Assembly (NCBI GenBank): GCA_965279375.1
Contig: OZ257156.1
Span: forward strand, 4,000,001-4,064,000
Direction: 5' to 3'
Source of the DNA: Gemmatimonas sp.
GTDB taxonomy: Bacteria; Gemmatimonadota; Gemmatimonadetes; Gemmatimonadales; Gemmatimonadaceae
DNA length: 64,000 nucleotides
The notes beneath the pieces were generated by a model. That model was not told the origin of the DNA, did not search any database, and saw nothing but the letters and a program-made list of their open reading frames with translations. The translations under genes were made by a program, and so were the position numbers. Of the stretch, positions 1 through 64,000 are shown in pieces. Position 1 is the stretch's first letter, and every line of letters begins with the position of its first letter.

Positions 1-383
1 AGCGTCAGCGACAACGGGAGCTTGATGTCCGCGCCGGCGCGCGGTCCCGACTGGCGACGACCGCCGCCACCGCCGAAGAGGTCGCCGAATCCGCCGAAGT
101 CGCGCATGAAAATATTGAGCGCGTCCGAGAGATCGACGTGTTCGTACGCGGCCTGCCCACCGCCACGCAAACCCGCTTCCCCGTAGCGATCGAACGCGGC
201 GCGCTTCTGCGGATCGCGCAACACATCGTACGCTTCGGTGATCGTCTTGAACTTCTCTTCCGCTTCCTTGGATCCACCGTTGCGATCAGGGTGCCACTGC
301 ATCGCAAGGCGGCGGTACGACTGCTTGATGTCGTCGTCGGAAGCATCGCGCGGCACACCGAGCACCGCGTAAAAGTCGGCCAT
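1..383 (-). CDS. dnaJ: Chaperone DnaJ, N-terminal part (runs off the window)
   Basis: Own translation from ATG 383: [35 protein letters not shown]...[29 protein letters not shown]-domain with HPD motif, then a G/F-rich region; lies downstream of hrcA. Not in the ORF track because it is truncated. Confidence 0.95.
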
Positions 384-443
384 GTCGAAATATCCCGTGA
401 AAGCGCGACCTCGCGGCCACGCCGGACTGGCGACGGTTTCCCG

Positions 444-1487
444 TCAGCAGAGCAAATCAGAAACGAGCTGTGAAGTATGTCCCACCAGCGCAATCACCTT
501 CTCGTACGGCATACGCGTGGGACCGATGACGCCAATCACCCCACTCAGCGATCCGGCCGAATACTCGGCGGTCACGACAGTGAACGGCTCGAGTCGCGGA
601 TCGCCGTGTTCGTTGCCGATGGTGATCGACATCCCGTTCGCACCGGGACGCACCTCGAGTAAAGTAGCGAGTTGCTGTCGGGTTTCCGTCAACTCGATCA
701 GTCGCCGAAGACTCTCTCCGGTGGCAAACTCCGGCTGTTCGGCTAGGAGCGAGGGCTGGGCGATGACCACGGTGTCGATCGGCTCCGCCGCCCGCCCGAA
801 AACCTGCTCCCCCTCCTGCACGAAGATGTTGAGCAGCTCGGCGCTCGATGGCCCCGCCTGCACATCGCGCAGACGCGCCGCGAGGGACGTGCGCACCTGA
901 TCCAGCGTCAGCCCGGCGAGCCGTTCGTTCAGTACGATCGTCACCTCGACCAGGGCCTCATCGGCGACGATGCCCGGCACTTCGACGAAGATCGTGCGCA
1001 CCGCGCCGCCCGTCAGGCCCAGCACCATCAGCAACCGATCCGACGAGACGCGCACCAGTTCAACCTTGCGCAACGTCGCGCGCTCGAGGCGCGGCCCAAT
1101 CGCGACACCCAGCTCCTGCGTAAGTACGCCAAGCGACTGGGCGGCGCGACGCAGAATGGTCTCGATCGCCGATCCGCCCGACGAGATCTGCTCGGCGAGT
1201 GTGCGCTGCTCTTCGCGCGAGATCGGGTCCACTCGAATGAGCGAGTCTACGTAGACGCGATACGCCTTGTCGGTGGGGACACGCCCCGCTGACGTGTGCG
1301 GATGGAAGAGGAATCCCTTCTCCTCCAGATCGCTCATCGTGTTGCGGATGGTCGCCGGAGAAATGCCGAGTCCGAATCGGCGCGAGAGGGTGCGCGATCC
1401 GGCCGGCTCGGCGGTGGCCACGTAGCTCTGGATCACTGCTTCGAGGACCTGGCGTTCCCGCTCGGTCAATTCGCCCCTGCGCGTCAT
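444..1487 (-). CDS. hrcA: Heat-inducible transcription repressor HrcA
   Basis: LTERERQVLEAVIQSYVATAEPAGSRTL, SPATIRNTMSDLEEKGFLFHPHTSAGRVPTDKAYR and GVIGPTRMPY motifs. Confidence 0.97.
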   Translation of the reverse strand: MTRRGELTERERQVLEAVIQSYVATAEPAGSRTLSRRFGLGISPATIRNTMSDLEEKGFLFHPHTSAGRVPTDKAYRVYVDSLIRVDPISREEQRTLAEQISSGGSAIETILRRAAQSLGVLTQELGVAIGPRLERATLRKVELVRVSSDRLLMVLGLTGGAVRTIFVEVPGIVADEALVEVTIVLNERLAGLTLDQVRTSLAARLRDVQAGPSSAELLNIFVQEGEQVFGRAAEPIDTVVIAQPSLLAEQPEFATGESLRRLIELTETRQQLATLLEVRPGANGMSITIGNEHGDPRLEPFTVVTAEYSAGSLSGVIGVIGPTRMPYEKVIALVGHTSQLVSDLLC

Positions 1488-1494
1488 AAGTCGA

Positions 1495-1524
1495 ACGCTA
1501 CGAACGACTTCGGAGCGCTGTCAA
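1495..1524 (-). promoter_or_regulatory. Putative sigma70 promoter for hrcA (probably leaderless)
   Basis: Minus strand TTGACA-18 nt-TAGCGT, then 7 nt to the hrcA ATG; overlaps the 3' end of hemW. Confidence 0.55.
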
Positions 1525-2634
1525 GTCGGCCGCCAAGGCATCCAGCCGAAGCCAGCCCGCAGCGGTGCACCGCAGATGAGTCTCCGATCCCGCGTCCGTC
1601 CACTCCACCCACGCTGCCTCCAGCCAAGGCTGAACATGCTGCCGTTCCGCGGGCGTGACAGTGAGCCCGTCCCGCGTCCGCAATCCGAGGTATACCGCTT
1701 CTGCCGAGCGATTCTCCGCCGTCAGGTGCTCCGAGCCATCCACCGGATCGGTCCCAGAGAGTACCGTCGCGCGCCATCCAGCGTACGCGGAGACGTTCCA
1801 GCGGCGCGTCCGGCCATCGAAACCGTGCGCCGACGGCCCTACACCAAGGTAGGGCACGGCGCGCCAATACGCGCTGTTGTGGCGCGCTCGATGACCCGCC
1901 TGCGCGAAGTTCGACACCTCGTAGTGTTCGAATCCGGCCGCCGTTAGTCGCCGGTGCGCGTCGAGAAACTCGAGCTCGTAGCGATCCTCCGAGGTCTCGC
2001 GCACCTCGCCACGCGCGTGCCAGCGCCCCAGTGGTGTGTGCGGCTCGACGGTGAGCCCATAGAGCGACAGATGCGTGGGCGCGAACGCCAGCATGAGGTC
2101 CAAATCACGCGTCCAGTCGCGCTCCAACGCATCGGGCACGGCGAAGATCAGATCGAGCGAAAAGTTCGGCAGGCCGCCATCGCGCGCCATCTCTACCGCC
2201 CGTCTCGCGGTGCCCGCGTCGTGCACGCGATGCATCCAGCGCAACACGCGATCGTCGAAGCTCTGCACACCGATCGAAAGCCGATTCACTCCGGCCGCAC
2301 GCCAAGCCTGTACAGCCTCTTCGGTGAAGTCCTCGGGATTCGCTTCGAGCGTCACTTCGGCATTCGGCGCGAGCGTCAGATGCTCCCGAATGCCGTCGAG
2401 GAGCGAGCGCACGCCGTCGGCTCCCAGTCGTGAGGGCGTACCACCACCCAGATACAGGGTGTCCAGCGGGGCGCATTCCGAAGTGGCATTCCGCTGCACC
2501 AACTCGCGCACCACCGACTGCGCGAACTCAGTCGCTGGCACGTTGCGACGCACCGCGATGGAGAAGTCACAGTAGGAGCAGCGCCGAGCGCAGAACGGCA
2601 CGTGCACGTACAGGTGGCGATATGAGACTACCAT
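1498..2634 (-). CDS. hemW: Radical SAM heme chaperone HemW (HemN-like)
   Basis: HLYVHVPFCARRCSYCDF, LYLGGGTPS, EVTLEANPE, RLSIGVQSF, YEVSNFA, HNSAYW, YLGVGPSAHG. Start set at ATG 2634, overlapping the dprA stop. Confidence 0.93.
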   Translation of the reverse strand: MVVSYRHLYVHVPFCARRCSYCDFSIAVRRNVPATEFAQSVVRELVQRNATSECAPLDTLYLGGGTPSRLGADGVRSLLDGIREHLTLAPNAEVTLEANPEDFTEEAVQAWRAAGVNRLSIGVQSFDDRVLRWMHRVHDAGTARRAVEMARDGGLPNFSLDLIFAVPDALERDWTRDLDLMLAFAPTHLSLYGLTVEPHTPLGRWHARGEVRETSEDRYELEFLDAHRRLTAAGFEHYEVSNFAQAGHRARHNSAYWRAVPYLGVGPSAHGFDGRTRRWNVSAYAGWRATVLSGTDPVDGSEHLTAENRSAEAVYLGLRTRDGLTVTPAERQHVQPWLEAAWVEWTDAGSETHLRCTAAGWLRLDALAADLTALRSRS

Positions 2635-3689
2635 CCGCGGCGTTCCACTGTCGAGCGCACCACGCCACCCGGTTCCGTGATCACCAGCCCCTCCAGTTCG
2701 AGCAGGCTGACGGCTGCCGCTACAACGCGCGGTCCGAGTTGCGCGCGCTGTCCGATCGACGACAGGTCGTTGGCCCCGTCGCGAATCGCGCTCCAGCAGG
2801 TTGCCGCAGTGCCGTCGAGAATCGGCGCTGGTGTGGGCGTGGCGCGAACGTCGATCAAGGCCAGTACATCGTCGGGAGACAGAACGGGTGCTGCGCCTTC
2901 CTTGAGCAGCGCGTTGCTCCCCTCTGCGCTCGCCGCATCGATCGCATTGGGGACGCACGCCACGGTTCGGCCGAGGTCGAGCGCGCACTCCGCGGTGATG
3001 AGTGCGCCGCTCTGACGTCCTGCTTCGACGACTACGGTCACGTCGGCCAACGCTGCAATCAGCCGATTCCTGCGCGGAAACGTGCCGGCATGTCCCGAGA
3101 CTCCCGGCGCCAGTTCACTCACAAGCAAACCGTCGGTGGCGATACGCTCCTGCAGCGCGCGATGATGACGCGGGAACGCGACGTCCACGCCGGTGCCAAG
3201 TACGGCAACGGTTCGACCGCCGGCGCGCAGCGCGGCCTCATGCGCCGCGCCGTCGATACCGCGCGCGAGGCCGCTGATGACCGCCACGCCAGCGTTCGCG
3301 CACGCAGTCGCGATCGCGCGCGCAACGCGCAGGCCGTACGAGCTCGCCTCTCGCGTGCCGACAATAGCGACGGCCGGCGGCGCCGCCACGGGCAGACGGC
3401 CACGCACGAATACCACTGCGGGCGGGTCATGCAATTCCAGCAGCCGCGCCGGAAACTCGGTGTCCGTGCGGCTCAATGTGCGCGCGTGGCAGGCGTCCGC
3501 GCGCGCCAGCACGATATCGGCTGTGCGCAACGCGGCTTCCACGACGACGCTCGATTCGGTCGAGAGCGCCCGTTGCGCGGAACCTGCCTGTGCGAGTTTC
3601 CGGGCCAGCGACACATCACCCACCCCCGGCATGCTGCGTAGCGCGAGAATGGCGCGCGTCTCCTCCCGATCAGGGGAGGACGTCGGCAT
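2628..3689 (-). CDS. dprA: DNA-processing protein DprA (Smf)
   Basis: DPPAVVFVRG, VAIVGTR, ISGLARGIDGAAH, FPRRNRLIAAL, VVVEAGRQSGALITA; C-terminal winged helix. Start at ATG 3689. Confidence 0.95.
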   Translation of the reverse strand: MPTSSPDREETRAILALRSMPGVGDVSLARKLAQAGSAQRALSTESSVVVEAALRTADIVLARADACHARTLSRTDTEFPARLLELHDPPAVVFVRGRLPVAAPPAVAIVGTREASSYGLRVARAIATACANAGVAVISGLARGIDGAAHEAALRAGGRTVAVLGTGVDVAFPRHHRALQERIATDGLLVSELAPGVSGHAGTFPRRNRLIAALADVTVVVEAGRQSGALITAECALDLGRTVACVPNAIDAASAEGSNALLKEGAAPVLSPDDVLALIDVRATPTPAPILDGTAATCWSAIRDGANDLSSIGQRAQLGPRVVAAAVSLLELEGLVITEPGGVVRSTVERRGW

Positions 3690-4692
3690 CCGGGTCCGGC
3701 TTCTTCTCGACGGCGCGCAACGCCAGCAGCTCGCGCCACCACGCATCGAGCAGCACGTCGAGCCCCATGCGACCTGGTGCGCTGATCGAGAACTTTCCGA
3801 AAGCGCCGGGCGCCTCGATGTCCGGGACGTAGTGCTCGCCGAGCAAATCGAGTTTGCTGAACACAACGCAGTACGGCTTCGCCGCAAGCTCCGCAGAATG
3901 CTCAGCGATTTCGTGGCGTAGCTGATCGAGCTCCTTCTGCCAGTCTTCAGACTCGATGGGAATGAGGAACGCGAGGATTCGCGTGCGCTCGATGTGTCGC
4001 AGGAACTGGAGTCCGAGTCCCTTGCCTTCATGCGCGCCTTCGATGATGCCCGGAATGTCGGCCACGACGAACGACCGATGGTCGCTGAGGGGCACCACGC
4101 CGAGGTTGGGCGAGAGCGTCGTGAAGGGATAGTTGGCGATCTTGGGGCGCGCGGCGGAAATGACAGATAGCAGCGTGCTCTTGCCCGCGTTTGGCTGACC
4201 GACGAGTCCGATGTCGGCGATCAGTTTGAGCTCCAGCTCGAGCTCGCGCGCTTCGCCCTCTTCGCCCGGCTGCCATTCGCGTGGCGCCTGGTGCGTGGCC
4301 GTCACGAAGAACGCGTTCCCCTTGCCGCCGCGTCCGCCCTTGGCGATCACGAACGAGTCCGATGGCTCGAGAATCTCGCAGAGGATCTCCTGCGTCGACG
4401 CATCGCGGATCACCGTGCCCTGAGGCACGGGGAGGATGATGTCTTCGCCCGAGCGTCCCGTGCGCAGCTGACCGCCGCCATGCTCGCCCCGCTCCGCGCG
4501 CCACGCGTCGCGATACGTGAAGTCGAGGAGCGTCGTGAGATTGCGGTCGGCGCGAACGATCACATCGCCGCCACGCCCACCGTCGCCGCCATCGGGGCCA
4601 CCCATCGGATAGAACTTCTCGCGACGGAAGGAGGTCTGGCCGGAACCACCCGTGCCTGCTTCTACTCGGACTTTGACGCGATCGACGAACAT
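3670..4692 (-). CDS. obgE: GTPase ObgE/CgtA
   Basis: MFVDRVKVRVEAGTGG, GGPDGGDGGRGG, GLVGQPNAGKST, YPFTTL, DIPG, GLGLQFLRHIER. Confidence 0.98.
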   Translation of the reverse strand: MFVDRVKVRVEAGTGGSGQTSFRREKFYPMGGPDGGDGGRGGDVIVRADRNLTTLLDFTYRDAWRAERGEHGGGQLRTGRSGEDIILPVPQGTVIRDASTQEILCEILEPSDSFVIAKGGRGGKGNAFFVTATHQAPREWQPGEEGEARELELELKLIADIGLVGQPNAGKSTLLSVISAARPKIANYPFTTLSPNLGVVPLSDHRSFVVADIPGIIEGAHEGKGLGLQFLRHIERTRILAFLIPIESEDWQKELDQLRHEIAEHSAELAAKPYCVVFSKLDLLGEHYVPDIEAPGAFGKFSISAPGRMGLDVLLDAWWRELLALRAVEKKPDPDADVLP

Positions 4693-4809
4693 GAGACTCT
4701 GCGCTTTCTGAAAGGCGGTTTGCACCGCGACGACGAACACCCGCAAATGGGACCGAACGACGAACTGCCGATCGGCGTACAGCGACACCGTTTTCCTGTG
4801 TTCTCCTGA

Positions 4810-5538
4810 CTACTTCCCCTGCACGCGCGCCCACAGCCCCTGATAGCGGCGCATGTCTTCCGCACCGATGAGCTCCGCGATGCACTCCAGCGCCGCGCTC
4901 ACCACAGACGGTGCCGCGCCTGCATTCATCGCGCCATGCAGATGCGAGTGGAGCTGGCGATCCTGCCGCGCGATCGCGCACGCGGCCACCACGCACAACT
5001 CGCGACGCGGAAGGTCCAGCTGCGGACGGCCGAGCACTTTGCCGTAGCCGTCCGCGATCATCCACGTGTCCAGCGCTGGATGCAGCCCACGAATGTTCTT
5101 CCGCAACGGCTCGTAGAACACGCCGTATACGGTGGCGCACGTCGCCTCGCCGCGCGCCGTCCAGTCGGTCGAATCCGACTCCAGACTTTCGTCAGCAGTC
5201 GGCGCCTCTCGTCCGGAGATGCGTCGCCACTCGCGAGCCGCGTTGAGTGCGCGAGGAAATCCGGCAAACAGATACGTCTGCAGGATGACCTCTTCGACCC
5301 ACACCGGATCCACGACTCGAAACGCTCGCGACAATCCTGCGCGCACTTCGCCCTCGGAACCGCCGGCGAGCAACGCCGCCAAATGGACGAGCATCGCCGT
5401 CGATTCATCGAGCGCATGCAACGTGTAGCGTGAGGCCTTGTCGGCCGTCACCGAAACCGCGCTCGCTGGTTCCAATCCATTCGCTCCGGACGCGTCGGCC
5501 ACCGCGTTGTTCATCGGTCTGCTCACCTGACGACTCAT
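4810..5538 (-). CDS. Carboxymuconolactone decarboxylase/AhpD-fold protein
   Basis: EEVILQTYLFAGFPRALNA, YGKVLGRPQLDLPRRELCVVAA, QLHSHLHGAMNAG. ATGA overlap with the asparaginase stop. Confidence 0.8.
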   Translation of the reverse strand: MSRQVSRPMNNAVADASGANGLEPASAVSVTADKASRYTLHALDESTAMLVHLAALLAGGSEGEVRAGLSRAFRVVDPVWVEEVILQTYLFAGFPRALNAAREWRRISGREAPTADESLESDSTDWTARGEATCATVYGVFYEPLRKNIRGLHPALDTWMIADGYGKVLGRPQLDLPRRELCVVAACAIARQDRQLHSHLHGAMNAGAAPSVVSAALECIAELIGAEDMRRYQGLWARVQGK

Positions 5539-6617
5539 CGCATTCCTCCGATGGGCGTCGGGCCAATAGAGAAGTCGCCGACCGCTTCCCCTCGAGTATT
5601 GCGCACCACGCCGGGGGCAAATTCGAGCACGGCGGACGGCCACGCCGCAGGCGCAACGCCCAAGTGCTCCAAGACGGCGAGCACTGCGTGATACTGCGCG
5701 CGCTGCGTTCCGTCTTCGGCCTTGATGGCGATGCCGATGCTCTCCTCGACCAAACCGACCGTGTGCACCCCTTCCGCGCCGATCTTGCAGATCAGCCGAC
5801 CGTCGAAGCACTCCATCAACGCGGTATCGAACCGGTCGCTGCCACCCACGAGAAACGGATTTCCGGTCATCGCCGCCACGATACGCGCCGGCGCGTCCAC
5901 GCCGCGCCGCGCTGCGTCGACCAAGCGCGCGTACGACAGCGCCATATGCGACAGCGGCAACCCGAACACGGTGACGCCGCATCCGTCGACCGCGAGCGCG
6001 ATCGACTCTGCGTCGATCCGTGCCCACGCCGAGATCGTCTCCAACGCCGCCCGTTGCACCGCATGCTCCGCGCGCTCGTATCCGCGCGTCGGCCAACGCT
6101 GCAGCACCGCGCGCGCCAACATCGCCGAATGCTTTCCGGAGCAGTTGTTGTGCAGTCGTGTGACGCGCTGCCCTGACTCCCGGAGCAGGCGGCTGCCGCG
6201 GGCCGCCATCGGCTCGTGCGGGCCACAGGCGAGATCGCCTTCCTCGAGTCCGACCGCCGCCAACATTGCTGCGGCAAGTGCGACGTGCTCGGGTTCGCCG
6301 CCATGCGAGGCGCAGGCCAGCGCGAGCTCGTCGGGCCCCCAGCTCAGCGTTTCGAAACCGCCGTCCTCGAGCAGGGGCATGACTTGGAACGGCTTGGCGC
6401 AGGAGCGCCACCAAGTGCGCACGTGCGGATCACGCGCCGCATGGGTCAGCGTGCCGTCAGCAGTCACCACGGCCGCGTGCACACGATGCCGCGACTCGAT
6501 CAGCGGGCCGCGGCTCACGAGCAGATCGAGGTCGAGTGACGCGCGCGCCGCCCCGAACGCAATCGGCGTACGGTCGGCGGCCGGCAGCGATGTGGTGGGG
6601 CGTGGAGTGCTGGACAC
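5535..6617 (-). CDS. L-asparaginase II family protein (Rhizobium AnsA/class 3 type)
   Basis: RGPLIESRHRVHA, RSCAKPFQ, CASHGGE, HNNCSGKH, DGCG, KIGAEGV, KAEDG motifs. Confidence 0.9.
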   Translation of the reverse strand: MSSTPRPTTSLPAADRTPIAFGAARASLDLDLLVSRGPLIESRHRVHAAVVTADGTLTHAARDPHVRTWWRSCAKPFQVMPLLEDGGFETLSWGPDELALACASHGGEPEHVALAAAMLAAVGLEEGDLACGPHEPMAARGSRLLRESGQRVTRLHNNCSGKHSAMLARAVLQRWPTRGYERAEHAVQRAALETISAWARIDAESIALAVDGCGVTVFGLPLSHMALSYARLVDAARRGVDAPARIVAAMTGNPFLVGGSDRFDTALMECFDGRLICKIGAEGVHTVGLVEESIGIAIKAEDGTQRAQYHAVLAVLEHLGVAPAAWPSAVLEFAPGVVRNTRGEAVGDFSIGPTPIGGMR

Positions 6618-6685
6618 CCGAGGAAGATAACCGCACAGCGGTGATGAGCGGTGACGAAGGGGCTCCGCCCCTACGCCGCCCGCCC

Positions 6686-7654
6686 CTAACGACGGGCCGT
6701 TCGGAGCACTCCGGCCAGCACCAGCGCCCCACCGACCAGTGTACCCACCCCCGGCACTTCGTGGATTCCGGGGAGTATGGCCGCCAGCGCCGTCGCGCCG
6801 ATAGGCTCGCCCAGCGTCGTCAGGTTCACCACGTAGGCCGGCAGATGTCCCAGCGCCCAGTTCATCCCCGTGTGGCCGAGGAGGGTTGGTCCCAGCGCGA
6901 GTCCGGCGAAAATCGCGATGTCACGCGGCGGCTGCGGGTACAGCACCATACCGGAAAGCAGCGCGACCGAACTGCAGACGAGGAACGCCGCGCCGTAGAC
7001 CAGGGCGACATACGGCCACAGCGCCAAGGCTTGACGCACCCGTCGGCCGATGAGGAAGTACAGCGCGCCGGTTACCGCCCCCACACAGGCCAACAGGTCG
7101 CCCAGCAGCGCCCGGGAACGTGCCGCGTCGGCGGTCGCATCGGCGCCCGCACCGGAGGTGAGCGCCTGCACGATGCCCGCGGGTCCGCCGGGAACGTCCG
7201 CCAGCCCGACCACCAGAGCGCCGATCACGGCAATCGCGATCCCCTGCCATTGGCGACGGGTCGGCGGTTCACCCAGCCAGCGCGCAGACACAGCCGCGAT
7301 GATCACCGGCTGCAAGTTGACCAGCGAGACGGACGCCGCGACGCTCGTGTACTGGAGCGACACGTTCCAGCTCCAGAAGTGCACCGCGAGAAAGACTCCG
7401 GCGGCGAGCGTCAACCCGACGTCTCGCACACTGAGTTTGCGCCAGGCGCGCCATTCGCCGCCAATCACCAGCGCGCCGGCGATGACCACCAACGCAAACC
7501 CCAGTCGCCACGCTGCGATCACCAGCCCCGGTGCGCTCGAGAGCCGCGTGAGTGGCGCGGCCAGCGAAATGCCGAGCAGCGCAATCAGCAGCACGACGAG
7601 CGGCGAGCGCGTTGGTCGCGTCGTCGAATCTGAAGTCAGGACAGGAGAGGTCAC
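6686..7654 (-). CDS. EamA/DMT family transporter
   Basis: About 10 hydrophobic segments; HFWSWNVSLQYTSVAAS, GDLLA, GHTGMNWAL, LGEPIGATALA. Start at GTG 7654. Confidence 0.9.
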   Translation of the reverse strand: MTSPVLTSDSTTRPTRSPLVVLLIALLGISLAAPLTRLSSAPGLVIAAWRLGFALVVIAGALVIGGEWRAWRKLSVRDVGLTLAAGVFLAVHFWSWNVSLQYTSVAASVSLVNLQPVIIAAVSARWLGEPPTRRQWQGIAIAVIGALVVGLADVPGGPAGIVQALTSGAGADATADAARSRALLGDLLACVGAVTGALYFLIGRRVRQALALWPYVALVYGAAFLVCSSVALLSGMVLYPQPPRDIAIFAGLALGPTLLGHTGMNWALGHLPAYVVNLTTLGEPIGATALAAILPGIHEVPGVGTLVGGALVLAGVLRTARR

Positions 7655-7712
7655 CGCGCCAAAGTAACCCGCTGCTGTTCCCGGGTACACCAAACTCTTA
7701 GCTTGCACCGCC

Positions 7713-8753
7713 ATGACGACCGACACGACGCGTCCTCCCGCGCCCACCATCGCGCGAGACCGACTTGAGGCACTTCTCGCCGAGGCAGCGGACCAACATG
7801 TCGTGATCGTTGGCGACGCGATGCTCGACGTCTATCTGCGGGGAGACGTCGATCGCATCTCCCCGGAAGCTCCGGTGCCCGTGGTCCGCGTGCGAGATCG
7901 CAAGCTGGCCTTGGGCGGCGCGGCCAATGTCGCACAGAACGTCGCGGCCCTCGGCGCCGGCTGCGATCTGGTCGCCATCATCGGCGACGACGTGACTGGT
8001 TCAACGCTGCGTGCGCATCTCGAAGCGGGCGGCATGGAATCGCGTTCACTCGTCGTGGGAGCGCGACCGACCACTACCAAGACGCGAGTGATGGCGCGCT
8101 CGCAGCAGTTGGTGCGGTTCGACGAGGAAGAAGACGCCGACCTCAGCGCGGAGGAGGTGCGACTCGTGCTCGCCGCCATCGAGCGGGCGATGCCGCAGGC
8201 AACCGCGCTCGTGTTCGAGGACTACAACAAGGGCGTGCTGGTGCCCGCGGTCATCGAAGGCGCCATCACGATGGCTGCAAAGCGCGGCATTCCCATCGTC
8301 GTCGATCCAAAGTTCCGCAATTTCTTCGCGTACCGCGGTGCGACCGTGTTCAAGCCGAATCGTCGAGAGCTCGAAAGCGCACTCGGCGCCGCGGTCGATC
8401 TCGACCATCCCGCCGCACTGCCAACCACCTTCGAACGACTCGGCGTCGCTCACCTGCTGCTCACGTTGGGCGAGCGGGGCATGGCGCTCATTTCGTCTGA
8501 CGCCGTGGTCCATCGCGTACCCACCACGGCCCGCGAGGTCTATGACGTCGTTGGCGCGGGCGACACCGTCACCGCGTACCTCGCGACGATGCTCGCCGCC
8601 GGAGCCACCGCGCTGGAAGCCGCGATCGTGGCCAACTACGCGGCTGGCGTCGAAGTCGGAAAGCTGGGGGCCGCCACCGTCTCGCCTGCGGAGGTGCTGG
8701 ATGCGCACGCATCGCACATGGACGCCCTCACCGAGCGTGCGCGCACGCTTTGA
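7713..8753 (+). CDS. rfaE1: D-glycero-beta-D-manno-heptose-7-phosphate kinase (HldA/RfaE1, kinase domain only)
   Basis: VIVGDAMLDVY, RISPEAPVPV, LGGAANVA, DYNKGVL, VDPK, KPNRRE, DVVGAGDTV, ANYAAGVEVGKLG. Confidence 0.93.
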   Translation: MTTDTTRPPAPTIARDRLEALLAEAADQHVVIVGDAMLDVYLRGDVDRISPEAPVPVVRVRDRKLALGGAANVAQNVAALGAGCDLVAIIGDDVTGSTLRAHLEAGGMESRSLVVGARPTTTKTRVMARSQQLVRFDEEEDADLSAEEVRLVLAAIERAMPQATALVFEDYNKGVLVPAVIEGAITMAAKRGIPIVVDPKFRNFFAYRGATVFKPNRRELESALGAAVDLDHPAALPTTFERLGVAHLLLTLGERGMALISSDAVVHRVPTTAREVYDVVGAGDTVTAYLATMLAAGATALEAAIVANYAAGVEVGKLGAATVSPAEVLDAHASHMDALTERARTL

Positions 8754-8779
8754 GCGGCTGAACCGTCGATCACTCCGCG

Positions 8780-8808
8780 TTGCCCTGCCCCAAGCGGAGC
8801 GCCAGATT
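8780..8808 (+). promoter_or_regulatory. Putative promoter for tRNA-CAU
   Basis: TTGCCC-17 nt-CAGATT upstream of the tRNA. Confidence 0.35.
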
Positions 8809-8835
8809 GCACCTCGCAGCAAGAAGCATAAAGTC

Positions 8836-8909
8836 GGTCCGGTAGCTTAGTCGGTTAAAGCGCTCGACTCATAATCGAAGGATCGTGGGTTCAAGTCCCA
8901 CCCGGACCA
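8836..8909 (+). tRNA. tRNA with CAU anticodon, probably tRNA-Ile2 (lysidine-modified) rather than Met
   Basis: Cloverleaf: acceptor GGTCCGG/CCGGACC, D arm GCTT/AAGC, anticodon loop CTCATAA, T arm GTGGG-TTCAAGT-CCCAC, discriminator A. C4-G69, C5-G68 and CGACTCATAATCG resemble Ile2. CCA not encoded. Confidence 0.93.
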
Positions 8910-9035
8910 TGCAGGAAGACAGTGCGCTGACGGATGCGTCCAAGGGGCTTCCATCGCTCCTGCGCTACGGTTACGTTTTCCGTCCGCCTTCGAGTTGGGG
9001 ATGGACGAGAACGGCGGTGTAGTTGCTGGACATGC

Positions 9036-9109
9036 GGTCGCGTAGCTCAGCTGGTTAGAGCGCTGCTTTCACACAGCAGAGGTCCGGGGTTCGAGTCCCT
9101 GCGCGACCA
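9036..9109 (+). tRNA. tRNA-Val (CAC)
   Basis: Acceptor GGTCGCG/CGCGACC, anticodon arm CTGCT-TTCACAC-AGCAG, T loop TTCGAGT. CCA not encoded. Confidence 0.96.
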
Positions 9110-9135
9110 CTCGGAGTTTCGATTCACTACATGCG

Positions 9136-9178
9136 CAACGCGGCCCGCAATCTCCTGATTGCGGGCCGCGTTGTTTTT
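9136..9178 (+). terminator. Intrinsic terminator between the convergent tRNA-Val and hflX
   Basis: Perfect 17-bp inverted repeat CAACGCGGCCCGCAATC-TCCT-GATTGCGGGCCGCGTTG followed by TTTTT. Confidence 0.85.
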
Positions 9179-9202
9179 CGTCGGGCGAGTGTTGGGGCGC
9201 GC

Positions 9203-10561
9203 TTACTCGACGTCGTCGAGCATACCCGCCGTCGTCGCCGCTACCGCAGCTGCCGCGGCAGCACTCGCGGCCGACGCGGCCGCTCGCTGCGTGCTGCGCA
9301 CGGACGCACTCGTCACCGTGATGCGCGCACCCGCGTGACGCATGCGTCCCATTGTCCGCTCATCGAGGCGCGCGCGGATCACCATCATGTCGTCATCGGT
9401 GCGCTGCTCCAGTACCTCGCCGTCGCGATACAGCTCCGCCAGCAGTCGGCCTTCCGACGCCGGGATTCGGATCTCGAGCAGCGGACGCTGTCCGCGCAAT
9501 GCATCACGCAGCGCCGAACGCAGCGAATCCAGTCCGCCCTCTTCCAGCGCCGATACGAACAAGGTGCCGGGCATGAGATTGGACACGCGCTGACGCAGTG
9601 CTTCCGCATCGGTGGGATCGAGCAGATCCATCTTGTTCATCAAATGCAGCGTCGGCTGCTCGCCGAGCTCGAGATCGGTAAGCACGCCGTCCACCACGTT
9701 GCGATGCTCTTCCCACGCCGGATGACTCGCGTCGATGACGTGCAGCAGCAAATCTGCTTCCTTCGCCTCGGCAAGCGTCGCGCGGAAGGATGCCACCAAA
9801 TGGTGAGGCAATTTGCGAATGAAACCAACCGTATCGGTCAGCAGCACCGAGTAGCCATCGCCGATTTCGACTTCGCGAGTGAGCGGATCAAGCGTGGCGA
9901 ACAACCGATCTTCCACGAACACTTCGGCATCGTTGGCCAGCGCACGCAGGATCGACGACTTGCCCGCATTGGTGTAGCCGACCAGGCCCACTCGGAAATG
10001 CGTGTGACGTTGATGACGCTGGATTTCACGGGCGCGATCGACGTCCTCCAGTCGCTCCGCCAGCACCTTGATACGATGCTGAATGAGGCGGCGGTCGGTC
10101 TCGAGCTGTGTTTCGCCAGGACCGCGCATGCCAATGCCGCCGCGGAACTTTTCCAAGTGCGTCCACATGCGTGTCAGTCGCGGCAGCATGTACTTGAGCT
10201 GCGCCACTTCCACCTGCATGCGCGCTTCGCTCGAGCGTGCCCGCGTCGCGAAAATATCCAGAATCAGCTCGGCGCGGTCCATCACCCGCGTGTTCACCGC
10301 CATCTCGATGTTCTTGCTCTGCGCCGGCGACAGCTCGTCATCAAAGATCACGAGCGTCGCGCCCAACTCCTGAATGCGAAGCTTGAGCTCTTCGATCTTG
10401 CCCTTGCCCAGATACGTCCCGGCATGCGGCCGATCGAGTTGCTGCGTGAGCACGCCCACGACCACGGCCCCGGCTGTGTCGGCGAGTCGCCCGAGCTCTT
10501 CGAGATGCTCGTCCATGTGCACACGCGCGCGGCTGCTCTTGGAAGGCGCAGCCACCAGCAT
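9203..10561 (-). CDS. hflX: Ribosome-splitting GTPase HflX (true start may lie upstream, see findings)
   Basis: YLGKGKIEEL, ELSPAQ, LILDIFATRARS, GMRGPGETQLETDRR, VGYTNAGKSS, LFATLDP, DTVGFI, NKMD. Confidence 0.97.
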   Translation of the reverse strand: MLVAAPSKSSRARVHMDEHLEELGRLADTAGAVVVGVLTQQLDRPHAGTYLGKGKIEELKLRIQELGATLVIFDDELSPAQSKNIEMAVNTRVMDRAELILDIFATRARSSEARMQVEVAQLKYMLPRLTRMWTHLEKFRGGIGMRGPGETQLETDRRLIQHRIKVLAERLEDVDRAREIQRHQRHTHFRVGLVGYTNAGKSSILRALANDAEVFVEDRLFATLDPLTREVEIGDGYSVLLTDTVGFIRKLPHHLVASFRATLAEAKEADLLLHVIDASHPAWEEHRNVVDGVLTDLELGEQPTLHLMNKMDLLDPTDAEALRQRVSNLMPGTLFVSALEEGGLDSLRSALRDALRGQRPLLEIRIPASEGRLLAELYRDGEVLEQRTDDDMMVIRARLDERTMGRMRHAGARITVTSASVRSTQRAAASAASAAAAAAVAATTAGMLDDVE

Positions 10562-10670
10562 GGCACGTTCAACGGGCGGCGTAAGGGAGATGATGTCTCG
10601 ACTGATGGGATGAACCCGGACTGAGCTTGGATGGCGGCGGACCGAGCCACGGCGACTCGCGCTGCAGAAC

Positions 10671-10752
10671 TGCGAATGACTGTGCTACGAATTGCGGTGA
10701 CACGAATTGCGGTGACACGAATGCAAGTGACGCCAACGGCACTGATGCGAAC
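10671..10752. repeat. Imperfect 15-bp tandem repeat, about 5.5 units
   Basis: tgcgaatgactgtgc / tacgaattgcggtga / cacgaattgcggtga / cacgaatgcaagtga / cgccaacggcactga / tgcgaac. Confidence 0.75.
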
Positions 10753-10761
10753 CGAGGAAGC

Positions 10762-11259
10762 CTAGCGACCGTTTCCAGTCACCGACGAATAGCGCCCGGT
10801 GCGATCGTACGGCCGCGTGAAGTTCCCCAACGGCGTCCCAACAGTGAAGTCTCCCCGCACGCGGTAGTTGATCGTCCCCGCCGCAATCAGCGAGCGCCCC
10901 GCCGCACCCAAACCGGCATAGGTGAAGCGAATCGGAAGGCGAACCGTGGACGAGTCGCCGCCCGTGACGGTGAACTTGTTGTCGAGCTCCCCAGCGCCCA
11001 GCTGGATGGAATCGACATCCACGCGGTACGTCATCTTCACCGCGTCCAACTTGTAGCCGTTCGGGTTGTAGACGTTCAGCACCACATCAACGCTGCCGCC
11101 CGTCAGACCGAGCCCGGTGACCGTGAATTCCTTGAGACTCACCACCGGCTCCTTGAACGACGCGCGCCCCATCGAGGCGCACGCACCGGCGACACTCACG
11201 ACGGCGCCAAGCGCCACCGCACGGATCCAACGACGACGAACGGTTGACTGAGAGGCCAT
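10762..11259 (-). CDS. LEA type 2 / WHy-domain lipoprotein
   Basis: Lipobox VAGAC after an Arg-rich, hydrophobic signal; LNVYNPNGYKL (NPN motif), YRVRG. Confidence 0.85.
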   Translation of the reverse strand: MASQSTVRRRWIRAVALGAVVSVAGACASMGRASFKEPVVSLKEFTVTGLGLTGGSVDVVLNVYNPNGYKLDAVKMTYRVDVDSIQLGAGELDNKFTVTGGDSSTVRLPIRFTYAGLGAAGRSLIAAGTINYRVRGDFTVGTPLGNFTRPYDRTGRYSSVTGNGR

Positions 11260-12641
11260 CAGGCGGATTCTCCATTGGTGGTAGGCGACGACTCGCTAGC
11301 GGAATCCTGTGCACGATCGCGCAGCTGCGCCCACCATGCCAACCGCTTTGCGATGTCGCGTTCGAAGCCGAAGGGCCCGGGTTCGTAAAAGGTACGTCCC
11401 TCGAGCTCAGAGGGCAGGTACTCCTGCGGCGTATACGCTTCGGGGACGGCGTGCGCGTACTGGTACCCGGCACCATACCCGAGTTCCTTCATGAGACCGG
11501 TTGGCGCATTGCGCAAATGCATCGGCACCTGCGCTGTCGGCGTTGCACGAGCCGCGTCCAGCGCGGACTTCCACGCGTCGTAGACACGCGCGGATTTCGG
11601 CGCCGTCGCCAGATAGACCGCCGCCTCAGCCAACGCCAATTCTCCCTCCGGAGAGCCGAGCCGCTCGAAAGTCTCGGCGGCCGTCGTCGCCATCGTCAGC
11701 GCCTGCGGGTCGGCCAGCCCGATGTCCTCTGCGGCCATGCGAATCATGCGCCGCGCGATGTAGCGCGGGTCCTCTCCACCATCGATCATCCGGGCAAGCC
11801 AGTACAGCGCGCCCTGCGGATCGCTGCCGCGCAGCGATTTGTGCAGCGCGGAAATGAGGTTGTAGTGCTCTTCCCCACTCTTGTCGTAGCGCGGCACGCG
11901 GTGCTGCACCGCCGACTCGACCGTCTCCCGCGTGATCTCGCCGCCATCGTCGGTGAGCGCCGCCGCCGCTTCGAGAATGCCGAGCGTGCGCCGCGCGTCC
12001 CCGTCCGCCTGTTCTGCCAACAGCGTCCGCGCCGCCGGGTCGATCGTCAGACGACGCGATCCGAGGCCGCGCGACGCGTCCGAGAGCGCGCGATCGATCA
12101 ACCCCTCCAACTCCGGGATCGGAATCGACTCGAGCACGAGCACTCGCATCCGCGACAGGAGTGCGCCCGTCAACGCGAACGACGGGTTCTCCGTCGTCGC
12201 GCCAACGAGAACGACCGTGCCTCCCTCTACGTGCGGGAGAAATGCGTCCTGCTGCGCGCGATTGAAGCGATGAATCTCATCTACGAACAGGATCGTGGCT
12301 CGACCAGTGTCACGGCGACGCTCGGCCTCCGCGACGATCTCGCGCACCCGGGCGACGCCGTCGCTCACTGCAGAAAACGACACGAACGCAGCATCCGCCG
12401 ACTGCGCGAAGAGGCGGGCCAATGTCGTCTTTCCAACGCCAGGTGGCCCCCACAACACCATGGAATCCACGATGCCGCGCGCAAGCGCTTCCCGCAGAGG
12501 CTTTCCGACACCGAGCAAGTGACGCTGCCCGATGTACTCATCGAGCGTCGCCGGACGCATGCGCGCCGCCAGCGGCTGCGGAACCCTGCTGGCAAAGAGC
12601 GATGGACTGCCTGCCGCGGAACTCGAGGCCGCACGGCTCAT
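11259..12641 (-). CDS. rarA: Replication-associated recombination protein RarA/MgsA
   Basis: PLAARMRP, WGPPGVGKTTLA, LFVDEIHRFNRAQQD, GATTENPSF, ISALHKSLRGSD, EDIGLADP, VPMHLRNAPT. Start at ATG 12641. Confidence 0.97.
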   Translation of the reverse strand: MSRAASSSAAGSPSLFASRVPQPLAARMRPATLDEYIGQRHLLGVGKPLREALARGIVDSMVLWGPPGVGKTTLARLFAQSADAAFVSFSAVSDGVARVREIVAEAERRRDTGRATILFVDEIHRFNRAQQDAFLPHVEGGTVVLVGATTENPSFALTGALLSRMRVLVLESIPIPELEGLIDRALSDASRGLGSRRLTIDPAARTLLAEQADGDARRTLGILEAAAALTDDGGEITRETVESAVQHRVPRYDKSGEEHYNLISALHKSLRGSDPQGALYWLARMIDGGEDPRYIARRMIRMAAEDIGLADPQALTMATTAAETFERLGSPEGELALAEAAVYLATAPKSARVYDAWKSALDAARATPTAQVPMHLRNAPTGLMKELGYGAGYQYAHAVPEAYTPQEYLPSELEGRTFYEPGPFGFERDIAKRLAWWAQLRDRAQDSASESSPTTNGESA

Positions 12642-13186
12642 GAGCGCTCCAGCATCGTCAACGGCGACGCGGTCAGTCGCAGTGTTTCGGCTGCGGTGGT
12701 CAACGCCGCCGTGAACTCCGGAACGGGGCGCATTGCCGCTCGATCGAGCGACCACACGGCGGGCGGCATGGACGAACGCTCAGGCACGTCGAAGTCGTCC
12801 AGCAAACCAATCCATCGGTCGCTGCGCGCGAATATCACGACCACGAGCTCCGGCGTCAGCGTCAGTTGATCGTCTCCTGTCACCAGCGTCACCTCCGCCC
12901 CGCCGTACGTCGCCAACGGTAGGCGCAGCCGCCCCAGCACCTCGCGCACTTCCGACAACGACAGAAGATCTCCCCGCCAACGCGCCCGGTCACGCCAGCT
13001 GTCGATGACTACATCCACCACAGGATCCATCTCTCGACTCAGCGCATGAAACAGGTCCACCGCACGCTCGGCAACAGCGCCGATGCGCAGCAGCCGAATG
13101 TCATCTGACTGCGACGCCACGAACCAGCTCGAAAGCCGCCCGAAACGCCGCGCCGTATCGCTTTCCGACCCGCTGAGATCGAGCAT
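12638..13186 (-). CDS. Hypothetical protein (182 aa)
   Basis: Fills the gap between cca and rarA exactly, with an ATGA overlap on rarA; globular-looking composition; no family recognised. Confidence 0.7.
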   Translation of the reverse strand: MLDLSGSESDTARRFGRLSSWFVASQSDDIRLLRIGAVAERAVDLFHALSREMDPVVDVVIDSWRDRARWRGDLLSLSEVREVLGRLRLPLATYGGAEVTLVTGDDQLTLTPELVVVIFARSDRWIGLLDDFDVPERSSMPPAVWSLDRAAMRPVPEFTAALTTAAETLRLTASPLTMLERS

Positions 13187-13190
13187 ACGA

Positions 13191-14507
13191 CTATCCCTCC
13201 GACGTGGTCGAGGCGATCCGAGTCGCTCGCAGCAGCAGCTCCTCGCGAGAGTTGAGCGCGGGCTCCTCGACGACCTGTACGAGCAGTGCATTCAAGATGC
13301 GAGCAAATGCCGGACCCGCCGGGATTCCCAGCGATCGCAGGTCATCCCCGTCGACGGCCAAGTCCGCCACCGCGATGGCGTCACGGAACGCGATCCGCGA
13401 GGCCCGACGGAAGAGCGCGCGCACGCGCGAGGCATCCGGTGCAGCCGTCGAAGACAGGACACTCCAGTGCGCCGCCGCCAGACGCAGCAAGGGCGCGACC
13501 CTCAACCGTCCCGCACGCGCCGCGAAACGACGCAGCGTGGCGTCGTCCGGCGACTGATCCGCGAGGACCGCGTTCGAGAGCACCTCGCGCTCCGTGCGCC
13601 AAAGGCCGACTAGGCCAGAGATCCAAGCAATATCCTGATTCGAAAACCGGAGCGAGCGCAGCGCCGACTCCGCTGTCCTCGCATCCAACTCGCTGAACAG
13701 GGCCGCAATTCGCAGAGCCTTCCGTTGTGGTCTCCCAGCCAGACCAGGCACCGGCAACGCATCGATTGCCTTGAGCGTCCGGTCCGAGACGGTTGCCAAC
13801 GACGGAATGAGCGACCCGAAAATCCCGGAATCCCGCCACATGGCAAAGGCCGACGACGGCGTCCTCGCCTGCTCCATCGTCTTCTCCAGCTCCTGCTTCA
13901 CCCGCTCTGGCGACAGCCTCGACATGAACGGAGCGCTGCCGACGATGGCGTCCCAAGTCGCCGGCTCGATGCGGAAGCTGAACCGGGCGGCGAACCGGAT
14001 GGCACGCAGCGCGCGGAGCCGATCCTCTTCCAGCCTCGCCTCGGCATTCCCGACGGCGCGCACGAGCCCCGCCGCCAAGTCGGTTCGGCCACCGAACGGA
14101 TCATGCACCCGTCCGCCAATCGCATCGAAAGCGATGGCGTTGATGGTGAAGTCTCGCCGAGCAAGGTCATCGTCCAGCGATGCGCCGAACTCGACGACCG
14201 CGTGCCTGCCGTCGGTGTGCACGTCGCGTCGGAAGGTGGTCACCTCGTGCATCACACCCTTCGTGTCGAGCACCCCGACCGTCCCGAACTCGATTCCGAC
14301 CGGAATCGTCCGCCGAAACAGCCGACGCACGACAGGCGGCGTCGCCGCCGTCGCCAGGTCCCAGTCGAGACTATCCTCGCCCAGAAGCGCGTCTCGCACC
14401 GCGCCGCCGACGCACCACGTCTCATGCCCAGCCGCCCGAAGCGTCTTGGCGATCTCCACGACCTCGGCCGGGGGACGCAATCGATCCTCGGATTGCAAGC
14501 CGATCAC
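13191..14507 (-). CDS. cca: CCA tRNA nucleotidyltransferase (class II)
   Basis: VGGAVRDALLG, DWDLAT, EVTTFR, DLARRDFTINA, EDRLRALRAIRF, SPERVKQEL. Confidence 0.9.
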   Translation of the reverse strand: MIGLQSEDRLRPPAEVVEIAKTLRAAGHETWCVGGAVRDALLGEDSLDWDLATAATPPVVRRLFRRTIPVGIEFGTVGVLDTKGVMHEVTTFRRDVHTDGRHAVVEFGASLDDDLARRDFTINAIAFDAIGGRVHDPFGGRTDLAAGLVRAVGNAEARLEEDRLRALRAIRFAARFSFRIEPATWDAIVGSAPFMSRLSPERVKQELEKTMEQARTPSSAFAMWRDSGIFGSLIPSLATVSDRTLKAIDALPVPGLAGRPQRKALRIAALFSELDARTAESALRSLRFSNQDIAWISGLVGLWRTEREVLSNAVLADQSPDDATLRRFAARAGRLRVAPLLRLAAAHWSVLSSTAAPDASRVRALFRRASRIAFRDAIAVADLAVDGDDLRSLGIPAGPAFARILNALLVQVVEEPALNSREELLLRATRIASTTSEG

Positions 14508-15259
14508 CCGCAGAGCACGCTCCCGCCGTTCACGTTGAGCACCTCACCGGTAATGTGGCGCGCCAGCGAACTCGCCAAGAATACGATCGGGCCGGCGATA
14601 TCCTCGGCAGATGCGACTCGTCTCAGCGGAATCGCCGCCTCGATGCGCGCACGTCCTTCGCCGGCGAACGGCTTTTCGACCGCCTCCGTATCCACCCAGC
14701 CCGGCGCCACACAGTTCACCGTGATGTCCCGGGGGCCGAGCTCGACGGCCAGCGACTTCACGAACGAGATCATCGCGCCCTTGCTCGCTGCGTAGTCCGC
14801 GTGCCCGGCCTCCCCCCGCTGGCCAGCCGTACTGGAGACGAAGACGAGACGCCCGCCAGCTGGCAGCACTGGCACGACAGTCCGCGCGCCGAAGAACATT
14901 CCGTCCAGATTCGTTGCGAGAGTCTCCCGCCAGCGATCACGAGAAAGCTTTTCCACGTCGACGGGATTCGGTGGCCAGATACCAGAGTTACCAACATAGA
15001 TATCCACACCACCGAATGTTTCCACAGCCGTGCTCACAAAACTTTCGTGCGCTTCAAATGTGGACAAGTCGCCTGATTGTGCAAAACTCCGCACTCCTAG
15101 CGCGCGGAGCTCCGCAACCATGCCGTCCGCTTCGGCGGTCCGCGAGCGGTACGAGATTCCCACATCGGCGCCAGCCGCAGCCAGAAGCCGAGAGACCGCC
15201 GCTCCGATTCCTCTGCTCCCACCAGTTACCAGCGCGCGCTTGCCGCGTAGATCGATCAT
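14504..15259 (-). CDS. SDR family oxidoreductase (FabG-like)
   Basis: TGGSRGIG, VSSTAG, YAASK, VNCVAPGWVDT, ITGEVLNVNGG. Confidence 0.92.
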   Translation of the reverse strand: MIDLRGKRALVTGGSRGIGAAVSRLLAAAGADVGISYRSRTAEADGMVAELRALGVRSFAQSGDLSTFEAHESFVSTAVETFGGVDIYVGNSGIWPPNPVDVEKLSRDRWRETLATNLDGMFFGARTVVPVLPAGGRLVFVSSTAGQRGEAGHADYAASKGAMISFVKSLAVELGPRDITVNCVAPGWVDTEAVEKPFAGEGRARIEAAIPLRRVASAEDIAGPIVFLASSLARHITGEVLNVNGGSVLCG

Positions 15260-15341
15260 CGAGTTCCCGAGTACGTTTCGTGTGATACTTCACATGAAGT
15301 ACAACGACCTAAATATTTGTCCTAAATACTCTTGCGGCTAT

Positions 15342-15923
15342 TTAACGAGAAAGCGTCTGCTCGATGCAGTCGCAGATCGCGTGCTGAATGCAGAGGTGGA
15401 TCTCCTGCGCGCGGTCCGTGCGATCGGTCGGCACGATCAGCGTGTGGTCGGCAACCCCCTTGAGCGCACCTCCGTCTTTCGCGGACAACGCGAGCACGCG
15501 AACGCCGATCAGGCGAGCGGCCTCGGCCGCCTTAATCACATTTGGCGAATTCCCGCTCGTCGAGTGGATAACCAGCAAATCACCTGGCTTCGCCAACGCT
15601 TCGATCTGTCTCGAAAATATGTGATCGAACCCGAAGTCATTTCCGGCTGCCGTGAGCAGCGAGGTATCGGTCGTCAGCGCGATCGCTGGGTACGCCTTTC
15701 GGTTGCGCATGTAGCGCACGACGTACTCGGTGGCGAGGTGTTGGGCGTCGGCCGCCGAGCCACCATTTCCGCAGAAGAAAAGCGTCCCGTGCCCGGCGAC
15801 GGTGCGCCGCACCATCTCCAGCGCCACGTTCAGATCGGTTTCGAGCTGACTGGCGGTGCGAAGTGCTGTCTCCGCGAGCGATCGCAGAGCGTCCGAGACG
15901 GGTGTTGTTGCGACATCGGTCAT
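15342..15923 (-). CDS. gmhA: D-sedoheptulose-7-phosphate isomerase GmhA
   Basis: CGNGGSAADAQHLATE, ALTTDTS, NDFGFDHIFSRQIEA, STSGNSPN, QEIHLCIQHAIC. Start at ATG 15923. Confidence 0.96.
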   Translation of the reverse strand: MTDVATTPVSDALRSLAETALRTASQLETDLNVALEMVRRTVAGHGTLFFCGNGGSAADAQHLATEYVVRYMRNRKAYPAIALTTDTSLLTAAGNDFGFDHIFSRQIEALAKPGDLLVIHSTSGNSPNVIKAAEAARLIGVRVLALSAKDGGALKGVADHTLIVPTDRTDRAQEIHLCIQHAICDCIEQTLSR

Positions 15924-15982
15924 CAGGTGATCCAGTTGCCCGAGGGCGAGGGGTGGGACATCGGGTTGCGCGGGGTAGCCCG

Positions 15983-16726
15983 TCAGCTGCCGAAGAGCCG
16001 CTTGACTCGACCTAGCAGTCCATCGGTGAGCGGCGGCACTGGAAGCGGATCTTCGTCCTGCAGGAGGCGCAGCGCGTTGGTTCGGGTCAGCAGGTCGACC
16101 TGTTCCTGTCCGCCACGCTCCAGCAGCCACTCCTTTCCGGCCGCCAGCGAACGATGGTCGCCGTGATTGTCCGACGCGAGGATGTCGATCAATCCATCCC
16201 CCAGCATGGCGCGCGCCAGGTCGGCTGGGCCGCCGCGACCGAGCAGCACGGAGACGTCCGTCTGGATGACTACGCCGATTTCGCGCCACTCGCGAACCAT
16301 CTCGAGTGTGCAGCCATAGTAGCGTTCAGGGTGCGCGAGCACGGGAGTCCGCCCAGCTCGGGCGATCCTTCGCAGCTCCGCCGTAGCGCCTCTGGGCACA
16401 CCACCACGGCTGAACTCAACCAGCAGTGCCCGTGAGCCGGCGAGGGTGAGCTCGGGCGCGGAGAGGTCCATGCCGGGCGTATCGAGCATGATCTCCCAAC
16501 CGAGGCGGAGTTCGGGCAGGCTGGGTGCGCTTCGGCGAAGCTGGTCGAGCCGGACGCAGTGATCGTCGTAGGGCGCGGAGGCAGCCGCCGAGGCGTTCAA
16601 GTGCGGCGTGCAGACCAGCAGCGTGACGCCATCCTTGCCGAATCGTTCGAGCACCGGCAGCGACATCTCGATCGACTGACTGCCGTCGTCCACGCCGGGG
16701 AGCAGGTGCGAATGTATGTCTATCAC
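15983..16726 (-). CDS. CpsB/YwqE-like PHP-family tyrosine-protein phosphatase
   Basis: IDIHSHLLPGVDDG, CTPH, LLVEF, LAHPERY, ASDNH; GAGGTGAGGG RBS before GTG 16726. Confidence 0.9.
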   Translation of the reverse strand: MIDIHSHLLPGVDDGSQSIEMSLPVLERFGKDGVTLLVCTPHLNASAAASAPYDDHCVRLDQLRRSAPSLPELRLGWEIMLDTPGMDLSAPELTLAGSRALLVEFSRGGVPRGATAELRRIARAGRTPVLAHPERYYGCTLEMVREWREIGVVIQTDVSVLLGRGGPADLARAMLGDGLIDILASDNHGDHRSLAAGKEWLLERGGQEQVDLLTRTNALRLLQDEDPLPVPPLTDGLLGRVKRLFGS

Positions 16727-16799
16727 GCCCTCACCTCGAATGAATGGCAACGCGTGGTGAACTGCTGCCGCCGTGGTCGCGCTGGCGTGTGCGTGGCTC

Positions 16800-17177
16800 C
16801 TACTTCGGGCGCTCGCCAGCGAGTTCGGCGATACGTACCATGGCGCGCGCGGCGCGTTCCTCGAGTCGCGAAGGCGTCTCCGAGGCCGCCTGAAACGCAT
16901 ACGTGATCAACGCATCCACCGCGAGCAGATCCAATGCGGTGCCACGCGAGGTGGAGCCGGAGGCCAGCAGCGCCTCCAGCATGCGCTCGCCCGCTTCCAT
17001 GCACGCTTCCGGCACGGAGGCTGCGGCCTGCCCCGCGAAGGGCGCCAAGGCGGCGCTGAGGCGTTCTGCCAGCGCCGGCGGTGGTGGCGGCTGCAATGAC
17101 GACAGCCACCCGCCTACCGTGTCTGCGACGGGAGCCCCGATCGACGGTGCGACGTTCTCTGCCATCGTGTCGCTCAC
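16800..17177 (-). CDS. Hypothetical protein (125 aa)
   Basis: GTGA overlap with the alaS stop; helical ALDLLAVDALITYAFQAA segment; no family recognised. Confidence 0.7.
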   Translation of the reverse strand: MSDTMAENVAPSIGAPVADTVGGWLSSLQPPPPPALAERLSAALAPFAGQAAASVPEACMEAGERMLEALLASGSTSRGTALDLLAVDALITYAFQAASETPSRLEERAARAMVRIAELAGERPK

Positions 17178-19957
17178 GCCGCGCTGGTCAAACGTGCGAC
17201 GATGTCAGCCGTCGCCGCCAGCGCCGCGTCGATCTGGGCGCCTTCGATTCCCGCCTGCGCCATGTGCGGCTTGCCGCCGCCGCGTCCACCCACGGTCGCT
17301 GCGACATCACGCACGATGATATCCGCACGCAGGCCGCGATCGCGGACGTCGTCGGTGGACACGGCCAGCAGCGCCCCCTTGCCGTCGGGAAGCAGGGCGC
17401 CGAGCACCGCGATGCCGCTGCCGAGCGCTTCGCGGACCGCGTCGCCGAGCGCCTGCAGGGCCTTCACGTCGGGCACCTCCACTCGAGTGGCGACGAGACG
17501 CACGCCGCCCTGCTCCGCCGCCTGGGCCGCGATCTGCTGCGCCTGGCCGCCTCCAGTGGCGCCGCCACGCATCGCCTGATCGAGTCGCTTTTCCAGCTGC
17601 TTCCGCTCCTCGAGCAGGGCGTCGAGCTTGCGCTCGATCTGCTCGAGATTTCCGGACGCGCCACCCATGGGCACCTTGAGACGCGACGCGACGTGCGTAA
17701 GCGCGCGTTCCCGCTCGGTGAGGAACTGGAACGCCTTCGGGCCAGTGACAGCCTCGATACGACGCACGCCAGCGGCGACGCCGACTTCGGCGATGATACG
17801 CACCAGTCCGATCTCCGCCGTATTCCGCACGTGGGTGCCGCCGCAGAGTTCGACCGACAGCGTAGGAATCTCTACGACACGCACAACGTCTCCGTACTTC
17901 TCGCCGAAGAGCGCCATCGCGCCCTGGGCGACTGCGTCGGCGTAGGCCTCTTCACGAATCGTGACGGGTGCCGCTGTCCATACGCCAGCGTTCGCCCTCC
18001 GCTCGATCTCTGCCAACTGGTCGGGGGTCACCGGGCCGTGGTGCGTGAAGTCGAAGCGAAGGCGATCGGGCGAGACGAGCGACCCCGCCTGATGCACGTG
18101 TTCGCCGAGTACGCCGCGGAGCGCCGCGTGCAGCAGGTGCGTGGCCGTGTGATTGCGTTCCGTGTCGTGGCGTCGCTCGCGCGGGACCGACGCGTGTGCC
18201 GGTCCAAAGACGATCTCGCCCGACGCGGTTCCGATCGCGGCAATGCGACCGTCCAGCTTTCGGACTTCGGTGACATCGACGGACCATCCCGTCCCACTGA
18301 TGCTTCCCGTGTCGGAAACCTGTCCGCCGGATTCAGCATAGAACGGTGACTCGTGCAGCATGACGGCGACACGCCCATCGGGAAGGTCGCGAACGGCGGT
18401 GACGATTGTATCCACCTCAGTTGCCCCGTAGCCGACGAACTTGCCCATGGCCGCGGCGTGCTGGGCGTCATGGGTCCACTGCGTCGGATCGCCGAAATCG
18501 TCCGCGCTCACCGTGAGTTGGCGTGACTTGCGTTCCGCCTGCGACTGCTTGCGCTGCGCGGAGAGCGCTTGCTCGAAGCCACTGATGTCCACGAGGTATC
18601 CACGCTCGCGCGCCATCAGTTCGGTCAGATCGATCGGGAAACCGAAGGTGTCGTACAAACGGAAGACGTCTTCGCCGGCGATCGTCCCGCGAATCGCGGT
18701 GGAGCCCTGAGTCGAACCGAGGGGCGCAAGCTCTTCAAAGCGCGACATGCCGGCATCGATCGTCGCGAGGAATCGCTCCTCTTCGGCGCGCGTCGTTTCG
18801 ATGATGTGCTTGCGACGGACGTGCAATTCCGGATAGACGCCGCGCATCCTGTCGATGAGCACCTCGACCACGTGCACGAGTGTCGGCTCTCGGCGACCGA
18901 GCAACCACGCGTGCCGAACGGCACGTCGGAGGATGCGACGCAGGACATAGCCGCGGCCATCGTTGGACGGGAAGACGCCGTCGGCCAGCAGGAACGACAC
19001 TGCGCGCGCGTGGTCTGCGATGACGCGGAACGAGGCCGGATCGATTTCGCGACCGTCTGGGCCGGTGGCGGTACCGATGCCGACACCGGGACGGTACGGG
19101 TACTTGATACCGACGATTTCTTCCACGCGCGCGATGAGCGGCGCGAACATGTCCGTGTGGAAGTTGTTCGTGACGCCTTGCAGAACCGCGGCGATGCGCT
19201 CGAGACCCGCGCCTGTGTCGACTGACGGCTTCGGCAGCGGAACGAGCGTGCCGTCCGCCTGCCGATCGAACTGCATGAAGACGAGGTTCCAGATTTCAAG
19301 GAAGCGTCCGGCTTCAGCGCCCTCGACGAATGCGTCGAGGCCGTAGTCGTCGAGATCGGTGCGCGTCCATTCGCCGTGGGCGTCCTTCGGGAAGGCCCAG
19401 TCGGGGGCGATCTTGGCGAGATCGACGTAGATCTCGGTGCAGGGACCGCAGGGGCCGGTGTCGGCCATCTGCCAGAAGTTGTCCTTGGCACCGAGTCCGT
19501 AGATGCGGCTTTCGGGGACGTTGGCGACGTCCTTCCACAGCTGCCGCGCTTCGTCGTCTTCATGGAAGACCGTGACGCGCAGATGCTCCCGAGGAATCTT
19601 CAGCTCTTCAGTGACGAACTCCCACGCGAACTTGATGGCGTCGCGCTTGAAGTAGTCACCGAACGAGAAGTTGCCGAGCATCTCGAAGAAGGTGTGATGG
19701 CGCGCGGTGTGCCCGACCTGCTCGAGGTCATTGTGCTTACCGCCAGCGCGCACGCACTTCTGCGACGTGGTCGCCCGTCGATTGCCGTCGGGCGCGTCCT
19801 CCATGCCGAGGAAGACTTTCTTGAATTGGACCATTCCTGCGTTGGTGAACAGCAGGGTCGGGTCATCGGCCGGCACGAGCGAGGAGCTCTGTCGGATGGC
19901 GTGGCCGTTCTTTTCGAAGAAGGCCAGGAATCGGGCACGGATTTCGGTCGCGAGCAT
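17174..19957 (-). CDS. alaS: Alanine--tRNA ligase
   Basis: DPTLLFTNAGMVQFK, RHHTFFEMLGNFSFGDYFK, EIWNLVFMQF, NHTATHLLH, ELCGGTH, GGRGGGKP. Confidence 0.99.
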   Translation of the reverse strand: MLATEIRARFLAFFEKNGHAIRQSSSLVPADDPTLLFTNAGMVQFKKVFLGMEDAPDGNRRATTSQKCVRAGGKHNDLEQVGHTARHHTFFEMLGNFSFGDYFKRDAIKFAWEFVTEELKIPREHLRVTVFHEDDEARQLWKDVANVPESRIYGLGAKDNFWQMADTGPCGPCTEIYVDLAKIAPDWAFPKDAHGEWTRTDLDDYGLDAFVEGAEAGRFLEIWNLVFMQFDRQADGTLVPLPKPSVDTGAGLERIAAVLQGVTNNFHTDMFAPLIARVEEIVGIKYPYRPGVGIGTATGPDGREIDPASFRVIADHARAVSFLLADGVFPSNDGRGYVLRRILRRAVRHAWLLGRREPTLVHVVEVLIDRMRGVYPELHVRRKHIIETTRAEEERFLATIDAGMSRFEELAPLGSTQGSTAIRGTIAGEDVFRLYDTFGFPIDLTELMARERGYLVDISGFEQALSAQRKQSQAERKSRQLTVSADDFGDPTQWTHDAQHAAAMGKFVGYGATEVDTIVTAVRDLPDGRVAVMLHESPFYAESGGQVSDTGSISGTGWSVDVTEVRKLDGRIAAIGTASGEIVFGPAHASVPRERRHDTERNHTATHLLHAALRGVLGEHVHQAGSLVSPDRLRFDFTHHGPVTPDQLAEIERRANAGVWTAAPVTIREEAYADAVAQGAMALFGEKYGDVVRVVEIPTLSVELCGGTHVRNTAEIGLVRIIAEVGVAAGVRRIEAVTGPKAFQFLTERERALTHVASRLKVPMGGASGNLEQIERKLDALLEERKQLEKRLDQAMRGGATGGGQAQQIAAQAAEQGGVRLVATRVEVPDVKALQALGDAVREALGSGIAVLGALLPDGKGALLAVSTDDVRDRGLRADIIVRDVAATVGGRGGGKPHMAQAGIEGAQIDAALAATADIVARLTSAA

Positions 19958-19993
19958 AGGCGCGGAAATATAGACGAGTCGCGCTCGTACGTC

Positions 19994-20719
19994 TCAGGGG
20001 TCGTCGGGCATCCGGCCAAGTTCGTCGAGGACCGATCGCAGCGCGGCGCCGCCGAAGCCACGCCGTTGGAGGAAGCCGAGTAGGCGGCGACGGGCCACGA
20101 CAGGATCGAGCGACTGCAGCGATCGCATGCGCTTCTCGGCGGCCGCTCGACAGGCGGCGATCTCGTCGAACCCCTCCTCAGCCACGGCATTCGCGATGGC
20201 CTGGTCGGCATCTCGGCCGCCAATGCCCTTGCTGCGGAGGGTTTGGCGCACGCGCGCGGGAGCGACACCGCGCCGAAGTCGCGACGCGGCTTCGGCAGCC
20301 GCTACCTCTGTGTCGACGATCAGTCCGGCCGACTCGAGCCGCTCGATCGCGAGTGCTACCAACGAGCGATCAGGCTCGCGGCGCCGAAGTCGCAGCTCGA
20401 GCTCGCGTTTGGTCTTGCGGCCGCGCGCGAGGAGGTCGACGGCACGTGCGACGAGATCAGAGACTGTCGCCTCGCGCGTGAGACGCTCCACGGCAACCAG
20501 GTCGAGCTGCGCTCCGATGCGCGTCGCGCCGGTATCGGCCAACGCGGCTACGCCGACGATGAAGGAGCGGCCATCGTTGAGCGTTACGGCGTAGCGCCCG
20601 GGTGCTCGCGGCGACTCCCGCAGCGCGGTCACCGTGAAGCTGTTTGGGCCGCTCTCGGGGGTGGGCGGAAAAAGAGCCGAGGGGCTACTCACGATGAGCC
20701 GTGGTGATCCGGGCACCAC
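19994..20719 (-). CDS. recX: Regulatory protein RecX (start may be GTG 20692)
   Basis: Directly downstream of recA; ELELRLRRR, RLESAGLIVD, RQTLRSKGI, RRLLGFLQRRGF. Confidence 0.88.
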   Translation of the reverse strand: MVPGSPRLIVSSPSALFPPTPESGPNSFTVTALRESPRAPGRYAVTLNDGRSFIVGVAALADTGATRIGAQLDLVAVERLTREATVSDLVARAVDLLARGRKTKRELELRLRRREPDRSLVALAIERLESAGLIVDTEVAAAEAASRLRRGVAPARVRQTLRSKGIGGRDADQAIANAVAEEGFDEIAACRAAAEKRMRSLQSLDPVVARRRLLGFLQRRGFGGAALRSVLDELGRMPDDP

Positions 20720-20781
20720 TTCTCACCGCAAGCCACCCCCCGGCTCGCTCTTTTCCGCGCATCCGACAGGACGCGCAGTTG

Positions 20782-21822
20782 CTACTCCTCCGGTTCGTCG
20801 GCTACGACGTCCGGATCGGCCTTGATGCCGAGCACGACCTTCACCTTCTCTTCGATCTCCGCCATCATCGCCGGATTGTCCTTGAGGAACATCTTGGCGT
20901 TTTCGCGGCCCTGGCCGATGCGCTGCGAGCCGTAGCTGTACCAGGCACCTGACTTGTCGATGATGCCGGAGTCCGACCCGATATCGACGAGCAGCGAGAC
21001 GTGGCTGATGCCTTCGGCGTACATGATGTCGAACTCCGCCTGCTTGAACGGCGGCGCGACCTTGTTCTTGACGACCTTCACGCGCACGTGCGAGCCGATG
21101 ACTTCTTCCTTCTCCTTGACCGGTCCGATGCGGCGGATGTCGAGGCGAAGCGAGGCGTAGAACTTGAGCGCCTTACCACCCGTGGTGGTCTCGGGGCTGC
21201 CAAACATGACGCCGATCTTTTCGCGCAGCTGGTTGATGAACACCACCGACGTCTTGGAGCGGGCGATCGCGCCGGTCAGCTTGCGCAGCGCCTGGCTCAT
21301 GAGGCGCGCCTGGAGACCGACGTGCGAGTCCCCCATGTCGCCTTCGATTTCGGCCTTGGGGACGAGGGCGGCCACAGAGTCGATGACGACGATGTCAACG
21401 GCGCCGGAGCGCACGAGGATCTCGCAGATCTCGAGCGCCTGCTCGCCAGTGTCCGGCTGCGAGATCAGGAGATTCTCGACGTCAACGCCGAGCTTCTTGG
21501 CGTATTCCGTGTCGAGCGCGTGTTCGGCGTCGATGAAGGCAGCAACGCCGCCGGCGCGCTGCGCGTTGGCCACCACGTGCAAGCACAACGTGGTCTTGCC
21601 GCTGCTCTCGGGGCCGTAGATCTCGGTGATGCGGCCGCGCGGAATTCCGCCGACGCCGATCGCGGCATCGAGATTGATCGCACCTGTCGGGATCGACTCA
21701 ACGCGCACTTTGGAATCCGTGCCGAGTCGCATGATGGATCCCTTGCCGCAGCTCTTCTCGATCTGAGCGACTGCGAGCGCCAGGGCCTTGCGCTTGTCGT
21801 CTGTCATCACCGTGCCTGCCAT
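20782..21822 (-). CDS. recA: Recombinase RecA
   Basis: [54 protein letters not shown]. Confidence 0.99.
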
Positions 21823-21871
21823 GATACCGCCGTCGTGAGGGGTGAAGCCGCCATGCCCTGGCTCGAAAAAA

Positions 21872-21919
21872 AATCTACCGGAAGCGCGAGCAGGACCAAG
21901 ACCCGAACAAAGTACGAAG
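21872..21919 (-). promoter_or_regulatory. Putative recA promoter with overlapping candidate LexA site
   Basis: -10 TAGATT (21872-21877) and -35 TTGGTC (21894-21899); GACC-N7-GAAC-N7-GAAG on the plus strand at 21894-21919. Confidence 0.4.
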
Positions 21920-21947
21920 AATACGCGATGTGGACAACTGGCAATTT

Positions 21948-22319
21948 TCAGGTCAAGGTGACCGAAAAGGCGTCAGGAATGTGGCGAACTCGGACGTTTC
22001 TGCCGGAAATCAGCACTCCGACGACGTCGAATCGGTAGCGGAGCTCCGGCGTTCCATGTCGATCGGTCCAGATTTGGGCGCTCCGGATCAACTCTCGTCG
22101 TTTGCGGGCGTGGACCGCTTCGATGGGGTCGCCGAACGCGTCGCCGCGTCGTGCCTTCACCTCGATGAAGGCGATGAGATCGCCGAGTTGCATGATGAGA
22201 TCGAGATCGCGATGTCCGCTGCGGAAGCGATGTGCAATCAGCGTCCAGCCGAATTGCTTGAGGAAGCGATAGGCGATGCGTTCGCCGACGAGTCCGAGAT
22301 GTTGGCGCGCCTTGGTCAT
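21948..22319 (-). CDS. yraN: YraN/UPF0102 family nuclease-like protein
   Basis: [40 protein letters not shown]. Start at ATG 22319. Confidence 0.9.
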
Positions 22320-22459
22320 GGGCAGAGTGTAGCGACGACTTTGCCGCGCGCTGGTACCGAAATCGTGCAGCGTGTGCCGCTTCATTGCTCGGGGATCGTG
22401 CGAGCCGCAATTTGGCCGGGTCCGTTGCATTCGCCTTCCGCGTTTCTCTTTCCTACCGC

Positions 22460-24943
22460 ATGCGCCCATCCCCGATAGGCACGGCTGTCGCGTTCGCCGT
22501 GTTCGCTGCGACGATGTTCGTTGCTGCTCGTCCGACTGGATCTGTCCCGGCACTTGGTCCTCTGCTTGATCCTGGCCGAGGAATCTGGAGCAGCGTGACG
22601 ACGGCCGAGTTGCCGGCGGATGCGTCGGCTGGAATAGCGGGGTTGTCTGGCGAGACGCGCGTCGTGTACGACGATCGCGCGGTGCCGCACATCTTTGCCC
22701 CGAACGTGTTGGATGCGTATCGCGCGTTGGGGTACGTGGTGGCGCGCGATCGGCTGTTTCAGCTTGAAGTGCAAGGGCGCGCGGGGGGCGGAACGCTGAC
22801 CGAGTTGGTGGGAGCGCGCGCGCTACCGGTAGACAAGGCGACGCGTGCTTCGGGAATGCCGCGTTCGGCGGAGCAGCGTCTCGCGAAGCTCGATACGACC
22901 GGCGCGTCGTGGCGGTTGATGCGTGCTTACGTGGACGGCGTCAACGCGTACGTGGACGATTTGTCGCCAGCGGCGTACCCGATCGAGTACAAGCTCCTTG
23001 GCCGTTCGCCAAAGCATATGCAGCCGATCGACGTTCTGCATTTGTTGAATCGAATGGGCTCGACGCTGGCCACGACGAGCGACGAGTTGACGCATCTGGA
23101 GGCGAGTGCGCGTGTGGGGCGTGCGGCGGCGGAAGCGTTGTTTCCGGTGCACTCGCCGATCGTTGAGCCGATTCAGCCGAATGGGCAGAGTGCGCCGCGC
23201 TTTGATCCGGTGACGATTCCCGGCCCCGGCGCGCCGGACACCAAGGCACTCGCGATGCTCGGCGCGTTCGGTCCGCACGGTGGCGCGTCATTGCTCGCGT
23301 TTGCCCCGGAGCGCAGCGACGACGCGATCGGGAGCAATAACTGGGCGGTGTCGCCGGCGCGTAGCGCGAGTGGCAAGGCGTTGCTGGCCGGCGATCCGCA
23401 TCTCGAGCTGACGCTGCCGTCGATCTGGTACGAAGTCCACATGGTCGTGAAGGACTCGCTCGACGTGTACGGCGTGACGATTCCAGGCGCGCCCGGCGTT
23501 GTGATCGGGTTTACGAAGTCGGTGGCGTGGACGTTCACGAACACTGGCGGCGACGTGATGGACTACTACGTCGAGAAGGTGAATAACGCCGACGCGCCGA
23601 CGAGCTACCTGCTGGATGGTGCACCGACGCCGTTGGAGCTTCGTGTGGAGCAGTACAAGTCGCCGACGGGCAGCGTGGTCGGCACGGATACGCTGCGATT
23701 CACGCATCGCGGCCCGATGCGAAAGGTCGGGACGCAGTGGGTGTCTGTGCGCTGGACCGTGCTCGAGTCGATGCGCGTGCTGGAGGGCTTCGAGGCAGCG
23801 GCGCGTGCGCGCACCTCCGACGAACTGCTCGATGGCATGGCGAAGCTGTACGAGTCCCCTGCACAGAATATGCTCACGGCCGACACGGCGGGTACGATCG
23901 CGATCCGTTCCACGGGTCGGTACCCGATTCGGCCGGGCGACGCGCGCGGCGACTGGTTGCACGACGGCAGTGTGCGCGCGAGCGACTGGGTGAGCAATTG
24001 GCCGACGAGCGATTACCCGCAATCGTTCCGGCCAGCGCAGGGTTACCTCGCTTCGGCGAACCAGGAGCCATTCGATCCGAAGGCGCAGCCCAACTATTTC
24101 GGTGCCGACTGGGAGCGCCCGTGGCGCGCGATGCGCATCAACACGCTCCTGCGCGCCGACAGCGCGGTGACGCCAGATGCGATGCGGCGATATCAGTCCG
24201 ATCCCGGCAGCGCGCGTGCCGATCTCTTCGTGCCGGCGCTTCTCGCGGCCGCATCAAAAGTCTCGGACGCGAAGACGACCAAAGCGGCTGCACTGCTCGG
24301 CGAGTGGGATCGTCGGTACACGCCGGACAATCGTCGGGCCGTGCTCTTTGAAGAGATGATGTCGCAGCTCTCAAAGCGCCTGTGGGATGAATTCCAGACG
24401 GACAGCGCGTGGAATCCCATTCCCAATGACATGATGACCGCCGTGTTGCTGCGCGATTCGGCGAGCGTGTGGTGGGATGATCGCCGCACACCCGCGAGCG
24501 AGTCACGGGATGCGCTGCTGGGCGCGGTGATGGCGAGCGCGCTGGACAGCGTGACCGCCAAGCGCGGCGATCCCGCGTCGGACGGCTGGCGTTGGGACAA
24601 GGTGCGTCACGCGAACATCATGCACCTGACGCAGTTGCCCGCGTTCTCTCGTCTCGAAGTGCCTGTGCAGGGAGGGAACGCGACGCTGTGGCCGTCCACC
24701 GGCAATGGCCACCATGGTCCAAGTTGGCGCATGGTGGTGGAGATGAGCTCTCCGCGACGTGCGTGGGCCACCTACCCCGGCGGTCAGTCGGGGCACCCGC
24801 TCAGCGCGCACTACGATGATCGCATTGACGGTTGGTCGCGTGGCGCTTTGGATACGCTGCGGTTGCCGGAACGCGAAGACCAACTCTCGGGCCCGTCGCA
24901 GCGCGCGCGGCTCGTGCTGACACCGGCCAAGGGAGCCCGCTAA
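22460..24943 (+). CDS. Penicillin acylase family (Ntn-hydrolase, peptidase S45) protein
   Basis: YDDRAVPHIFA, GYVVARDRLFQLE, IGSNNWAV (catalytic Ser), GDPHL, SANQ, YPGGQSG; N-terminal hydrophobic anchor. Confidence 0.93.
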   Translation: MRPSPIGTAVAFAVFAATMFVAARPTGSVPALGPLLDPGRGIWSSVTTAELPADASAGIAGLSGETRVVYDDRAVPHIFAPNVLDAYRALGYVVARDRLFQLEVQGRAGGGTLTELVGARALPVDKATRASGMPRSAEQRLAKLDTTGASWRLMRAYVDGVNAYVDDLSPAAYPIEYKLLGRSPKHMQPIDVLHLLNRMGSTLATTSDELTHLEASARVGRAAAEALFPVHSPIVEPIQPNGQSAPRFDPVTIPGPGAPDTKALAMLGAFGPHGGASLLAFAPERSDDAIGSNNWAVSPARSASGKALLAGDPHLELTLPSIWYEVHMVVKDSLDVYGVTIPGAPGVVIGFTKSVAWTFTNTGGDVMDYYVEKVNNADAPTSYLLDGAPTPLELRVEQYKSPTGSVVGTDTLRFTHRGPMRKVGTQWVSVRWTVLESMRVLEGFEAAARARTSDELLDGMAKLYESPAQNMLTADTAGTIAIRSTGRYPIRPGDARGDWLHDGSVRASDWVSNWPTSDYPQSFRPAQGYLASANQEPFDPKAQPNYFGADWERPWRAMRINTLLRADSAVTPDAMRRYQSDPGSARADLFVPALLAAASKVSDAKTTKAAALLGEWDRRYTPDNRRAVLFEEMMSQLSKRLWDEFQTDSAWNPIPNDMMTAVLLRDSASVWWDDRRTPASESRDALLGAVMASALDSVTAKRGDPASDGWRWDKVRHANIMHLTQLPAFSRLEVPVQGGNATLWPSTGNGHHGPSWRMVVEMSSPRRAWATYPGGQSGHPLSAHYDDRIDGWSRGALDTLRLPEREDQLSGPSQRARLVLTPAKGAR

Positions 24944-25281
24944 TGCCGATTGTTCGCCTGCTCATGCTTGCCGCCGCGATGGGCGCGGCCACGCAGTTCG
25001 TCGGATGGATTGCGATTCCGGCGCTCGCGGCCGTGTACGCGCTACTGCGTCGCCATCAATCCGCGCCGCGCGAGGCGATGTTGGCCGCGTTGGCCGGATG
25101 GCTGTTTCTGATCGGCCGACTCATGTCGTATCCGTCGTTCACAACCCTGCTCGATCGCCTGGGCAAGATCTTTCCGCTGCCGGGTATCGGCGTCGTCGCG
25201 CTCACTCTCGTGCTGGGGATGATCCTGGCGTGGAGTGCCGCACGCGTGGTCACTGGCGTCACCGCAAAAACCGAGAGCTGA
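24943..25281 (+). CDS. Small membrane protein (112 aa, 3-4 TM)
   Basis: TAATG overlap with the acylase stop; strongly hydrophobic. Confidence 0.75.
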   Translation: MPIVRLLMLAAAMGAATQFVGWIAIPALAAVYALLRRHQSAPREAMLAALAGWLFLIGRLMSYPSFTTLLDRLGKIFPLPGIGVVALTLVLGMILAWSAARVVTGVTAKTES

Positions 25282-25284
25282 ACC

Positions 25285-26910
25285 ATGACTGGTCTTGCCA
25301 ACAACTTCACGCGACGCGTTGCATCGATCGCGGCGCTAGCGGTATCGAACGTGTGGATGCCCACGCTCGCCTTTGCGCAGCAGGAAAAGGTCGACGCGCC
25401 GATGGTCGCTCGCATTCGCGAAGAAGGGATGTCGCGCTCACAGGTGATGGACCACATCAGTTGGCTAGCCGATGTGTACGGACCGCGCCTGACAGGCAGC
25501 CCCAATATCGAACAGGCGGGCGCCTGGGCGCAGAAGGCGATGCGCGACTGGGGTTTGGCGAATGTGCACGAGGAACGCTGGGCGTTCGGCAAAGGCTGGT
25601 CGTTGCAGCGATTCTCCGCGTCGCTGGTGGCGCCCCAGATGCAACCGATGATCGCGATGCCCAAGGCATGGTCGGCGGGCACGAACGGCAGCATTACCGC
25701 TGACGTCGTGCGGCCGGTGATCGAGAGCGAAGCCGATTTTGCGAAATATCGCGGCACGCTCCGCGGCAAGATCGTGCTGACACAACCGCTGCGTGCGGTG
25801 CGCATGCTGGACGGACGCATCGTGCTGCGCATGACCGACAAGGAGATCGCCGAAGCGTTGACCGAACCGGCGCCCGCCGCGGGGCGTGGCGCGGCAGCTG
25901 GCCCGCGCGCGGTTGCAACGCTGCAGCGACAGATCGACGACTTCTACAAGGCGGAAGGTGTCGTTGCCCTCCTCGATCGCGGCGCCGATGCAGACTCCTC
26001 GGCGGGCGGCAGCGACCTCTCGTGGGTAACTCAGCGTACGGATGGCGGCACGATCTTCGTGGGCGCTGGCGGCACGCGAGACTCGACGGCGGGCAGCGGT
26101 TTGCCGCAGGTGACGCTGGCGGTCGAGCACTACAATCGCATGCTGCGCATTCTGGACCGCAAAGTGCCCGTGCGCGTGCAGCTCGATATCGGCGTGCAGT
26201 TCTTCGACGAGACGACACCGCGCGGCTTCAACCTCATCGCGGAAATTCCTGGGACCGACACTGCGCTCAAGGACGAGTACGTACTCATCGGCTCACATTT
26301 CGATTCGTGGCACAGCGGCACCGGAGCCACGGACAACGCGACCGGCAGTGCGGCGATGATGGAAGCGATGCGCATTCTCAAAGCGATCGGCGCCAAGCCG
26401 CGCCGCACGATCCGCATCGCACTCTGGGGCGGCGAGGAGCAAGGACTGCTCGGCTCGAACGCGTACGTGCGCGAACATCTGGGCGACGCGCGCACGATGG
26501 CGCTCAAGCCTGAACACGCGAAGCTGGTGGCGTACTACAACATCGACAACGGCACCGGCAAGATTCGCGGCGTGTGGATGCAGGGGAACAAGGCGATCGA
26601 GCCGGTCTTCCGAGCCTTCACCGCGCCCATGGCCGACCTCGGCGTCAACATCCTCGGCCCGCGCTCCGTCGCCTCCACCGACCACGGCCCATTCGATGCG
26701 CTGAGCATCCCCGCGTTTCAGTTTGTGCAAGAGCGCTACGAGTACAACTCGCGCACGCATCACTCCAACATGGACGTGGTCGATCGCGTGCAGCCGGACG
26801 ATATGAAGCAGATGGCGACGGTGGTGGCGACGATGGCGTACCTCACGGCGATGCGCGAGCAAGCGCTGCCTCGGAAGCCGGTTCTGGCCCCGCGTCCTCG
26901 AGGGAACTAA
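25285..26910 (+). CDS. M28 family secreted metallopeptidase (carboxypeptidase Q-like)
   Basis: Signal peptide ending AFA-Q; GPRLTGS, GSHFDSW, GATDNATG, WGGEEQGLLGS, NIDNG, STDH, THHSNMD. Confidence 0.92.
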   Translation: MTGLANNFTRRVASIAALAVSNVWMPTLAFAQQEKVDAPMVARIREEGMSRSQVMDHISWLADVYGPRLTGSPNIEQAGAWAQKAMRDWGLANVHEERWAFGKGWSLQRFSASLVAPQMQPMIAMPKAWSAGTNGSITADVVRPVIESEADFAKYRGTLRGKIVLTQPLRAVRMLDGRIVLRMTDKEIAEALTEPAPAAGRGAAAGPRAVATLQRQIDDFYKAEGVVALLDRGADADSSAGGSDLSWVTQRTDGGTIFVGAGGTRDSTAGSGLPQVTLAVEHYNRMLRILDRKVPVRVQLDIGVQFFDETTPRGFNLIAEIPGTDTALKDEYVLIGSHFDSWHSGTGATDNATGSAAMMEAMRILKAIGAKPRRTIRIALWGGEEQGLLGSNAYVREHLGDARTMALKPEHAKLVAYYNIDNGTGKIRGVWMQGNKAIEPVFRAFTAPMADLGVNILGPRSVASTDHGPFDALSIPAFQFVQERYEYNSRTHHSNMDVVDRVQPDDMKQMATVVATMAYLTAMREQALPRKPVLAPRPRGN

Positions 26911-26943
26911 CCGAGCGTCGCCGTCGACGCGGCTCGTGCCGCG

Positions 26944-27720
26944 TCAGAGCCCTTTGCGCGTGGCGAGCATCAGACCAGGGTCGTCGCTGATGATCCCCTG
27001 TACGCCGCCACGCCAGAGGCGCAGCGCGTCGGCGGGCTCGTTGATCGTCCAGACGTGCGTGACGTTCCCGGTGCCCTTGAGCGATCGGGTGATGGCGAGA
27101 ATGGGCACGGGAATACCGTTGAACGAAGGCGGAATGCAGAGCGCCTGATACGGCTGTGGACCAACGCGACGGCCGAGCATCGCTGGCAGCATGAGCGCCG
27201 CCACGTCGCCGCGCGTTCCGTTGGTGGCGAAGCCGAGGCCGCGCAGTGGGTGAATCGCCCGCGCGTCAAAACCAGCGACGATGATGCGCGAAGCAATGCC
27301 GTGGCGCTCCACCGCTTGCCGAATGAAGGGCGTGGCAGCGGGCGTCTTCACTTCGATGATCATCGGCAGCGTACGCGGCAGTGACTCGATGACCTCGTCG
27401 AAGGTGGAGATACCTGCCCCGCGCCCGCGCCAGGGGTAGGTCTTGCCACCGTCCTTGGTGAAACGAGCGCCGGCGTCCACCTGACGGAGCTCGGCAAGCG
27501 TCTTCGCAGCAACCGGGCCTGACGCATCGGTCGTGCGATCGAGCGTGTCGTCGTGGAGCATGACCAGCACGCCGTCTCGCGAGAGATGCACGTCGAATTC
27601 GACAGCGTCCGCACCGAGCGCTACGGCCTCGAGTAACGAGGGGAGCGTATTCTCCGGCGCGTGCGCGCGATTGCCGCGATGCCCGATGACAGGACGTGCG
27701 TTGGGGTCGAGCAGGATCAT
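26944..27720 (-). CDS. Glycerophosphodiester phosphodiesterase
   Basis: IGHRG, PENT, EFDVHLSRDG, HDDTLDRTT, IEVK, VWTIN, GIISDDP. Confidence 0.93.
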   Translation of the reverse strand: MILLDPNARPVIGHRGNRAHAPENTLPSLLEAVALGADAVEFDVHLSRDGVLVMLHDDTLDRTTDASGPVAAKTLAELRQVDAGARFTKDGGKTYPWRGRGAGISTFDEVIESLPRTLPMIIEVKTPAATPFIRQAVERHGIASRIIVAGFDARAIHPLRGLGFATNGTRGDVAALMLPAMLGRRVGPQPYQALCIPPSFNGIPVPILAITRSLKGTGNVTHVWTINEPADALRLWRGGVQGIISDDPGLMLATRKGL

Positions 27721-27808
27721 GTCGGAACTATAGGCGGATCAGCGGCTGACGCCTACCACTGCTATGCCGGGCTGTACCGAACCGATACGGGAGCGCTGTC
27801 TCCGAGAT

Positions 27809-27845
27809 GTGAAACGGGGCGGAGCGCTGGCCGCGCCCCGCCCCG
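27809..27845 (-). terminator. Putative intrinsic terminator after the TonB-dependent receptor
   Basis: Minus strand CGGGGCGGGGCGC-GGCCA-GCGCTCCGCCCCG-TTTCAC. Confidence 0.55.
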
Positions 27846-27875
27846 CCCCGTTCACCGCGCTCTGCGTGCTCGCTT

Positions 27876-30839
27876 TTAGAACGAGTACTGCACGCGGGTC
27901 ATGACCATGCGACCGATCTCGGGCACGCCCGGGAAGGTGCGGATGCGATTGTCGAACATGTTGGTGGCGTTGATCGACCAGAGGAGGCGCTGCGAGCCGA
28001 TGTTGAAGCGCTTGGAGACCTGCGCATCGAACGTGACGGCCTCCGGTACGTTCTCGTAGCAGTACGTGCCTGCAGCGGCCGGCGAGCAGCGATTGAACCC
28101 GGTGGCCGTCGGCGTGGTGGACGGCGCGCCCGCCTGACCGGCGGCGATCGGGAAGGCGACGTTGGTCGCGTAGACGCCGGAGTTCACCGGATAGGACTCG
28201 TTGTAGCGCGTGCGCATCTCGAAACCCATGCCGTTCTCGTCATTGCGATAACGGAAGCCGAGCGAGCCGCGCGAATTGGGCGAGTTCGACATGAGCGGTG
28301 CGCCGTTGCCACCCGGTACGCCATTGAAGGTGTTGCGGCTCTGGTAGCTGTAGGCGACGTCGAACGTGAGGCGATCGTTGGCGACCACGTCAGCGGCGAA
28401 ATCGAGACCGCGCACCCAGATCTTCTGGTTGGACGTGAGGTACGTGGCGTAGATCGCGTTGGGGCGCGTGCTGGCGCTGTTGAAGGTGACCACGCCGAGC
28501 GGGAGCGACGCGACCGCTGGTGTCAGGCCCGTCACGAGCGCCGACACGAGCTGACCGACCTGCGCCTGCGTGAAGCCCAGCGGCACCAACTGCTGGCCGA
28601 GCGTCGCGCCGAGCTGCTGGCCCAGATAGCCGCCGAGCTGCGTCGGGTTGCCGAAGAACACGTTCGGCGTGGAGAGGGCGGCCGAGGTGCCGACGTCGCC
28701 GCGTTCCTGGCCCCAGACGGAGATGTCGTAGCGGAAGCGGTTCCCAATGATGCCCTTGTAACCGCCTTCGAAGGTGTTGTTGAAGGAGGCTGCGAGCGGA
28801 GCGATGTCAGTGAGCTGCGATGTAGTCAGCGGCGTGGTGGCCGAGCTGATGTACGACACTCGGGTTGCGAGATCAGCGTTGGTGGGCTGGCGCGTACCGA
28901 GGAAGGTGATCGCATTGCCTGCGATCTGCGCGGCCAGTGCCTGCGCCTGCGCGGCAGGAACGCCGCCGGCCTGCAGCGCCTGCTGCACACCGCCAGCGAC
29001 GCTCGGCGTGAGGCGCGAGGCCAGCGCCTGCACAGCGCCTGGGAAGGCCGCCGCTGCGCTGGTGGCGACGAAGCCACCCTGCCCCGTGAACGCCGACTTC
29101 ATGCAGTAGTTGCCGAAGGCGCTGTTGGTGGTGCAGCCGCGATTGAACTGCCAGCCCTGCTTGGGCGGGTTGCCCCGAGCCACGAGATCGAAGCCCGAGC
29201 CGCCGATGTTGGGCGACGAGATCAGGTCGAGGAAGAACGAGAAGTTGGCCGGCGTGGAGAACGCGCGATTGAACGTGAAGCGAATGTTCTGGTTGGGCGT
29301 CGGCTTGAAGATGAGCGCGGCGCGCGGTGAGAAGAACTTCGCGTCGATGACGTTGTTGGCGTCGCCGCGGGCGGCGAGCAGAAGCTCGATCTGCTTGATC
29401 GGCTTTGTGCTGGACTGGATGTACGCGCCGTACTCGGTCGTGTTGTCGACGTCCTCGTTCACGCCGTTGGTGATGCCGGCCGTGCGCGGGTTGGTCCAGA
29501 TGTAGTCAACGCCGTAGGTGAAGCTCTGCTTGCGTCCGACGTCAAAGCCGTGCTGGATCTGTACGGCGGCGACGCGCGACTTGTCCACGATCGGCTGGCC
29601 GGAGCGCAGCAGATAGGTGCCGTTGTCCGACGTCGAGGTGTCGTTACCGGCGTTGGTGCTATTGATGAACGCCTGCGCGAAGAGGCGATTCCAGCGGAAG
29701 CGCTGCTGCAGGTTGAGATACGTCCAATCCTTGATCTGCACGGAGCCGTTGGCGCCGGTGAGTTCGATACCGCTTCCGACCTTGGTGAAGCCGAAGGTGG
29801 TGATGGCCTCGGTGTTCTCGGTCGGGCGAACATCGACGCGCGCTTCGCTGCTGAAGCGCTGCAGATCGAAATCACGCTGGCTGGGCTGGCCGCGACGCGA
29901 CGCGGGAACGTTCGCGGTATTCGGGAAGACCTTGGGCTCGCCCTGATCGTTGTACTCCCAATCGCGGCCCTGCATATACTCGCCGGAGAGCTTGTAGGCG
30001 AGCTTGTCGTTCACCTTGCCGGCGTGGCGCAGGCCGGTGCGGATGACGGAGCGCTCGCCGCCATCGACGCTGATGGTCGTGCCCTGCGAATTGAACGGCG
30101 ACTTGGTGATGACGTGGAGCACGCCGTTGGAGCTGTTCGGGCCGTACAGAGCCGACGCCGGTCCGAGGAGCACTTCCATGCGATCGATGTCTTCGTTCGT
30201 GCCCGTCATCAGGAACGGCACGTTGACGCGGAGCGATGGCACACCTGCGAAGCGATAGTCCTGCAGCATGAGCATCGAGCCGCTGAACGCGTTGTTGAAG
30301 CCGCGTGCGACAACGTTGGCCTGCGCGATACCACCGCGATTGATGTCGACACCCGGCGTGTTGCGCAGATGATCGGTGACCGTAATGGCCGGACGCTCGG
30401 TGATCTGCTCGCTGGTGATGACGGAGATCGACGCTGGCGCATCAAGTGCCTTCTCGGGGCGGCTGCGGCTGGCGGTGACGACGGTCTGCGAGAGCTGCGT
30501 CGTCTTTTCCGTGAGCGCTACGTTGAGCGTGGCGCCGGGTCGGATGCCGGTGAAGCCGCGCGCCTGAAACCCGAGCGCGCGAACGGTCACGGTGTAGGTG
30601 CCATCAGGAAGATTGATCACACGATAGACGCCGTCGGCGTTCGTGATCGCACCATATGAAATGCCACCGACGAGTTGCGCTTGCACTTGCGCGTTCTCGA
30701 GCGCGCGTCCGCTAACGGCATCGGTGACCTTTCCCGAAATCGCACCGGTTTGTGCCGACAGCGCAGCCGCTGCGAGCGGCACGGCGGCGAAGGCGCGAAA
30801 GGCAAGGGAGAAAAGTCGTTTGACTCGGGGGACAAGCAT
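27876..30839 (-). CDS. TonB-dependent receptor with N-terminal carboxypeptidase-regulatory-like domain
   Basis: Signal peptide, ISGKVTDA, VVTASR, APASISVIT, plug motif EVLLGPASALYG...GVLHVITK, NMFD, C-terminal RVQYSF. Confidence 0.93.
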   Translation of the reverse strand: MLVPRVKRLFSLAFRAFAAVPLAAAALSAQTGAISGKVTDAVSGRALENAQVQAQLVGGISYGAITNADGVYRVINLPDGTYTVTVRALGFQARGFTGIRPGATLNVALTEKTTQLSQTVVTASRSRPEKALDAPASISVITSEQITERPAITVTDHLRNTPGVDINRGGIAQANVVARGFNNAFSGSMLMLQDYRFAGVPSLRVNVPFLMTGTNEDIDRMEVLLGPASALYGPNSSNGVLHVITKSPFNSQGTTISVDGGERSVIRTGLRHAGKVNDKLAYKLSGEYMQGRDWEYNDQGEPKVFPNTANVPASRRGQPSQRDFDLQRFSSEARVDVRPTENTEAITTFGFTKVGSGIELTGANGSVQIKDWTYLNLQQRFRWNRLFAQAFINSTNAGNDTSTSDNGTYLLRSGQPIVDKSRVAAVQIQHGFDVGRKQSFTYGVDYIWTNPRTAGITNGVNEDVDNTTEYGAYIQSSTKPIKQIELLLAARGDANNVIDAKFFSPRAALIFKPTPNQNIRFTFNRAFSTPANFSFFLDLISSPNIGGSGFDLVARGNPPKQGWQFNRGCTTNSAFGNYCMKSAFTGQGGFVATSAAAAFPGAVQALASRLTPSVAGGVQQALQAGGVPAAQAQALAAQIAGNAITFLGTRQPTNADLATRVSYISSATTPLTTSQLTDIAPLAASFNNTFEGGYKGIIGNRFRYDISVWGQERGDVGTSAALSTPNVFFGNPTQLGGYLGQQLGATLGQQLVPLGFTQAQVGQLVSALVTGLTPAVASLPLGVVTFNSASTRPNAIYATYLTSNQKIWVRGLDFAADVVANDRLTFDVAYSYQSRNTFNGVPGGNGAPLMSNSPNSRGSLGFRYRNDENGMGFEMRTRYNESYPVNSGVYATNVAFPIAAGQAGAPSTTPTATGFNRCSPAAAGTYCYENVPEAVTFDAQVSKRFNIGSQRLLWSINATNMFDNRIRTFPGVPEIGRMVMTRVQYSF

Positions 30840-30926
30840 CGCACACCTCGAAGGGGTGGGAGAGGTACGTCAGGCGCAGCAAGGGCTCGCAGGCAGGAGG
30901 CGAGCAGGACGGGCAGGATGCGGCGT

Positions 30927-30955
30927 ATGTTGGGCGCGTGACTGCCTAGCGTCAA
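30927..30955 (-). promoter_or_regulatory. Putative promoter for the TonB-dependent receptor
   Basis: TTGACG-17 nt-CAACAT. Confidence 0.45.
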
Positions 30956-30959
30956 TATG

Positions 30960-33311
30960 TCACAACGAACCACAGATCCGGTCGAGGTCCTGTATCCCGA
31001 CCAAGACATCGCGCGGCCGCGCACCGCCCTCGGAGGGCGCGAGGACGCCCGCCTCTTCGAGCTGGTCGATGATGCGCGCCGCACGTCCATAGCCGACTTT
31101 CAATCGTCGTTGCAACAACGAAGTCGACCCCTGACGATGCTGAATGACGACCTCCGCCGCCTCGCGGAAGCGCGCATCGCGGTCGCCGCCACTGCCTTCC
31201 GCGTCGTCGTCGCCATCACCCGCGGCCTTCGCTTCGAGCGCGCGCACCGCTTCGAGGATATCCGGCTCCGCTTCTGCTGTTTCGGCACCGGCACGTTCTG
31301 CGAGACGACGCGCGGTCGCGTCGCCGTACCAGCGGAGCAGCTTCTCCGTATCCTCACTGGAGAGATACGCGCCCTGTAGTCGCGATGCCTCCGACTTGCC
31401 GGGCGGAATGAAGAGCATGTCGCCGTTGCCGAGCAAGGACTCCGCACCAGCGCCGTCGATGATCGTGCGACTGTCCACCTGCGACGCGACGCGGAACGCG
31501 ATGCGGCACGGGAAATTCGCCTTGATGAGACCCGTGATGACGTTCACGCTCGGACGCTGCGTGGCGAGAATGAGGTGAATGCCGATCGCGCGTGCTTTCT
31601 GCGCCAGCATCGCGATGGGCGTTTCCACTTCACCCTGCACGGTCATCATGAGGTCGGCCATTTCATCGATGACCACGACGATGTACGGCAACACGCCGCC
31701 CTTGTACGTGCGATCTTCGAAGCCGACGTCGGGGCGCTTCGGCGTCTGCAGCGGCGGCACCTCTTCGCCCGCTTCCTGCTGCTGCACACGCTTGTTGAAC
31801 TCCTGCAGGTTGCGGCAGGCATTGGCCTCGAGCAACCGATAGCGATCCTGCATCTCCATCACGGCCCACTTAAGCACTGCGGCGGCGTCGCGATTGTCCG
31901 TGATGACCTTGTGTCGGAGATGCGGCAGCGCGTTGTACACGCTCAACTCGACCATCTTCGGGTCCACCATCAGGAAGCGCAGCGTCTTGGGCGTATGTCG
32001 ATACGCGAGGCTGGTGATGATGGTGTTCACACAGACCGACTTACCGGAGCCCGTCGCGCCCGCGATCAGCAGATGCGGCATCTTGGCCAGATCTGCGACG
32101 ACCGCGCGCCCCTCGAGATCCTTGCCGAGCGCAATCGGCAGCGCAGCGCGCGCCTGCTGGAAGTCGCGCGACTCGAGCACTTCGCGCAGCACCACCATCT
32201 CGGGCGACGGATTGGGTACCTCGACACCAACGGCTCCACGACCCGGAATCGGAGCGACAATCCGAATGCTCGGCGCGCGCATCGCCAGCGCGAGATCGTC
32301 TGCAAGCGTCGCGATCTGCCGCACCTTCACACCCGCCGCGGGCTCGATCTCGAACTGCGTCACGCTGGGCCCGGTGGTGCGACCCACCAACTCTCCTTCG
32401 ACTTTGAACGTGCGCAGCGTGGCCATCAGCTTCTCGCCGGCCAGATCCAATTCGCGGCGCCCGACGTCAGGATTTCGTGCGGGCGCGGGTGTGAGCAGGT
32501 CCGTTGGCGGCAGCTCGTCGCTCATCGGCTCACCTTCGCCCGCCACTCCATCCAGCGCGAACTCGGGCGCGACATCGCGCGCCACCGGCGGTGTCTTCCT
32601 CGACTTCTTGTCGGCAGTTGCGCGAGCTGTCTCTGTCACGACAGCGGGCGTCGAGCGCTCCTGGAGCAGGTCGCGTGCGAGGGTCGGATCGATCGCCGGC
32701 ATGTCCTCCGGCGGCGGCGCGAGGCGCTCCGCCAGCGTTGCCGCGACGATCTTGTTCGGGGCAGTCACGCGTGCTGGGGCGTCGTCCGGCGCGGCGCTCC
32801 GCGCGCTCGGCCCAACCAGCATCCGAATCGGATTCCAGCGCAGCGTGAAGACCGTCAGGGCGCTCGTGGCCAGCACGAAGGCGATCCATGCTCCGGCGGC
32901 GCCCAGTCCTTTGCGCAGGTAGTGGGCCGCGAAGCTTCCCCACAGGCCCGTCGCATCCGTGGCCTCAGGCGCCCCGCCCATGGCGAGGCCAATGGCGACC
33001 GGAACCAACACGACGACGCCAGCGACCAACACGCCCCACTCACGTAGGTCGTCGTCCTCACGCCGAAGCCGCCCAAACAGCGTCAGGGACGCCGCCAGAC
33101 AGCCAAGCGCGACCAGTGCGGCCCCTGGCATTCCCAGCACCGACACGAGCCCGCAGCGCGCCCAGGTGCCGGCCGGACCAAAGGCACCCGTGGCATCGAG
33201 ACAGCTCCCACTTTCAGGCACTCGCTGGAAAATCAGCGCCCCCGACAGAAACACGGCCAGCAGAATCAGGCCGATCGCGGCCAGCTCCTTCCGCAGCACG
33301 CGTGCGTCCAT
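30960..33311 (-). CDS. ftsK: DNA translocase FtsK
   Basis: N-terminal TMs; MPHLLIAGATGSGKSV, VDPKMVEL, VIDEMADLMM, ATQRPSVNVITG, gamma domain STSLLQRRLKVGYGRAARI. Confidence 0.97.
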   Translation of the reverse strand: MDARVLRKELAAIGLILLAVFLSGALIFQRVPESGSCLDATGAFGPAGTWARCGLVSVLGMPGAALVALGCLAASLTLFGRLRREDDDLREWGVLVAGVVVLVPVAIGLAMGGAPEATDATGLWGSFAAHYLRKGLGAAGAWIAFVLATSALTVFTLRWNPIRMLVGPSARSAAPDDAPARVTAPNKIVAATLAERLAPPPEDMPAIDPTLARDLLQERSTPAVVTETARATADKKSRKTPPVARDVAPEFALDGVAGEGEPMSDELPPTDLLTPAPARNPDVGRRELDLAGEKLMATLRTFKVEGELVGRTTGPSVTQFEIEPAAGVKVRQIATLADDLALAMRAPSIRIVAPIPGRGAVGVEVPNPSPEMVVLREVLESRDFQQARAALPIALGKDLEGRAVVADLAKMPHLLIAGATGSGKSVCVNTIITSLAYRHTPKTLRFLMVDPKMVELSVYNALPHLRHKVITDNRDAAAVLKWAVMEMQDRYRLLEANACRNLQEFNKRVQQQEAGEEVPPLQTPKRPDVGFEDRTYKGGVLPYIVVVIDEMADLMMTVQGEVETPIAMLAQKARAIGIHLILATQRPSVNVITGLIKANFPCRIAFRVASQVDSRTIIDGAGAESLLGNGDMLFIPPGKSEASRLQGAYLSSEDTEKLLRWYGDATARRLAERAGAETAEAEPDILEAVRALEAKAAGDGDDDAEGSGGDRDARFREAAEVVIQHRQGSTSLLQRRLKVGYGRAARIIDQLEEAGVLAPSEGGARPRDVLVGIQDLDRICGSL

Positions 33312-33314
33312 GGG

Positions 33315-34070
33315 TTAGTTCGCCTCAGCGGTGGCTGGACGCAGCGCGCCGTCGATGCACTCCACCGCCAGCGGAATACTGTCCGGCGCGAAACACACGG
33401 CCACGTCCGCCGCGAATCCAGCCTGCGACAGTGTGTGCGCGTGCACCGCGTCGTCTGCAAGCTGAGCGAGAGAGGCGATGTACGGTCGCTCCGCGTAGCG
33501 CGCCACCGTGGCGCTGTCCGTGCGAATCGCTTCAGGAAACCGATCCGAGAGCAATCGCACGAGACGACCCGCGCACACCACGTCTTCGAGCGCTACCCGT
33601 CGATCGGTGCCGGAACACACAACCAGCACGCCGTTCAGCTTCGCGTCGCGCTCGCTGCGCCGCGCGACGGCGTCGACGGTGGCTCCTGCATTCACGAAAG
33701 CCGCGAGAAAGGTCGCGCGTGCAGCGTGCATCTCGGCGAGGGCCGCCGTGCCATTCGTCGTGGTGAACAGAATCGTGCGTCCCTCCACGGCCTGCGTCGA
33801 ATACTCGAGAGGAGAATTGCCCAGATCGAATCCGGGAATCCGAACCATCGCGCGCTCGCCGGCGGTGAGTACCGATCCGGCATCGGCAGCCAGCGCACGC
33901 GCCTGCATCGTTTCCTCCACGCTGCCGAATGGTCGCACCGCAGCCGCGCCATTCGCCAACGCGCGCGCGACCGTCGTGGCCGCGCGCAACACATCGATCA
34001 CGATCACGAGCCGATCGGCCACGTCGGCGGGCGCGCGGAGCGCCTCGCCGAGCAGCACGTCGATCCGCAC
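33315..34070 (-). CDS. 2-phosphosulfolactate phosphatase (ComB) family protein
   Basis: VIDVLRAATT, GER, GFDLGNSP, TTTNGT, EDVVCAG. Confidence 0.9.
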   Translation of the reverse strand: MRIDVLLGEALRAPADVADRLVIVIDVLRAATTVARALANGAAAVRPFGSVEETMQARALAADAGSVLTAGERAMVRIPGFDLGNSPLEYSTQAVEGRTILFTTTNGTAALAEMHAARATFLAAFVNAGATVDAVARRSERDAKLNGVLVVCSGTDRRVALEDVVCAGRLVRLLSDRFPEAIRTDSATVARYAERPYIASLAQLADDAVHAHTLSQAGFAADVAVCFAPDSIPLAVECIDGALRPATAEAN

Positions 34071-35428
34071 TATACGGGATCCTTGAGGAGTTCTGCCCCC
34101 TCAGCTTCGAGGAACTTCGTGTGCACGCGGCCGGCCTGGAAACCGGGGTGCTGCATCACACGCGCGAGAAACGGAATGGTCGTCTTCACGCCTTCGATGA
34201 CGAAACTCTCGAGCGCGATCTGCATACGCTTGAGCGCTTCCTGTCGATCCGCGCCCTGTACGATGAGCTTGGCGATGAGCGAATCGTAGAACGGCGGCAC
34301 GGTGTAGCCGGCGTAGGCGTGTGTGTCGATGCGCACGCCAGGACCGCCCGGCTGATGGAACGTGTCGATGCGACCCGGCGACGGCTGGAAGTTGCGCGAC
34401 GGATCTTCCGCGTTCACTCGGCACTCGATGACATGGCCGCGGAACGGCGGCAGCGACTTGACGCGCAGTTCCTCACCGGCCGCCACCCGAATCTGCTCCT
34501 TCACGAGATCGACGCCCGTGAGCATTTCCGTCACCGGATGCTCCACCTGAATGCGGGTGTTCATCTCCATGAAGTAAAACGAGCCGTCTTCGTCGAGCAG
34601 CATTTCGATCGTACCGGCGCCCACATAGTTGATCGCTTGCGCGCCACGCACGGCCGCTTCGCCCATGCGCTCGCGCAGCTCGGGTGTCATGACGGGGCAC
34701 GGCGCTTCTTCGATCAGCTTCTGGTGGCGACGCTGCACCGAGCAGTCGCGCTCGCCGAGATGGATGACGTTGCCGTGGCGATCGCCGAGGATCTGGAATT
34801 CGACGTGGCGCGGACGCTCGAGAAACTTCTCGACGTACACGTCGCCGTTGCCGAAGGCAGACAACGCTTCAGAGCGCGCGAGCTGAAAGCTGCGTGCGAA
34901 ATCGTCCGGATCACGCGCGACGCGCATGCCCTTGCCACCACCACCGGCGGCGGCCTTGATGATGACCGGGAAGCCGATGTCGCGCGCGAACCCGAGCGCT
35001 TCTTCCACGTCTTCCACCGGACCGGGTGTGCCGGGCACGATCGGCACGCCGCATTCGGCCATCGCGCGACGGGCCGATGCCTTGTCACCCATGATGCGAA
35101 TCTGGTCGGGCGTCGGACCGATGAAGGTGATGCCCGAGGCGCGGCAGGTTTCGGCGAACTCCGCGTTCTCCGCGAGGAAGCCGTAGCCGGGGTGGATGGC
35201 ATCGGCGCCGGTGATTTCGGCGGCGGCGATCAGGCGCGGAATCTTGAGATACGATTCGCGACCCGACGCGGGGCCAATGCACACGTCGTCGTCGGCGAAG
35301 CGCACGTGCAGCGATTCGCGGTCAGCCTCGGAGTACACGGCGACCGTCTGGATATCGAGTTCGCGGCAGGCTCTGATGACGCGCAGAGCAATCTCGCCGC
35401 GGTTCGCGATGAGGACCTTTTTGAACAT
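34070..35428 (-). CDS. accC: Acetyl-CoA carboxylase biotin carboxylase
   Basis: [63 protein letters not shown]. Confidence 0.98.
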
Positions 35429-35569
35429 GTCGTTGGGCAGGGGGCCGGCATCGCGGACCGACGGCAATCACCGCCGGCCGCCGGGGTGAGCGTGCTACGC
35501 CCTCCCCCGTGTCGAGCCACGCCGAATGGTGGCGAGGTCCCCCGCCTGACGCTAGGTCAGGACGCTATC

Positions 35570-36736
35570 TCAGGAGCGATTGCTGCCCTGCTTGAAGCCA
35601 TCCCAGCTGGCATCGCTGGATCCATCGACGCCCTGCACCCGGAGCCCGAACTCGGCCGGATTGGTCGCGTAGAAGAGCGCGTTCTCGTACGAGATGACGC
35701 CGCGCGAATACCAATTCATGAGTGACTGGTCGAAGCTCTGCATGCCGTAAGCCACCGAGCCTTCCTTGATCAGGTCGGGGATGTTGAGCGCCGCAGAGAT
35801 GTCGCGGATCTGATCGGCGACGGCTTCGGTGTTAACCAAAACTTCGCAGGCCGGGACGCGCCCCGGTTCGTCCTTGCGCGGCACGAGACGCAGCGAGATC
35901 ACCGCCGAGAGCGCGTTGGCCAGCGCGAAACGCACCTCGTTCTGCTGGTGCGGCGGGTAGAACGACAGCATCCGATTGATCGTCAGCGTCGCATTCGTCG
36001 TGTGCAGCGTCGAGAAAACGAGATGACCCGTACCGGCAGCCTTGAGCGCCACATCGAGCGTTTCGAGGTCGCGGATTTCGCCGATCATGATGACATCGGG
36101 ATCCTGACGCAGCACACGGCGCAGCGCCTGCGCGAAGGCCGCCGTGTCGGTGCCCACTTCGCGCTGGTTGATGTGGCTCAGCGCATCGCGATGCACGAAC
36201 TCGATCGGATCTTCGATCGTGATGATGTTCGCGGCGCGGCGCTCGTTGATGTGGTGCACCATGGCGGCGAGCGCGGTGCTCTTGCCGGATCCGGTGACGC
36301 CCGTGACCAGCACGAGGCCACGAGGCTTGAGTGCGATGTTCTCGAGCACCGGCGGGAGATTCAGCTCGCGAATGGACGCGGCCGCGTGCGCGATCGCGCG
36401 CATGGCGAAGGCGACAGTGCCCTTCTGCTGATAGACATTGACGCGGAAACGGCCGATGCCCGGCACGTTGATCGCGAAGTCGGCCTCGCGCATTTCCACG
36501 AACTCACGCAGCTGCGCCGGTGGCAGCAGCTGCTCAGCGAGTGTGCGCAGCTCCTCGGGACGCATGGCCGGCATCGCGAGGGGAACGAGGTCTCCGTGGA
36601 GTCGCAGCGTCGGTGGACGGCCGACTTTGAGATGCAAGTCGGACGCGCCCTCCCGAACCATCCTTTGCAGCGCGGCCTTGAGATCCAGCCCTGCTGCAGG
36701 TGCCGCGCCGATTGGGGCGTCGGAGACCATCGTCAT
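35570..36736 (-). CDS. PilT/PilU family type IV pilus retraction ATPase (PilU-like)
   Basis: ASDLHL, GRFRVN, Walker A GVTGSGKST, TIEDPIE, LRQDPDVIMIGEIRD, GHLVFSTLH, GMQSFDQSL. PilT AIRNLIRE is replaced by AVADQIRD. Confidence 0.93.
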   Translation of the reverse strand: MTMVSDAPIGAAPAAGLDLKAALQRMVREGASDLHLKVGRPPTLRLHGDLVPLAMPAMRPEELRTLAEQLLPPAQLREFVEMREADFAINVPGIGRFRVNVYQQKGTVAFAMRAIAHAAASIRELNLPPVLENIALKPRGLVLVTGVTGSGKSTALAAMVHHINERRAANIITIEDPIEFVHRDALSHINQREVGTDTAAFAQALRRVLRQDPDVIMIGEIRDLETLDVALKAAGTGHLVFSTLHTTNATLTINRMLSFYPPHQQNEVRFALANALSAVISLRLVPRKDEPGRVPACEVLVNTEAVADQIRDISAALNIPDLIKEGSVAYGMQSFDQSLMNWYSRGVISYENALFYATNPAEFGLRVQGVDGSSDASWDGFKQGSNRS

Positions 36737-36747
36737 GTCGTCATGTC

Positions 36748-37248
36748 TCAGCCGTTCGGATCCACCCGGTAGAGCACCTGCCCGAACTCGACGGGATGCG
36801 AGTCAGTCACGCCGACCTCACGCACCACGCCATCGTATTCGGACTCGAGCTCATTCATGATCTTCATCGCCTCGATGATGCAGACGATCTGCCCCTTGCT
36901 CACGCGATCGCCGACTGAGATGTACGGCTTCGCGCCAGGCTCCGGCGCAGAGTAAAACGTCCCCACCATCGGTGACTTGATCTCGAGAAGGCTCGCCTTC
37001 GGTGCCTCGGCCTTCGGCACCGCTACGACACCCTCTTCGGCAGGACGCGCCGCCGTGACATTCGGCAACACCGCCGGCGCCGCAACAGGCGCGGCCATCG
37101 GTGCGGCGACCGTCATCGCGGCCGCCCGCTGCTGCGGGCTCTTCGAGATCCGGAGCTTCATGCCCTTGTCAGACGAGATCTCGATGGAATCCACGGTCGA
37201 GCCGTCGAGCATCTCGATCAGCTTCTTCACGTAGCGCAGGTCAATCAT
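36748..37248 (-). CDS. accB: Biotin carboxyl carrier protein
   Basis: Ala/Pro linker, KSPMVGTFY, IIEAMKIMNE (biotinylated Lys), VEFGQ. Confidence 0.97.
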   Translation of the reverse strand: MIDLRYVKKLIEMLDGSTVDSIEISSDKGMKLRISKSPQQRAAAMTVAAPMAAPVAAPAVLPNVTAARPAEEGVVAVPKAEAPKASLLEIKSPMVGTFYSAPEPGAKPYISVGDRVSKGQIVCIIEAMKIMNELESEYDGVVREVGVTDSHPVEFGQVLYRVDPNG

Positions 37249-37354
37249 GGCGGGGGCGGTCGATGGAAACGAGGCAAGTTCGATCGCAGCCACGACAGGG
37301 CGCGCGCGAACCAGGTAGGCTCGGTCGGCCCTAGAGGGCGCCGACCGGTTGGCG

Positions 37355-38476
37355 TCAGACGATTTCGAGCAATTCGCGAGGGAAGTGCGTCAGGACTTTC
37401 GCGCCGTCATCCAACAACAGCACGTCATCCTCGATGCGCACGCCCCCCCATCCCGCCCGGTAGATCCCGGGCTCGATGGTCACGACGGCTCCCCTCGGGA
37501 GAGGAGCGTCGACGGTCTTGGCCAAGCGCGGCGCCTCGTGCACCTCGAGCCCAATGCCATGCCCGAGCGAGTGCCCAAACTCTTCGCCAAACCCGCGGGC
37601 GTGAATGTAGTCGCGTGCGAGCGCATCTGCAGCCATCCCCCGCATTCCAACCCGAATCGCACCCGAAGCGCGAGCATTTGCCTCGAGAACTACGTCGTAG
37701 ACCTCCCGTTGCTCGGCGCTCGCCGCCCCCAACACCACCGTTCGCGTGATGTCCGAGCAATAGCCGTCCGCAACTGCGCCGAAGTCGAGCAACACGAAAT
37801 CGCCTCGCTCGAGCACCCGCTCGCCCGCCCGTGCATGCGGCAGCGCCGATCGCGGACCGCTGGCCACGATGGAAGCGAACGGATATGCCTCGCTGCCGCG
37901 TTCACGCAGCTGCCGCTCGAGGAGCCCCGCCACCTGCGTCTCCGTCAGCCCCGGGCGCAGGAGCGGCAGCGTGTCATGCAGCGCCCCCTCGGCGATCGCA
38001 ATCGCGCGGTCGATGGCCTGCAGTTCCTCCGCGTCCTTAGTCGCGCGGAGCGTCTCGACCGCGTCCACCGTAGGGCGCCATTGCCAGCGCCCGCCCTGCT
38101 CCAGCAAGCGCTGGAAGTCACGGTGCAGCAGGTGCGCAGACTCGAAGCCGACCCGATCGACGCCCGTCATCGTGGGAAGCTGCGCCCAGAGTCCCGACCA
38201 GAGGTTGGATGGCTCGATGCGCACCGTCGTCGCGGACCCGACTTCCTCTTGCACCTGCGTCGCGTATCGGAAATCGGTCAACAGAATGCAATCGCGCGCC
38301 GTGACCACGACGAGCCCATTGCTCCCCGAGAAGCCGGTCAGGTATCGGATGTTGGGGAGACTCGCCACGAGCAGGGCGTCGAGGTCAGCCCGCCCCAGTG
38401 CTTCACGCAGCGCCAGCAGACGCGCGGGGAGCTGCGCCGGCGGCGGCGTCACTGCCTGTCGCTCACGCGCCCGCAC
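37355..38476 (-). CDS. Xaa-Pro aminopeptidase (M24 family)
   Basis: NIRYLTGF, TDFRY, LDFGA, YCSDITRT, HSLGHGIGLEVHE, TIEPGIY, GVRIEDD. Start may be GTG 38452. Confidence 0.93.
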   Translation of the reverse strand: MRARERQAVTPPPAQLPARLLALREALGRADLDALLVASLPNIRYLTGFSGSNGLVVVTARDCILLTDFRYATQVQEEVGSATTVRIEPSNLWSGLWAQLPTMTGVDRVGFESAHLLHRDFQRLLEQGGRWQWRPTVDAVETLRATKDAEELQAIDRAIAIAEGALHDTLPLLRPGLTETQVAGLLERQLRERGSEAYPFASIVASGPRSALPHARAGERVLERGDFVLLDFGAVADGYCSDITRTVVLGAASAEQREVYDVVLEANARASGAIRVGMRGMAADALARDYIHARGFGEEFGHSLGHGIGLEVHEAPRLAKTVDAPLPRGAVVTIEPGIYRAGWGGVRIEDDVLLLDDGAKVLTHFPRELLEIV

Positions 38477-38490
38477 TCATGCGCACGCAC

Positions 38491-38931
38491 TCACGTGCGA
38501 GCGCGCAGGGCCGCGATCAAACCACGCAGACCGAACTCATAGCCATCCGCGCCCAACCCGCAGATCGTGCCGATCGCGGCGGAGGCCAGCATCGAATGAT
38601 GCCGCACGGCCTCGCGCGCATGGACGTTGCTTAGGTGCACCTCGACGAACGCGAGCGAAGTCGCCGTGAAGGCATCTCGCAGCGCGAGGCTCGTGTGCGT
38701 GTAGGCGCCGGCGTTGACGACCACGCCATCCACACTTCCACGCCAACTGTGCAGGATGTCGATCAATTGCCCTTCGCCATTGGCCTGCGCGCACACAACG
38801 GACGCACCAAGCTCCTCCGCAACTTCCCCCAGCCGGGCCTCGATCTGCGCGAGCGTAGTCGTGCCGTACACGGCAGGCTCGCGTACGCCGAGGAGGTTCA
38901 GGTTGGGGCCATTCAAGACACCGATTTTCAC
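38491..38931 (-). CDS. aroQ: Type II 3-dehydroquinate dehydratase
   Basis: LNGPNLNLLGVREPAVYG, NAGAYTHTS, EVHLSN. Confidence 0.97.
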   Translation of the reverse strand: MKIGVLNGPNLNLLGVREPAVYGTTTLAQIEARLGEVAEELGASVVCAQANGEGQLIDILHSWRGSVDGVVVNAGAYTHTSLALRDAFTATSLAFVEVHLSNVHAREAVRHHSMLASAAIGTICGLGADGYEFGLRGLIAALRART

Positions 38932-41639
38932 GTCGAGCCGAGTCCCTTGAGCCAGGCAGAAAACTGAGCGAGATCGTCGCTGACCGGAGCCGCGGGATCT
39001 TCCGTGGGCGTGGGTGCGGCACCGGGCGCCGGCTGCGACGCGGGATCCGGGAAGAAGCGGTCAAAGGAGAAGCCGGCATTTCCCGCCGCGGCGGCATCGA
39101 TGCTGGCGTTGTCTTTCAATGACACCAAGGCTGGCGCATCGAAAGTCTGCGGCGCTCCCTCGCTCGCGGCGATGTCCGGGATCGAGAAATCGAGCAGACC
39201 GTCCGACGCCTCGTCGGCTTCCGTAATGGGCGCAAACGCATCGGCGAGCGCGCGCGCCGCCGCGTCATCGTCGGATGACGCCACACGATCGCCAAAGAGC
39301 ACGGCAAGGCCGGTTCCCTGCTCCTCGATGGCGGGCGCTGCCTGGGCAGGAGTCCGACGAGGCACGCGCCGCGCCGCGAGGCGCGCAAAACGCTCGCGAG
39401 CGGTGATGACGGCGGCGCCTGCAGCCCCAGCGCCAAACGCCGGCGTGGCGTACACCGGCGTGGCATACGCGGGCGTCGAGTAGGCCGGCGTGGGGAACGC
39501 GGGCGTCGGGTACGCCGGGCTGCTGTAGGCCGGCGTCACGTAGCCAAACGACGTCTCGACCGGCGCAAAGCTCTCGAACGCTTCAGGTTCGTGCGTCGTC
39601 TCGTGGTCGGCCTCGTCGGTCTCGTCGATCTCGCCTTCCGTCGTCAATTCCGCGACAACTTCCTGCGGGGCTTCCACGCTCGGTACGGCCACGGCTTCGG
39701 CCACGGGCTCCGCTGCCTGCGCCTCCTCGATCAACTGCGCATTCAGCTCGGCGAGACGAGAGGTCAACACAGGGTCATACGGATGCCGGCGCACCAGCTC
39801 TTCGTAGACCGTCGCGGCGCGCGCGATGAAGCCCTGCGACACCAAGAGCTCGGCCATCGTCTCCGTGACGAAGGCGGGCGAGTCCGCGCTCGCCTCTTCG
39901 TCCTGCGTCGCCTCGTCGTCGTCGCTGGCCACGTCGGATTCATCCGCGTACGGCAGCGCGTCTTCCGCCAGCCAGATCGGTTCGTGCGACTCGGAGGGAA
40001 CGTCCGACGTCGACTCGTGAAGACCGGCAGGCAGCAGCTCCGACGCTTCTTCGTGCTCGTCGTGCACGAGGAAGACGGGCGAGTCGAGCGGCGTCGGCGC
40101 GGCAACGGGATCGAACGCCTCACCGAAGCTCGCCAGCGGGACCGATTCGATCAGCTCTTCGCTCGAGTCGATCGGCGAATCCAGCAAGTCGGCGAACGAC
40201 GCTTCGGGCGCGATCGCCGGTTCCAGTTCGACCGTTGAGACGACGACTTCATCCGACTCGCCAACCGTGCGCGCATCCTCGGAGAACGCCGAGGAAATCG
40301 CCTCCAGCTCGCGTGCCGATTCGGCGGCGTCATCGACGTCAGCCGGCGCGGCCAGCCAAGGAAGTTCAGTGTCGCTGGTGCCGGTCGCCTCGAGGCCGTC
40401 GTCCTGCGACTCGATGCCAAGGGCCGCCTGCTGGGCGTCCACCGTCGGTAGCTCGTCGGGCAGTTCGTCGGGCAGCTCGCTCGTCACGGCGTCGCTCTCA
40501 TCGGAAACATCTTCCAACGGGTGCGGCTCATGCGGCTCGCGTCCGAATGCAGCGACCGCTTCAGGCGTGATGTTGACCGCCACCGGCGTGACGGTGCGCG
40601 GCGTGGAGACTGAGGGCAACAACGACGACGGATCGGTCCATTCGGGCGCGATCAGCCCTTCTTCGAACGCGACTTCGTCGACGACTTCTTCTGCGGATTC
40701 GGCTGCGGGCGCGGAATCGGCGAACCAGGAGTCAGTCCGCGGCGCATCCGCAGACTTTGCAGCCAGCATTCCGAACTCGTCGTCCTGCAATGCGCTGCTC
40801 GGGTCGTTCGCGGCAAACGCACTCAGCGCATCATCCAACGAATTCAGCGCGGTTGGCGCAATGTCCATCGCCGAATCCACCAAGGGCTCCTCGGCAACAG
40901 CATGTGCGTGAGAGTCGTCGAAGGCGGCGTTGTGCTCGATGTCCGAAGGCTCGCGCGACTCGGGCGCTTCAGGCTGCGGCGCGGCCATCGGCGTCGCGGG
41001 CAGGCCGGATGCCTCGATGGCCTCGAGATCGAGCGGCGTGTAGCGCGACATGCGACGATTGACGACGTCGAAATCGACGGCGCGCAGCGCGGCATCCGGC
41101 GTGGGCACGGCACCGAGCCCGAGCGGCATCATCGGCGCGATCGGCGTGGGGACCACAGCACGCGTCTCGACGGGCACCGGCGCTGGCGCCGGCGGCGAGG
41201 AGAGAAACGCGGACGCGGCCACCCCCATCGCGGGCGTGAGGCCGGTGGAGAGGGTCGCGAGCTGCGCGGTGATCTCCTCGTTTCGCGGATCGGCGTCCAA
41301 GACGCGCTCATACCAACGGCGAGCCGCGCTGTTTTCACCCGCCGCCTTGGCGATGTCGCCCAGGTGCCGGAGCGCGATCAGGTTCTCGGGATCGAGCGCG
41401 AGCGCCTGCTCGAAGACCGTGCGTGCTTCAGGGAGCGCGCCCGACTCGTAGAGCGCCTGTCCGAAGACGATGTAGCCGCTCATGTGCCCGGGCTGCTTGG
41501 GCAGATGCTCCCGGCAGAGCGCAATGGCCTGCGTAAGATCGCCGGCCTTGCGCAGCTCGTTGGCGAGCGGTGCAAAGTATCGGCGCGGGTTCTCGTCGAA
41601 CTTTTTCCGCAGTTCGTCGATCCGGGCAGCAGTGCTCAT
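38928..41639 (-). CDS. Large TPR protein with long acidic low-complexity linker (about 903 aa)
   Basis: N-terminal TPRs (FAPLANELRKAG...ALALDPENLIALRHLG), about 500 aa rich in D/E/A/P/S, internal TPR FVTETMAELLVSQG...VYEEL, C-terminal DDLAQFSAWLKGL. GTGA overlap with aroQ. Confidence 0.85.
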   Translation of the reverse strand: MSTAARIDELRKKFDENPRRYFAPLANELRKAGDLTQAIALCREHLPKQPGHMSGYIVFGQALYESGALPEARTVFEQALALDPENLIALRHLGDIAKAAGENSAARRWYERVLDADPRNEEITAQLATLSTGLTPAMGVAASAFLSSPPAPAPVPVETRAVVPTPIAPMMPLGLGAVPTPDAALRAVDFDVVNRRMSRYTPLDLEAIEASGLPATPMAAPQPEAPESREPSDIEHNAAFDDSHAHAVAEEPLVDSAMDIAPTALNSLDDALSAFAANDPSSALQDDEFGMLAAKSADAPRTDSWFADSAPAAESAEEVVDEVAFEEGLIAPEWTDPSSLLPSVSTPRTVTPVAVNITPEAVAAFGREPHEPHPLEDVSDESDAVTSELPDELPDELPTVDAQQAALGIESQDDGLEATGTSDTELPWLAAPADVDDAAESARELEAISSAFSEDARTVGESDEVVVSTVELEPAIAPEASFADLLDSPIDSSEELIESVPLASFGEAFDPVAAPTPLDSPVFLVHDEHEEASELLPAGLHESTSDVPSESHEPIWLAEDALPYADESDVASDDDEATQDEEASADSPAFVTETMAELLVSQGFIARAATVYEELVRRHPYDPVLTSRLAELNAQLIEEAQAAEPVAEAVAVPSVEAPQEVVAELTTEGEIDETDEADHETTHEPEAFESFAPVETSFGYVTPAYSSPAYPTPAFPTPAYSTPAYATPVYATPAFGAGAAGAAVITARERFARLAARRVPRRTPAQAAPAIEEQGTGLAVLFGDRVASSDDDAAARALADAFAPITEADEASDGLLDFSIPDIAASEGAPQTFDAPALVSLKDNASIDAAAAGNAGFSFDRFFPDPASQPAPGAAPTPTEDPAAPVSDDLAQFSAWLKGLGST
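39438..39542 (-). repeat. In-frame 15-bp x7 repeat encoding (Y/F)x(T/S)P(A/V)
   Basis: YVTPA YSSPA YPTPA FPTPA YSTPA YATPV YATPA. Confidence 0.9.
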
Positions 41640-41698
41640 ACGTCGAGAACCCTCGAGTGTGATCCCGTCGCGACGCGGGGCGTCCACCATGGCGCGCC

Positions 41699-41790
41699 AA
41701 GTTAGCCGCCGTCGCTCGGGGAAGTCAATTGTGTAGCGGTTGCAGAAGTCGTGACGTCTCTTGCTTTTAGCGATTCGCGGCCGCTAGGTT
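41699..41790. promoter_or_regulatory. Putative divergent sigma70 promoters
   Basis: Minus strand TTGACT-18-TAACTT (41728-41699); plus strand TTGCTT-18-TAGGTT (41761-41790). Confidence 0.45.
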
Positions 41791-41986
41791 TCCCGGTTCG
41801 TTTCCCGGCGAAGCGAGCCATGCGATCCACGGTGGATCGAGTGCACTCGCCCCTCGCGCACCATGTGTGCGGACGGGATCTCGCCGGACCTCGGCTCGGC
41901 CACGCCCGCGGTGTGCATCCCGCAGACGTCGCGCGACCCGAGTTCTCACCCATCGTCTGTCCAACCGACCCAAGGAGTCCCGCCCC

Positions 41987-43819
41987 GTGCTGCAATCGAT
42001 GCGGAGCGCCGCGAAATACATCTGGATCATCCTCATCGTGGCGTTCGTCGGCAGCTTCCTGCTGTATGAGACGTCGGGTCTGGCGGGACGCGCTCCCGTG
42101 ACGACCTCGACCGCCGTAGGTTCGGTCAACGGTGAAGACATCCTGCTGACGACGTGGCAGAACGCGGTTACCAATCTCGAGCAGTCCGAGCAGCAGCGTC
42201 TCGGACAGGCCATCACGCTCGACCAGCGCCGCACCCTCGAAGACAATGCGTTCGAGCAGCTCGTCAACGAGGTGTTGTTGCAGCAGGAGTACAAGCGTCG
42301 CGGCATCACGGTTACAGACGACGAAATCCTCGAAGCGGCACGCGTTGCCCCGCCACCGCAGGCGGCGCAGTCGCCCGAGCTGCAGACGGACGGCCGTTTC
42401 GACATCGAGAAGTACCGCCGCCTGATCGCCAGCCCGATGGCGCGCCAGTCAGGCATGCTGGCCGGTCTCGAGGCGTACTACCGCACCGAGATCCCCAAGC
42501 AGAAGCTCTTCGATCAGATCTCCTCGGACGTCTTCGTGACCGACGAGCGCGTGTGGCAGACCTATAAGGATCGCCACGACTCGACGCAGGTCAGCTTCGT
42601 GCTGCTGCGCCCCGAGACGCTGACGGACACGAACGTCACCGTCACGGACGCTGAGATCTCGCAGTTCTACGAGCGCAACAAGAAGCGCTTCGAGCGCCCG
42701 GCTCGTGCCGTTGTGTCACTCCTTTCCGTATCGCGCACGGTCACGCCGTCGGATTCGGCCGAAGCGAAGGCGCACATCGAGAAGATCCGCGCCGAACTCG
42801 CGACGGGCGCCAAGTTCGAAGACGTCGCCAAGCGCGAGTCGATGGACAGCGTTTCCGGCGCGCAGGGTGGCGCGTTGGGCAAGGGGCCGAAGGGTCGTTT
42901 CACGCCCAAGTTCGAGGACGTGGCCTTCACGCTCAAGACGGGCGAGATCTCGCAGCCCGTACTGACGCCGTTCGGCTGGCACATCATCAAGCTGATGGGC
43001 CGCACGGGCGACACGCTCGACCTGAGCCACATCCTGATCAACATCACGCAGAGTGATTCGTCGGCGACGCGTACCGATCGTCGCGCCGACTCGCTGGCCA
43101 GCCAGGCGGGCAGCCTGGAAGACCCCAAGAAGTTCGACGCCGCCGCCAAGGCGCTCGGTCTGACGCCGGCATCCGCCGTCGCGATCGAGAAGGAGCCGCT
43201 GACGTTCGCCGGCCGCTATGTGCCGAGCGTGAGCGCGTGGGCGTTCTCTGGTGTGCGTGCGGGTGAGACGAGCGATCTGTTCGATGCACCCGAGGCGTAC
43301 TATCTCGCGCGTCTCGACTCGCTGACGCCGTCGGGCACGCAGTCGCTCGCGGAGGTCAAGAACGAGATCCGCGGTCGCCTCGCTCGCGACAAGCGAATCG
43401 AGAAGCTTCGCCCGGCCGCCGAGCAGCTCATCGCGGCCGCCAAGTCTTCGTCGCTCGAAGCTGCCGCTGCGTCACGTCAGCTGACGGTCGAGAAGTCGAA
43501 GATGTTCACGCGCGTCGATGCAGTGCCGGGCATCGGTCAGTTCAATCAGGGCATCGGCGCATCGTTCACCGCGCCGGTCGGACAGATCGCCGGTCCAGTC
43601 ACTGGCGCCGATGGTATGCTCGTGATTCGCGTCGATGCGCGTACGCAGGCCGACAAGGTCGCCTTCGAAGCGCAGAAGCTCGAACAGAAGGCGCAGCTCA
43701 CGAACTCGCTGCGTCAGCAGCGCGTCGAGGAGTTCCTCACGGGACTTCGCCAGAGCGTGAAGGTGGACGATCAGCGCACCAAGGTTCTCTCGCAGCTGCG
43801 CCGCCAGTCGGGCACCTGA
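41987..43819 (+). CDS. PpiD/SurA-like membrane-anchored peptidyl-prolyl isomerase chaperone
   Basis: AAGGAG RBS and GTG start; MLQSMRSAAKYIWIILIVAFVG TM, VGSVNGEDI, parvulin FEDVAKRESMD...GGALG...FEDVAFTLKTGEISQPVLTPFGWHIIK. Confidence 0.9.
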   Translation: MLQSMRSAAKYIWIILIVAFVGSFLLYETSGLAGRAPVTTSTAVGSVNGEDILLTTWQNAVTNLEQSEQQRLGQAITLDQRRTLEDNAFEQLVNEVLLQQEYKRRGITVTDDEILEAARVAPPPQAAQSPELQTDGRFDIEKYRRLIASPMARQSGMLAGLEAYYRTEIPKQKLFDQISSDVFVTDERVWQTYKDRHDSTQVSFVLLRPETLTDTNVTVTDAEISQFYERNKKRFERPARAVVSLLSVSRTVTPSDSAEAKAHIEKIRAELATGAKFEDVAKRESMDSVSGAQGGALGKGPKGRFTPKFEDVAFTLKTGEISQPVLTPFGWHIIKLMGRTGDTLDLSHILINITQSDSSATRTDRRADSLASQAGSLEDPKKFDAAAKALGLTPASAVAIEKEPLTFAGRYVPSVSAWAFSGVRAGETSDLFDAPEAYYLARLDSLTPSGTQSLAEVKNEIRGRLARDKRIEKLRPAAEQLIAAAKSSSLEAAAASRQLTVEKSKMFTRVDAVPGIGQFNQGIGASFTAPVGQIAGPVTGADGMLVIRVDARTQADKVAFEAQKLEQKAQLTNSLRQQRVEEFLTGLRQSVKVDDQRTKVLSQLRRQSGT

Positions 43820-43836
43820 TCGAGGGAAGGACAACG

Positions 43837-43873
43837 CAAAGCCCCCGTGATCGCGATGATCACGGGGGCTTTG
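43837..43873. terminator. Probably bidirectional intrinsic terminator
   Basis: CAAAGCCCCCGTGATC-GCGAT-GATCACGGGGGCTTTG between convergent genes. Confidence 0.85.
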
Positions 43874-43927
43874 TATTGCTCGTCAGTCAGAGAAGCACGC
43901 CGAACTTCGACGTGACTCCCAGCTATT

Positions 43928-44179
43928 TCAGCTGATCAGCCGCTTGGGCTCGGGGCGCTCTTCCTCTCGCACCGGCTCGGCCGAGCCAGAAGCGACACGA
44001 TCATTACGTGGCGCAGGCTCCGTGATCTGGCGCTGTGCGTCGCTGATGTTCCGCTTGAACTCGTTGATGCCCTTTCCGAGCGAACCCGCGATCTCGGGGA
44101 TGCGCTTGGCGCCGAAGAGGAGCAGCACGATGACGAGAATGATGAGAATCTCGCCGAAACCAAAGTTGCCAAAATTCAT
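43928..44179 (-). CDS. tatA: Twin-arginine translocase TatA/TatE
   Basis: GEILIILVIVLLLFGAKRIPEIAGSLGKGINEFK. Confidence 0.95.
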   Translation of the reverse strand: MNFGNFGFGEILIILVIVLLLFGAKRIPEIAGSLGKGINEFKRNISDAQRQITEPAPRNDRVASGSAEPVREEERPEPKRLIS

Positions 44180-44188
44180 GAGGGGCTC

Positions 44189-44467
44189 CTAGAACAGGGA
44201 CCGCGCGATAAGGTAGGCGATCAACACCCCCAGCAGACTCAACAACGAGACGTCCAGGGCAACGGGTCCAACCGCGAACTTCAATATAATCAAGTCGATC
44301 GGCAGCGGACCGATAGAGGGCGTGACGCCAGTCGTGAGAAATTCTTTGACCGCGCCCGCCGGGAGAAAACGCCGAGCCACTTGTGTGAGGAGCCCACCGG
44401 CGACGAAGCCGCTGGCAAGGACGAGCACATGAAACACCGGCCGGTGTTTCGAAGGTCCACGGGCCAT
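44189..44467 (-). CDS. Small membrane protein, DUF4321-like
   Basis: TM, then IDLIILKFAVG...VSLLSLLGVLIAY pattern; TGATG overlap with the upstream gene. Confidence 0.75.
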   Translation of the reverse strand: MARGPSKHRPVFHVLVLASGFVAGGLLTQVARRFLPAGAVKEFLTTGVTPSIGPLPIDLIILKFAVGPVALDVSLLSLLGVLIAYLIARSLF

Positions 44468-45471
44468 CACCAGCGCCGCTGCACGACGTACGAAATCGCG
44501 TCCACGAGGGCGGAACGGGCTGGGCTTTCGGGAAGGTCGGCGAGCGACTCCTCCGCTTCGCGCGCGAACTGATCTCCGCGACGACGGGCGTACTCGAGGC
44601 CACCGTTCGCCCGGACAATGCCGATCACCTCGGCGATGGCGTCGTCTTCGGGCTCGGTCGACGCGAACAACGCCTCGACACGTGTGCGATCGCTGCCGGA
44701 CATTTCACGGAGCGCGGCGATGAGTGGTAGCGTGACCTTGTGCTCCTTGAGATCGAGACCACCGGGCTTGCCGGTCATCTCCTGCCCTTCCGTGTAGTCG
44801 AGCAGATCGTCGGCCACCTGGAACGCCATGCCGAGACGTTCGCCGTAACGAACCAGCGCATCGCGGTGGCGCGGGGCGCCGCACAGCGCGCCTACGTCGC
44901 ACGCGGCCACGAAGAGCGAGGCCGTCTTGGCCCGAATGAGCGTTTCGTAGTCTCGCTCGGTGAATGCCAGCGCATCGAACGCGGAGAGCTGTCGCATCTC
45001 GCCGAGCGTCATCTCGTTGGAGGCATTGGTAATGGCACCCATCGCCTCGAGATCGCCGAGCCGCACGAGTTCGCGAAGTGCGCGAAGATACAGATAGTCG
45101 CCCATGATCACCGAGACCTGGTGACTGAAGAGCGAATTCACCGTGGGCATGCCGCGACGCAGCGCGGAGTGATCCACCGCATCGTCGTGCACGAGCGTCG
45201 CAAGGTGGATCAACTCAACCACCGCGGCATACGTGACGGCTCGTGGCTGCGACCGATCTTCCACGGCGCTCGAGAGGAGGAGCAGCGTCGGGCGAAAGAG
45301 TTTCCCCTTCATGCCCATCAGATGCTCCTGCACCTCCTGCACGAGCGGCACGTCGGCGGACACAATGCGCCAGAGTTCCTGCGACACCGCGCCGAGTTGG
45401 TGATGAATCGGCGACTGGATGTCACGGAGCGCGGCGGCGAGTGCCGTCGGAGTGCGAGTGGTCAGCGTCAT
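44467..45471 (-). CDS. Long-chain polyprenyl diphosphate synthase (IspB/HepT-like)
   Basis: GKLFRP, ELIHLATLVHDDAVD..RRG, GDYL, KTASLF, AFQVADDLLD, GKP, KVTLP. Confidence 0.93.
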   Translation of the reverse strand: MTLTTRTPTALAAALRDIQSPIHHQLGAVSQELWRIVSADVPLVQEVQEHLMGMKGKLFRPTLLLLSSAVEDRSQPRAVTYAAVVELIHLATLVHDDAVDHSALRRGMPTVNSLFSHQVSVIMGDYLYLRALRELVRLGDLEAMGAITNASNEMTLGEMRQLSAFDALAFTERDYETLIRAKTASLFVAACDVGALCGAPRHRDALVRYGERLGMAFQVADDLLDYTEGQEMTGKPGGLDLKEHKVTLPLIAALREMSGSDRTRVEALFASTEPEDDAIAEVIGIVRANGGLEYARRRGDQFAREAEESLADLPESPARSALVDAISYVVQRRW

Positions 45472-48400
45472 GACGCTACCTGCTCGAGCGCCGCCATTCG
45501 GGCGGCAACATCGCGGAAATTGATATCGGTGGCGTACACGCGCTGAAAATAGCTCCGAGCCTCACCCCACCGCTGCAGGGCTTCACACGAATATGCCAAA
45601 AGATAGAGCACTCCGATCCGCTGCTCGTCATTGAGCCCCGGCTCGTGCAGCGCCCGCGAAAGTACCGTTGCCGCAATCTGGAAGCGTCCCTGCTCCACGA
45701 AACATTGACCCAGCGCCTCGTACGCCGGTAGACGGTGCGCCTTGCTGCGTAGCGCCTTCTGGAACTCCGCGATGGCATCATCGAGCAATCCCATCTCCTT
45801 GAACGCTACCCCGAGATCGTACCGACTCTCGTAATCCTCCTCACCCAATGAACGCGAGACCCCCTCCTTGAAGTGCCTGAGGAGTGCATCAAAGTCCGCT
45901 TGTTCATCGCCGCTGACCTCCGGCTCCCGCATCCGCATACGCGTCGAGGCGGGAGCATCGTCGTCGCGGAGCCAGTCCGCGAGGTTGACGAAGCCTTCGG
46001 CGACGGGTGCTGCTACCGCCGTCGGCAATGGAGGTGCCGCCGAACCCAATGCCGCACGGGCGCGGTCGTCGCGAGGATCGATTTCCAGCACGCGCACGTA
46101 CACCGCCTGCGCCCGACCCTCCTCCCCGCTCCGTACCAACGTATCCGCGAGGTCAAGGTAGGCAAAGCGCAAGCGCTGCTGATCTTTCAGCCGGACGGCC
46201 AATTCCACCCGTTTCTGGTGATACGCCACCCGATCCGGGGAGATGCGCACCAACTCCTCCGACAAATCCGCTGCCGTCTCGAGCTGACCGCCTTGCGCGA
46301 ATCCGTTGAGCGACGCCTCCATCTCGGACAGTCCCGCGTCCCGCTGCCCGGCCTCGAAGAGCGCTTCCGCGAGCCGGCGGCGAAGCCCCCAGTCCTGCGG
46401 CTCGGCGGCCACGGCGGCGCGCAGTTCGTCGCGGCGGGAGAGGGCAACCTGCTTCGCTTCGGCGGCGACGGCTGCGATAGGCAGCGCCGGTGTGAGCCGA
46501 ACGGCGGACCGCACGGCGATCGGCGCCGTCTCAATTGGCGCGTCAACCGCGTCGATGATGGAAGAATGGAGCGGAGTGGCGGTGCGATCGGCGTGGCTCT
46601 CCGATTCGCTCGCGACACCACCGTTGTCCGCGATCGCATCGGAGGCAACCAATTCGGAGCTGGCTGACTCCGTCGCGGTCGCGGGTACCGCCGCGAGCGC
46701 GTGCGCTGGCGTCGGGAGCGCCTCGGCATCCGTCTCCGCAGTCCGCGCGTCGGAGGTCGGCGCGGACTCGGGTTCGTCCGCTCCGTCTGCGGCCTCGATA
46801 CTCGTGGCCGAGCCGAACTCGATCAGCTCGGACGCACTGGCGGGGTCCGCGGCGACGTCGAGTTGGGCCTCGTCGTGGACGGGGGCCTCGCCGACGAACG
46901 CCAGCTCCTGTGGCGCCCTTACGACCGCGGTTGATTCGACGATCGATGATTCGACGATCGATGATTCGTCGCTCGCGAACTCGACGTCAGCTGTCAAGGC
47001 AGCCGTTCCGGGCGCGACGGGCGTGCGCAGCGACGCGATCGCAATCGGCGTCGGCGTCGGCGTCGGCGTCGTGGTTACGGGCGTGGTGACTGGCGTGGCG
47101 ATCGGCGTGGCGATCGCCGCCTCCGCTCGCGCGTGCGCGGCGGCTGCGACGTCGGCGGCCGCGACTTCGGCGAGTTCGTGCTCGACCGCGCGGTCAAGGC
47201 CGGCGTTGACCAGATCGTCATCGACGAGAAGCGGGGGTAGCTCTCCCGGGAGAATGAAATCGTGTGGATCGAGTCGGTATGGCGGACGACGCTGCTGCGT
47301 GGTGGCGTCTGCCGCCATGCGTGCGACCAACTGCGCACCCGCCTCGATGGCCGCTTCGATCGACGGGATTTCGAGCGACCGCAACGGCGTGCGACTGGGT
47401 GTCCGGCTCGCGCTCCGTACGGGCGTAGGCGTAGCGCGACGCGGGACCTCAGGCATGGCCGATGCCGGCGTGGGTGCCGCAGCGACAACATCGACTGGCG
47501 ACGACTCGGCAGGCCGCGAGTGCTCAGTCGCCGCATCGGAATCGAGGGCATCAATCGCCGGCACGTCCACATCCGACGCACCGAAGTTCGAGGCCGTGTC
47601 AGCCTGCTCTGCAACGTCCGCAGGAGCGTCGGCGGACGTCTCGAACGACGACCCAAGGCCCTCACCGAGTGATTCGGCGACCGAGTCCACGGTGGACGAA
47701 GCGATTGGCGTCGGGATCGACGAGGGAGTCGCATGAGCATCGCTGACAGCGCCAGCGGCGAAACTCGCGATGAAGTCATCGTCCGAGTCCGCGTCTGCCG
47801 TCGAGTCGGATTCGTCGGCGGCTGAGACGTCCGTTGGGACGTCCATTGCGAGATCGCCGAAGACATCCGATACGACATCCGATGCGACATCCGATGCGAC
47901 ATTCGATGCGACATCCAACTCATCGGTGCGCGCCGCCCACTCCGCAGGGGGCATCGTCTCAGACAGCTCGGGCGCGTCTGACACATGCGCGGACTCCGCG
48001 GACGTCTCTTCGACCAGCGAGATGACGTCCGACGCCAAGTCCTCGTCGAAGGCCGTCAATTCGAGTTCGATCGCCGAGGTTGGCTCGTCGGTCCATTCGA
48101 TCAGCGGAAGTTCGATCGGCTCGAGATCCAGCAGCGGCAACGGAGACGATTCCTCGTCGTTGCCCTCCGTGTGCTCCAGCGACGCCGTATCGAATTCGAT
48201 GAGGTCCAGCGCACCCAGCTCGGCGGATTCATCCGGCAGATCCGCCATGACGTCGTGCTCGAACGCCAGCTCGTCTACCGCGCCGTCCGCCTCGGTCAGC
48301 TCGATGAACGGAAGCGAGCGCGCGACCGCGGGTGTAGGGATCGCAGTGCTCGGCGCAATCGGCGTGGGGTGCAGCGGGGCCGAGTCCGCGGACTCCGTGT

Positions 48401-49055
48401 TGCTGCGCGTCGAATAGGGCGGCGTACGACGCGCATTCGTGGCGCCGTAGTCCACCTCGAGGAAGACGAGATTCGACGACTTGTCGCTCTGATAGCGCGG
48501 CGAATCCGAGTCGGGAATGACTTCCGACGCCAATGGCGTCCGACGGCGTGGCAGCTGGACGCCGGCCCGCGCCGCATGCTCTTCGACGAGGCGGCTGACT
48601 TCGGTCAACTCCGGCATCAGCTCCGCGACTTCGCTCAGCGCGCGCATCGCTTCCTCGACGCGGCCTTCCTGCTGCATGCGCGCGGCGTACTCCAGGAAGT
48701 TGCGCGTCGCGTCACCACGCAGGCCCTTCTTGCCACAGATTCGTCCCAGCGTGAAGTACACGTTGGACCGACCGGGCGCATTGCGCAGGATCTTGTTGCA
48801 GAGCGCGATGGCGTTGTTGAAGAGGCCAGCGGTGGCGTAATGCTCTACCGCACGCTCGTAGTAGGTCACCGCGTCGGGCACTCGTCCCTGACGCAGCGCG
48901 AGGTCGCCCACCTTGTTCAGCAGCGCGACGTCAACGTCCTCGCCCTCAGACTCGCTCTCTTCGATCGCGCGAACGTACGACGCGATGGCCCGGTCGATCT
49001 GTTTCAGCTGCTCGAATTCAGCCGCTTTTTTCCGGTGCTTCGCGGCGTTGGACAT
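45468..49055 (-). CDS. Giant TPR protein with acidic disordered core (1195 aa)
   Basis: N-terminal TPRs (LLNKVGDLALRQG, NNAIALCNKILR), about 700 aa low-complexity core, C-terminal TPRs including DYESRYDLGVAFKEMGLLDDAIAEFQKA and DINFRDV. Confidence 0.88.
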   Translation of the reverse strand: MSNAAKHRKKAAEFEQLKQIDRAIASYVRAIEESESEGEDVDVALLNKVGDLALRQGRVPDAVTYYERAVEHYATAGLFNNAIALCNKILRNAPGRSNVYFTLGRICGKKGLRGDATRNFLEYAARMQQEGRVEEAMRALSEVAELMPELTEVSRLVEEHAARAGVQLPRRRTPLASEVIPDSDSPRYQSDKSSNLVFLEVDYGATNARRTPPYSTRSNTESADSAPLHPTPIAPSTAIPTPAVARSLPFIELTEADGAVDELAFEHDVMADLPDESAELGALDLIEFDTASLEHTEGNDEESSPLPLLDLEPIELPLIEWTDEPTSAIELELTAFDEDLASDVISLVEETSAESAHVSDAPELSETMPPAEWAARTDELDVASNVASDVASDVVSDVFGDLAMDVPTDVSAADESDSTADADSDDDFIASFAAGAVSDAHATPSSIPTPIASSTVDSVAESLGEGLGSSFETSADAPADVAEQADTASNFGASDVDVPAIDALDSDAATEHSRPAESSPVDVVAAAPTPASAMPEVPRRATPTPVRSASRTPSRTPLRSLEIPSIEAAIEAGAQLVARMAADATTQQRRPPYRLDPHDFILPGELPPLLVDDDLVNAGLDRAVEHELAEVAAADVAAAAHARAEAAIATPIATPVTTPVTTTPTPTPTPIAIASLRTPVAPGTAALTADVEFASDESSIVESSIVESTAVVRAPQELAFVGEAPVHDEAQLDVAADPASASELIEFGSATSIEAADGADEPESAPTSDARTAETDAEALPTPAHALAAVPATATESASSELVASDAIADNGGVASESESHADRTATPLHSSIIDAVDAPIETAPIAVRSAVRLTPALPIAAVAAEAKQVALSRRDELRAAVAAEPQDWGLRRRLAEALFEAGQRDAGLSEMEASLNGFAQGGQLETAADLSEELVRISPDRVAYHQKRVELAVRLKDQQRLRFAYLDLADTLVRSGEEGRAQAVYVRVLEIDPRDDRARAALGSAAPPLPTAVAAPVAEGFVNLADWLRDDDAPASTRMRMREPEVSGDEQADFDALLRHFKEGVSRSLGEEDYESRYDLGVAFKEMGLLDDAIAEFQKALRSKAHRLPAYEALGQCFVEQGRFQIAATVLSRALHEPGLNDEQRIGVLYLLAYSCEALQRWGEARSYFQRVYATDINFRDVAARMAALEQVAS
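46932..46968. repeat. In-frame 15-bp tandem repeat (ESSIV x2.5)
   Basis: tgattcgacgatcga x2 + tgattcg. Confidence 0.8.
47862..47916. repeat. In-frame 12-bp tandem repeat (VASD-type x4.5)
   Basis: gacatccgatac/gacatccgatgc/gacatccgatgc/gacattcgatgc/gacatcc. Confidence 0.8.
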
Positions 49056-49139
49056 GCGTTCGAGGCGATCTCCGAGAGACTGAACGGGCGCCCATTCATC
49101 GGACGCAATGGAGCAGCTACAGGCGGTGGAAGCTAGAAA

Positions 49140-50396
49140 TCAGCCCCTCGCGGAACAAGCGTTCCCGCGTGCCCACGCCACTCGACAAAGACGCTCGCCG
49201 AACCAGTAAGGCAACGCGCGATAATCGTCTACGGCATGCACGGCGATGTCTGCGCTGAATCCCGGTGCCAGCTGTCCGGTTTGCTGCGCCAAGCCGAGTG
49301 CCGCAGCGCCGTTCACGGTCCCCGCAATCCACGCTTCGGCTGCCGACATGCGCAGCTCGCTGACCGCGAGCGTGAGAATGAGTGGAAAAGACTGCAGCGG
49401 AGACGTACCCGGGTTGAGATCGGTGGCAAGCGCGACTGCCGCGCCCGCATTGATCAAAGCGCGTGCCGGCGCCTGCCGTCCGGTGCCAAGAAAGAGCATC
49501 GTCGCCGGCAATAGCGTCGCCACTGTGTCAGAAGCGGCCAATGCTGAAACGCCGGACGCAGAGATGGCCGCAAGGTGATCTGTCGAGACAGCGCCGAGGG
49601 ATGCACCGAGCGCTGCACCACCGCCGTCGTGCAACTCGTCCGCGTGCAGTTTGGCGTGCAGGCCGAGCGACTGGGCTGCGGTCAGGAGCGTGCGAGTTTC
49701 GTCGAGCGTGAAGACGCCGGGCTCGCAGAACACGTCGGCAAACGCGGCCAGGCCCTCAGCGGCGACCTGCGGATAGATATCGTGGGTGATCTCCTCAATC
49801 CATGACGCGCGTCCGTTGGGCAGGTCGCGTCGATCAAAGGGGATCTCGTGCGCAGCAAGACAGGTGGCGACGATGCGCTGCTGGTTGCGCGCCGCCAAGC
49901 GTGCGATCACGCGCAACGTGCGCAGTTCATCGTGCGTGGACAGCCCGTAACCGGACTTGATCTCCACCGTGGTGACACCGCCCGCCGCCAGCTTTTCGAG
50001 ACGAGGCAGCGCGAGCGCGAAGAGTTCATCGTCACTGCGCGCGCGCAGGTCACGCACGGAGGAGTGAATCCCGCCACCGCGTCGCGCGATTTCGAGGTAC
50101 GGCACGCCTGTGGCACGCAGCTCCTGCTCCTCGTAGCGAGCCTTGCCGAACACCGTGTGCGTATGCGAATCAACGAAGCCCGGCGCGAGCAACCCGCGGT
50201 CACAGTCGATCTCGTTCGCGTCGGGATACGATCGACGCAGCGCCTCATCCGACTCAACCGCCACGATGCGATCGCCATCGACGGCCACGCCCACACCGCT
50301 GCGCACAGCCGCGTCCTGCATCTCTGCGCCGCGTCGCGCACGTGCCGGACCCTCGCAGGTGACGGTCTGCGCTGCGTTGACGAAGAGTGTGATCAT
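49140..50396 (-). CDS. hutI: Imidazolonepropionase
   Basis: PGFVDSHTH, GGGIHSSV, EIKSGYGL, DVFCE, KLHADE, STDHL, ALATDLNPGTSP. Confidence 0.96.
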   Translation of the reverse strand: MITLFVNAAQTVTCEGPARARRGAEMQDAAVRSGVGVAVDGDRIVAVESDEALRRSYPDANEIDCDRGLLAPGFVDSHTHTVFGKARYEEQELRATGVPYLEIARRGGGIHSSVRDLRARSDDELFALALPRLEKLAAGGVTTVEIKSGYGLSTHDELRTLRVIARLAARNQQRIVATCLAAHEIPFDRRDLPNGRASWIEEITHDIYPQVAAEGLAAFADVFCEPGVFTLDETRTLLTAAQSLGLHAKLHADELHDGGGAALGASLGAVSTDHLAAISASGVSALAASDTVATLLPATMLFLGTGRQAPARALINAGAAVALATDLNPGTSPLQSFPLILTLAVSELRMSAAEAWIAGTVNGAAALGLAQQTGQLAPGFSADIAVHAVDDYRALPYWFGERLCRVAWARGNACSARG

Positions 50397-50418
50397 CGGC
50401 GGCAGAGAGAGGGTGAGC

Positions 50419-51393
50419 CTACGCCATCACGTCGCGCACGCGGGACATCAGCCGGAGCGGCGCCTGCGCTTCGCCACGACACGCATAGTAGCAGGAATTG
50501 CAGTTGATCGGCTCGTAGCCCTTGTAGTCCTGCCACGGCCCATCGGCCGGAAAATCAGGGCAGCGCCGCACCAAACCTTGCGGATCGATGTGGATGGTGG
50601 TGCTCCCGCTCAGACACGGCTCGGTCATCTCGCCGCGCACGTATCGCGGGATCTGCTCGAGGTAGTAGTCCGAGTTGGTGATGACGCCACGCTTGCGCTG
50701 CTTGTACGCCAACAGCTGCGCAACCACGCGCTCCAAATCCGCCTGCTGCTGAGCGCCCACGAGATAATCCGTGTTGCCGTTCTTGAAGTCGGTGTAGAGC
50801 GAGAAATTCACGCCGCCACCCAACGCCGCAGCACGCTCGACGATCGGGAGAATCTGATCGAGGTTGTCGTTCTTGATGACGGTGTTGAAGCGTACGCTGC
50901 CGATGCCCGCCGCCTTCATGCGCGGCACGAGATCAAGAATCTTGGCCGACAGGCCGGGAATGCCACGTGCCGCATCGTGGCGCTCATCGAGATAGTCGAG
51001 CGAGATGTTGAACTGATCCACGCCGGCATCCCACAACGACTGTGCGCGCTCGAGCGACAGCATGGCACCGTGCGTAATGAGCTGCACGTAGGTGAGACTC
51101 ACCGCCTGGCGCACACCGGCCACGATGGCCTCGAGATCCTTGCGCAACGTGGGCTCGCCGCCTGTGAACGTGACCAGCATCGGCGAGAACTTTCGCGCGA
51201 TCTCGGCGAACTGCGCCACCTCGGTGTCACGCGTATCGCTTGGCGTCTTCCAGTAGTCGCAAAAGCCGCAGCGTGCGTTGCAGCGCATCGTCACTTCGAA
51301 ATTGAGCAAGACAGGACGACGTCGCGCGCGCAGCCAGGCGTACTTGCCGAGGAACAGCGGAACGTGCCACGGTCGGTATCGACTCGATAGCAT
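50419..51393 (-). CDS. Radical SAM protein with Twitch/SPASM-like Cys-rich tail, function unknown
   Basis: EVTMRCNARCGFC (CX3CX2C), FTGGEPTLR, ISLD, HDAARG; tail PC...IDPQGLVRRC...CNSCYYAC. Confidence 0.92.
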   Translation of the reverse strand: MLSSRYRPWHVPLFLGKYAWLRARRRPVLLNFEVTMRCNARCGFCDYWKTPSDTRDTEVAQFAEIARKFSPMLVTFTGGEPTLRKDLEAIVAGVRQAVSLTYVQLITHGAMLSLERAQSLWDAGVDQFNISLDYLDERHDAARGIPGLSAKILDLVPRMKAAGIGSVRFNTVIKNDNLDQILPIVERAAALGGGVNFSLYTDFKNGNTDYLVGAQQQADLERVVAQLLAYKQRKRGVITNSDYYLEQIPRYVRGEMTEPCLSGSTTIHIDPQGLVRRCPDFPADGPWQDYKGYEPINCNSCYYACRGEAQAPLRLMSRVRDVMA

Positions 51394-53120
51394 CAGGTGG
51401 TGGAATCGAGCGATGCAGCGTGCAGCACGTCGCGGTTCACGTCGGAATTGAGCTGAAGCATGGGAAGGTGCAGCCCTTCGCGGGCTGCGGTCGCAATGGC
51501 GATCTCGTAACCGGCGTCGGCGTGGCGCGCGACACCGATGCCGGGATCATTCGTGAGCACGCGCTCCAACCGGCGGCGCATACGCTCGGAGCCGTCTGCG
51601 ACGATAACCTGCCCCGCGTGCAGCGAGTTCCCGATGCCAACCCCACCGCCGTGGTGGAACGACACCCACGAGGCACCGCTGGCGACATTCAGCAGCGCGT
51701 TGAGGATCGCCCAGTCCGCGATGGCGTCGCTGCCGTCGCGCATTCCTTCCGTCTCGCGAAACGGCGAGGCCACGCTTCCCGTGTCGAGATGATCGCGTCC
51801 GATGACAATGGGCGCCGACACTTCACCACGCGCGACAAGATCGTTGAGCGCGAGCGCAAGACGTGCGCGGTCACCCTGCCCGAGCCAGCAGATGCGCGCG
51901 GGCAATCCTTGAAACGCGATTCGCTCACGCGCCAGCGTAATCCAGCGCTTGAGCGGTGCATCATCCGGAAACATCGACAGTACCAGCTCGTCGGTGCGAT
52001 GGATGTCGGCCGGATCGCCACTCAGGGCGACCCAGCGAAACGGCCCCTTCCCCTCGCAGAAGAGCGGACGGATGTATTCCGGCACGAAGCCCGGAATGCG
52101 AAACGCGTCGTCGAGCCCCGCATCGAACGCGACGGTGCGAATGTTGTTGCCGTAGTCGAAGGTGACCGCGCCGCGGTCCTGCAGCGTGCGCATCGCACGC
52201 ACGTGCTCCACCACCGACGCGGTCGCGCGCGCGATGTACTCGGTCGGATCGCTGGTACGCAGCTGCGCGGCCGCGTCGAGCGTCATGCCCTGCGGCACGT
52301 AACCGACCAACATGTCGTGCGCGCTGGTCTGATCGGTCAGGACATCCGGCACAACGCCGCGGCGAACGAGTTCAGGGAGAATCTCTGCGGCATTGGCACA
52401 CAGCCCCACCGACAGCCCAACGCGGCGCTCCTGCGCGTCGCGCAGCCAAGCGAGCGCCTCGTCGAGCGAATACGTCATCCGGTCGCAGTAGCGTGTGTCG
52501 ATGCGCTTCTGAATGCGCGTCGGGTCGACGTCGATGCCGAGCACTGCCCCGCCCAGCATCGCGGCGGCCAACGGCTGCGCGCCGCCCATGCCGCCCAGTC
52601 CTGCGGTCACCACGAGACGTCCATCGAGCGTGCCATCAAAGTGCCGCGCAGCGACGGCCGCGAATGTCTCGAACGTCCCCTGCACGATGCCCTGCGACCC
52701 GATGTAAATCCACGAGCCGGCCGTCATCTGGCCGTACATCGTCAGCCCCAACTTCTCGAGGCGACGGAATTCCGGCCACGTGGCCCAGCGCCCGACAAGA
52801 TTGGCATTCGCCAACAGCACGCGCGGTGCATCCACATGCGTGCGAAACACCGCCACGGGCTTGCCGCTCTGCACCAGCAACGTCTCATCATCGGCGAGGG
52901 TGCGCAGCGTATCCACGATGGCGTCGAACGCCTCCCACGAACGCGCTGCACGTCCGGTCCCGCCATACACCACGAGGTCGTCCGGACGCTCGGCGACTTC
53001 CCCGTCGAGGTTGTTCATGAGCATGCGAAGCGCGGCCTCCTGCTCCCACCCCTTGCACGAGATCGTGGCACCGCGAGGCGCGCGCACTGGCCGTGGACCG
53101 CTCACGTGAGCCTCGCTCAT
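51393..53120 (-). CDS. hutU: Urocanate hydratase
   Basis: [66 protein letters not shown]. Start at ATG 53120. Confidence 0.98.
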
Positions 53121-54640
53121 GACACGACTCCTTGAACGACAGGTTCGAGCGCGCCAGCGGCGATGGCGCTGCCGAGCCGCATGATGTCCGGCGAGGGTGG
53201 CCGATCGCCCGAGGCGCGCGGCACGTACTGGCGAATGATCGCGTGCGCCTGCTCCAGCGCGGCTGTCGTGCGCAACGGCCGGCGATGCTCGATGCCTTCC
53301 GTCGCTGCGATCAGTTCGATGGCGATCACATGCCGCAGATTGCGCACGCTGCGACGCAGCTTGGTGGCCGCACCCATCGCCATCGGTACGACGTCTTCCT
53401 TGTTGCCGTCGGTTGGTATCGAGTCGACACTGGCCGGATGCGCGAGCGTCTTGCACTCGCTCGCCAACGCAGCCGAGGTCACCTGCGCCATCATGAACCC
53501 CGACTCGAGCCCCGGTGACGCCGCGAGGAACGGCGGAAGTCCCTGGTTAAAGTCCGGATGCACCAGCCGGTCGGTGCGGCGTTCGCTGATCACGGCGAGA
53601 TTGGCACTGACGATCGAGAGAAAGTCCGCCACCATCCCCACGGCCTGCCCGTGGAAGTTGCCGCCGCTCAGCAACTCTCCCGACGCAAGCACGAGCGGAT
53701 TGTCAGTGGCCGCATTCAGCTCTCGCTCGATGATCCCATGCGCGAACGCGATCGCTTCATACGCGGGCCCGTACACCTGCGGCGAGCACCGGAGCGCGTA
53801 CGCGTCCTGCACACGCGGATCGCCATGCCGATGCGATTCGCGAATCTCGCTCTCACCAAGCAGCCCACGCAGCAGCGCGGCGGATCGTTGCTGGCCGAGC
53901 TGCCCACGCGCGTCCTGAATGCGCGCGTCGAAGGCATCGGGAGTGCCGAGTAGTGCCTCCAGGCTGAGCGCTGTGGCCACGTGCGCTGCACGCCAAAGAC
54001 AATCCAACTCATGCCACGCGAGAGAGGCGATCGCCGTGTGTGCCTGTGTGCCGTTGATGAGCGCGAGCCCTTCCTTGGCCTGCAGCACGACAGGTTCGAG
54101 ACCGGCAGCGCGTAGCAGCGTTGATGCGGCATCCACGCGACCACCGTGGTTGGCCTCGCCCTCACCGATCAGCGCCAACGCGAGATGCGCGAGCGGTGCG
54201 AGGTCGCCACTCGCGCCCACGCTTCCCTGCTCCGGCACGATCGCCCAGATGCCGGCGTTGAGCATGCCGAGCAGCGTTTCCACGACCTCGGCGCGCGCGC
54301 CAGCGAAGCCCGTGGCAAGCACATTCGCGCGCAGCAACATCATCGCGCGGACTTCGCGCTCCGGCAGCGGATCGCCCACACCTGCCGCGTGACTGCGCAC
54401 GAGATTGCGCTGCAGCGCATCGAGCTGGGCGTTGGGAATCGTCACTTCGGAGAGCTTGCCAAAGCCCGTATTGACGCCGTACACCGGCACGCCTGCCAAC
54501 ACTGCGCGGTCCACGACACCGCGCGTCTGCACCATGCGCGCGCGCGCATCGGGGGCGAGATCCACACGGCGATGGTGGTCGGCCACCGCGACGAGGTCCG
54601 CGACACGCAGCGAACGGCCATCCAGCGGAAGAGAAGTCAC
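53117..54640 (-). CDS. hutH: Histidine ammonia-lyase
   Basis: [20 protein letters not shown]-forming [42 protein letters not shown]. Confidence 0.97.
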
Positions 54641-54688
54641 TCGGCGGAGGTCAGGAGGAAGGGAAGAAGCCGCGCGGGGTGACGCCGG

Positions 54689-57600
54689 TCAGAAGCTGCT
54701 TTGCCGGTACGTCTGGCGATCGTAGTTGAACTTCAACTCAGGCTGGGCCTTGAGCGCGATGAAGAAGTTGAACGAGAAGTTGCCGTTGGGTGCCTGCGTG
54801 AACGCAAAGACCGCGTTCCAGTCATGCAGCTGACGTTGCAGCCCCACCTGCTGACTTGCAAACCGGTTGCGCTCCACATCGTACTGCGTGGACCATTGCG
54901 CCGACCAGTTCTGCGTGATGTTGAAGGTCAGCGCCGAGGTGACGTTCTGCGTGGGCGGAGAGATGAACACAGGCGCGCCGATCGCGCTCTGTCCGGTGGT
55001 GAGCCCCGTCGCCGGTGCGTTCTGCGCCTGGAAAATACAGTTGTCATAAGCCGACAAGCCAAAGATCCGCTGCGACTCGCAGAGCGTTGCCGGGTCGTTC
55101 TTGATTTGCGTTCCGCCTCGCGGTGGTCGCTGTCTCGCCGCGTTGTACTGAAGGTTGAGACTCCAGCCGGCGCCGGTGGGAATGCTCGCCTGCATGCCAC
55201 GCATACTGCCACCCGCCGCGTTCATCTGGCGTGACTGACGCGCGATGTTCTGCTCGTTCGCGTTCACGGGGCGACGCGGATCGGTGGACGGCGCTTCAAG
55301 CACGGGCGACTTGCCCAACAGGCGCCCAAGCACGGCAAAGATGCCCGACTTGCCGTTGAGCGAGAACGAGACTCCGATGTCGGTGCGGTACGGGCTGAAG
55401 GTCGCCGTATCGGAGAGCGGATCACCTTGGAACAGCTCGTACGACGTGCGGAAATCGAGACCGGGCAACAGGTCCGTGTTGCCAGAGATCGAGAAGGTGC
55501 GATCGGTGAAGCCCTTGCCCGTGGAGTCGGCGCGCACGAAGTCGTACGTGAGCGGCGAGAAATTGAGCGAGAGCAGCTTGATCTTGCGGAGATTCTCCTT
55601 GCCTTCCCCACCCAAGCCACCGCCAGCGATCGGTTCATCGCCGTTGCCACGCGCCAAGTCGCCCGACTCGACGCCACTACGTCCGGCCGATGTATCCACC
55701 GGCACGACGCTACCCTTGATCTTGGCTTCGATGTTGGTGGCGAAGCCGAGCGAGACGCGGTTCTGCTTGAGCGCGCCGAGGTAGCCAACGCGCGTTCGTC
55801 CGAGTGCCGCGAGATACTCGTCGCTGACGGAGGCCTGCGGCGAGTAGCTGAAGCTGACGTTGGGTGAAACGGTGTGCCGGAAGCGCTGAATCGGCCCTAC
55901 GCCGGGGAACTGCGCGTAGAACGTCGGCGAGGCGCCAATCGCGTAGCTGAGTCGCTTGGCCTGCTGCACCCATTGCCCGCCACTCCGCTCGGTGCGCACC
56001 CACAGTCCCGAAGCACCGTCGACGTTGGCCACGTTGACCGTCGGTGAGACGTTCCAGCTCCCCTGGAAGAAGCGCGGCAGATTGAACGACGTCGTCCAGT
56101 CCGCGTTGCTTTCGAAGGTGCGCGCAAAGATGCGGGTGAACTTCTGCGAGGTATCGCGCACGCCGATGATTTCGCGCTGCTCGGGATAGTCGTTGACGCG
56201 CTCGGTAATGCTGAACGAGTTCTGCCAGATGAAATCGCCGAGCTTGAGCGGCGTATCGAACGCGAAGTTCATGTTGCGTCGGCCGGCATTGAACCTCGTA
56301 CTGTCGATGCCGCCGCGCCCGTTCGAGTTGTACACGTACGGAAACTGGAGCCCCTGATCGATCTTGGAGTTCGTGCTGACCGCGAGCCGCATGGTCGGCG
56401 TCCACGTGAAGCGCTCACTGCCCAGCGAGCCTGCCGTCACGTTGACAGACGGGAACTCCATGTCCACCTGCGAGCGTCCCGGATACTGCACGCGAGATCC
56501 GCCGATATTGATCTGCGCGGGACCGACCTTGGTCTGATAGCTGAGCTGCGAGCGAATCGTGGCATTCGCCGCGACCGGATTGATCGTCGTCGCGCGCTGC
56601 ACCGTGGTGCTCTGCACCCAATTCAGGCGCGCCGTGAGTCGCGTCTGCTTGGAGAAATCCTGGTTGTGATTCCAGGTGATCGATGTGTTGGTGGTGCCGT
56701 TGCGCTGCGCGATGTACGAAACCGCTGTCTCGCCGTTGATGAATCGGTTGAGCCACTTATACCGATACTCGATATTGCTGCGCAGATAGCCGGGGTCGTT
56801 GTCCGTCGAGCGCGCGGCGCTGCGCCAATCGAACGACGCTTCCGCGTTCATGTAGTCGTTGATGGCAAAGAAGTAGCCCATGTTCGACACGCTGCGACGA
56901 TACGACGGGCTGTTGCGCAGCAATTCGGCGATGCCGAAGTTGGGCGTCAGCAAGCCACTGCGACGACCACGTCGCACATCCTGGAAGAAGAACGGAATCC
57001 AGAAGACCGGCACTTCACCGATGTAGAGCACACCCGGGCGCGCCACCATCACGTTCTCCGAGATGAACTTCATGTCCCGGGTGGTGAAGTGGAAATGCGG
57101 CTCTTCGTGATCGCAGTAGGTGAACGACCCGTTCTTTGCGAAAATGATGTGCTTCCCTTCCACCAGCGAATCCGTGCTGATCGCACTGCGTTCGGCGGTC
57201 AGGTACAAGCGCTGCCCAGAACTCACCGACGTGGAGAACGCGCCGGTGATGCCCTGCTTGGTCTCGGTGTCGTAGTCGATGCGACCGCGTGCGACGAAAT
57301 CGTCCGCGTCGGGCTGCGACGGGTCGCGCAGCACGACCGTATCGCCGGTGGCGACGACGCGCTTGGTGGAGTCGCTGTAGGCGATCGTGTCGCCGATGAG
57401 CATCGTCTGGTCGCGCTTGACCGCCGACGGCTTGCCGCGAATGCGCAGCTCCTTGGTACGCGCGTCGAACACGACGACATCGCCCTGGTACTGGACCGTG
57501 CGGTATCCTTTGCGCTCGAGGAGCTCCTTCATCGCCGAGTCAGGCTGCGCCCACTCGAAGATGGCCTTCTCGCTGTGAAGCGCGCGGACCGTGGTGTCGG

Positions 57601-57736
57601 GACGACCGCCCGGCTGCGCGCCCGTGCGGTTGGGCACCGGCGGTCGCGGGCGTTGAGCGGCAGCAGGGACGGCGACGAGCAGAGCACACGGCAGCAGCTG
57701 TCGCGCCAGTCGCGCTACGCGAGTCAGCAAAGCCAC
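54689..57736 (-). CDS. LptD-like LPS-assembly outer-membrane protein
   Basis: Signal peptide (PAAA-Q); OstA-like N-domain ending GSFTYCDHEEPHFHF, PVFWIPFFF...RRSGLLTP, GYFFAINDY; beta-rich C-terminus. Start set at GTG 57736. Confidence 0.8.
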   Translation of the reverse strand: MALLTRVARLARQLLPCALLVAVPAAAQRPRPPVPNRTGAQPGGRPDTTVRALHSEKAIFEWAQPDSAMKELLERKGYRTVQYQGDVVVFDARTKELRIRGKPSAVKRDQTMLIGDTIAYSDSTKRVVATGDTVVLRDPSQPDADDFVARGRIDYDTETKQGITGAFSTSVSSGQRLYLTAERSAISTDSLVEGKHIIFAKNGSFTYCDHEEPHFHFTTRDMKFISENVMVARPGVLYIGEVPVFWIPFFFQDVRRGRRSGLLTPNFGIAELLRNSPSYRRSVSNMGYFFAINDYMNAEASFDWRSAARSTDNDPGYLRSNIEYRYKWLNRFINGETAVSYIAQRNGTTNTSITWNHNQDFSKQTRLTARLNWVQSTTVQRATTINPVAANATIRSQLSYQTKVGPAQINIGGSRVQYPGRSQVDMEFPSVNVTAGSLGSERFTWTPTMRLAVSTNSKIDQGLQFPYVYNSNGRGGIDSTRFNAGRRNMNFAFDTPLKLGDFIWQNSFSITERVNDYPEQREIIGVRDTSQKFTRIFARTFESNADWTTSFNLPRFFQGSWNVSPTVNVANVDGASGLWVRTERSGGQWVQQAKRLSYAIGASPTFYAQFPGVGPIQRFRHTVSPNVSFSYSPQASVSDEYLAALGRTRVGYLGALKQNRVSLGFATNIEAKIKGSVVPVDTSAGRSGVESGDLARGNGDEPIAGGGLGGEGKENLRKIKLLSLNFSPLTYDFVRADSTGKGFTDRTFSISGNTDLLPGLDFRTSYELFQGDPLSDTATFSPYRTDIGVSFSLNGKSGIFAVLGRLLGKSPVLEAPSTDPRRPVNANEQNIARQSRQMNAAGGSMRGMQASIPTGAGWSLNLQYNAARQRPPRGGTQIKNDPATLCESQRIFGLSAYDNCIFQAQNAPATGLTTGQSAIGAPVFISPPTQNVTSALTFNITQNWSAQWSTQYDVERNRFASQQVGLQRQLHDWNAVFAFTQAPNGNFSFNFFIALKAQPELKFNYDRQTYRQSSF

Positions 57737-57740
57737 TGCG

Positions 57741-58505
57741 TCACTCGTCCAGCGCGGCCATGCGCTTTTCACGACGGTTATAGATCACGCGCGAAAGCGT
57801 GATGGAGACTTCGTACAGAAAATACAGCGGCACCGTCAGCGCGAAGAGCGACGTCGGATCCTGGCCCGGCGTGATCACGGCCGCGGCGATGATGCAACCG
57901 ACGAATGCATGCCGGCGAAACTTCGCAAGGAACTTGGGCTGCACGATGCCGAGTGCCGTGAGCAGCACGATCACGATGGGCAGTTCGAACACCGCGCCGA
58001 ACGCGAGACACATCGCCAGCACGAACCCGAAGTATTCGTGCACCGTCAGCACCGACTCGACCGACGCGCTCTGGAAGCCGAGCAGGAAGCGCAGCGTCAC
58101 TGGCAACACGTAGTAGAACGCCAACGCCATACCGGCCAGAAACAGCATGGCCGCGCCCATCAACGCCGGAATGACGACCTTCTTCTCGTGCCCGTAGAGC
58201 GCCGGCGACAGGAAGCCCCAGATCTGCCAGACGATCACCGGTGACGCGAGTACGAGCCCGATCGCGATCGACGCATCCATGACGATGTTGAACAGATCGC
58301 TGGGATGCGTCACCATCAACGGACGCTTGAGGAACGGCTGCACCGGCTGCGACAGCAGCCCGATGATGTCGATCTGCTTGCTGTACAGCAGCGCGAACGA
58401 ACCGATCACCCCGATCGCGACGGCCAGTGCGATCCGGAACAGCCGCCACCGGAGCTCCTCGAGGTGATCGAGGAACGGCATCTCTGCTTGCTGCTGCGTG
58501 GCCAT
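57741..58505 (-). CDS. tatC: Twin-arginine translocase TatC
   Basis: EMPFLDHLEELRWRL, WQIWGFLSPALYGHEK, FGAVFELP, AAVITP. Confidence 0.96.
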   Translation of the reverse strand: MATQQQAEMPFLDHLEELRWRLFRIALAVAIGVIGSFALLYSKQIDIIGLLSQPVQPFLKRPLMVTHPSDLFNIVMDASIAIGLVLASPVIVWQIWGFLSPALYGHEKKVVIPALMGAAMLFLAGMALAFYYVLPVTLRFLLGFQSASVESVLTVHEYFGFVLAMCLAFGAVFELPIVIVLLTALGIVQPKFLAKFRRHAFVGCIIAAAVITPGQDPTSLFALTVPLYFLYEVSITLSRVIYNRREKRMAALDE

Positions 58506-58546
58506 CGGAATGCGAGAGGTCTGGGGCGAACGTGAACGGCCGCGCG

Positions 58547-59413
58547 TCAGCGCAGCGTCTTGAGCTGATCGGCAGCCGTCACGGCTTCATCGCTGCGCGG
58601 ATAGCGGGCGATCACCTGCTCGAACAGTTCGCGCGCCTTGGCGCTGTTGTTCTGCTGCAGAAAAAGCATCGCGCGCTTGTACACCGCCGTCGGCGCCTTG
58701 GGTGCATTAGGATACTTGGAGACGACTGCCGCGTAGGCCGCATCGGCGGCAGCCACCTGCTTCTCCCGCGAGAACGACTCCGCAATCCAGAACTGCGCGT
58801 CGGGGGCCTCTTCCGCGTTGGGATAATTGGTGAGCAGGTCCTGAAACAGAATGCGCGCGGTGGTGCTGCTGCCACGCGTCAACTGATCTCGTCCGCTCTG
58901 GTACAACTCACTCGAACTTGGGATGCGAGTCGGCGTGGTCGGTGCGGGGTTGGCTCCCGGCGTCGTGCTGGGTGCGGCACCTGCCCCAGTTGCGGTCGGC
59001 GGCACGGTGCCCGTCGGCGGAACGGTCGGAGCCATCGGCATGGCGCTCGCGCGCTCGGCAAGCTCTGCGCGCAACCGTGCGATCGTCGCTTGACTCTGGC
59101 CCAGCAGCTGCTGGATCTGCAGCAGCTGTTCCTTGATCGCGCGCGTTTCACCGCGCACATCGCCCTGAATGTTCACCGTGCGCGCGCTCACCTGCGTCAG
59201 CGAATCGGTCGCCGTCTGCAGCAGCTTCATCGCCTGAGCCAGCGCCGCGCGTTCGTCGCTGTTGGCCCGAGACAATTCCGCGCGCAGCGAGGCGATGTCG
59301 GTCTGCACGAGGCGGACGTCGCTACGCGTCGCGAAGCAGCCGCCCGCCGCCACGAGAGCGGCGAGCGGGACCACGCGCAACATCCGCACAGCGAACGTCT
59401 GAGGCTGCATCAC
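58547..59413 (-). CDS. cpoB: Tol-Pal system protein CpoB/YbgF (lipoprotein signal)
   Basis: Follows pal; lipobox AGGC, coiled coil, TPRs with YPNAEEAPDAQFWIAE and VIARYPRSDEA. Confidence 0.88.
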   Translation of the reverse strand: MMQPQTFAVRMLRVVPLAALVAAGGCFATRSDVRLVQTDIASLRAELSRANSDERAALAQAMKLLQTATDSLTQVSARTVNIQGDVRGETRAIKEQLLQIQQLLGQSQATIARLRAELAERASAMPMAPTVPPTGTVPPTATGAGAAPSTTPGANPAPTTPTRIPSSSELYQSGRDQLTRGSSTTARILFQDLLTNYPNAEEAPDAQFWIAESFSREKQVAAADAAYAAVVSKYPNAPKAPTAVYKRAMLFLQQNNSAKARELFEQVIARYPRSDEAVTAADQLKTLR

Positions 59414-59973
59414 TTGGCGCGGAGCTGATCGCCGCCGGCGATGATCTCGAACTCATCGCGACGGTTCTTGGCCCACGACTCTTCCGACTCGCCCTGCACA
59501 GCCGGACGCTCGCGACCGAAGCTGGCCGTCTCGATACGCGATGCATCGACGCCGCGATCGGTCAGGAACTTCTTGGCGATTTCGGCACGACGACGGCCGA
59601 GCGCGATGTTGTACTCATCGCTACCGCGCTCGTCGCAATGTCCGGAGATGCGGACCTTGAGCTGCGGGTTGCGGTTGAGCAACGGCAGCTTGGCTTCGAG
59701 CGTGGCGCGCGCGTCGTCACGAAGTTCGTCCGCGTCATACTCGAAGTAGATCGTTTCGAGGAGCTTCGCTCGCGCCGAGGCGATCTCTGCGCGAATCGCT
59801 TCCATCGTATCGACCGGCGTCGCCGTCGTCGTCGGCGTCCGCGGCGGAGCGGCCGGCTGCGTGGCCGGTGGGGTCACCGGCGGCGTCACCGCAACGACCG
59901 GCTTCTTGCGGCAGGCGCCGAGGATGAGCGGAGTTGCGACGAGCACCAGCATCAGACGAGACGAACGGATCAT
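59410..59973 (-). CDS. pal: Peptidoglycan-associated lipoprotein Pal
   Basis: Lipobox LGAC; IYFEYD, GHCDERGSDEYNIALGRRRA, SFGRERP, KNRR. Confidence 0.96.
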   Translation of the reverse strand: MIRSSRLMLVLVATPLILGACRKKPVVAVTPPVTPPATQPAAPPRTPTTTATPVDTMEAIRAEIASARAKLLETIYFEYDADELRDDARATLEAKLPLLNRNPQLKVRISGHCDERGSDEYNIALGRRRAEIAKKFLTDRGVDASRIETASFGRERPAVQGESEESWAKNRRDEFEIIAGGDQLRAK

Positions 59974-60015
59974 GTGAAGCGACTCCGGATTCAGGTGGAG
60001 AGAAACGAACTGCGA

Positions 60016-61329
60016 TCAGGGCGTGCCGAGTCGTGGAGACCACGCAGAGAGACGAGCGCTCGCTGGCATCTTGAGCTGCCGCGTACGACCGGACTCCGTG
60101 TCCACGACCCACAACTGACGGATACCGCTGCGATTCGACGTGAAGACGAGATGGCGCGAGTCGGGTGCCCATGACGGGTCTCCGTTTCGTCCATCGCTCG
60201 TGATCGTGCGCGTCGACTTGTCGCGCACATTCACGGTCATGATCTGGAACGTCCCGCCGTTGAGCGATTCGAAGGCGACCAGACGCCCGTCGGGAGACCA
60301 GTCCGGTCCAGCCCGATAGTTCCGGTCACCGAATACACCGTCGGTGAGCTGCTCCACGTTCGTGCCGTCGAGATCGCAAATATAAACCTCGTTATGGCCG
60401 GAGCGGTCTGACGCGAACACGAGGCGCTGACCATCCGGACTGAAGGACGGGGCGAAGCTCGCACGACCGCGCCCGACGGTCACACGCACCGCTTGGCCGC
60501 CGGCGTAGGGCATGCTGTACAGATCGGCCCCCGCATCGGACACGCGGGAAAACACCACGGTCCGACCGTCGGGAGACACGGCGGGCGTGCCGTCCTGTGC
60601 TGTTGCGGGCGAGGTCAGTGTGCGCTGCGCGCCGGTGGCCAATTCGGTGACGAACAGCGGATCGCGACCGGTGAGGACGTTGTAGACAATTGCGCGTCCC
60701 GACGGATGCCACGCGGCGGAGAGACCCGCCGGGGTGACCGGGCGCGCGTTGGCGCCATCGCTGTCCACCACCCAGATGCGTCGATCGCGCTCGAACGCGA
60801 TCTGCGACTGCGCGATCCCGCGCTGAAAGGTGATCCACTCCTCGATGCCGTCCGACACGCCGTGCAGCGCCATGCGCCACGCAGGGGTACCGGCGGGATT
60901 CGGAAGCGGGAAGTCCTTTTGGTTGACGACGGCCTTCTTGGAGACGTCGTGCAATGCCACGCGAAGCCAGCCCGATGCCAGCACGGTCGCCTGCACGACG
61001 CCATCGACGCCCAGTTTGGCCATCACCGGATAGTTCGGCGGGCCGTTGCTGGCGGGCGCAGAACCCGTGGGCACAACGGTGAAACGATCGCTGTAATCGA
61101 GGTCGCGCGAGATAATCGTCGCGATCGAATCGCCGGTGGCCCCACTGATGGGCAACACGAGCATCGACGGGCGCTGACTGCCACGTACCTGGATGCCCAG
61201 TCGCACGCCGGGGTCCTGCGCGAGCAGTGGCGTCGATGGCGCGAGGAGCAGGCCGGCCAGGAGCGCGCTCGTGCGCAGCAGGGCTGCGCGGCCACGCGCC
61301 GCGGCCATCACGGACAGCGAACGATTCAC
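60016..61329 (-). CDS. tolB: TolB family beta-propeller protein
   Basis: ISRDLDYSDRF N-domain and PD40 repeats (PAVSPDG, PSFSPDG, PDWSPDG, PSWAPDS); directly upstream of pal. Confidence 0.9.
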   Translation of the reverse strand: MNRSLSVMAAARGRAALLRTSALLAGLLLAPSTPLLAQDPGVRLGIQVRGSQRPSMLVLPISGATGDSIATIISRDLDYSDRFTVVPTGSAPASNGPPNYPVMAKLGVDGVVQATVLASGWLRVALHDVSKKAVVNQKDFPLPNPAGTPAWRMALHGVSDGIEEWITFQRGIAQSQIAFERDRRIWVVDSDGANARPVTPAGLSAAWHPSGRAIVYNVLTGRDPLFVTELATGAQRTLTSPATAQDGTPAVSPDGRTVVFSRVSDAGADLYSMPYAGGQAVRVTVGRGRASFAPSFSPDGQRLVFASDRSGHNEVYICDLDGTNVEQLTDGVFGDRNYRAGPDWSPDGRLVAFESLNGGTFQIMTVNVRDKSTRTITSDGRNGDPSWAPDSRHLVFTSNRSGIRQLWVVDTESGRTRQLKMPASARLSAWSPRLGTP

Positions 61330-61344
61330 AGCTGGATCACAGCG

Positions 61345-62133
61345 TCAGGGGCGAAGGGAGTAGTCGAACGTGAAGTAGACCACGAGCACATCGTCTTTCC
61401 AGCCCGAAGGCAGCGGACCGAAACCACGCGTGGAGCCGACCGCCTCCACAGCTCCGGTCGCTTCGATGTCGTAGATGCGATCGCCTGAGGATTTTACCAC
61501 CTCGATGCCGGCAACCGAACCGTCGCGCCGCACAAGAAACTTGACCTCGGTGACGAGCGTCGCGGAGACCCGACGCGGCGACCAGTTGAGCGTCAGCTGG
61601 CGAACGATGTTGTTCAGGTACCCAGGATAAGGGAACTCGATCCCCTTGGTATCAACGTTGGCGACGTCCGCTCCCTTGCCACCAACGGCACCGCTACCTG
61701 CCTTGGGCGGCGATTTCGCCGTGCTTTTGGTCGTCGTCGGTGCCTTGCTCCCCGACGCCTTGTTGGCTTTGGCTGATGGTGTGGCCTTCGCCGGCGGCGC
61801 GACGCGCGCCTTCGAAGGCATCGCCTTCTCTGGAGGCGCGGCACGCTCAGCGCCCGCGGGGGCCTTCGATGGCGTCGGATCCGGCTCGGCGGGCTTGGGC
61901 GTGACCACGCCGGCCTGTCTCGCTCCCTTGGGCGCTCCCATCAGCGTGACGCGATATACAGGTGGACGCACCGGCTCCGGACGCGCCGCGACAAACCACA
62001 CCGCCGCGACAATGGCCACGTGAATGACCGCGGAGAGGGTGAGTCCACCGCTCAAGCCGCTGCTGCGTTTGCCGCGGTTCGGGCCGCCGTCGCGCAGTCC
62101 GCCCGACGCCGTCGACGCGACCGCAGCGCTCAC
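61345..62133 (-). CDS. TolA/TonB family energy transducer
   Basis: TM with SAVIH (SHLS-type His), Ala/Lys/Pro linker, C-terminal FLVRRDGSV...SSGDRIYD; located between tolR and tolB. Confidence 0.85.
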   Translation of the reverse strand: MSAAVASTASGGLRDGGPNRGKRSSGLSGGLTLSAVIHVAIVAAVWFVAARPEPVRPPVYRVTLMGAPKGARQAGVVTPKPAEPDPTPSKAPAGAERAAPPEKAMPSKARVAPPAKATPSAKANKASGSKAPTTTKSTAKSPPKAGSGAVGGKGADVANVDTKGIEFPYPGYLNNIVRQLTLNWSPRRVSATLVTEVKFLVRRDGSVAGIEVVKSSGDRIYDIEATGAVEAVGSTRGFGPLPSGWKDDVLVVYFTFDYSLRP

Positions 62134-62543
62134 CGCGCCGACTCCGGCTCCGCGACCAGGCCCACGTCGGAGATCCCGCTGGCGCGCATCGCGGCGACCA
62201 CGCGCACCACGATGCCGTAGGGCACCGCCGCATCGGCGCGCAGGTACACGCCGCCGCCGCCCTTCTTTTCCGACAGCGCCTTGATGCCGCGCGAAAACTC
62301 GTCGAAGGAGAACTTGACGTCATCGATGAAGATGTAGCCATCGCGGTCCACCGTGACGACCAGACCGTTCTTCGACTCGAGCGGGCGCACGTTCGCCTTG
62401 GGCAACGCGATGTCCACACCGCCCTGCATGATCGGTGCGGTGATCATGAAGATCACCATCAGCAGCATCATGACGTCGATCAGCGAGACCACATTGATCT
62501 CGCCGTTCACTCCCATGCGCTCTCGGCGCCGGCGCATCCGCAT
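62130..62543 (-). CDS. tolR: TolR/ExbD family protein
   Basis: EINVVSLIDVMMLLMVIFMITAP, LRADAAVPYG. Confidence 0.92.
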   Translation of the reverse strand: MRMRRRRERMGVNGEINVVSLIDVMMLLMVIFMITAPIMQGGVDIALPKANVRPLESKNGLVVTVDRDGYIFIDDVKFSFDEFSRGIKALSEKKGGGGVYLRADAAVPYGIVVRVVAAMRASGISDVGLVAEPESAR

Positions 62544-62549
62544 GCGCGG

Positions 62550-63293
62550 CTAGATCCGCCCTTCGCGGACCATGAGCGCGATCAGCTCGGAGCCGAAGCC
62601 TTCGAGCTCGCCATCGAAGCGATTCAGGCGTGCGGCGAACACGTTGTACGCGAAGGCCGCAGGGATGGCGACGGTCAGCGCCGCCGCGGTAGCGATGAGC
62701 GCGATCGCGATGCCGGGGGCAACGGCCGTGATGTTGCCGGATCCCTTCTCAGTGATGCCGACGAACGCGCTGATCACGCCGAGCACGGTACCGAGCAGTC
62801 CGATGAGCGGACTCACACTGCCCACAGTGGCCAACCACGGGATGTACGTACCGAGGGCTTCGCGTTCCTTGCTGCTTTCGGCATCGAGCACCAGACGCAG
62901 CGCTTCCACCTGCGAGCCCGAGAGTCGCGCGGTGCGATCCCCCGTCGCCGCCATTGCCGGACGTGTGTCAGCGAGGAATTGCACCGCACGCGCGAAGACG
63001 GCGGTGAAGGCACTTCGCTTGGCGCGCTGCGCCATCTGCGCGGCTTCGTCGACACCTCGTGCGCGCTCGAACTCGCGCACGAACGAGCGCCCGTTGGATT
63101 CTGCGGAGCGGAAGGCGACCCACTTCGCGAACATCACGCCCCACGAGAGGAGCGAGAGCACCGCGAGGAGTACCAACACGGCCTTGGTGACCGCATCGCT
63201 CCCCGCAATCATGGAGATCAACGATGTCGGCGCTGACTCAGATGCTGCGCCGAGTTGTGCGAACAGAGCCAACGGGTACGCGCCAACCATCAT
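62550..63293 (-). CDS. tolQ: TolQ/ExbB (MotA family) proton channel
   Basis: WLATVGSVSPLIGLLGTVLGVI, VAPGIAIALIATAAALTVAIPA. Start at ATG 63293 (ATGA overlap). Confidence 0.92.
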   Translation of the reverse strand: MMVGAYPLALFAQLGAASESAPTSLISMIAGSDAVTKAVLVLLAVLSLLSWGVMFAKWVAFRSAESNGRSFVREFERARGVDEAAQMAQRAKRSAFTAVFARAVQFLADTRPAMAATGDRTARLSGSQVEALRLVLDAESSKEREALGTYIPWLATVGSVSPLIGLLGTVLGVISAFVGITEKGSGNITAVAPGIAIALIATAAALTVAIPAAFAYNVFAARLNRFDGELEGFGSELIALMVREGRI

Positions 63294-64000
63294 CGCTTGG
63301 CCGCACCGCTGCGGTAGTCCGCGAAGTACTTGTACGTGTGGCCGAGTCCTTCCGAGAGCGACATCTTGGGCATCCAACCGAGGACCGCGCGCGCCTTCGC
63401 GACGTCGAGCGCCGAGCGGGCCAACTCGCCGGCACGTGCGGGAGCGTAGTCGATCGGGGCGCTCGCGCTGGACACGGATGCGATGGTCGTCGCCAAAGTA
63501 TTCACGGAAGTCTCGATGCCGGTGCCGATGTTGAAGGCGCGCGCGTCGACTCGCCCAGGCGCAGGCAGGCTGCTCGACGTGGCAGCCGCGAAGTTGGCTG
63601 CGGCCACATCGCCCGCATACACGTAGTCGCGCGTCTGGGTCCCGTCGCCGAACACTGTCAGTGCGCGTCCATCGAGCACGCGGTTGCAGAAGATCGCGAC
63701 GACGCCGGCCTCACCGTGAGGATCCTGTCGCGGACCGTACACATTGCCGTAACGCAGCGCGACGGTGTCGAGCTTGTGCACTCGGCCATAATACGCGAGG
63801 TAGTACTCGACCGAGAGCTTGGCGATGCCGTAGGGCGACTCCGGATCCTTCGAGAACGTCTCTGCGCTCGGCGGCGCATCGAAGTCCCCGTACAGCGCGC
63901 CACCGGTCGAGGAGAACACCACGCGCGTCGCGTGACCGCTGGCGTGCACCGCCTGCATCAGGTTGAGCGTGCCGAGGACGTTGCGCGTGGCGTCGTAGAC
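63290..64000 (-). CDS. NAD-dependent epimerase/dehydratase (UDP-glucose 4-epimerase-like), 5' end outside the window
   Basis: FSSTGGALYG, SPYGIAK (YxxxK), LRYGNVYGPRQDPHGEAGVV, FGDGTQTRDYVY, FNIGTG. Confidence 0.93.
   Translation of the reverse strand, partial: VYDATRNVLGTLNLMQAVHASGHATRVVFSSTGGALYGDFDAPPSAETFSKDPESPYGIAKLSVEYYLAYYGRVHKLDTVALRYGNVYGPRQDPHGEAGVVAIFCNRVLDGRALTVFGDGTQTRDYVYAGDVAAANFAAATSSSLPAPGRVDARAFNIGTGIETSVNTLATTIASVSSASAPIDYAPARAGELARSALDVAKARAVLGWMPKMSLSEGLGHTYKYFADYRSGAAKR

Follow-up and report, generated by a model that had tools for sequence, protein, structure and literature searches.

A radical SAM gene lodged among the histidine-utilisation genes of Gemmatimonas is very probably a passenger and may encode an enzyme for membrane-lipid head groups

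The 64,000-nt stretch of Gemmatimonas sp. DNA analysed here (the window) carries, between the genes for urocanate hydratase and imidazolonepropionase, the gene of an uncharacterised radical SAM enzyme, denoted rSAM (Table 1). It belongs to a run of 16 genes on one strand, in the order epimerase, tolQ, tolR, tolA-like, tolB, pal, cpoB-like, tatC, lptD, hutH, hutU, rSAM, hutI, TPR, polyprenyl synthase and DUF4321, in which 8 of the 15 junctions overlap and the widest gap is 84 nt, figures that depend on two start codons chosen by the analyst. The TGATG at 51395–51391 (minus strand), in which the hutU stop overlaps the rSAM ATG, and the 22 nt separating the rSAM stop from the hutI start both lie where the original prediction had placed them; the start of hutU was refined to 53120, which gives an ATGA overlap with hutH. 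Because overlaps and small gaps pervade the whole run, the stop–start overlap of hutU and rSAM is not specific to Hut. A scan for promoters and terminators was uninformative: it returned none of the former and 11 sites resembling the latter, where chance alone gives 9.9, and on the coding strand none lies in the hutH–hutI interval. rSAM is probably co-transcribed with the hut genes. Its reading frame is free of internal stops among orthologues of 61–88% identity, present in 66 of the 69 other genomes of its family. This conservation and a structural model of pLDDT 93 mark it as a genuine gene.

Table 1. Genes of the run in the window
Feature	Position	Strand	Remarks
rSAM, uncharacterised Twitch-type radical SAM enzyme	50419..51393	-	324 aa, ATG start
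hutU, urocanate hydratase	51393..53120	-	TIGR01228, 922.7 bits, cut-off 375
hutH, histidine ammonia-lyase	53117..54640	-	TIGR01225, 628.6 bits, cut-off 539; neighbour, not partner
hutI, imidazolonepropionase	49140..50396	-	TIGR01224, 392.7 bits, cut-off 298
lptD-like outer-membrane assembly gene	54689..57772	-	PF19838; upstream backbone, remains beside rSAM once hut leaves
tatC, cpoB-like, pal, tolB, tolA/TonB-like, tolR, tolQ, NAD-dependent epimerase	57741..63958	-	Pfam; upstream envelope section of the run
Large TPR protein	45468..49055	-	Downstream backbone gene
Polyprenyl diphosphate synthase and DUF4321 membrane protein	44189..45471	-	End of the run

The protein was first described as combining a CX3CX2C motif with five further C-terminal cysteines. 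All are present (C38, C42 and C45; C260, C278, C298, C301 and C305), but only four of the five are near-invariant. Among 137 family rows, E33, T35, the three motif cysteines, a GGE motif, R84 and N177 are invariant; C260, C278, C298, C301 and R306 occur in 136 and C305 in 116. The four conserved C-terminal cysteines, and C305 besides, are candidate ligands, and the four suggest one auxiliary cluster. In Pfam, only PF04055 is matched (85.6 bits, cut-off 29.5), with no match to PF13186 (SPASM) at 1e-3. A Twitch/SPASM-like C-terminus, as first proposed, is borne out at the level of the model (pLDDT 93.3, pTM 0.91), for which the top structural matches BlsE, SkfB, SuiB, MoaA and PqqE reach residue ∼300–322. 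The closest fold is that of BlsE (Z 24.6, rmsd 3.0, 275 aligned residues, 18% identity), followed by SkfB (21.8), SuiB (20.9) and MoaA (20.4), and Foldseek agrees on BlsE as the top match (E 1.9e-15, TM 0.70).

BlsE, the radical SAM enzyme of blasticidin S (PDB 7VOB/7VOC; TIGR04466), resembles rSAM in length and acts on a sugar ring by diol dehydration; together with BtrN and SpeY, it is a radical SAM precedent for cyclitol and sugar chemistry. However, identity amounts to 18–19%, the BlsE model scores rSAM at 42 bits (cut-off 400), and rSAM is a single-copy, near-core gene without a secondary-metabolite cluster. A BlsE-like fold at 18% identity does not by itself show function. Among the 25 best NCBIfam models listed, rSAM passes no cut-off. 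Scores against cut-offs, in bits, are 69/500 for AhbD, 51/650 for AhbC, 47/515 for NirJ, 87/284 for MoaA, 76/381 for PqqE, 58/450 for Tes and 43/180 for viperin. Assignment to AhbC/D, MoaA or another curated family is rejected, every score lying far under its cut-off. The highest, 89 bits, is to the PTO1314 family of radical SAM proteins (TIGR03961), but falls far below the cut-off of 306; a literature search covering few subscription journals yielded no mention of that family. Sequence searches of the PDB gave generic matches only. rSAM is a member of a Twitch-type family that no curated model covers. No literature on this family, on radical SAM enzymes among hut genes or on the inositol lipids of Gemmatimonas was found in a search that took in a minority of subscription journals, and a passage search of PMC12904256 gave nothing relevant.

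The Hut pathway in which rSAM is embedded was noted at the outset to have no hutF or hutG next to the cluster. This holds genome-wide: HutF, HutG and FGase are not found over cut-off anywhere in the complete one-contig genome, and the best HutG-like match is an agmatinase. Elsewhere in the genome lies a gene for formiminotransferase-cyclodeaminase, FtcD (TIGR02024, 341.5 bits, cut-off 221), with three FTCD domains. FtcD is a folate-dependent alternative to HutG, and since it supplies the HutG/HutF step the Hut pathway has no hole. The organisation is that of a Hut pathway ending in FtcD, with HutH, HutU, HutI and FtcD all over their cut-offs; it differs in that the genome search finds no HutC over cut-off and in the placement of the hut genes within an envelope run. 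HutU scores far higher as a urocanase than as a thiourocanate hydratase.

The distribution of rSAM was followed in 301 Gemmatimonadota genomes, tallies that include one unpublished genome as a single count. One family of this sample is taken as Gemmatimonadaceae, on the ground that it groups with named Gemmatimonadaceae records in the tree; named rSAM homologues come from Gemmatimonas. Orthologues of at least 61% identity are confined to this family within the phylum sample (66 of 69 genomes besides the present one), and the other 32 matches are 27–32% identical. With the present genome included, the rSAM family occurs in 67 of the 70 Gemmatimonadaceae genomes examined. A profile search over the phylum finds the rSAM family in 119 of the 301 genomes and hutU in 268. 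Both occur in 104, hutU without the rSAM family in 164 and the rSAM family without hutU in 15, of which 13 make up a single further family (f10) whose genomes all carry a distant rSAM copy and lack hutU. Across the 301 genomes, hutU and the rSAM family are unassociated (P 0.46, related genomes not being independent).

Gene order in Gemmatimonadaceae separates rSAM from the hut genes still further. Of the 66 other rSAM loci, 65 were fetched: 51 read hutU–rSAM–hutI, three are cut by a contig end, eight read lptD–rSAM–TPR and three hutH–rSAM–TPR. Eleven of the 65, representing six genera, keep rSAM without hutU and hutI. Three relocated operons carry hutH–hutU–hutI without rSAM, and one genome (G264) has rSAM and no hutU match. 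Conversely, two genomes (G088 and G098) keep hutH, hutU and hutI in the backbone and have lost rSAM, and a third (G236) has the backbone without either. Thus, synteny shows INDEPENDENCE in both directions (rSAM versus hut genes). Ten of the 14 hutU loci in the sister family f2 read tatC–lptD–hutH–hutU–hutI–TPR–polyprenyl–DUF4321, with hutU directly before hutI, and no rSAM match occurs in the 40 hutU loci examined. Outside the Gemmatimonadaceae clade, hut genes flank none of 63 loci drawn from the best 80 of 474 relatives, within flanks of ≤7 kb and with many contigs shorter than that. In sum, rSAM is neither lost nor moved together with hutU and hutI, nor does it fill a missing step, FtcD being present.

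Collectively, these comparisons make rSAM very probably a passenger among the hut genes that does not act on histidine, as one of the two original readings had it; comparison of neighbourhoods agrees with that reading, the relatives being unlinked to hut. In the simplest history, the gene would have been inserted into the hutU–hutI junction of a pre-existing cell-envelope super-operon in the ancestor at the base of the Gemmatimonadaceae, and then retained with the backbone. The hut insertion is ordinary gene-order history, and a tempting false lead is removed, with no sign here of a radical branch in histidine catabolism. In a quick tree, the Gemmatimonadaceae clade groups with copies from Acidobacteriota, Latescibacterota and Desulfobacterota (support 86 and 93). 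An AU test of 44 rows does not reject a tree in which all Gemmatimonadota copies share a single clade (P 0.19), one row of a Desulfobacterota sample that falls inside the second Gemmatimonadota clade having been constrained to stay with that clade. rSAM may have arrived by horizontal transfer or by relocation.

Hints of function come from relatives elsewhere. GTDB genomes were scanned for relatives; 474 were confirmed, and the best 80 loci were taken. Of these, 17 belong to the Gemmatimonadaceae clade and were set aside, leaving 63 outside loci with proteins ∼30–45% identical to rSAM. LPG_synthase_TM occurs at 29 of these 63 (from the best 80 of 474), and MIPS, an NTP transferase or a CDP-alcohol transferase at 14. 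At least one of 11 lipid markers is present at 44 of the 63 loci from the best 80 of 474 and none at 19, against 9 of 354 tiles of the present genome with the same queries, a comparison in which the markers were picked post hoc from the counted loci, the background was queried with sequences of other phyla and many loci are related to each other (some 20 are of the Myxococcota clade). The enrichment of lipid markers near relatives is therefore no more than indicative.

Similar arrangements recur in separate clades, with inositol-lipid genes, flippase-like membrane proteins and lipid exporters as the neighbours. Myxococcota copies follow the order rSAM–LPG_TM–PMT_2, also with an asparagine-synthase-like gene. 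In Desulfobacterota, the series is hpnH–(MIPS)–HAD–NTP transferase–ATP-grasp–aminotransferase–dehydrogenase–CDP-alcohol transferase–LPG_TM–TolC–MMPL–rSAM. These Desulfobacterota clusters are also linked to hopanoids. Latescibacterota copies lie in TolC–IPCT/DIPPS–MlaC–MMPL–rSAM, with no cyclase match. Distant Gemmatimonadota copies stand beside VTT/DedA genes (7 of 15 loci, plus 3 of 5 further loci) or near LolA and IMPase. Two members of the rSAM family are fusions, one to an IPCT-like domain (P0145) and one to a VTT/DedA domain (P0207). One study describes an alternative CDP-inositol lipid cluster in Bacteroides vulgatus and Prevotella that comprises MIPS, an NTP transferase, a CDP-alcohol transferase, a HAD protein and a gene of lysylphosphatidylglycerol-synthase type (PMC9246714); the same gene set surrounds the Desulfobacterota relatives of rSAM. 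The likeness has limits: the term ‘radical SAM’ occurs 0 times in the full text of that study (PMC9246714), and the Gemmatimonas route to inositol consists of a PIP-synthase-like gene and MIPS, unlinked to rSAM.

In the present genome, the PIP-synthase-like gene (163 bits, cut-off 170) lies directly upstream of MIPS in one operon and is distinct from the PgsA-, PssA- and Cls-like paralogues; MIPS is ∼61 kb away from rSAM. Within Gemmatimonadaceae loci, rSAM never adjoins an inositol or flippase gene. MIPS occurs in 280 of the 301 phylum genomes, with no enrichment among carriers of the rSAM family (110 of 119, versus 170 of 182 non-carriers; P 0.82). As a phylogenetic-profile partner within Gemmatimonadota, MIPS is uninformative, being near-universal. 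A PIP-synthase-type match (E ≤1e-20) is found in all 118 phylum carriers tested, the present genome included, a figure to be set against a search of non-carriers that covered few of the MIPS-positive ones. Among the 21 MIPS-negative genomes, one of which was inferred as G017 from the family tally, such a match is present in 9 of 9 carriers versus 3 of 12 non-carriers (P 0.001, related genomes not being independent). The only informative co-loss is G088, which is 99% complete and has no match for rSAM, MIPS or PIP synthase; G098 and G236 have lost rSAM and kept the inositol genes. Seven Gemmatimonadaceae carriers lack MIPS; at the six of these loci that were inspected, the gene is either cleanly deleted or reduced to a remnant. 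Four of the 118 carriers have lost the PIP synthase next to MIPS by deletion and owe their match solely to a distant paralogue (36–39% identity), which scores best on inositol-phosphate synthase models, below cut-off. Beyond the clade, 50 of the 63 outside carrier genomes (from the best 80 of 474 relatives) were searched, giving MIPS in 45 and hutU in 23. In a Desulfobacterota-centred sample of 201 genomes, with 11 candidates scored per genome, MIPS accompanies the rSAM family in 7 of 7 carriers, three of them already known, versus 121 of 201 genomes overall.

With fold, neighbourhoods and inositol-lipid genes taken together, the reading that gains a slight preference is that rSAM tailors the polar head group, a cyclitol or sugar, of a membrane lipid. 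That inositol specifically is the tailored head group is a more tentative proposal. In its full form, which is likewise offered with reserve, the proposal concerns an unnamed, B12-independent family, near-core in Gemmatimonadaceae and scattered in Myxococcota, Desulfobacterota, Acidobacteriota and Latescibacterota. Its members would convert the inositol head group of bacterial lipids of phosphatidylinositol type, the product being a deoxy-, keto-, epimerised or ring-contracted cyclitol. The CX3CX2C cluster would cleave SAM, and the resulting 5′-deoxyadenosyl radical would abstract a carbinol hydrogen from myo-inositol, a related cyclitol or a sugar, in phosphatidylinositol(-phosphate) or a CDP-activated precursor, on the inner side of the membrane. 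The radical would be steered by a single auxiliary [4Fe-4S] cluster bound to C260, C278, C298 and C301. The outcome could be oxidation to an inosose, 1,2-diol dehydration, epimerisation or ring contraction, after which the lipid would be flipped or exported. Function in Gemmatimonas may have diverged from that of the outside relatives, which are ∼30–45% identical.

Radical SAM work on lipid head groups has parallels. Cds (calditol synthase) and HpnJ are radical SAM enzymes that knockouts have assigned to the making of cyclitol head groups of membrane lipids, and a ring contraction has been proposed (PMC13459092). It is this kind of work that is proposed for rSAM, but no sequence-level membership was found, Cds being likened by description, and HpnJ has a B12-binding domain (as in the L196 copy) that rSAM lacks. 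If the proposal is true, head-group chemistry on bacterial glycerophospholipids joins the few known cases (Cds and HpnJ), and an undescribed class of membrane lipids exists in abundant soil and freshwater bacteria, one that could explain the unassigned polar lipids of Gemmatimonadaceae and supply a lineage biomarker. Cultured hosts exist for the rSAM family.

Other passengers can be envisaged. One would have as its substrate a soluble compound (a sugar, nucleotide sugar or cyclitol), as a precursor of capsule, glycoconjugate or compatible solute, or else some unrelated cofactor or protein. BlsE, whose fold is the nearest, is named as a cytosylglucuronate enzyme, the Myxococcota copies stand beside PMT_2 glycosyltransferases and the asparagine-synthase-like gene, and the 19 of 63 outside loci without any lipid marker (from the best 80 of 474) accord with such a substrate. 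Enzymes of IPCT/DIPPS type also yield soluble di-myo-inositol phosphate (PMC9246714). What makes a soluble substrate rather unlikely is that several separate clades have membrane neighbours of flippase or scramblase type: Myxococcota and Desulfobacterota have LPG_synthase_TM, other Gemmatimonadota have VTT (the one fusion included), and Latescibacterota and Desulfobacterota have MMPL/MlaC.

Still less expected is a passenger whose target is the hydrocarbon portion of membrane lipids or isoprenoids, by HpnH-like adenosyl addition to an olefin, by cross-linking or on a polyprenyl or quinone substrate. HpnH (adenosylhopane synthase; TIGR03470, PF11946) shares with rSAM a similar size, an N-terminal helix ahead of the core, lipid-pathway neighbours and a C-terminal C..C..CxxCxxxC pattern; in the ESM atlas, rSAM is matched to HpnH/DUF3463 clusters with a score of 0.97. 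HpnN-like MMPL, MlaC and TolC flank relatives (MMPL at 10 of 82 loci). In 60 of 65 family loci, a polyprenyl synthase gene follows rSAM as the second or third gene downstream, and two Latescibacterota copies also have such a gene nearby. However, this synthase belongs to the backbone that is also present in genomes without rSAM. Identity with HpnH is rejected: rSAM gives 51.3 bits to TIGR03470 against a cut-off of 225 and has no DUF3463 (PF11946), whereas true HpnH scores 187 bits on that domain. In the quick tree, the five HpnH included cluster by themselves, parted by a branch 4.4 long from the 137 family rows, which make up another clade (SH-aLRT 99). A separate HpnH over cut-off coexists with the rSAM family in 22 of 50 outside carrier genomes (from the best 80 of 474 relatives); of these 50, 26 have a squalene–hopene cyclase match and 24 have none, and tblastn gives no match for the cyclase in the complete genome that hosts rSAM. 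Replacement of HpnH by rSAM in hopanoid clusters is rejected as well, carriers with the cyclase mostly owning a true HpnH. Of the suggestion of a membrane-associated enzyme such as HpnH, the first half, a putative tie to the membrane, agrees with the neighbourhoods of relatives, and the second fails. An amphipathic N-terminal helix was considered and discarded, the hydrophobic moment of residues 8–24 being low (0.15–0.24); that of a C-terminal helix is higher (0.62–0.66).

The least probable reading by far is the other original one, a variant Hut pathway in which rSAM would act on histidine, urocanate, imidazolone-propionate or a modified histidine. In its favour, rSAM does separate hutU from hutI in 52 of the 66 family genomes looked at, the present one counted, with a gap to hutU of ≤30 nt in 34 of 53 loci (a few negative values being alignment artefacts), is conserved nearly as the Hut enzymes are (median identity 67% versus 63–78%) and sits in a genome without HutF and HutG over cut-off, but synteny has already refuted this reading in large part, through independent loss and relocation in both directions, and FtcD closing the pathway, the score of HutU as a urocanase, the 164 of 268 hutU genomes without the rSAM family, the 15 of 119 carriers without hutU, the f10 genomes among them, and the 63 outside loci (best 80 of 474) without hut genes all stand against it. 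Fusions of hutU and rSAM are absent from the 65 loci; two candidates, P0245 and P0262, hold only partial pieces of both proteins (47–64% identity) and are probably frameshift artefacts.

The gene for myo-inositol-1-phosphate synthase (MIPS), which the source genome carries beside a PIP-synthase-like gene (PIP synthase being an inositol-phosphate-type CDP-alcohol transferase), was found in 280 of 301 Gemmatimonadota genomes, and this breadth suggests that phosphatidylinositol is synthesized across the whole phylum. No paper on phosphatidylinositol synthesis in Gemmatimonadota was among those listed by literature searches.

The MIPS-adjacent PIP synthase is deleted in five Gemmatimonadaceae genomes, all of which carry a second inositol-phosphate-synthase-type paralogue (L327-L333, L335-L339) that occurs in only 3 of the 55 other genomes of the family searched. 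This paralogue may be a functional replacement for the deleted enzyme; an acyltransferase is often encoded nearby. Genomes of two genera (L313-L316, L318, L319) keep PIP synthase and have lost MIPS, either cleanly or with a remnant left, which would imply inositol uptake.

In Desulfobacterales, a relative of the window's radical SAM enzyme lies in a cassette of hpnA-like, hpnH, (MIPS), HAD, NTP transferase, ATP-grasp, class III aminotransferase, GFO dehydrogenase, CDP-alcohol transferase, LPG_TM (LPG_synthase_TM), TolC and MMPL genes, a candidate pathway for an aminocyclitol-phosphate head group with a hopanoid link. At L177, a different radical SAM gene, fused to a CDP-alcohol phosphatidyltransferase, lies divergent from a member of the same family as the window's enzyme. 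In family f9, a distant member precedes a radical SAM protein bearing a zinc-ribbon (HMPTM) domain, and nucleotide-sugar genes surround the pair. In Calditrichota-type genomes, another uncharacterised radical SAM gene is close to MIPS or follows it immediately.

Coordinates of the features discussed (C1, contig of source genome G000; L, loci)
Feature	Location	Strand
PIP-synthase-like gene and MIPS	G000:C1:4112260-4114211 (L235 12258-14212)	-
Desulfobacterales cassette with rSAM-family gene	L284 5557-19246; L285 801-16995	
Different radical SAM fused to CDP-alcohol phosphatidyltransferase	L177 4160-6577	-
Distant rSAM-family member and second radical SAM, family f9	L324 7300-10770; L325 7482-10974	
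Another uncharacterised radical SAM, Calditrichota-type genomes	L287 4440-5606; L288 212-1378	-
FtcD (formiminotransferase and cyclodeaminase)	G000:C1:2878826-2879713 (L001)	
Conserved ~390-aa lipoprotein-like gene, sister family	L123 10858-12024; equivalents in L126, L130, L153	
Large protein, N-terminal TPR-like region	window 45468-49055	-
Large protein, N-terminal TPR-like region	window 38928-41690	-

FtcD, which closes the Hut pathway, is encoded far from the hut genes, immediately after an inositol-monophosphatase-family gene. The lipoprotein-like gene that the sister family places between lptD and hutH is missing from the window. Both large window proteins combine their TPR-like N-termini with long acidic low-complexity linkers, and the longer shows a weak likeness to Myxococcus SgmX (55.6 bits, far under the cut-off).
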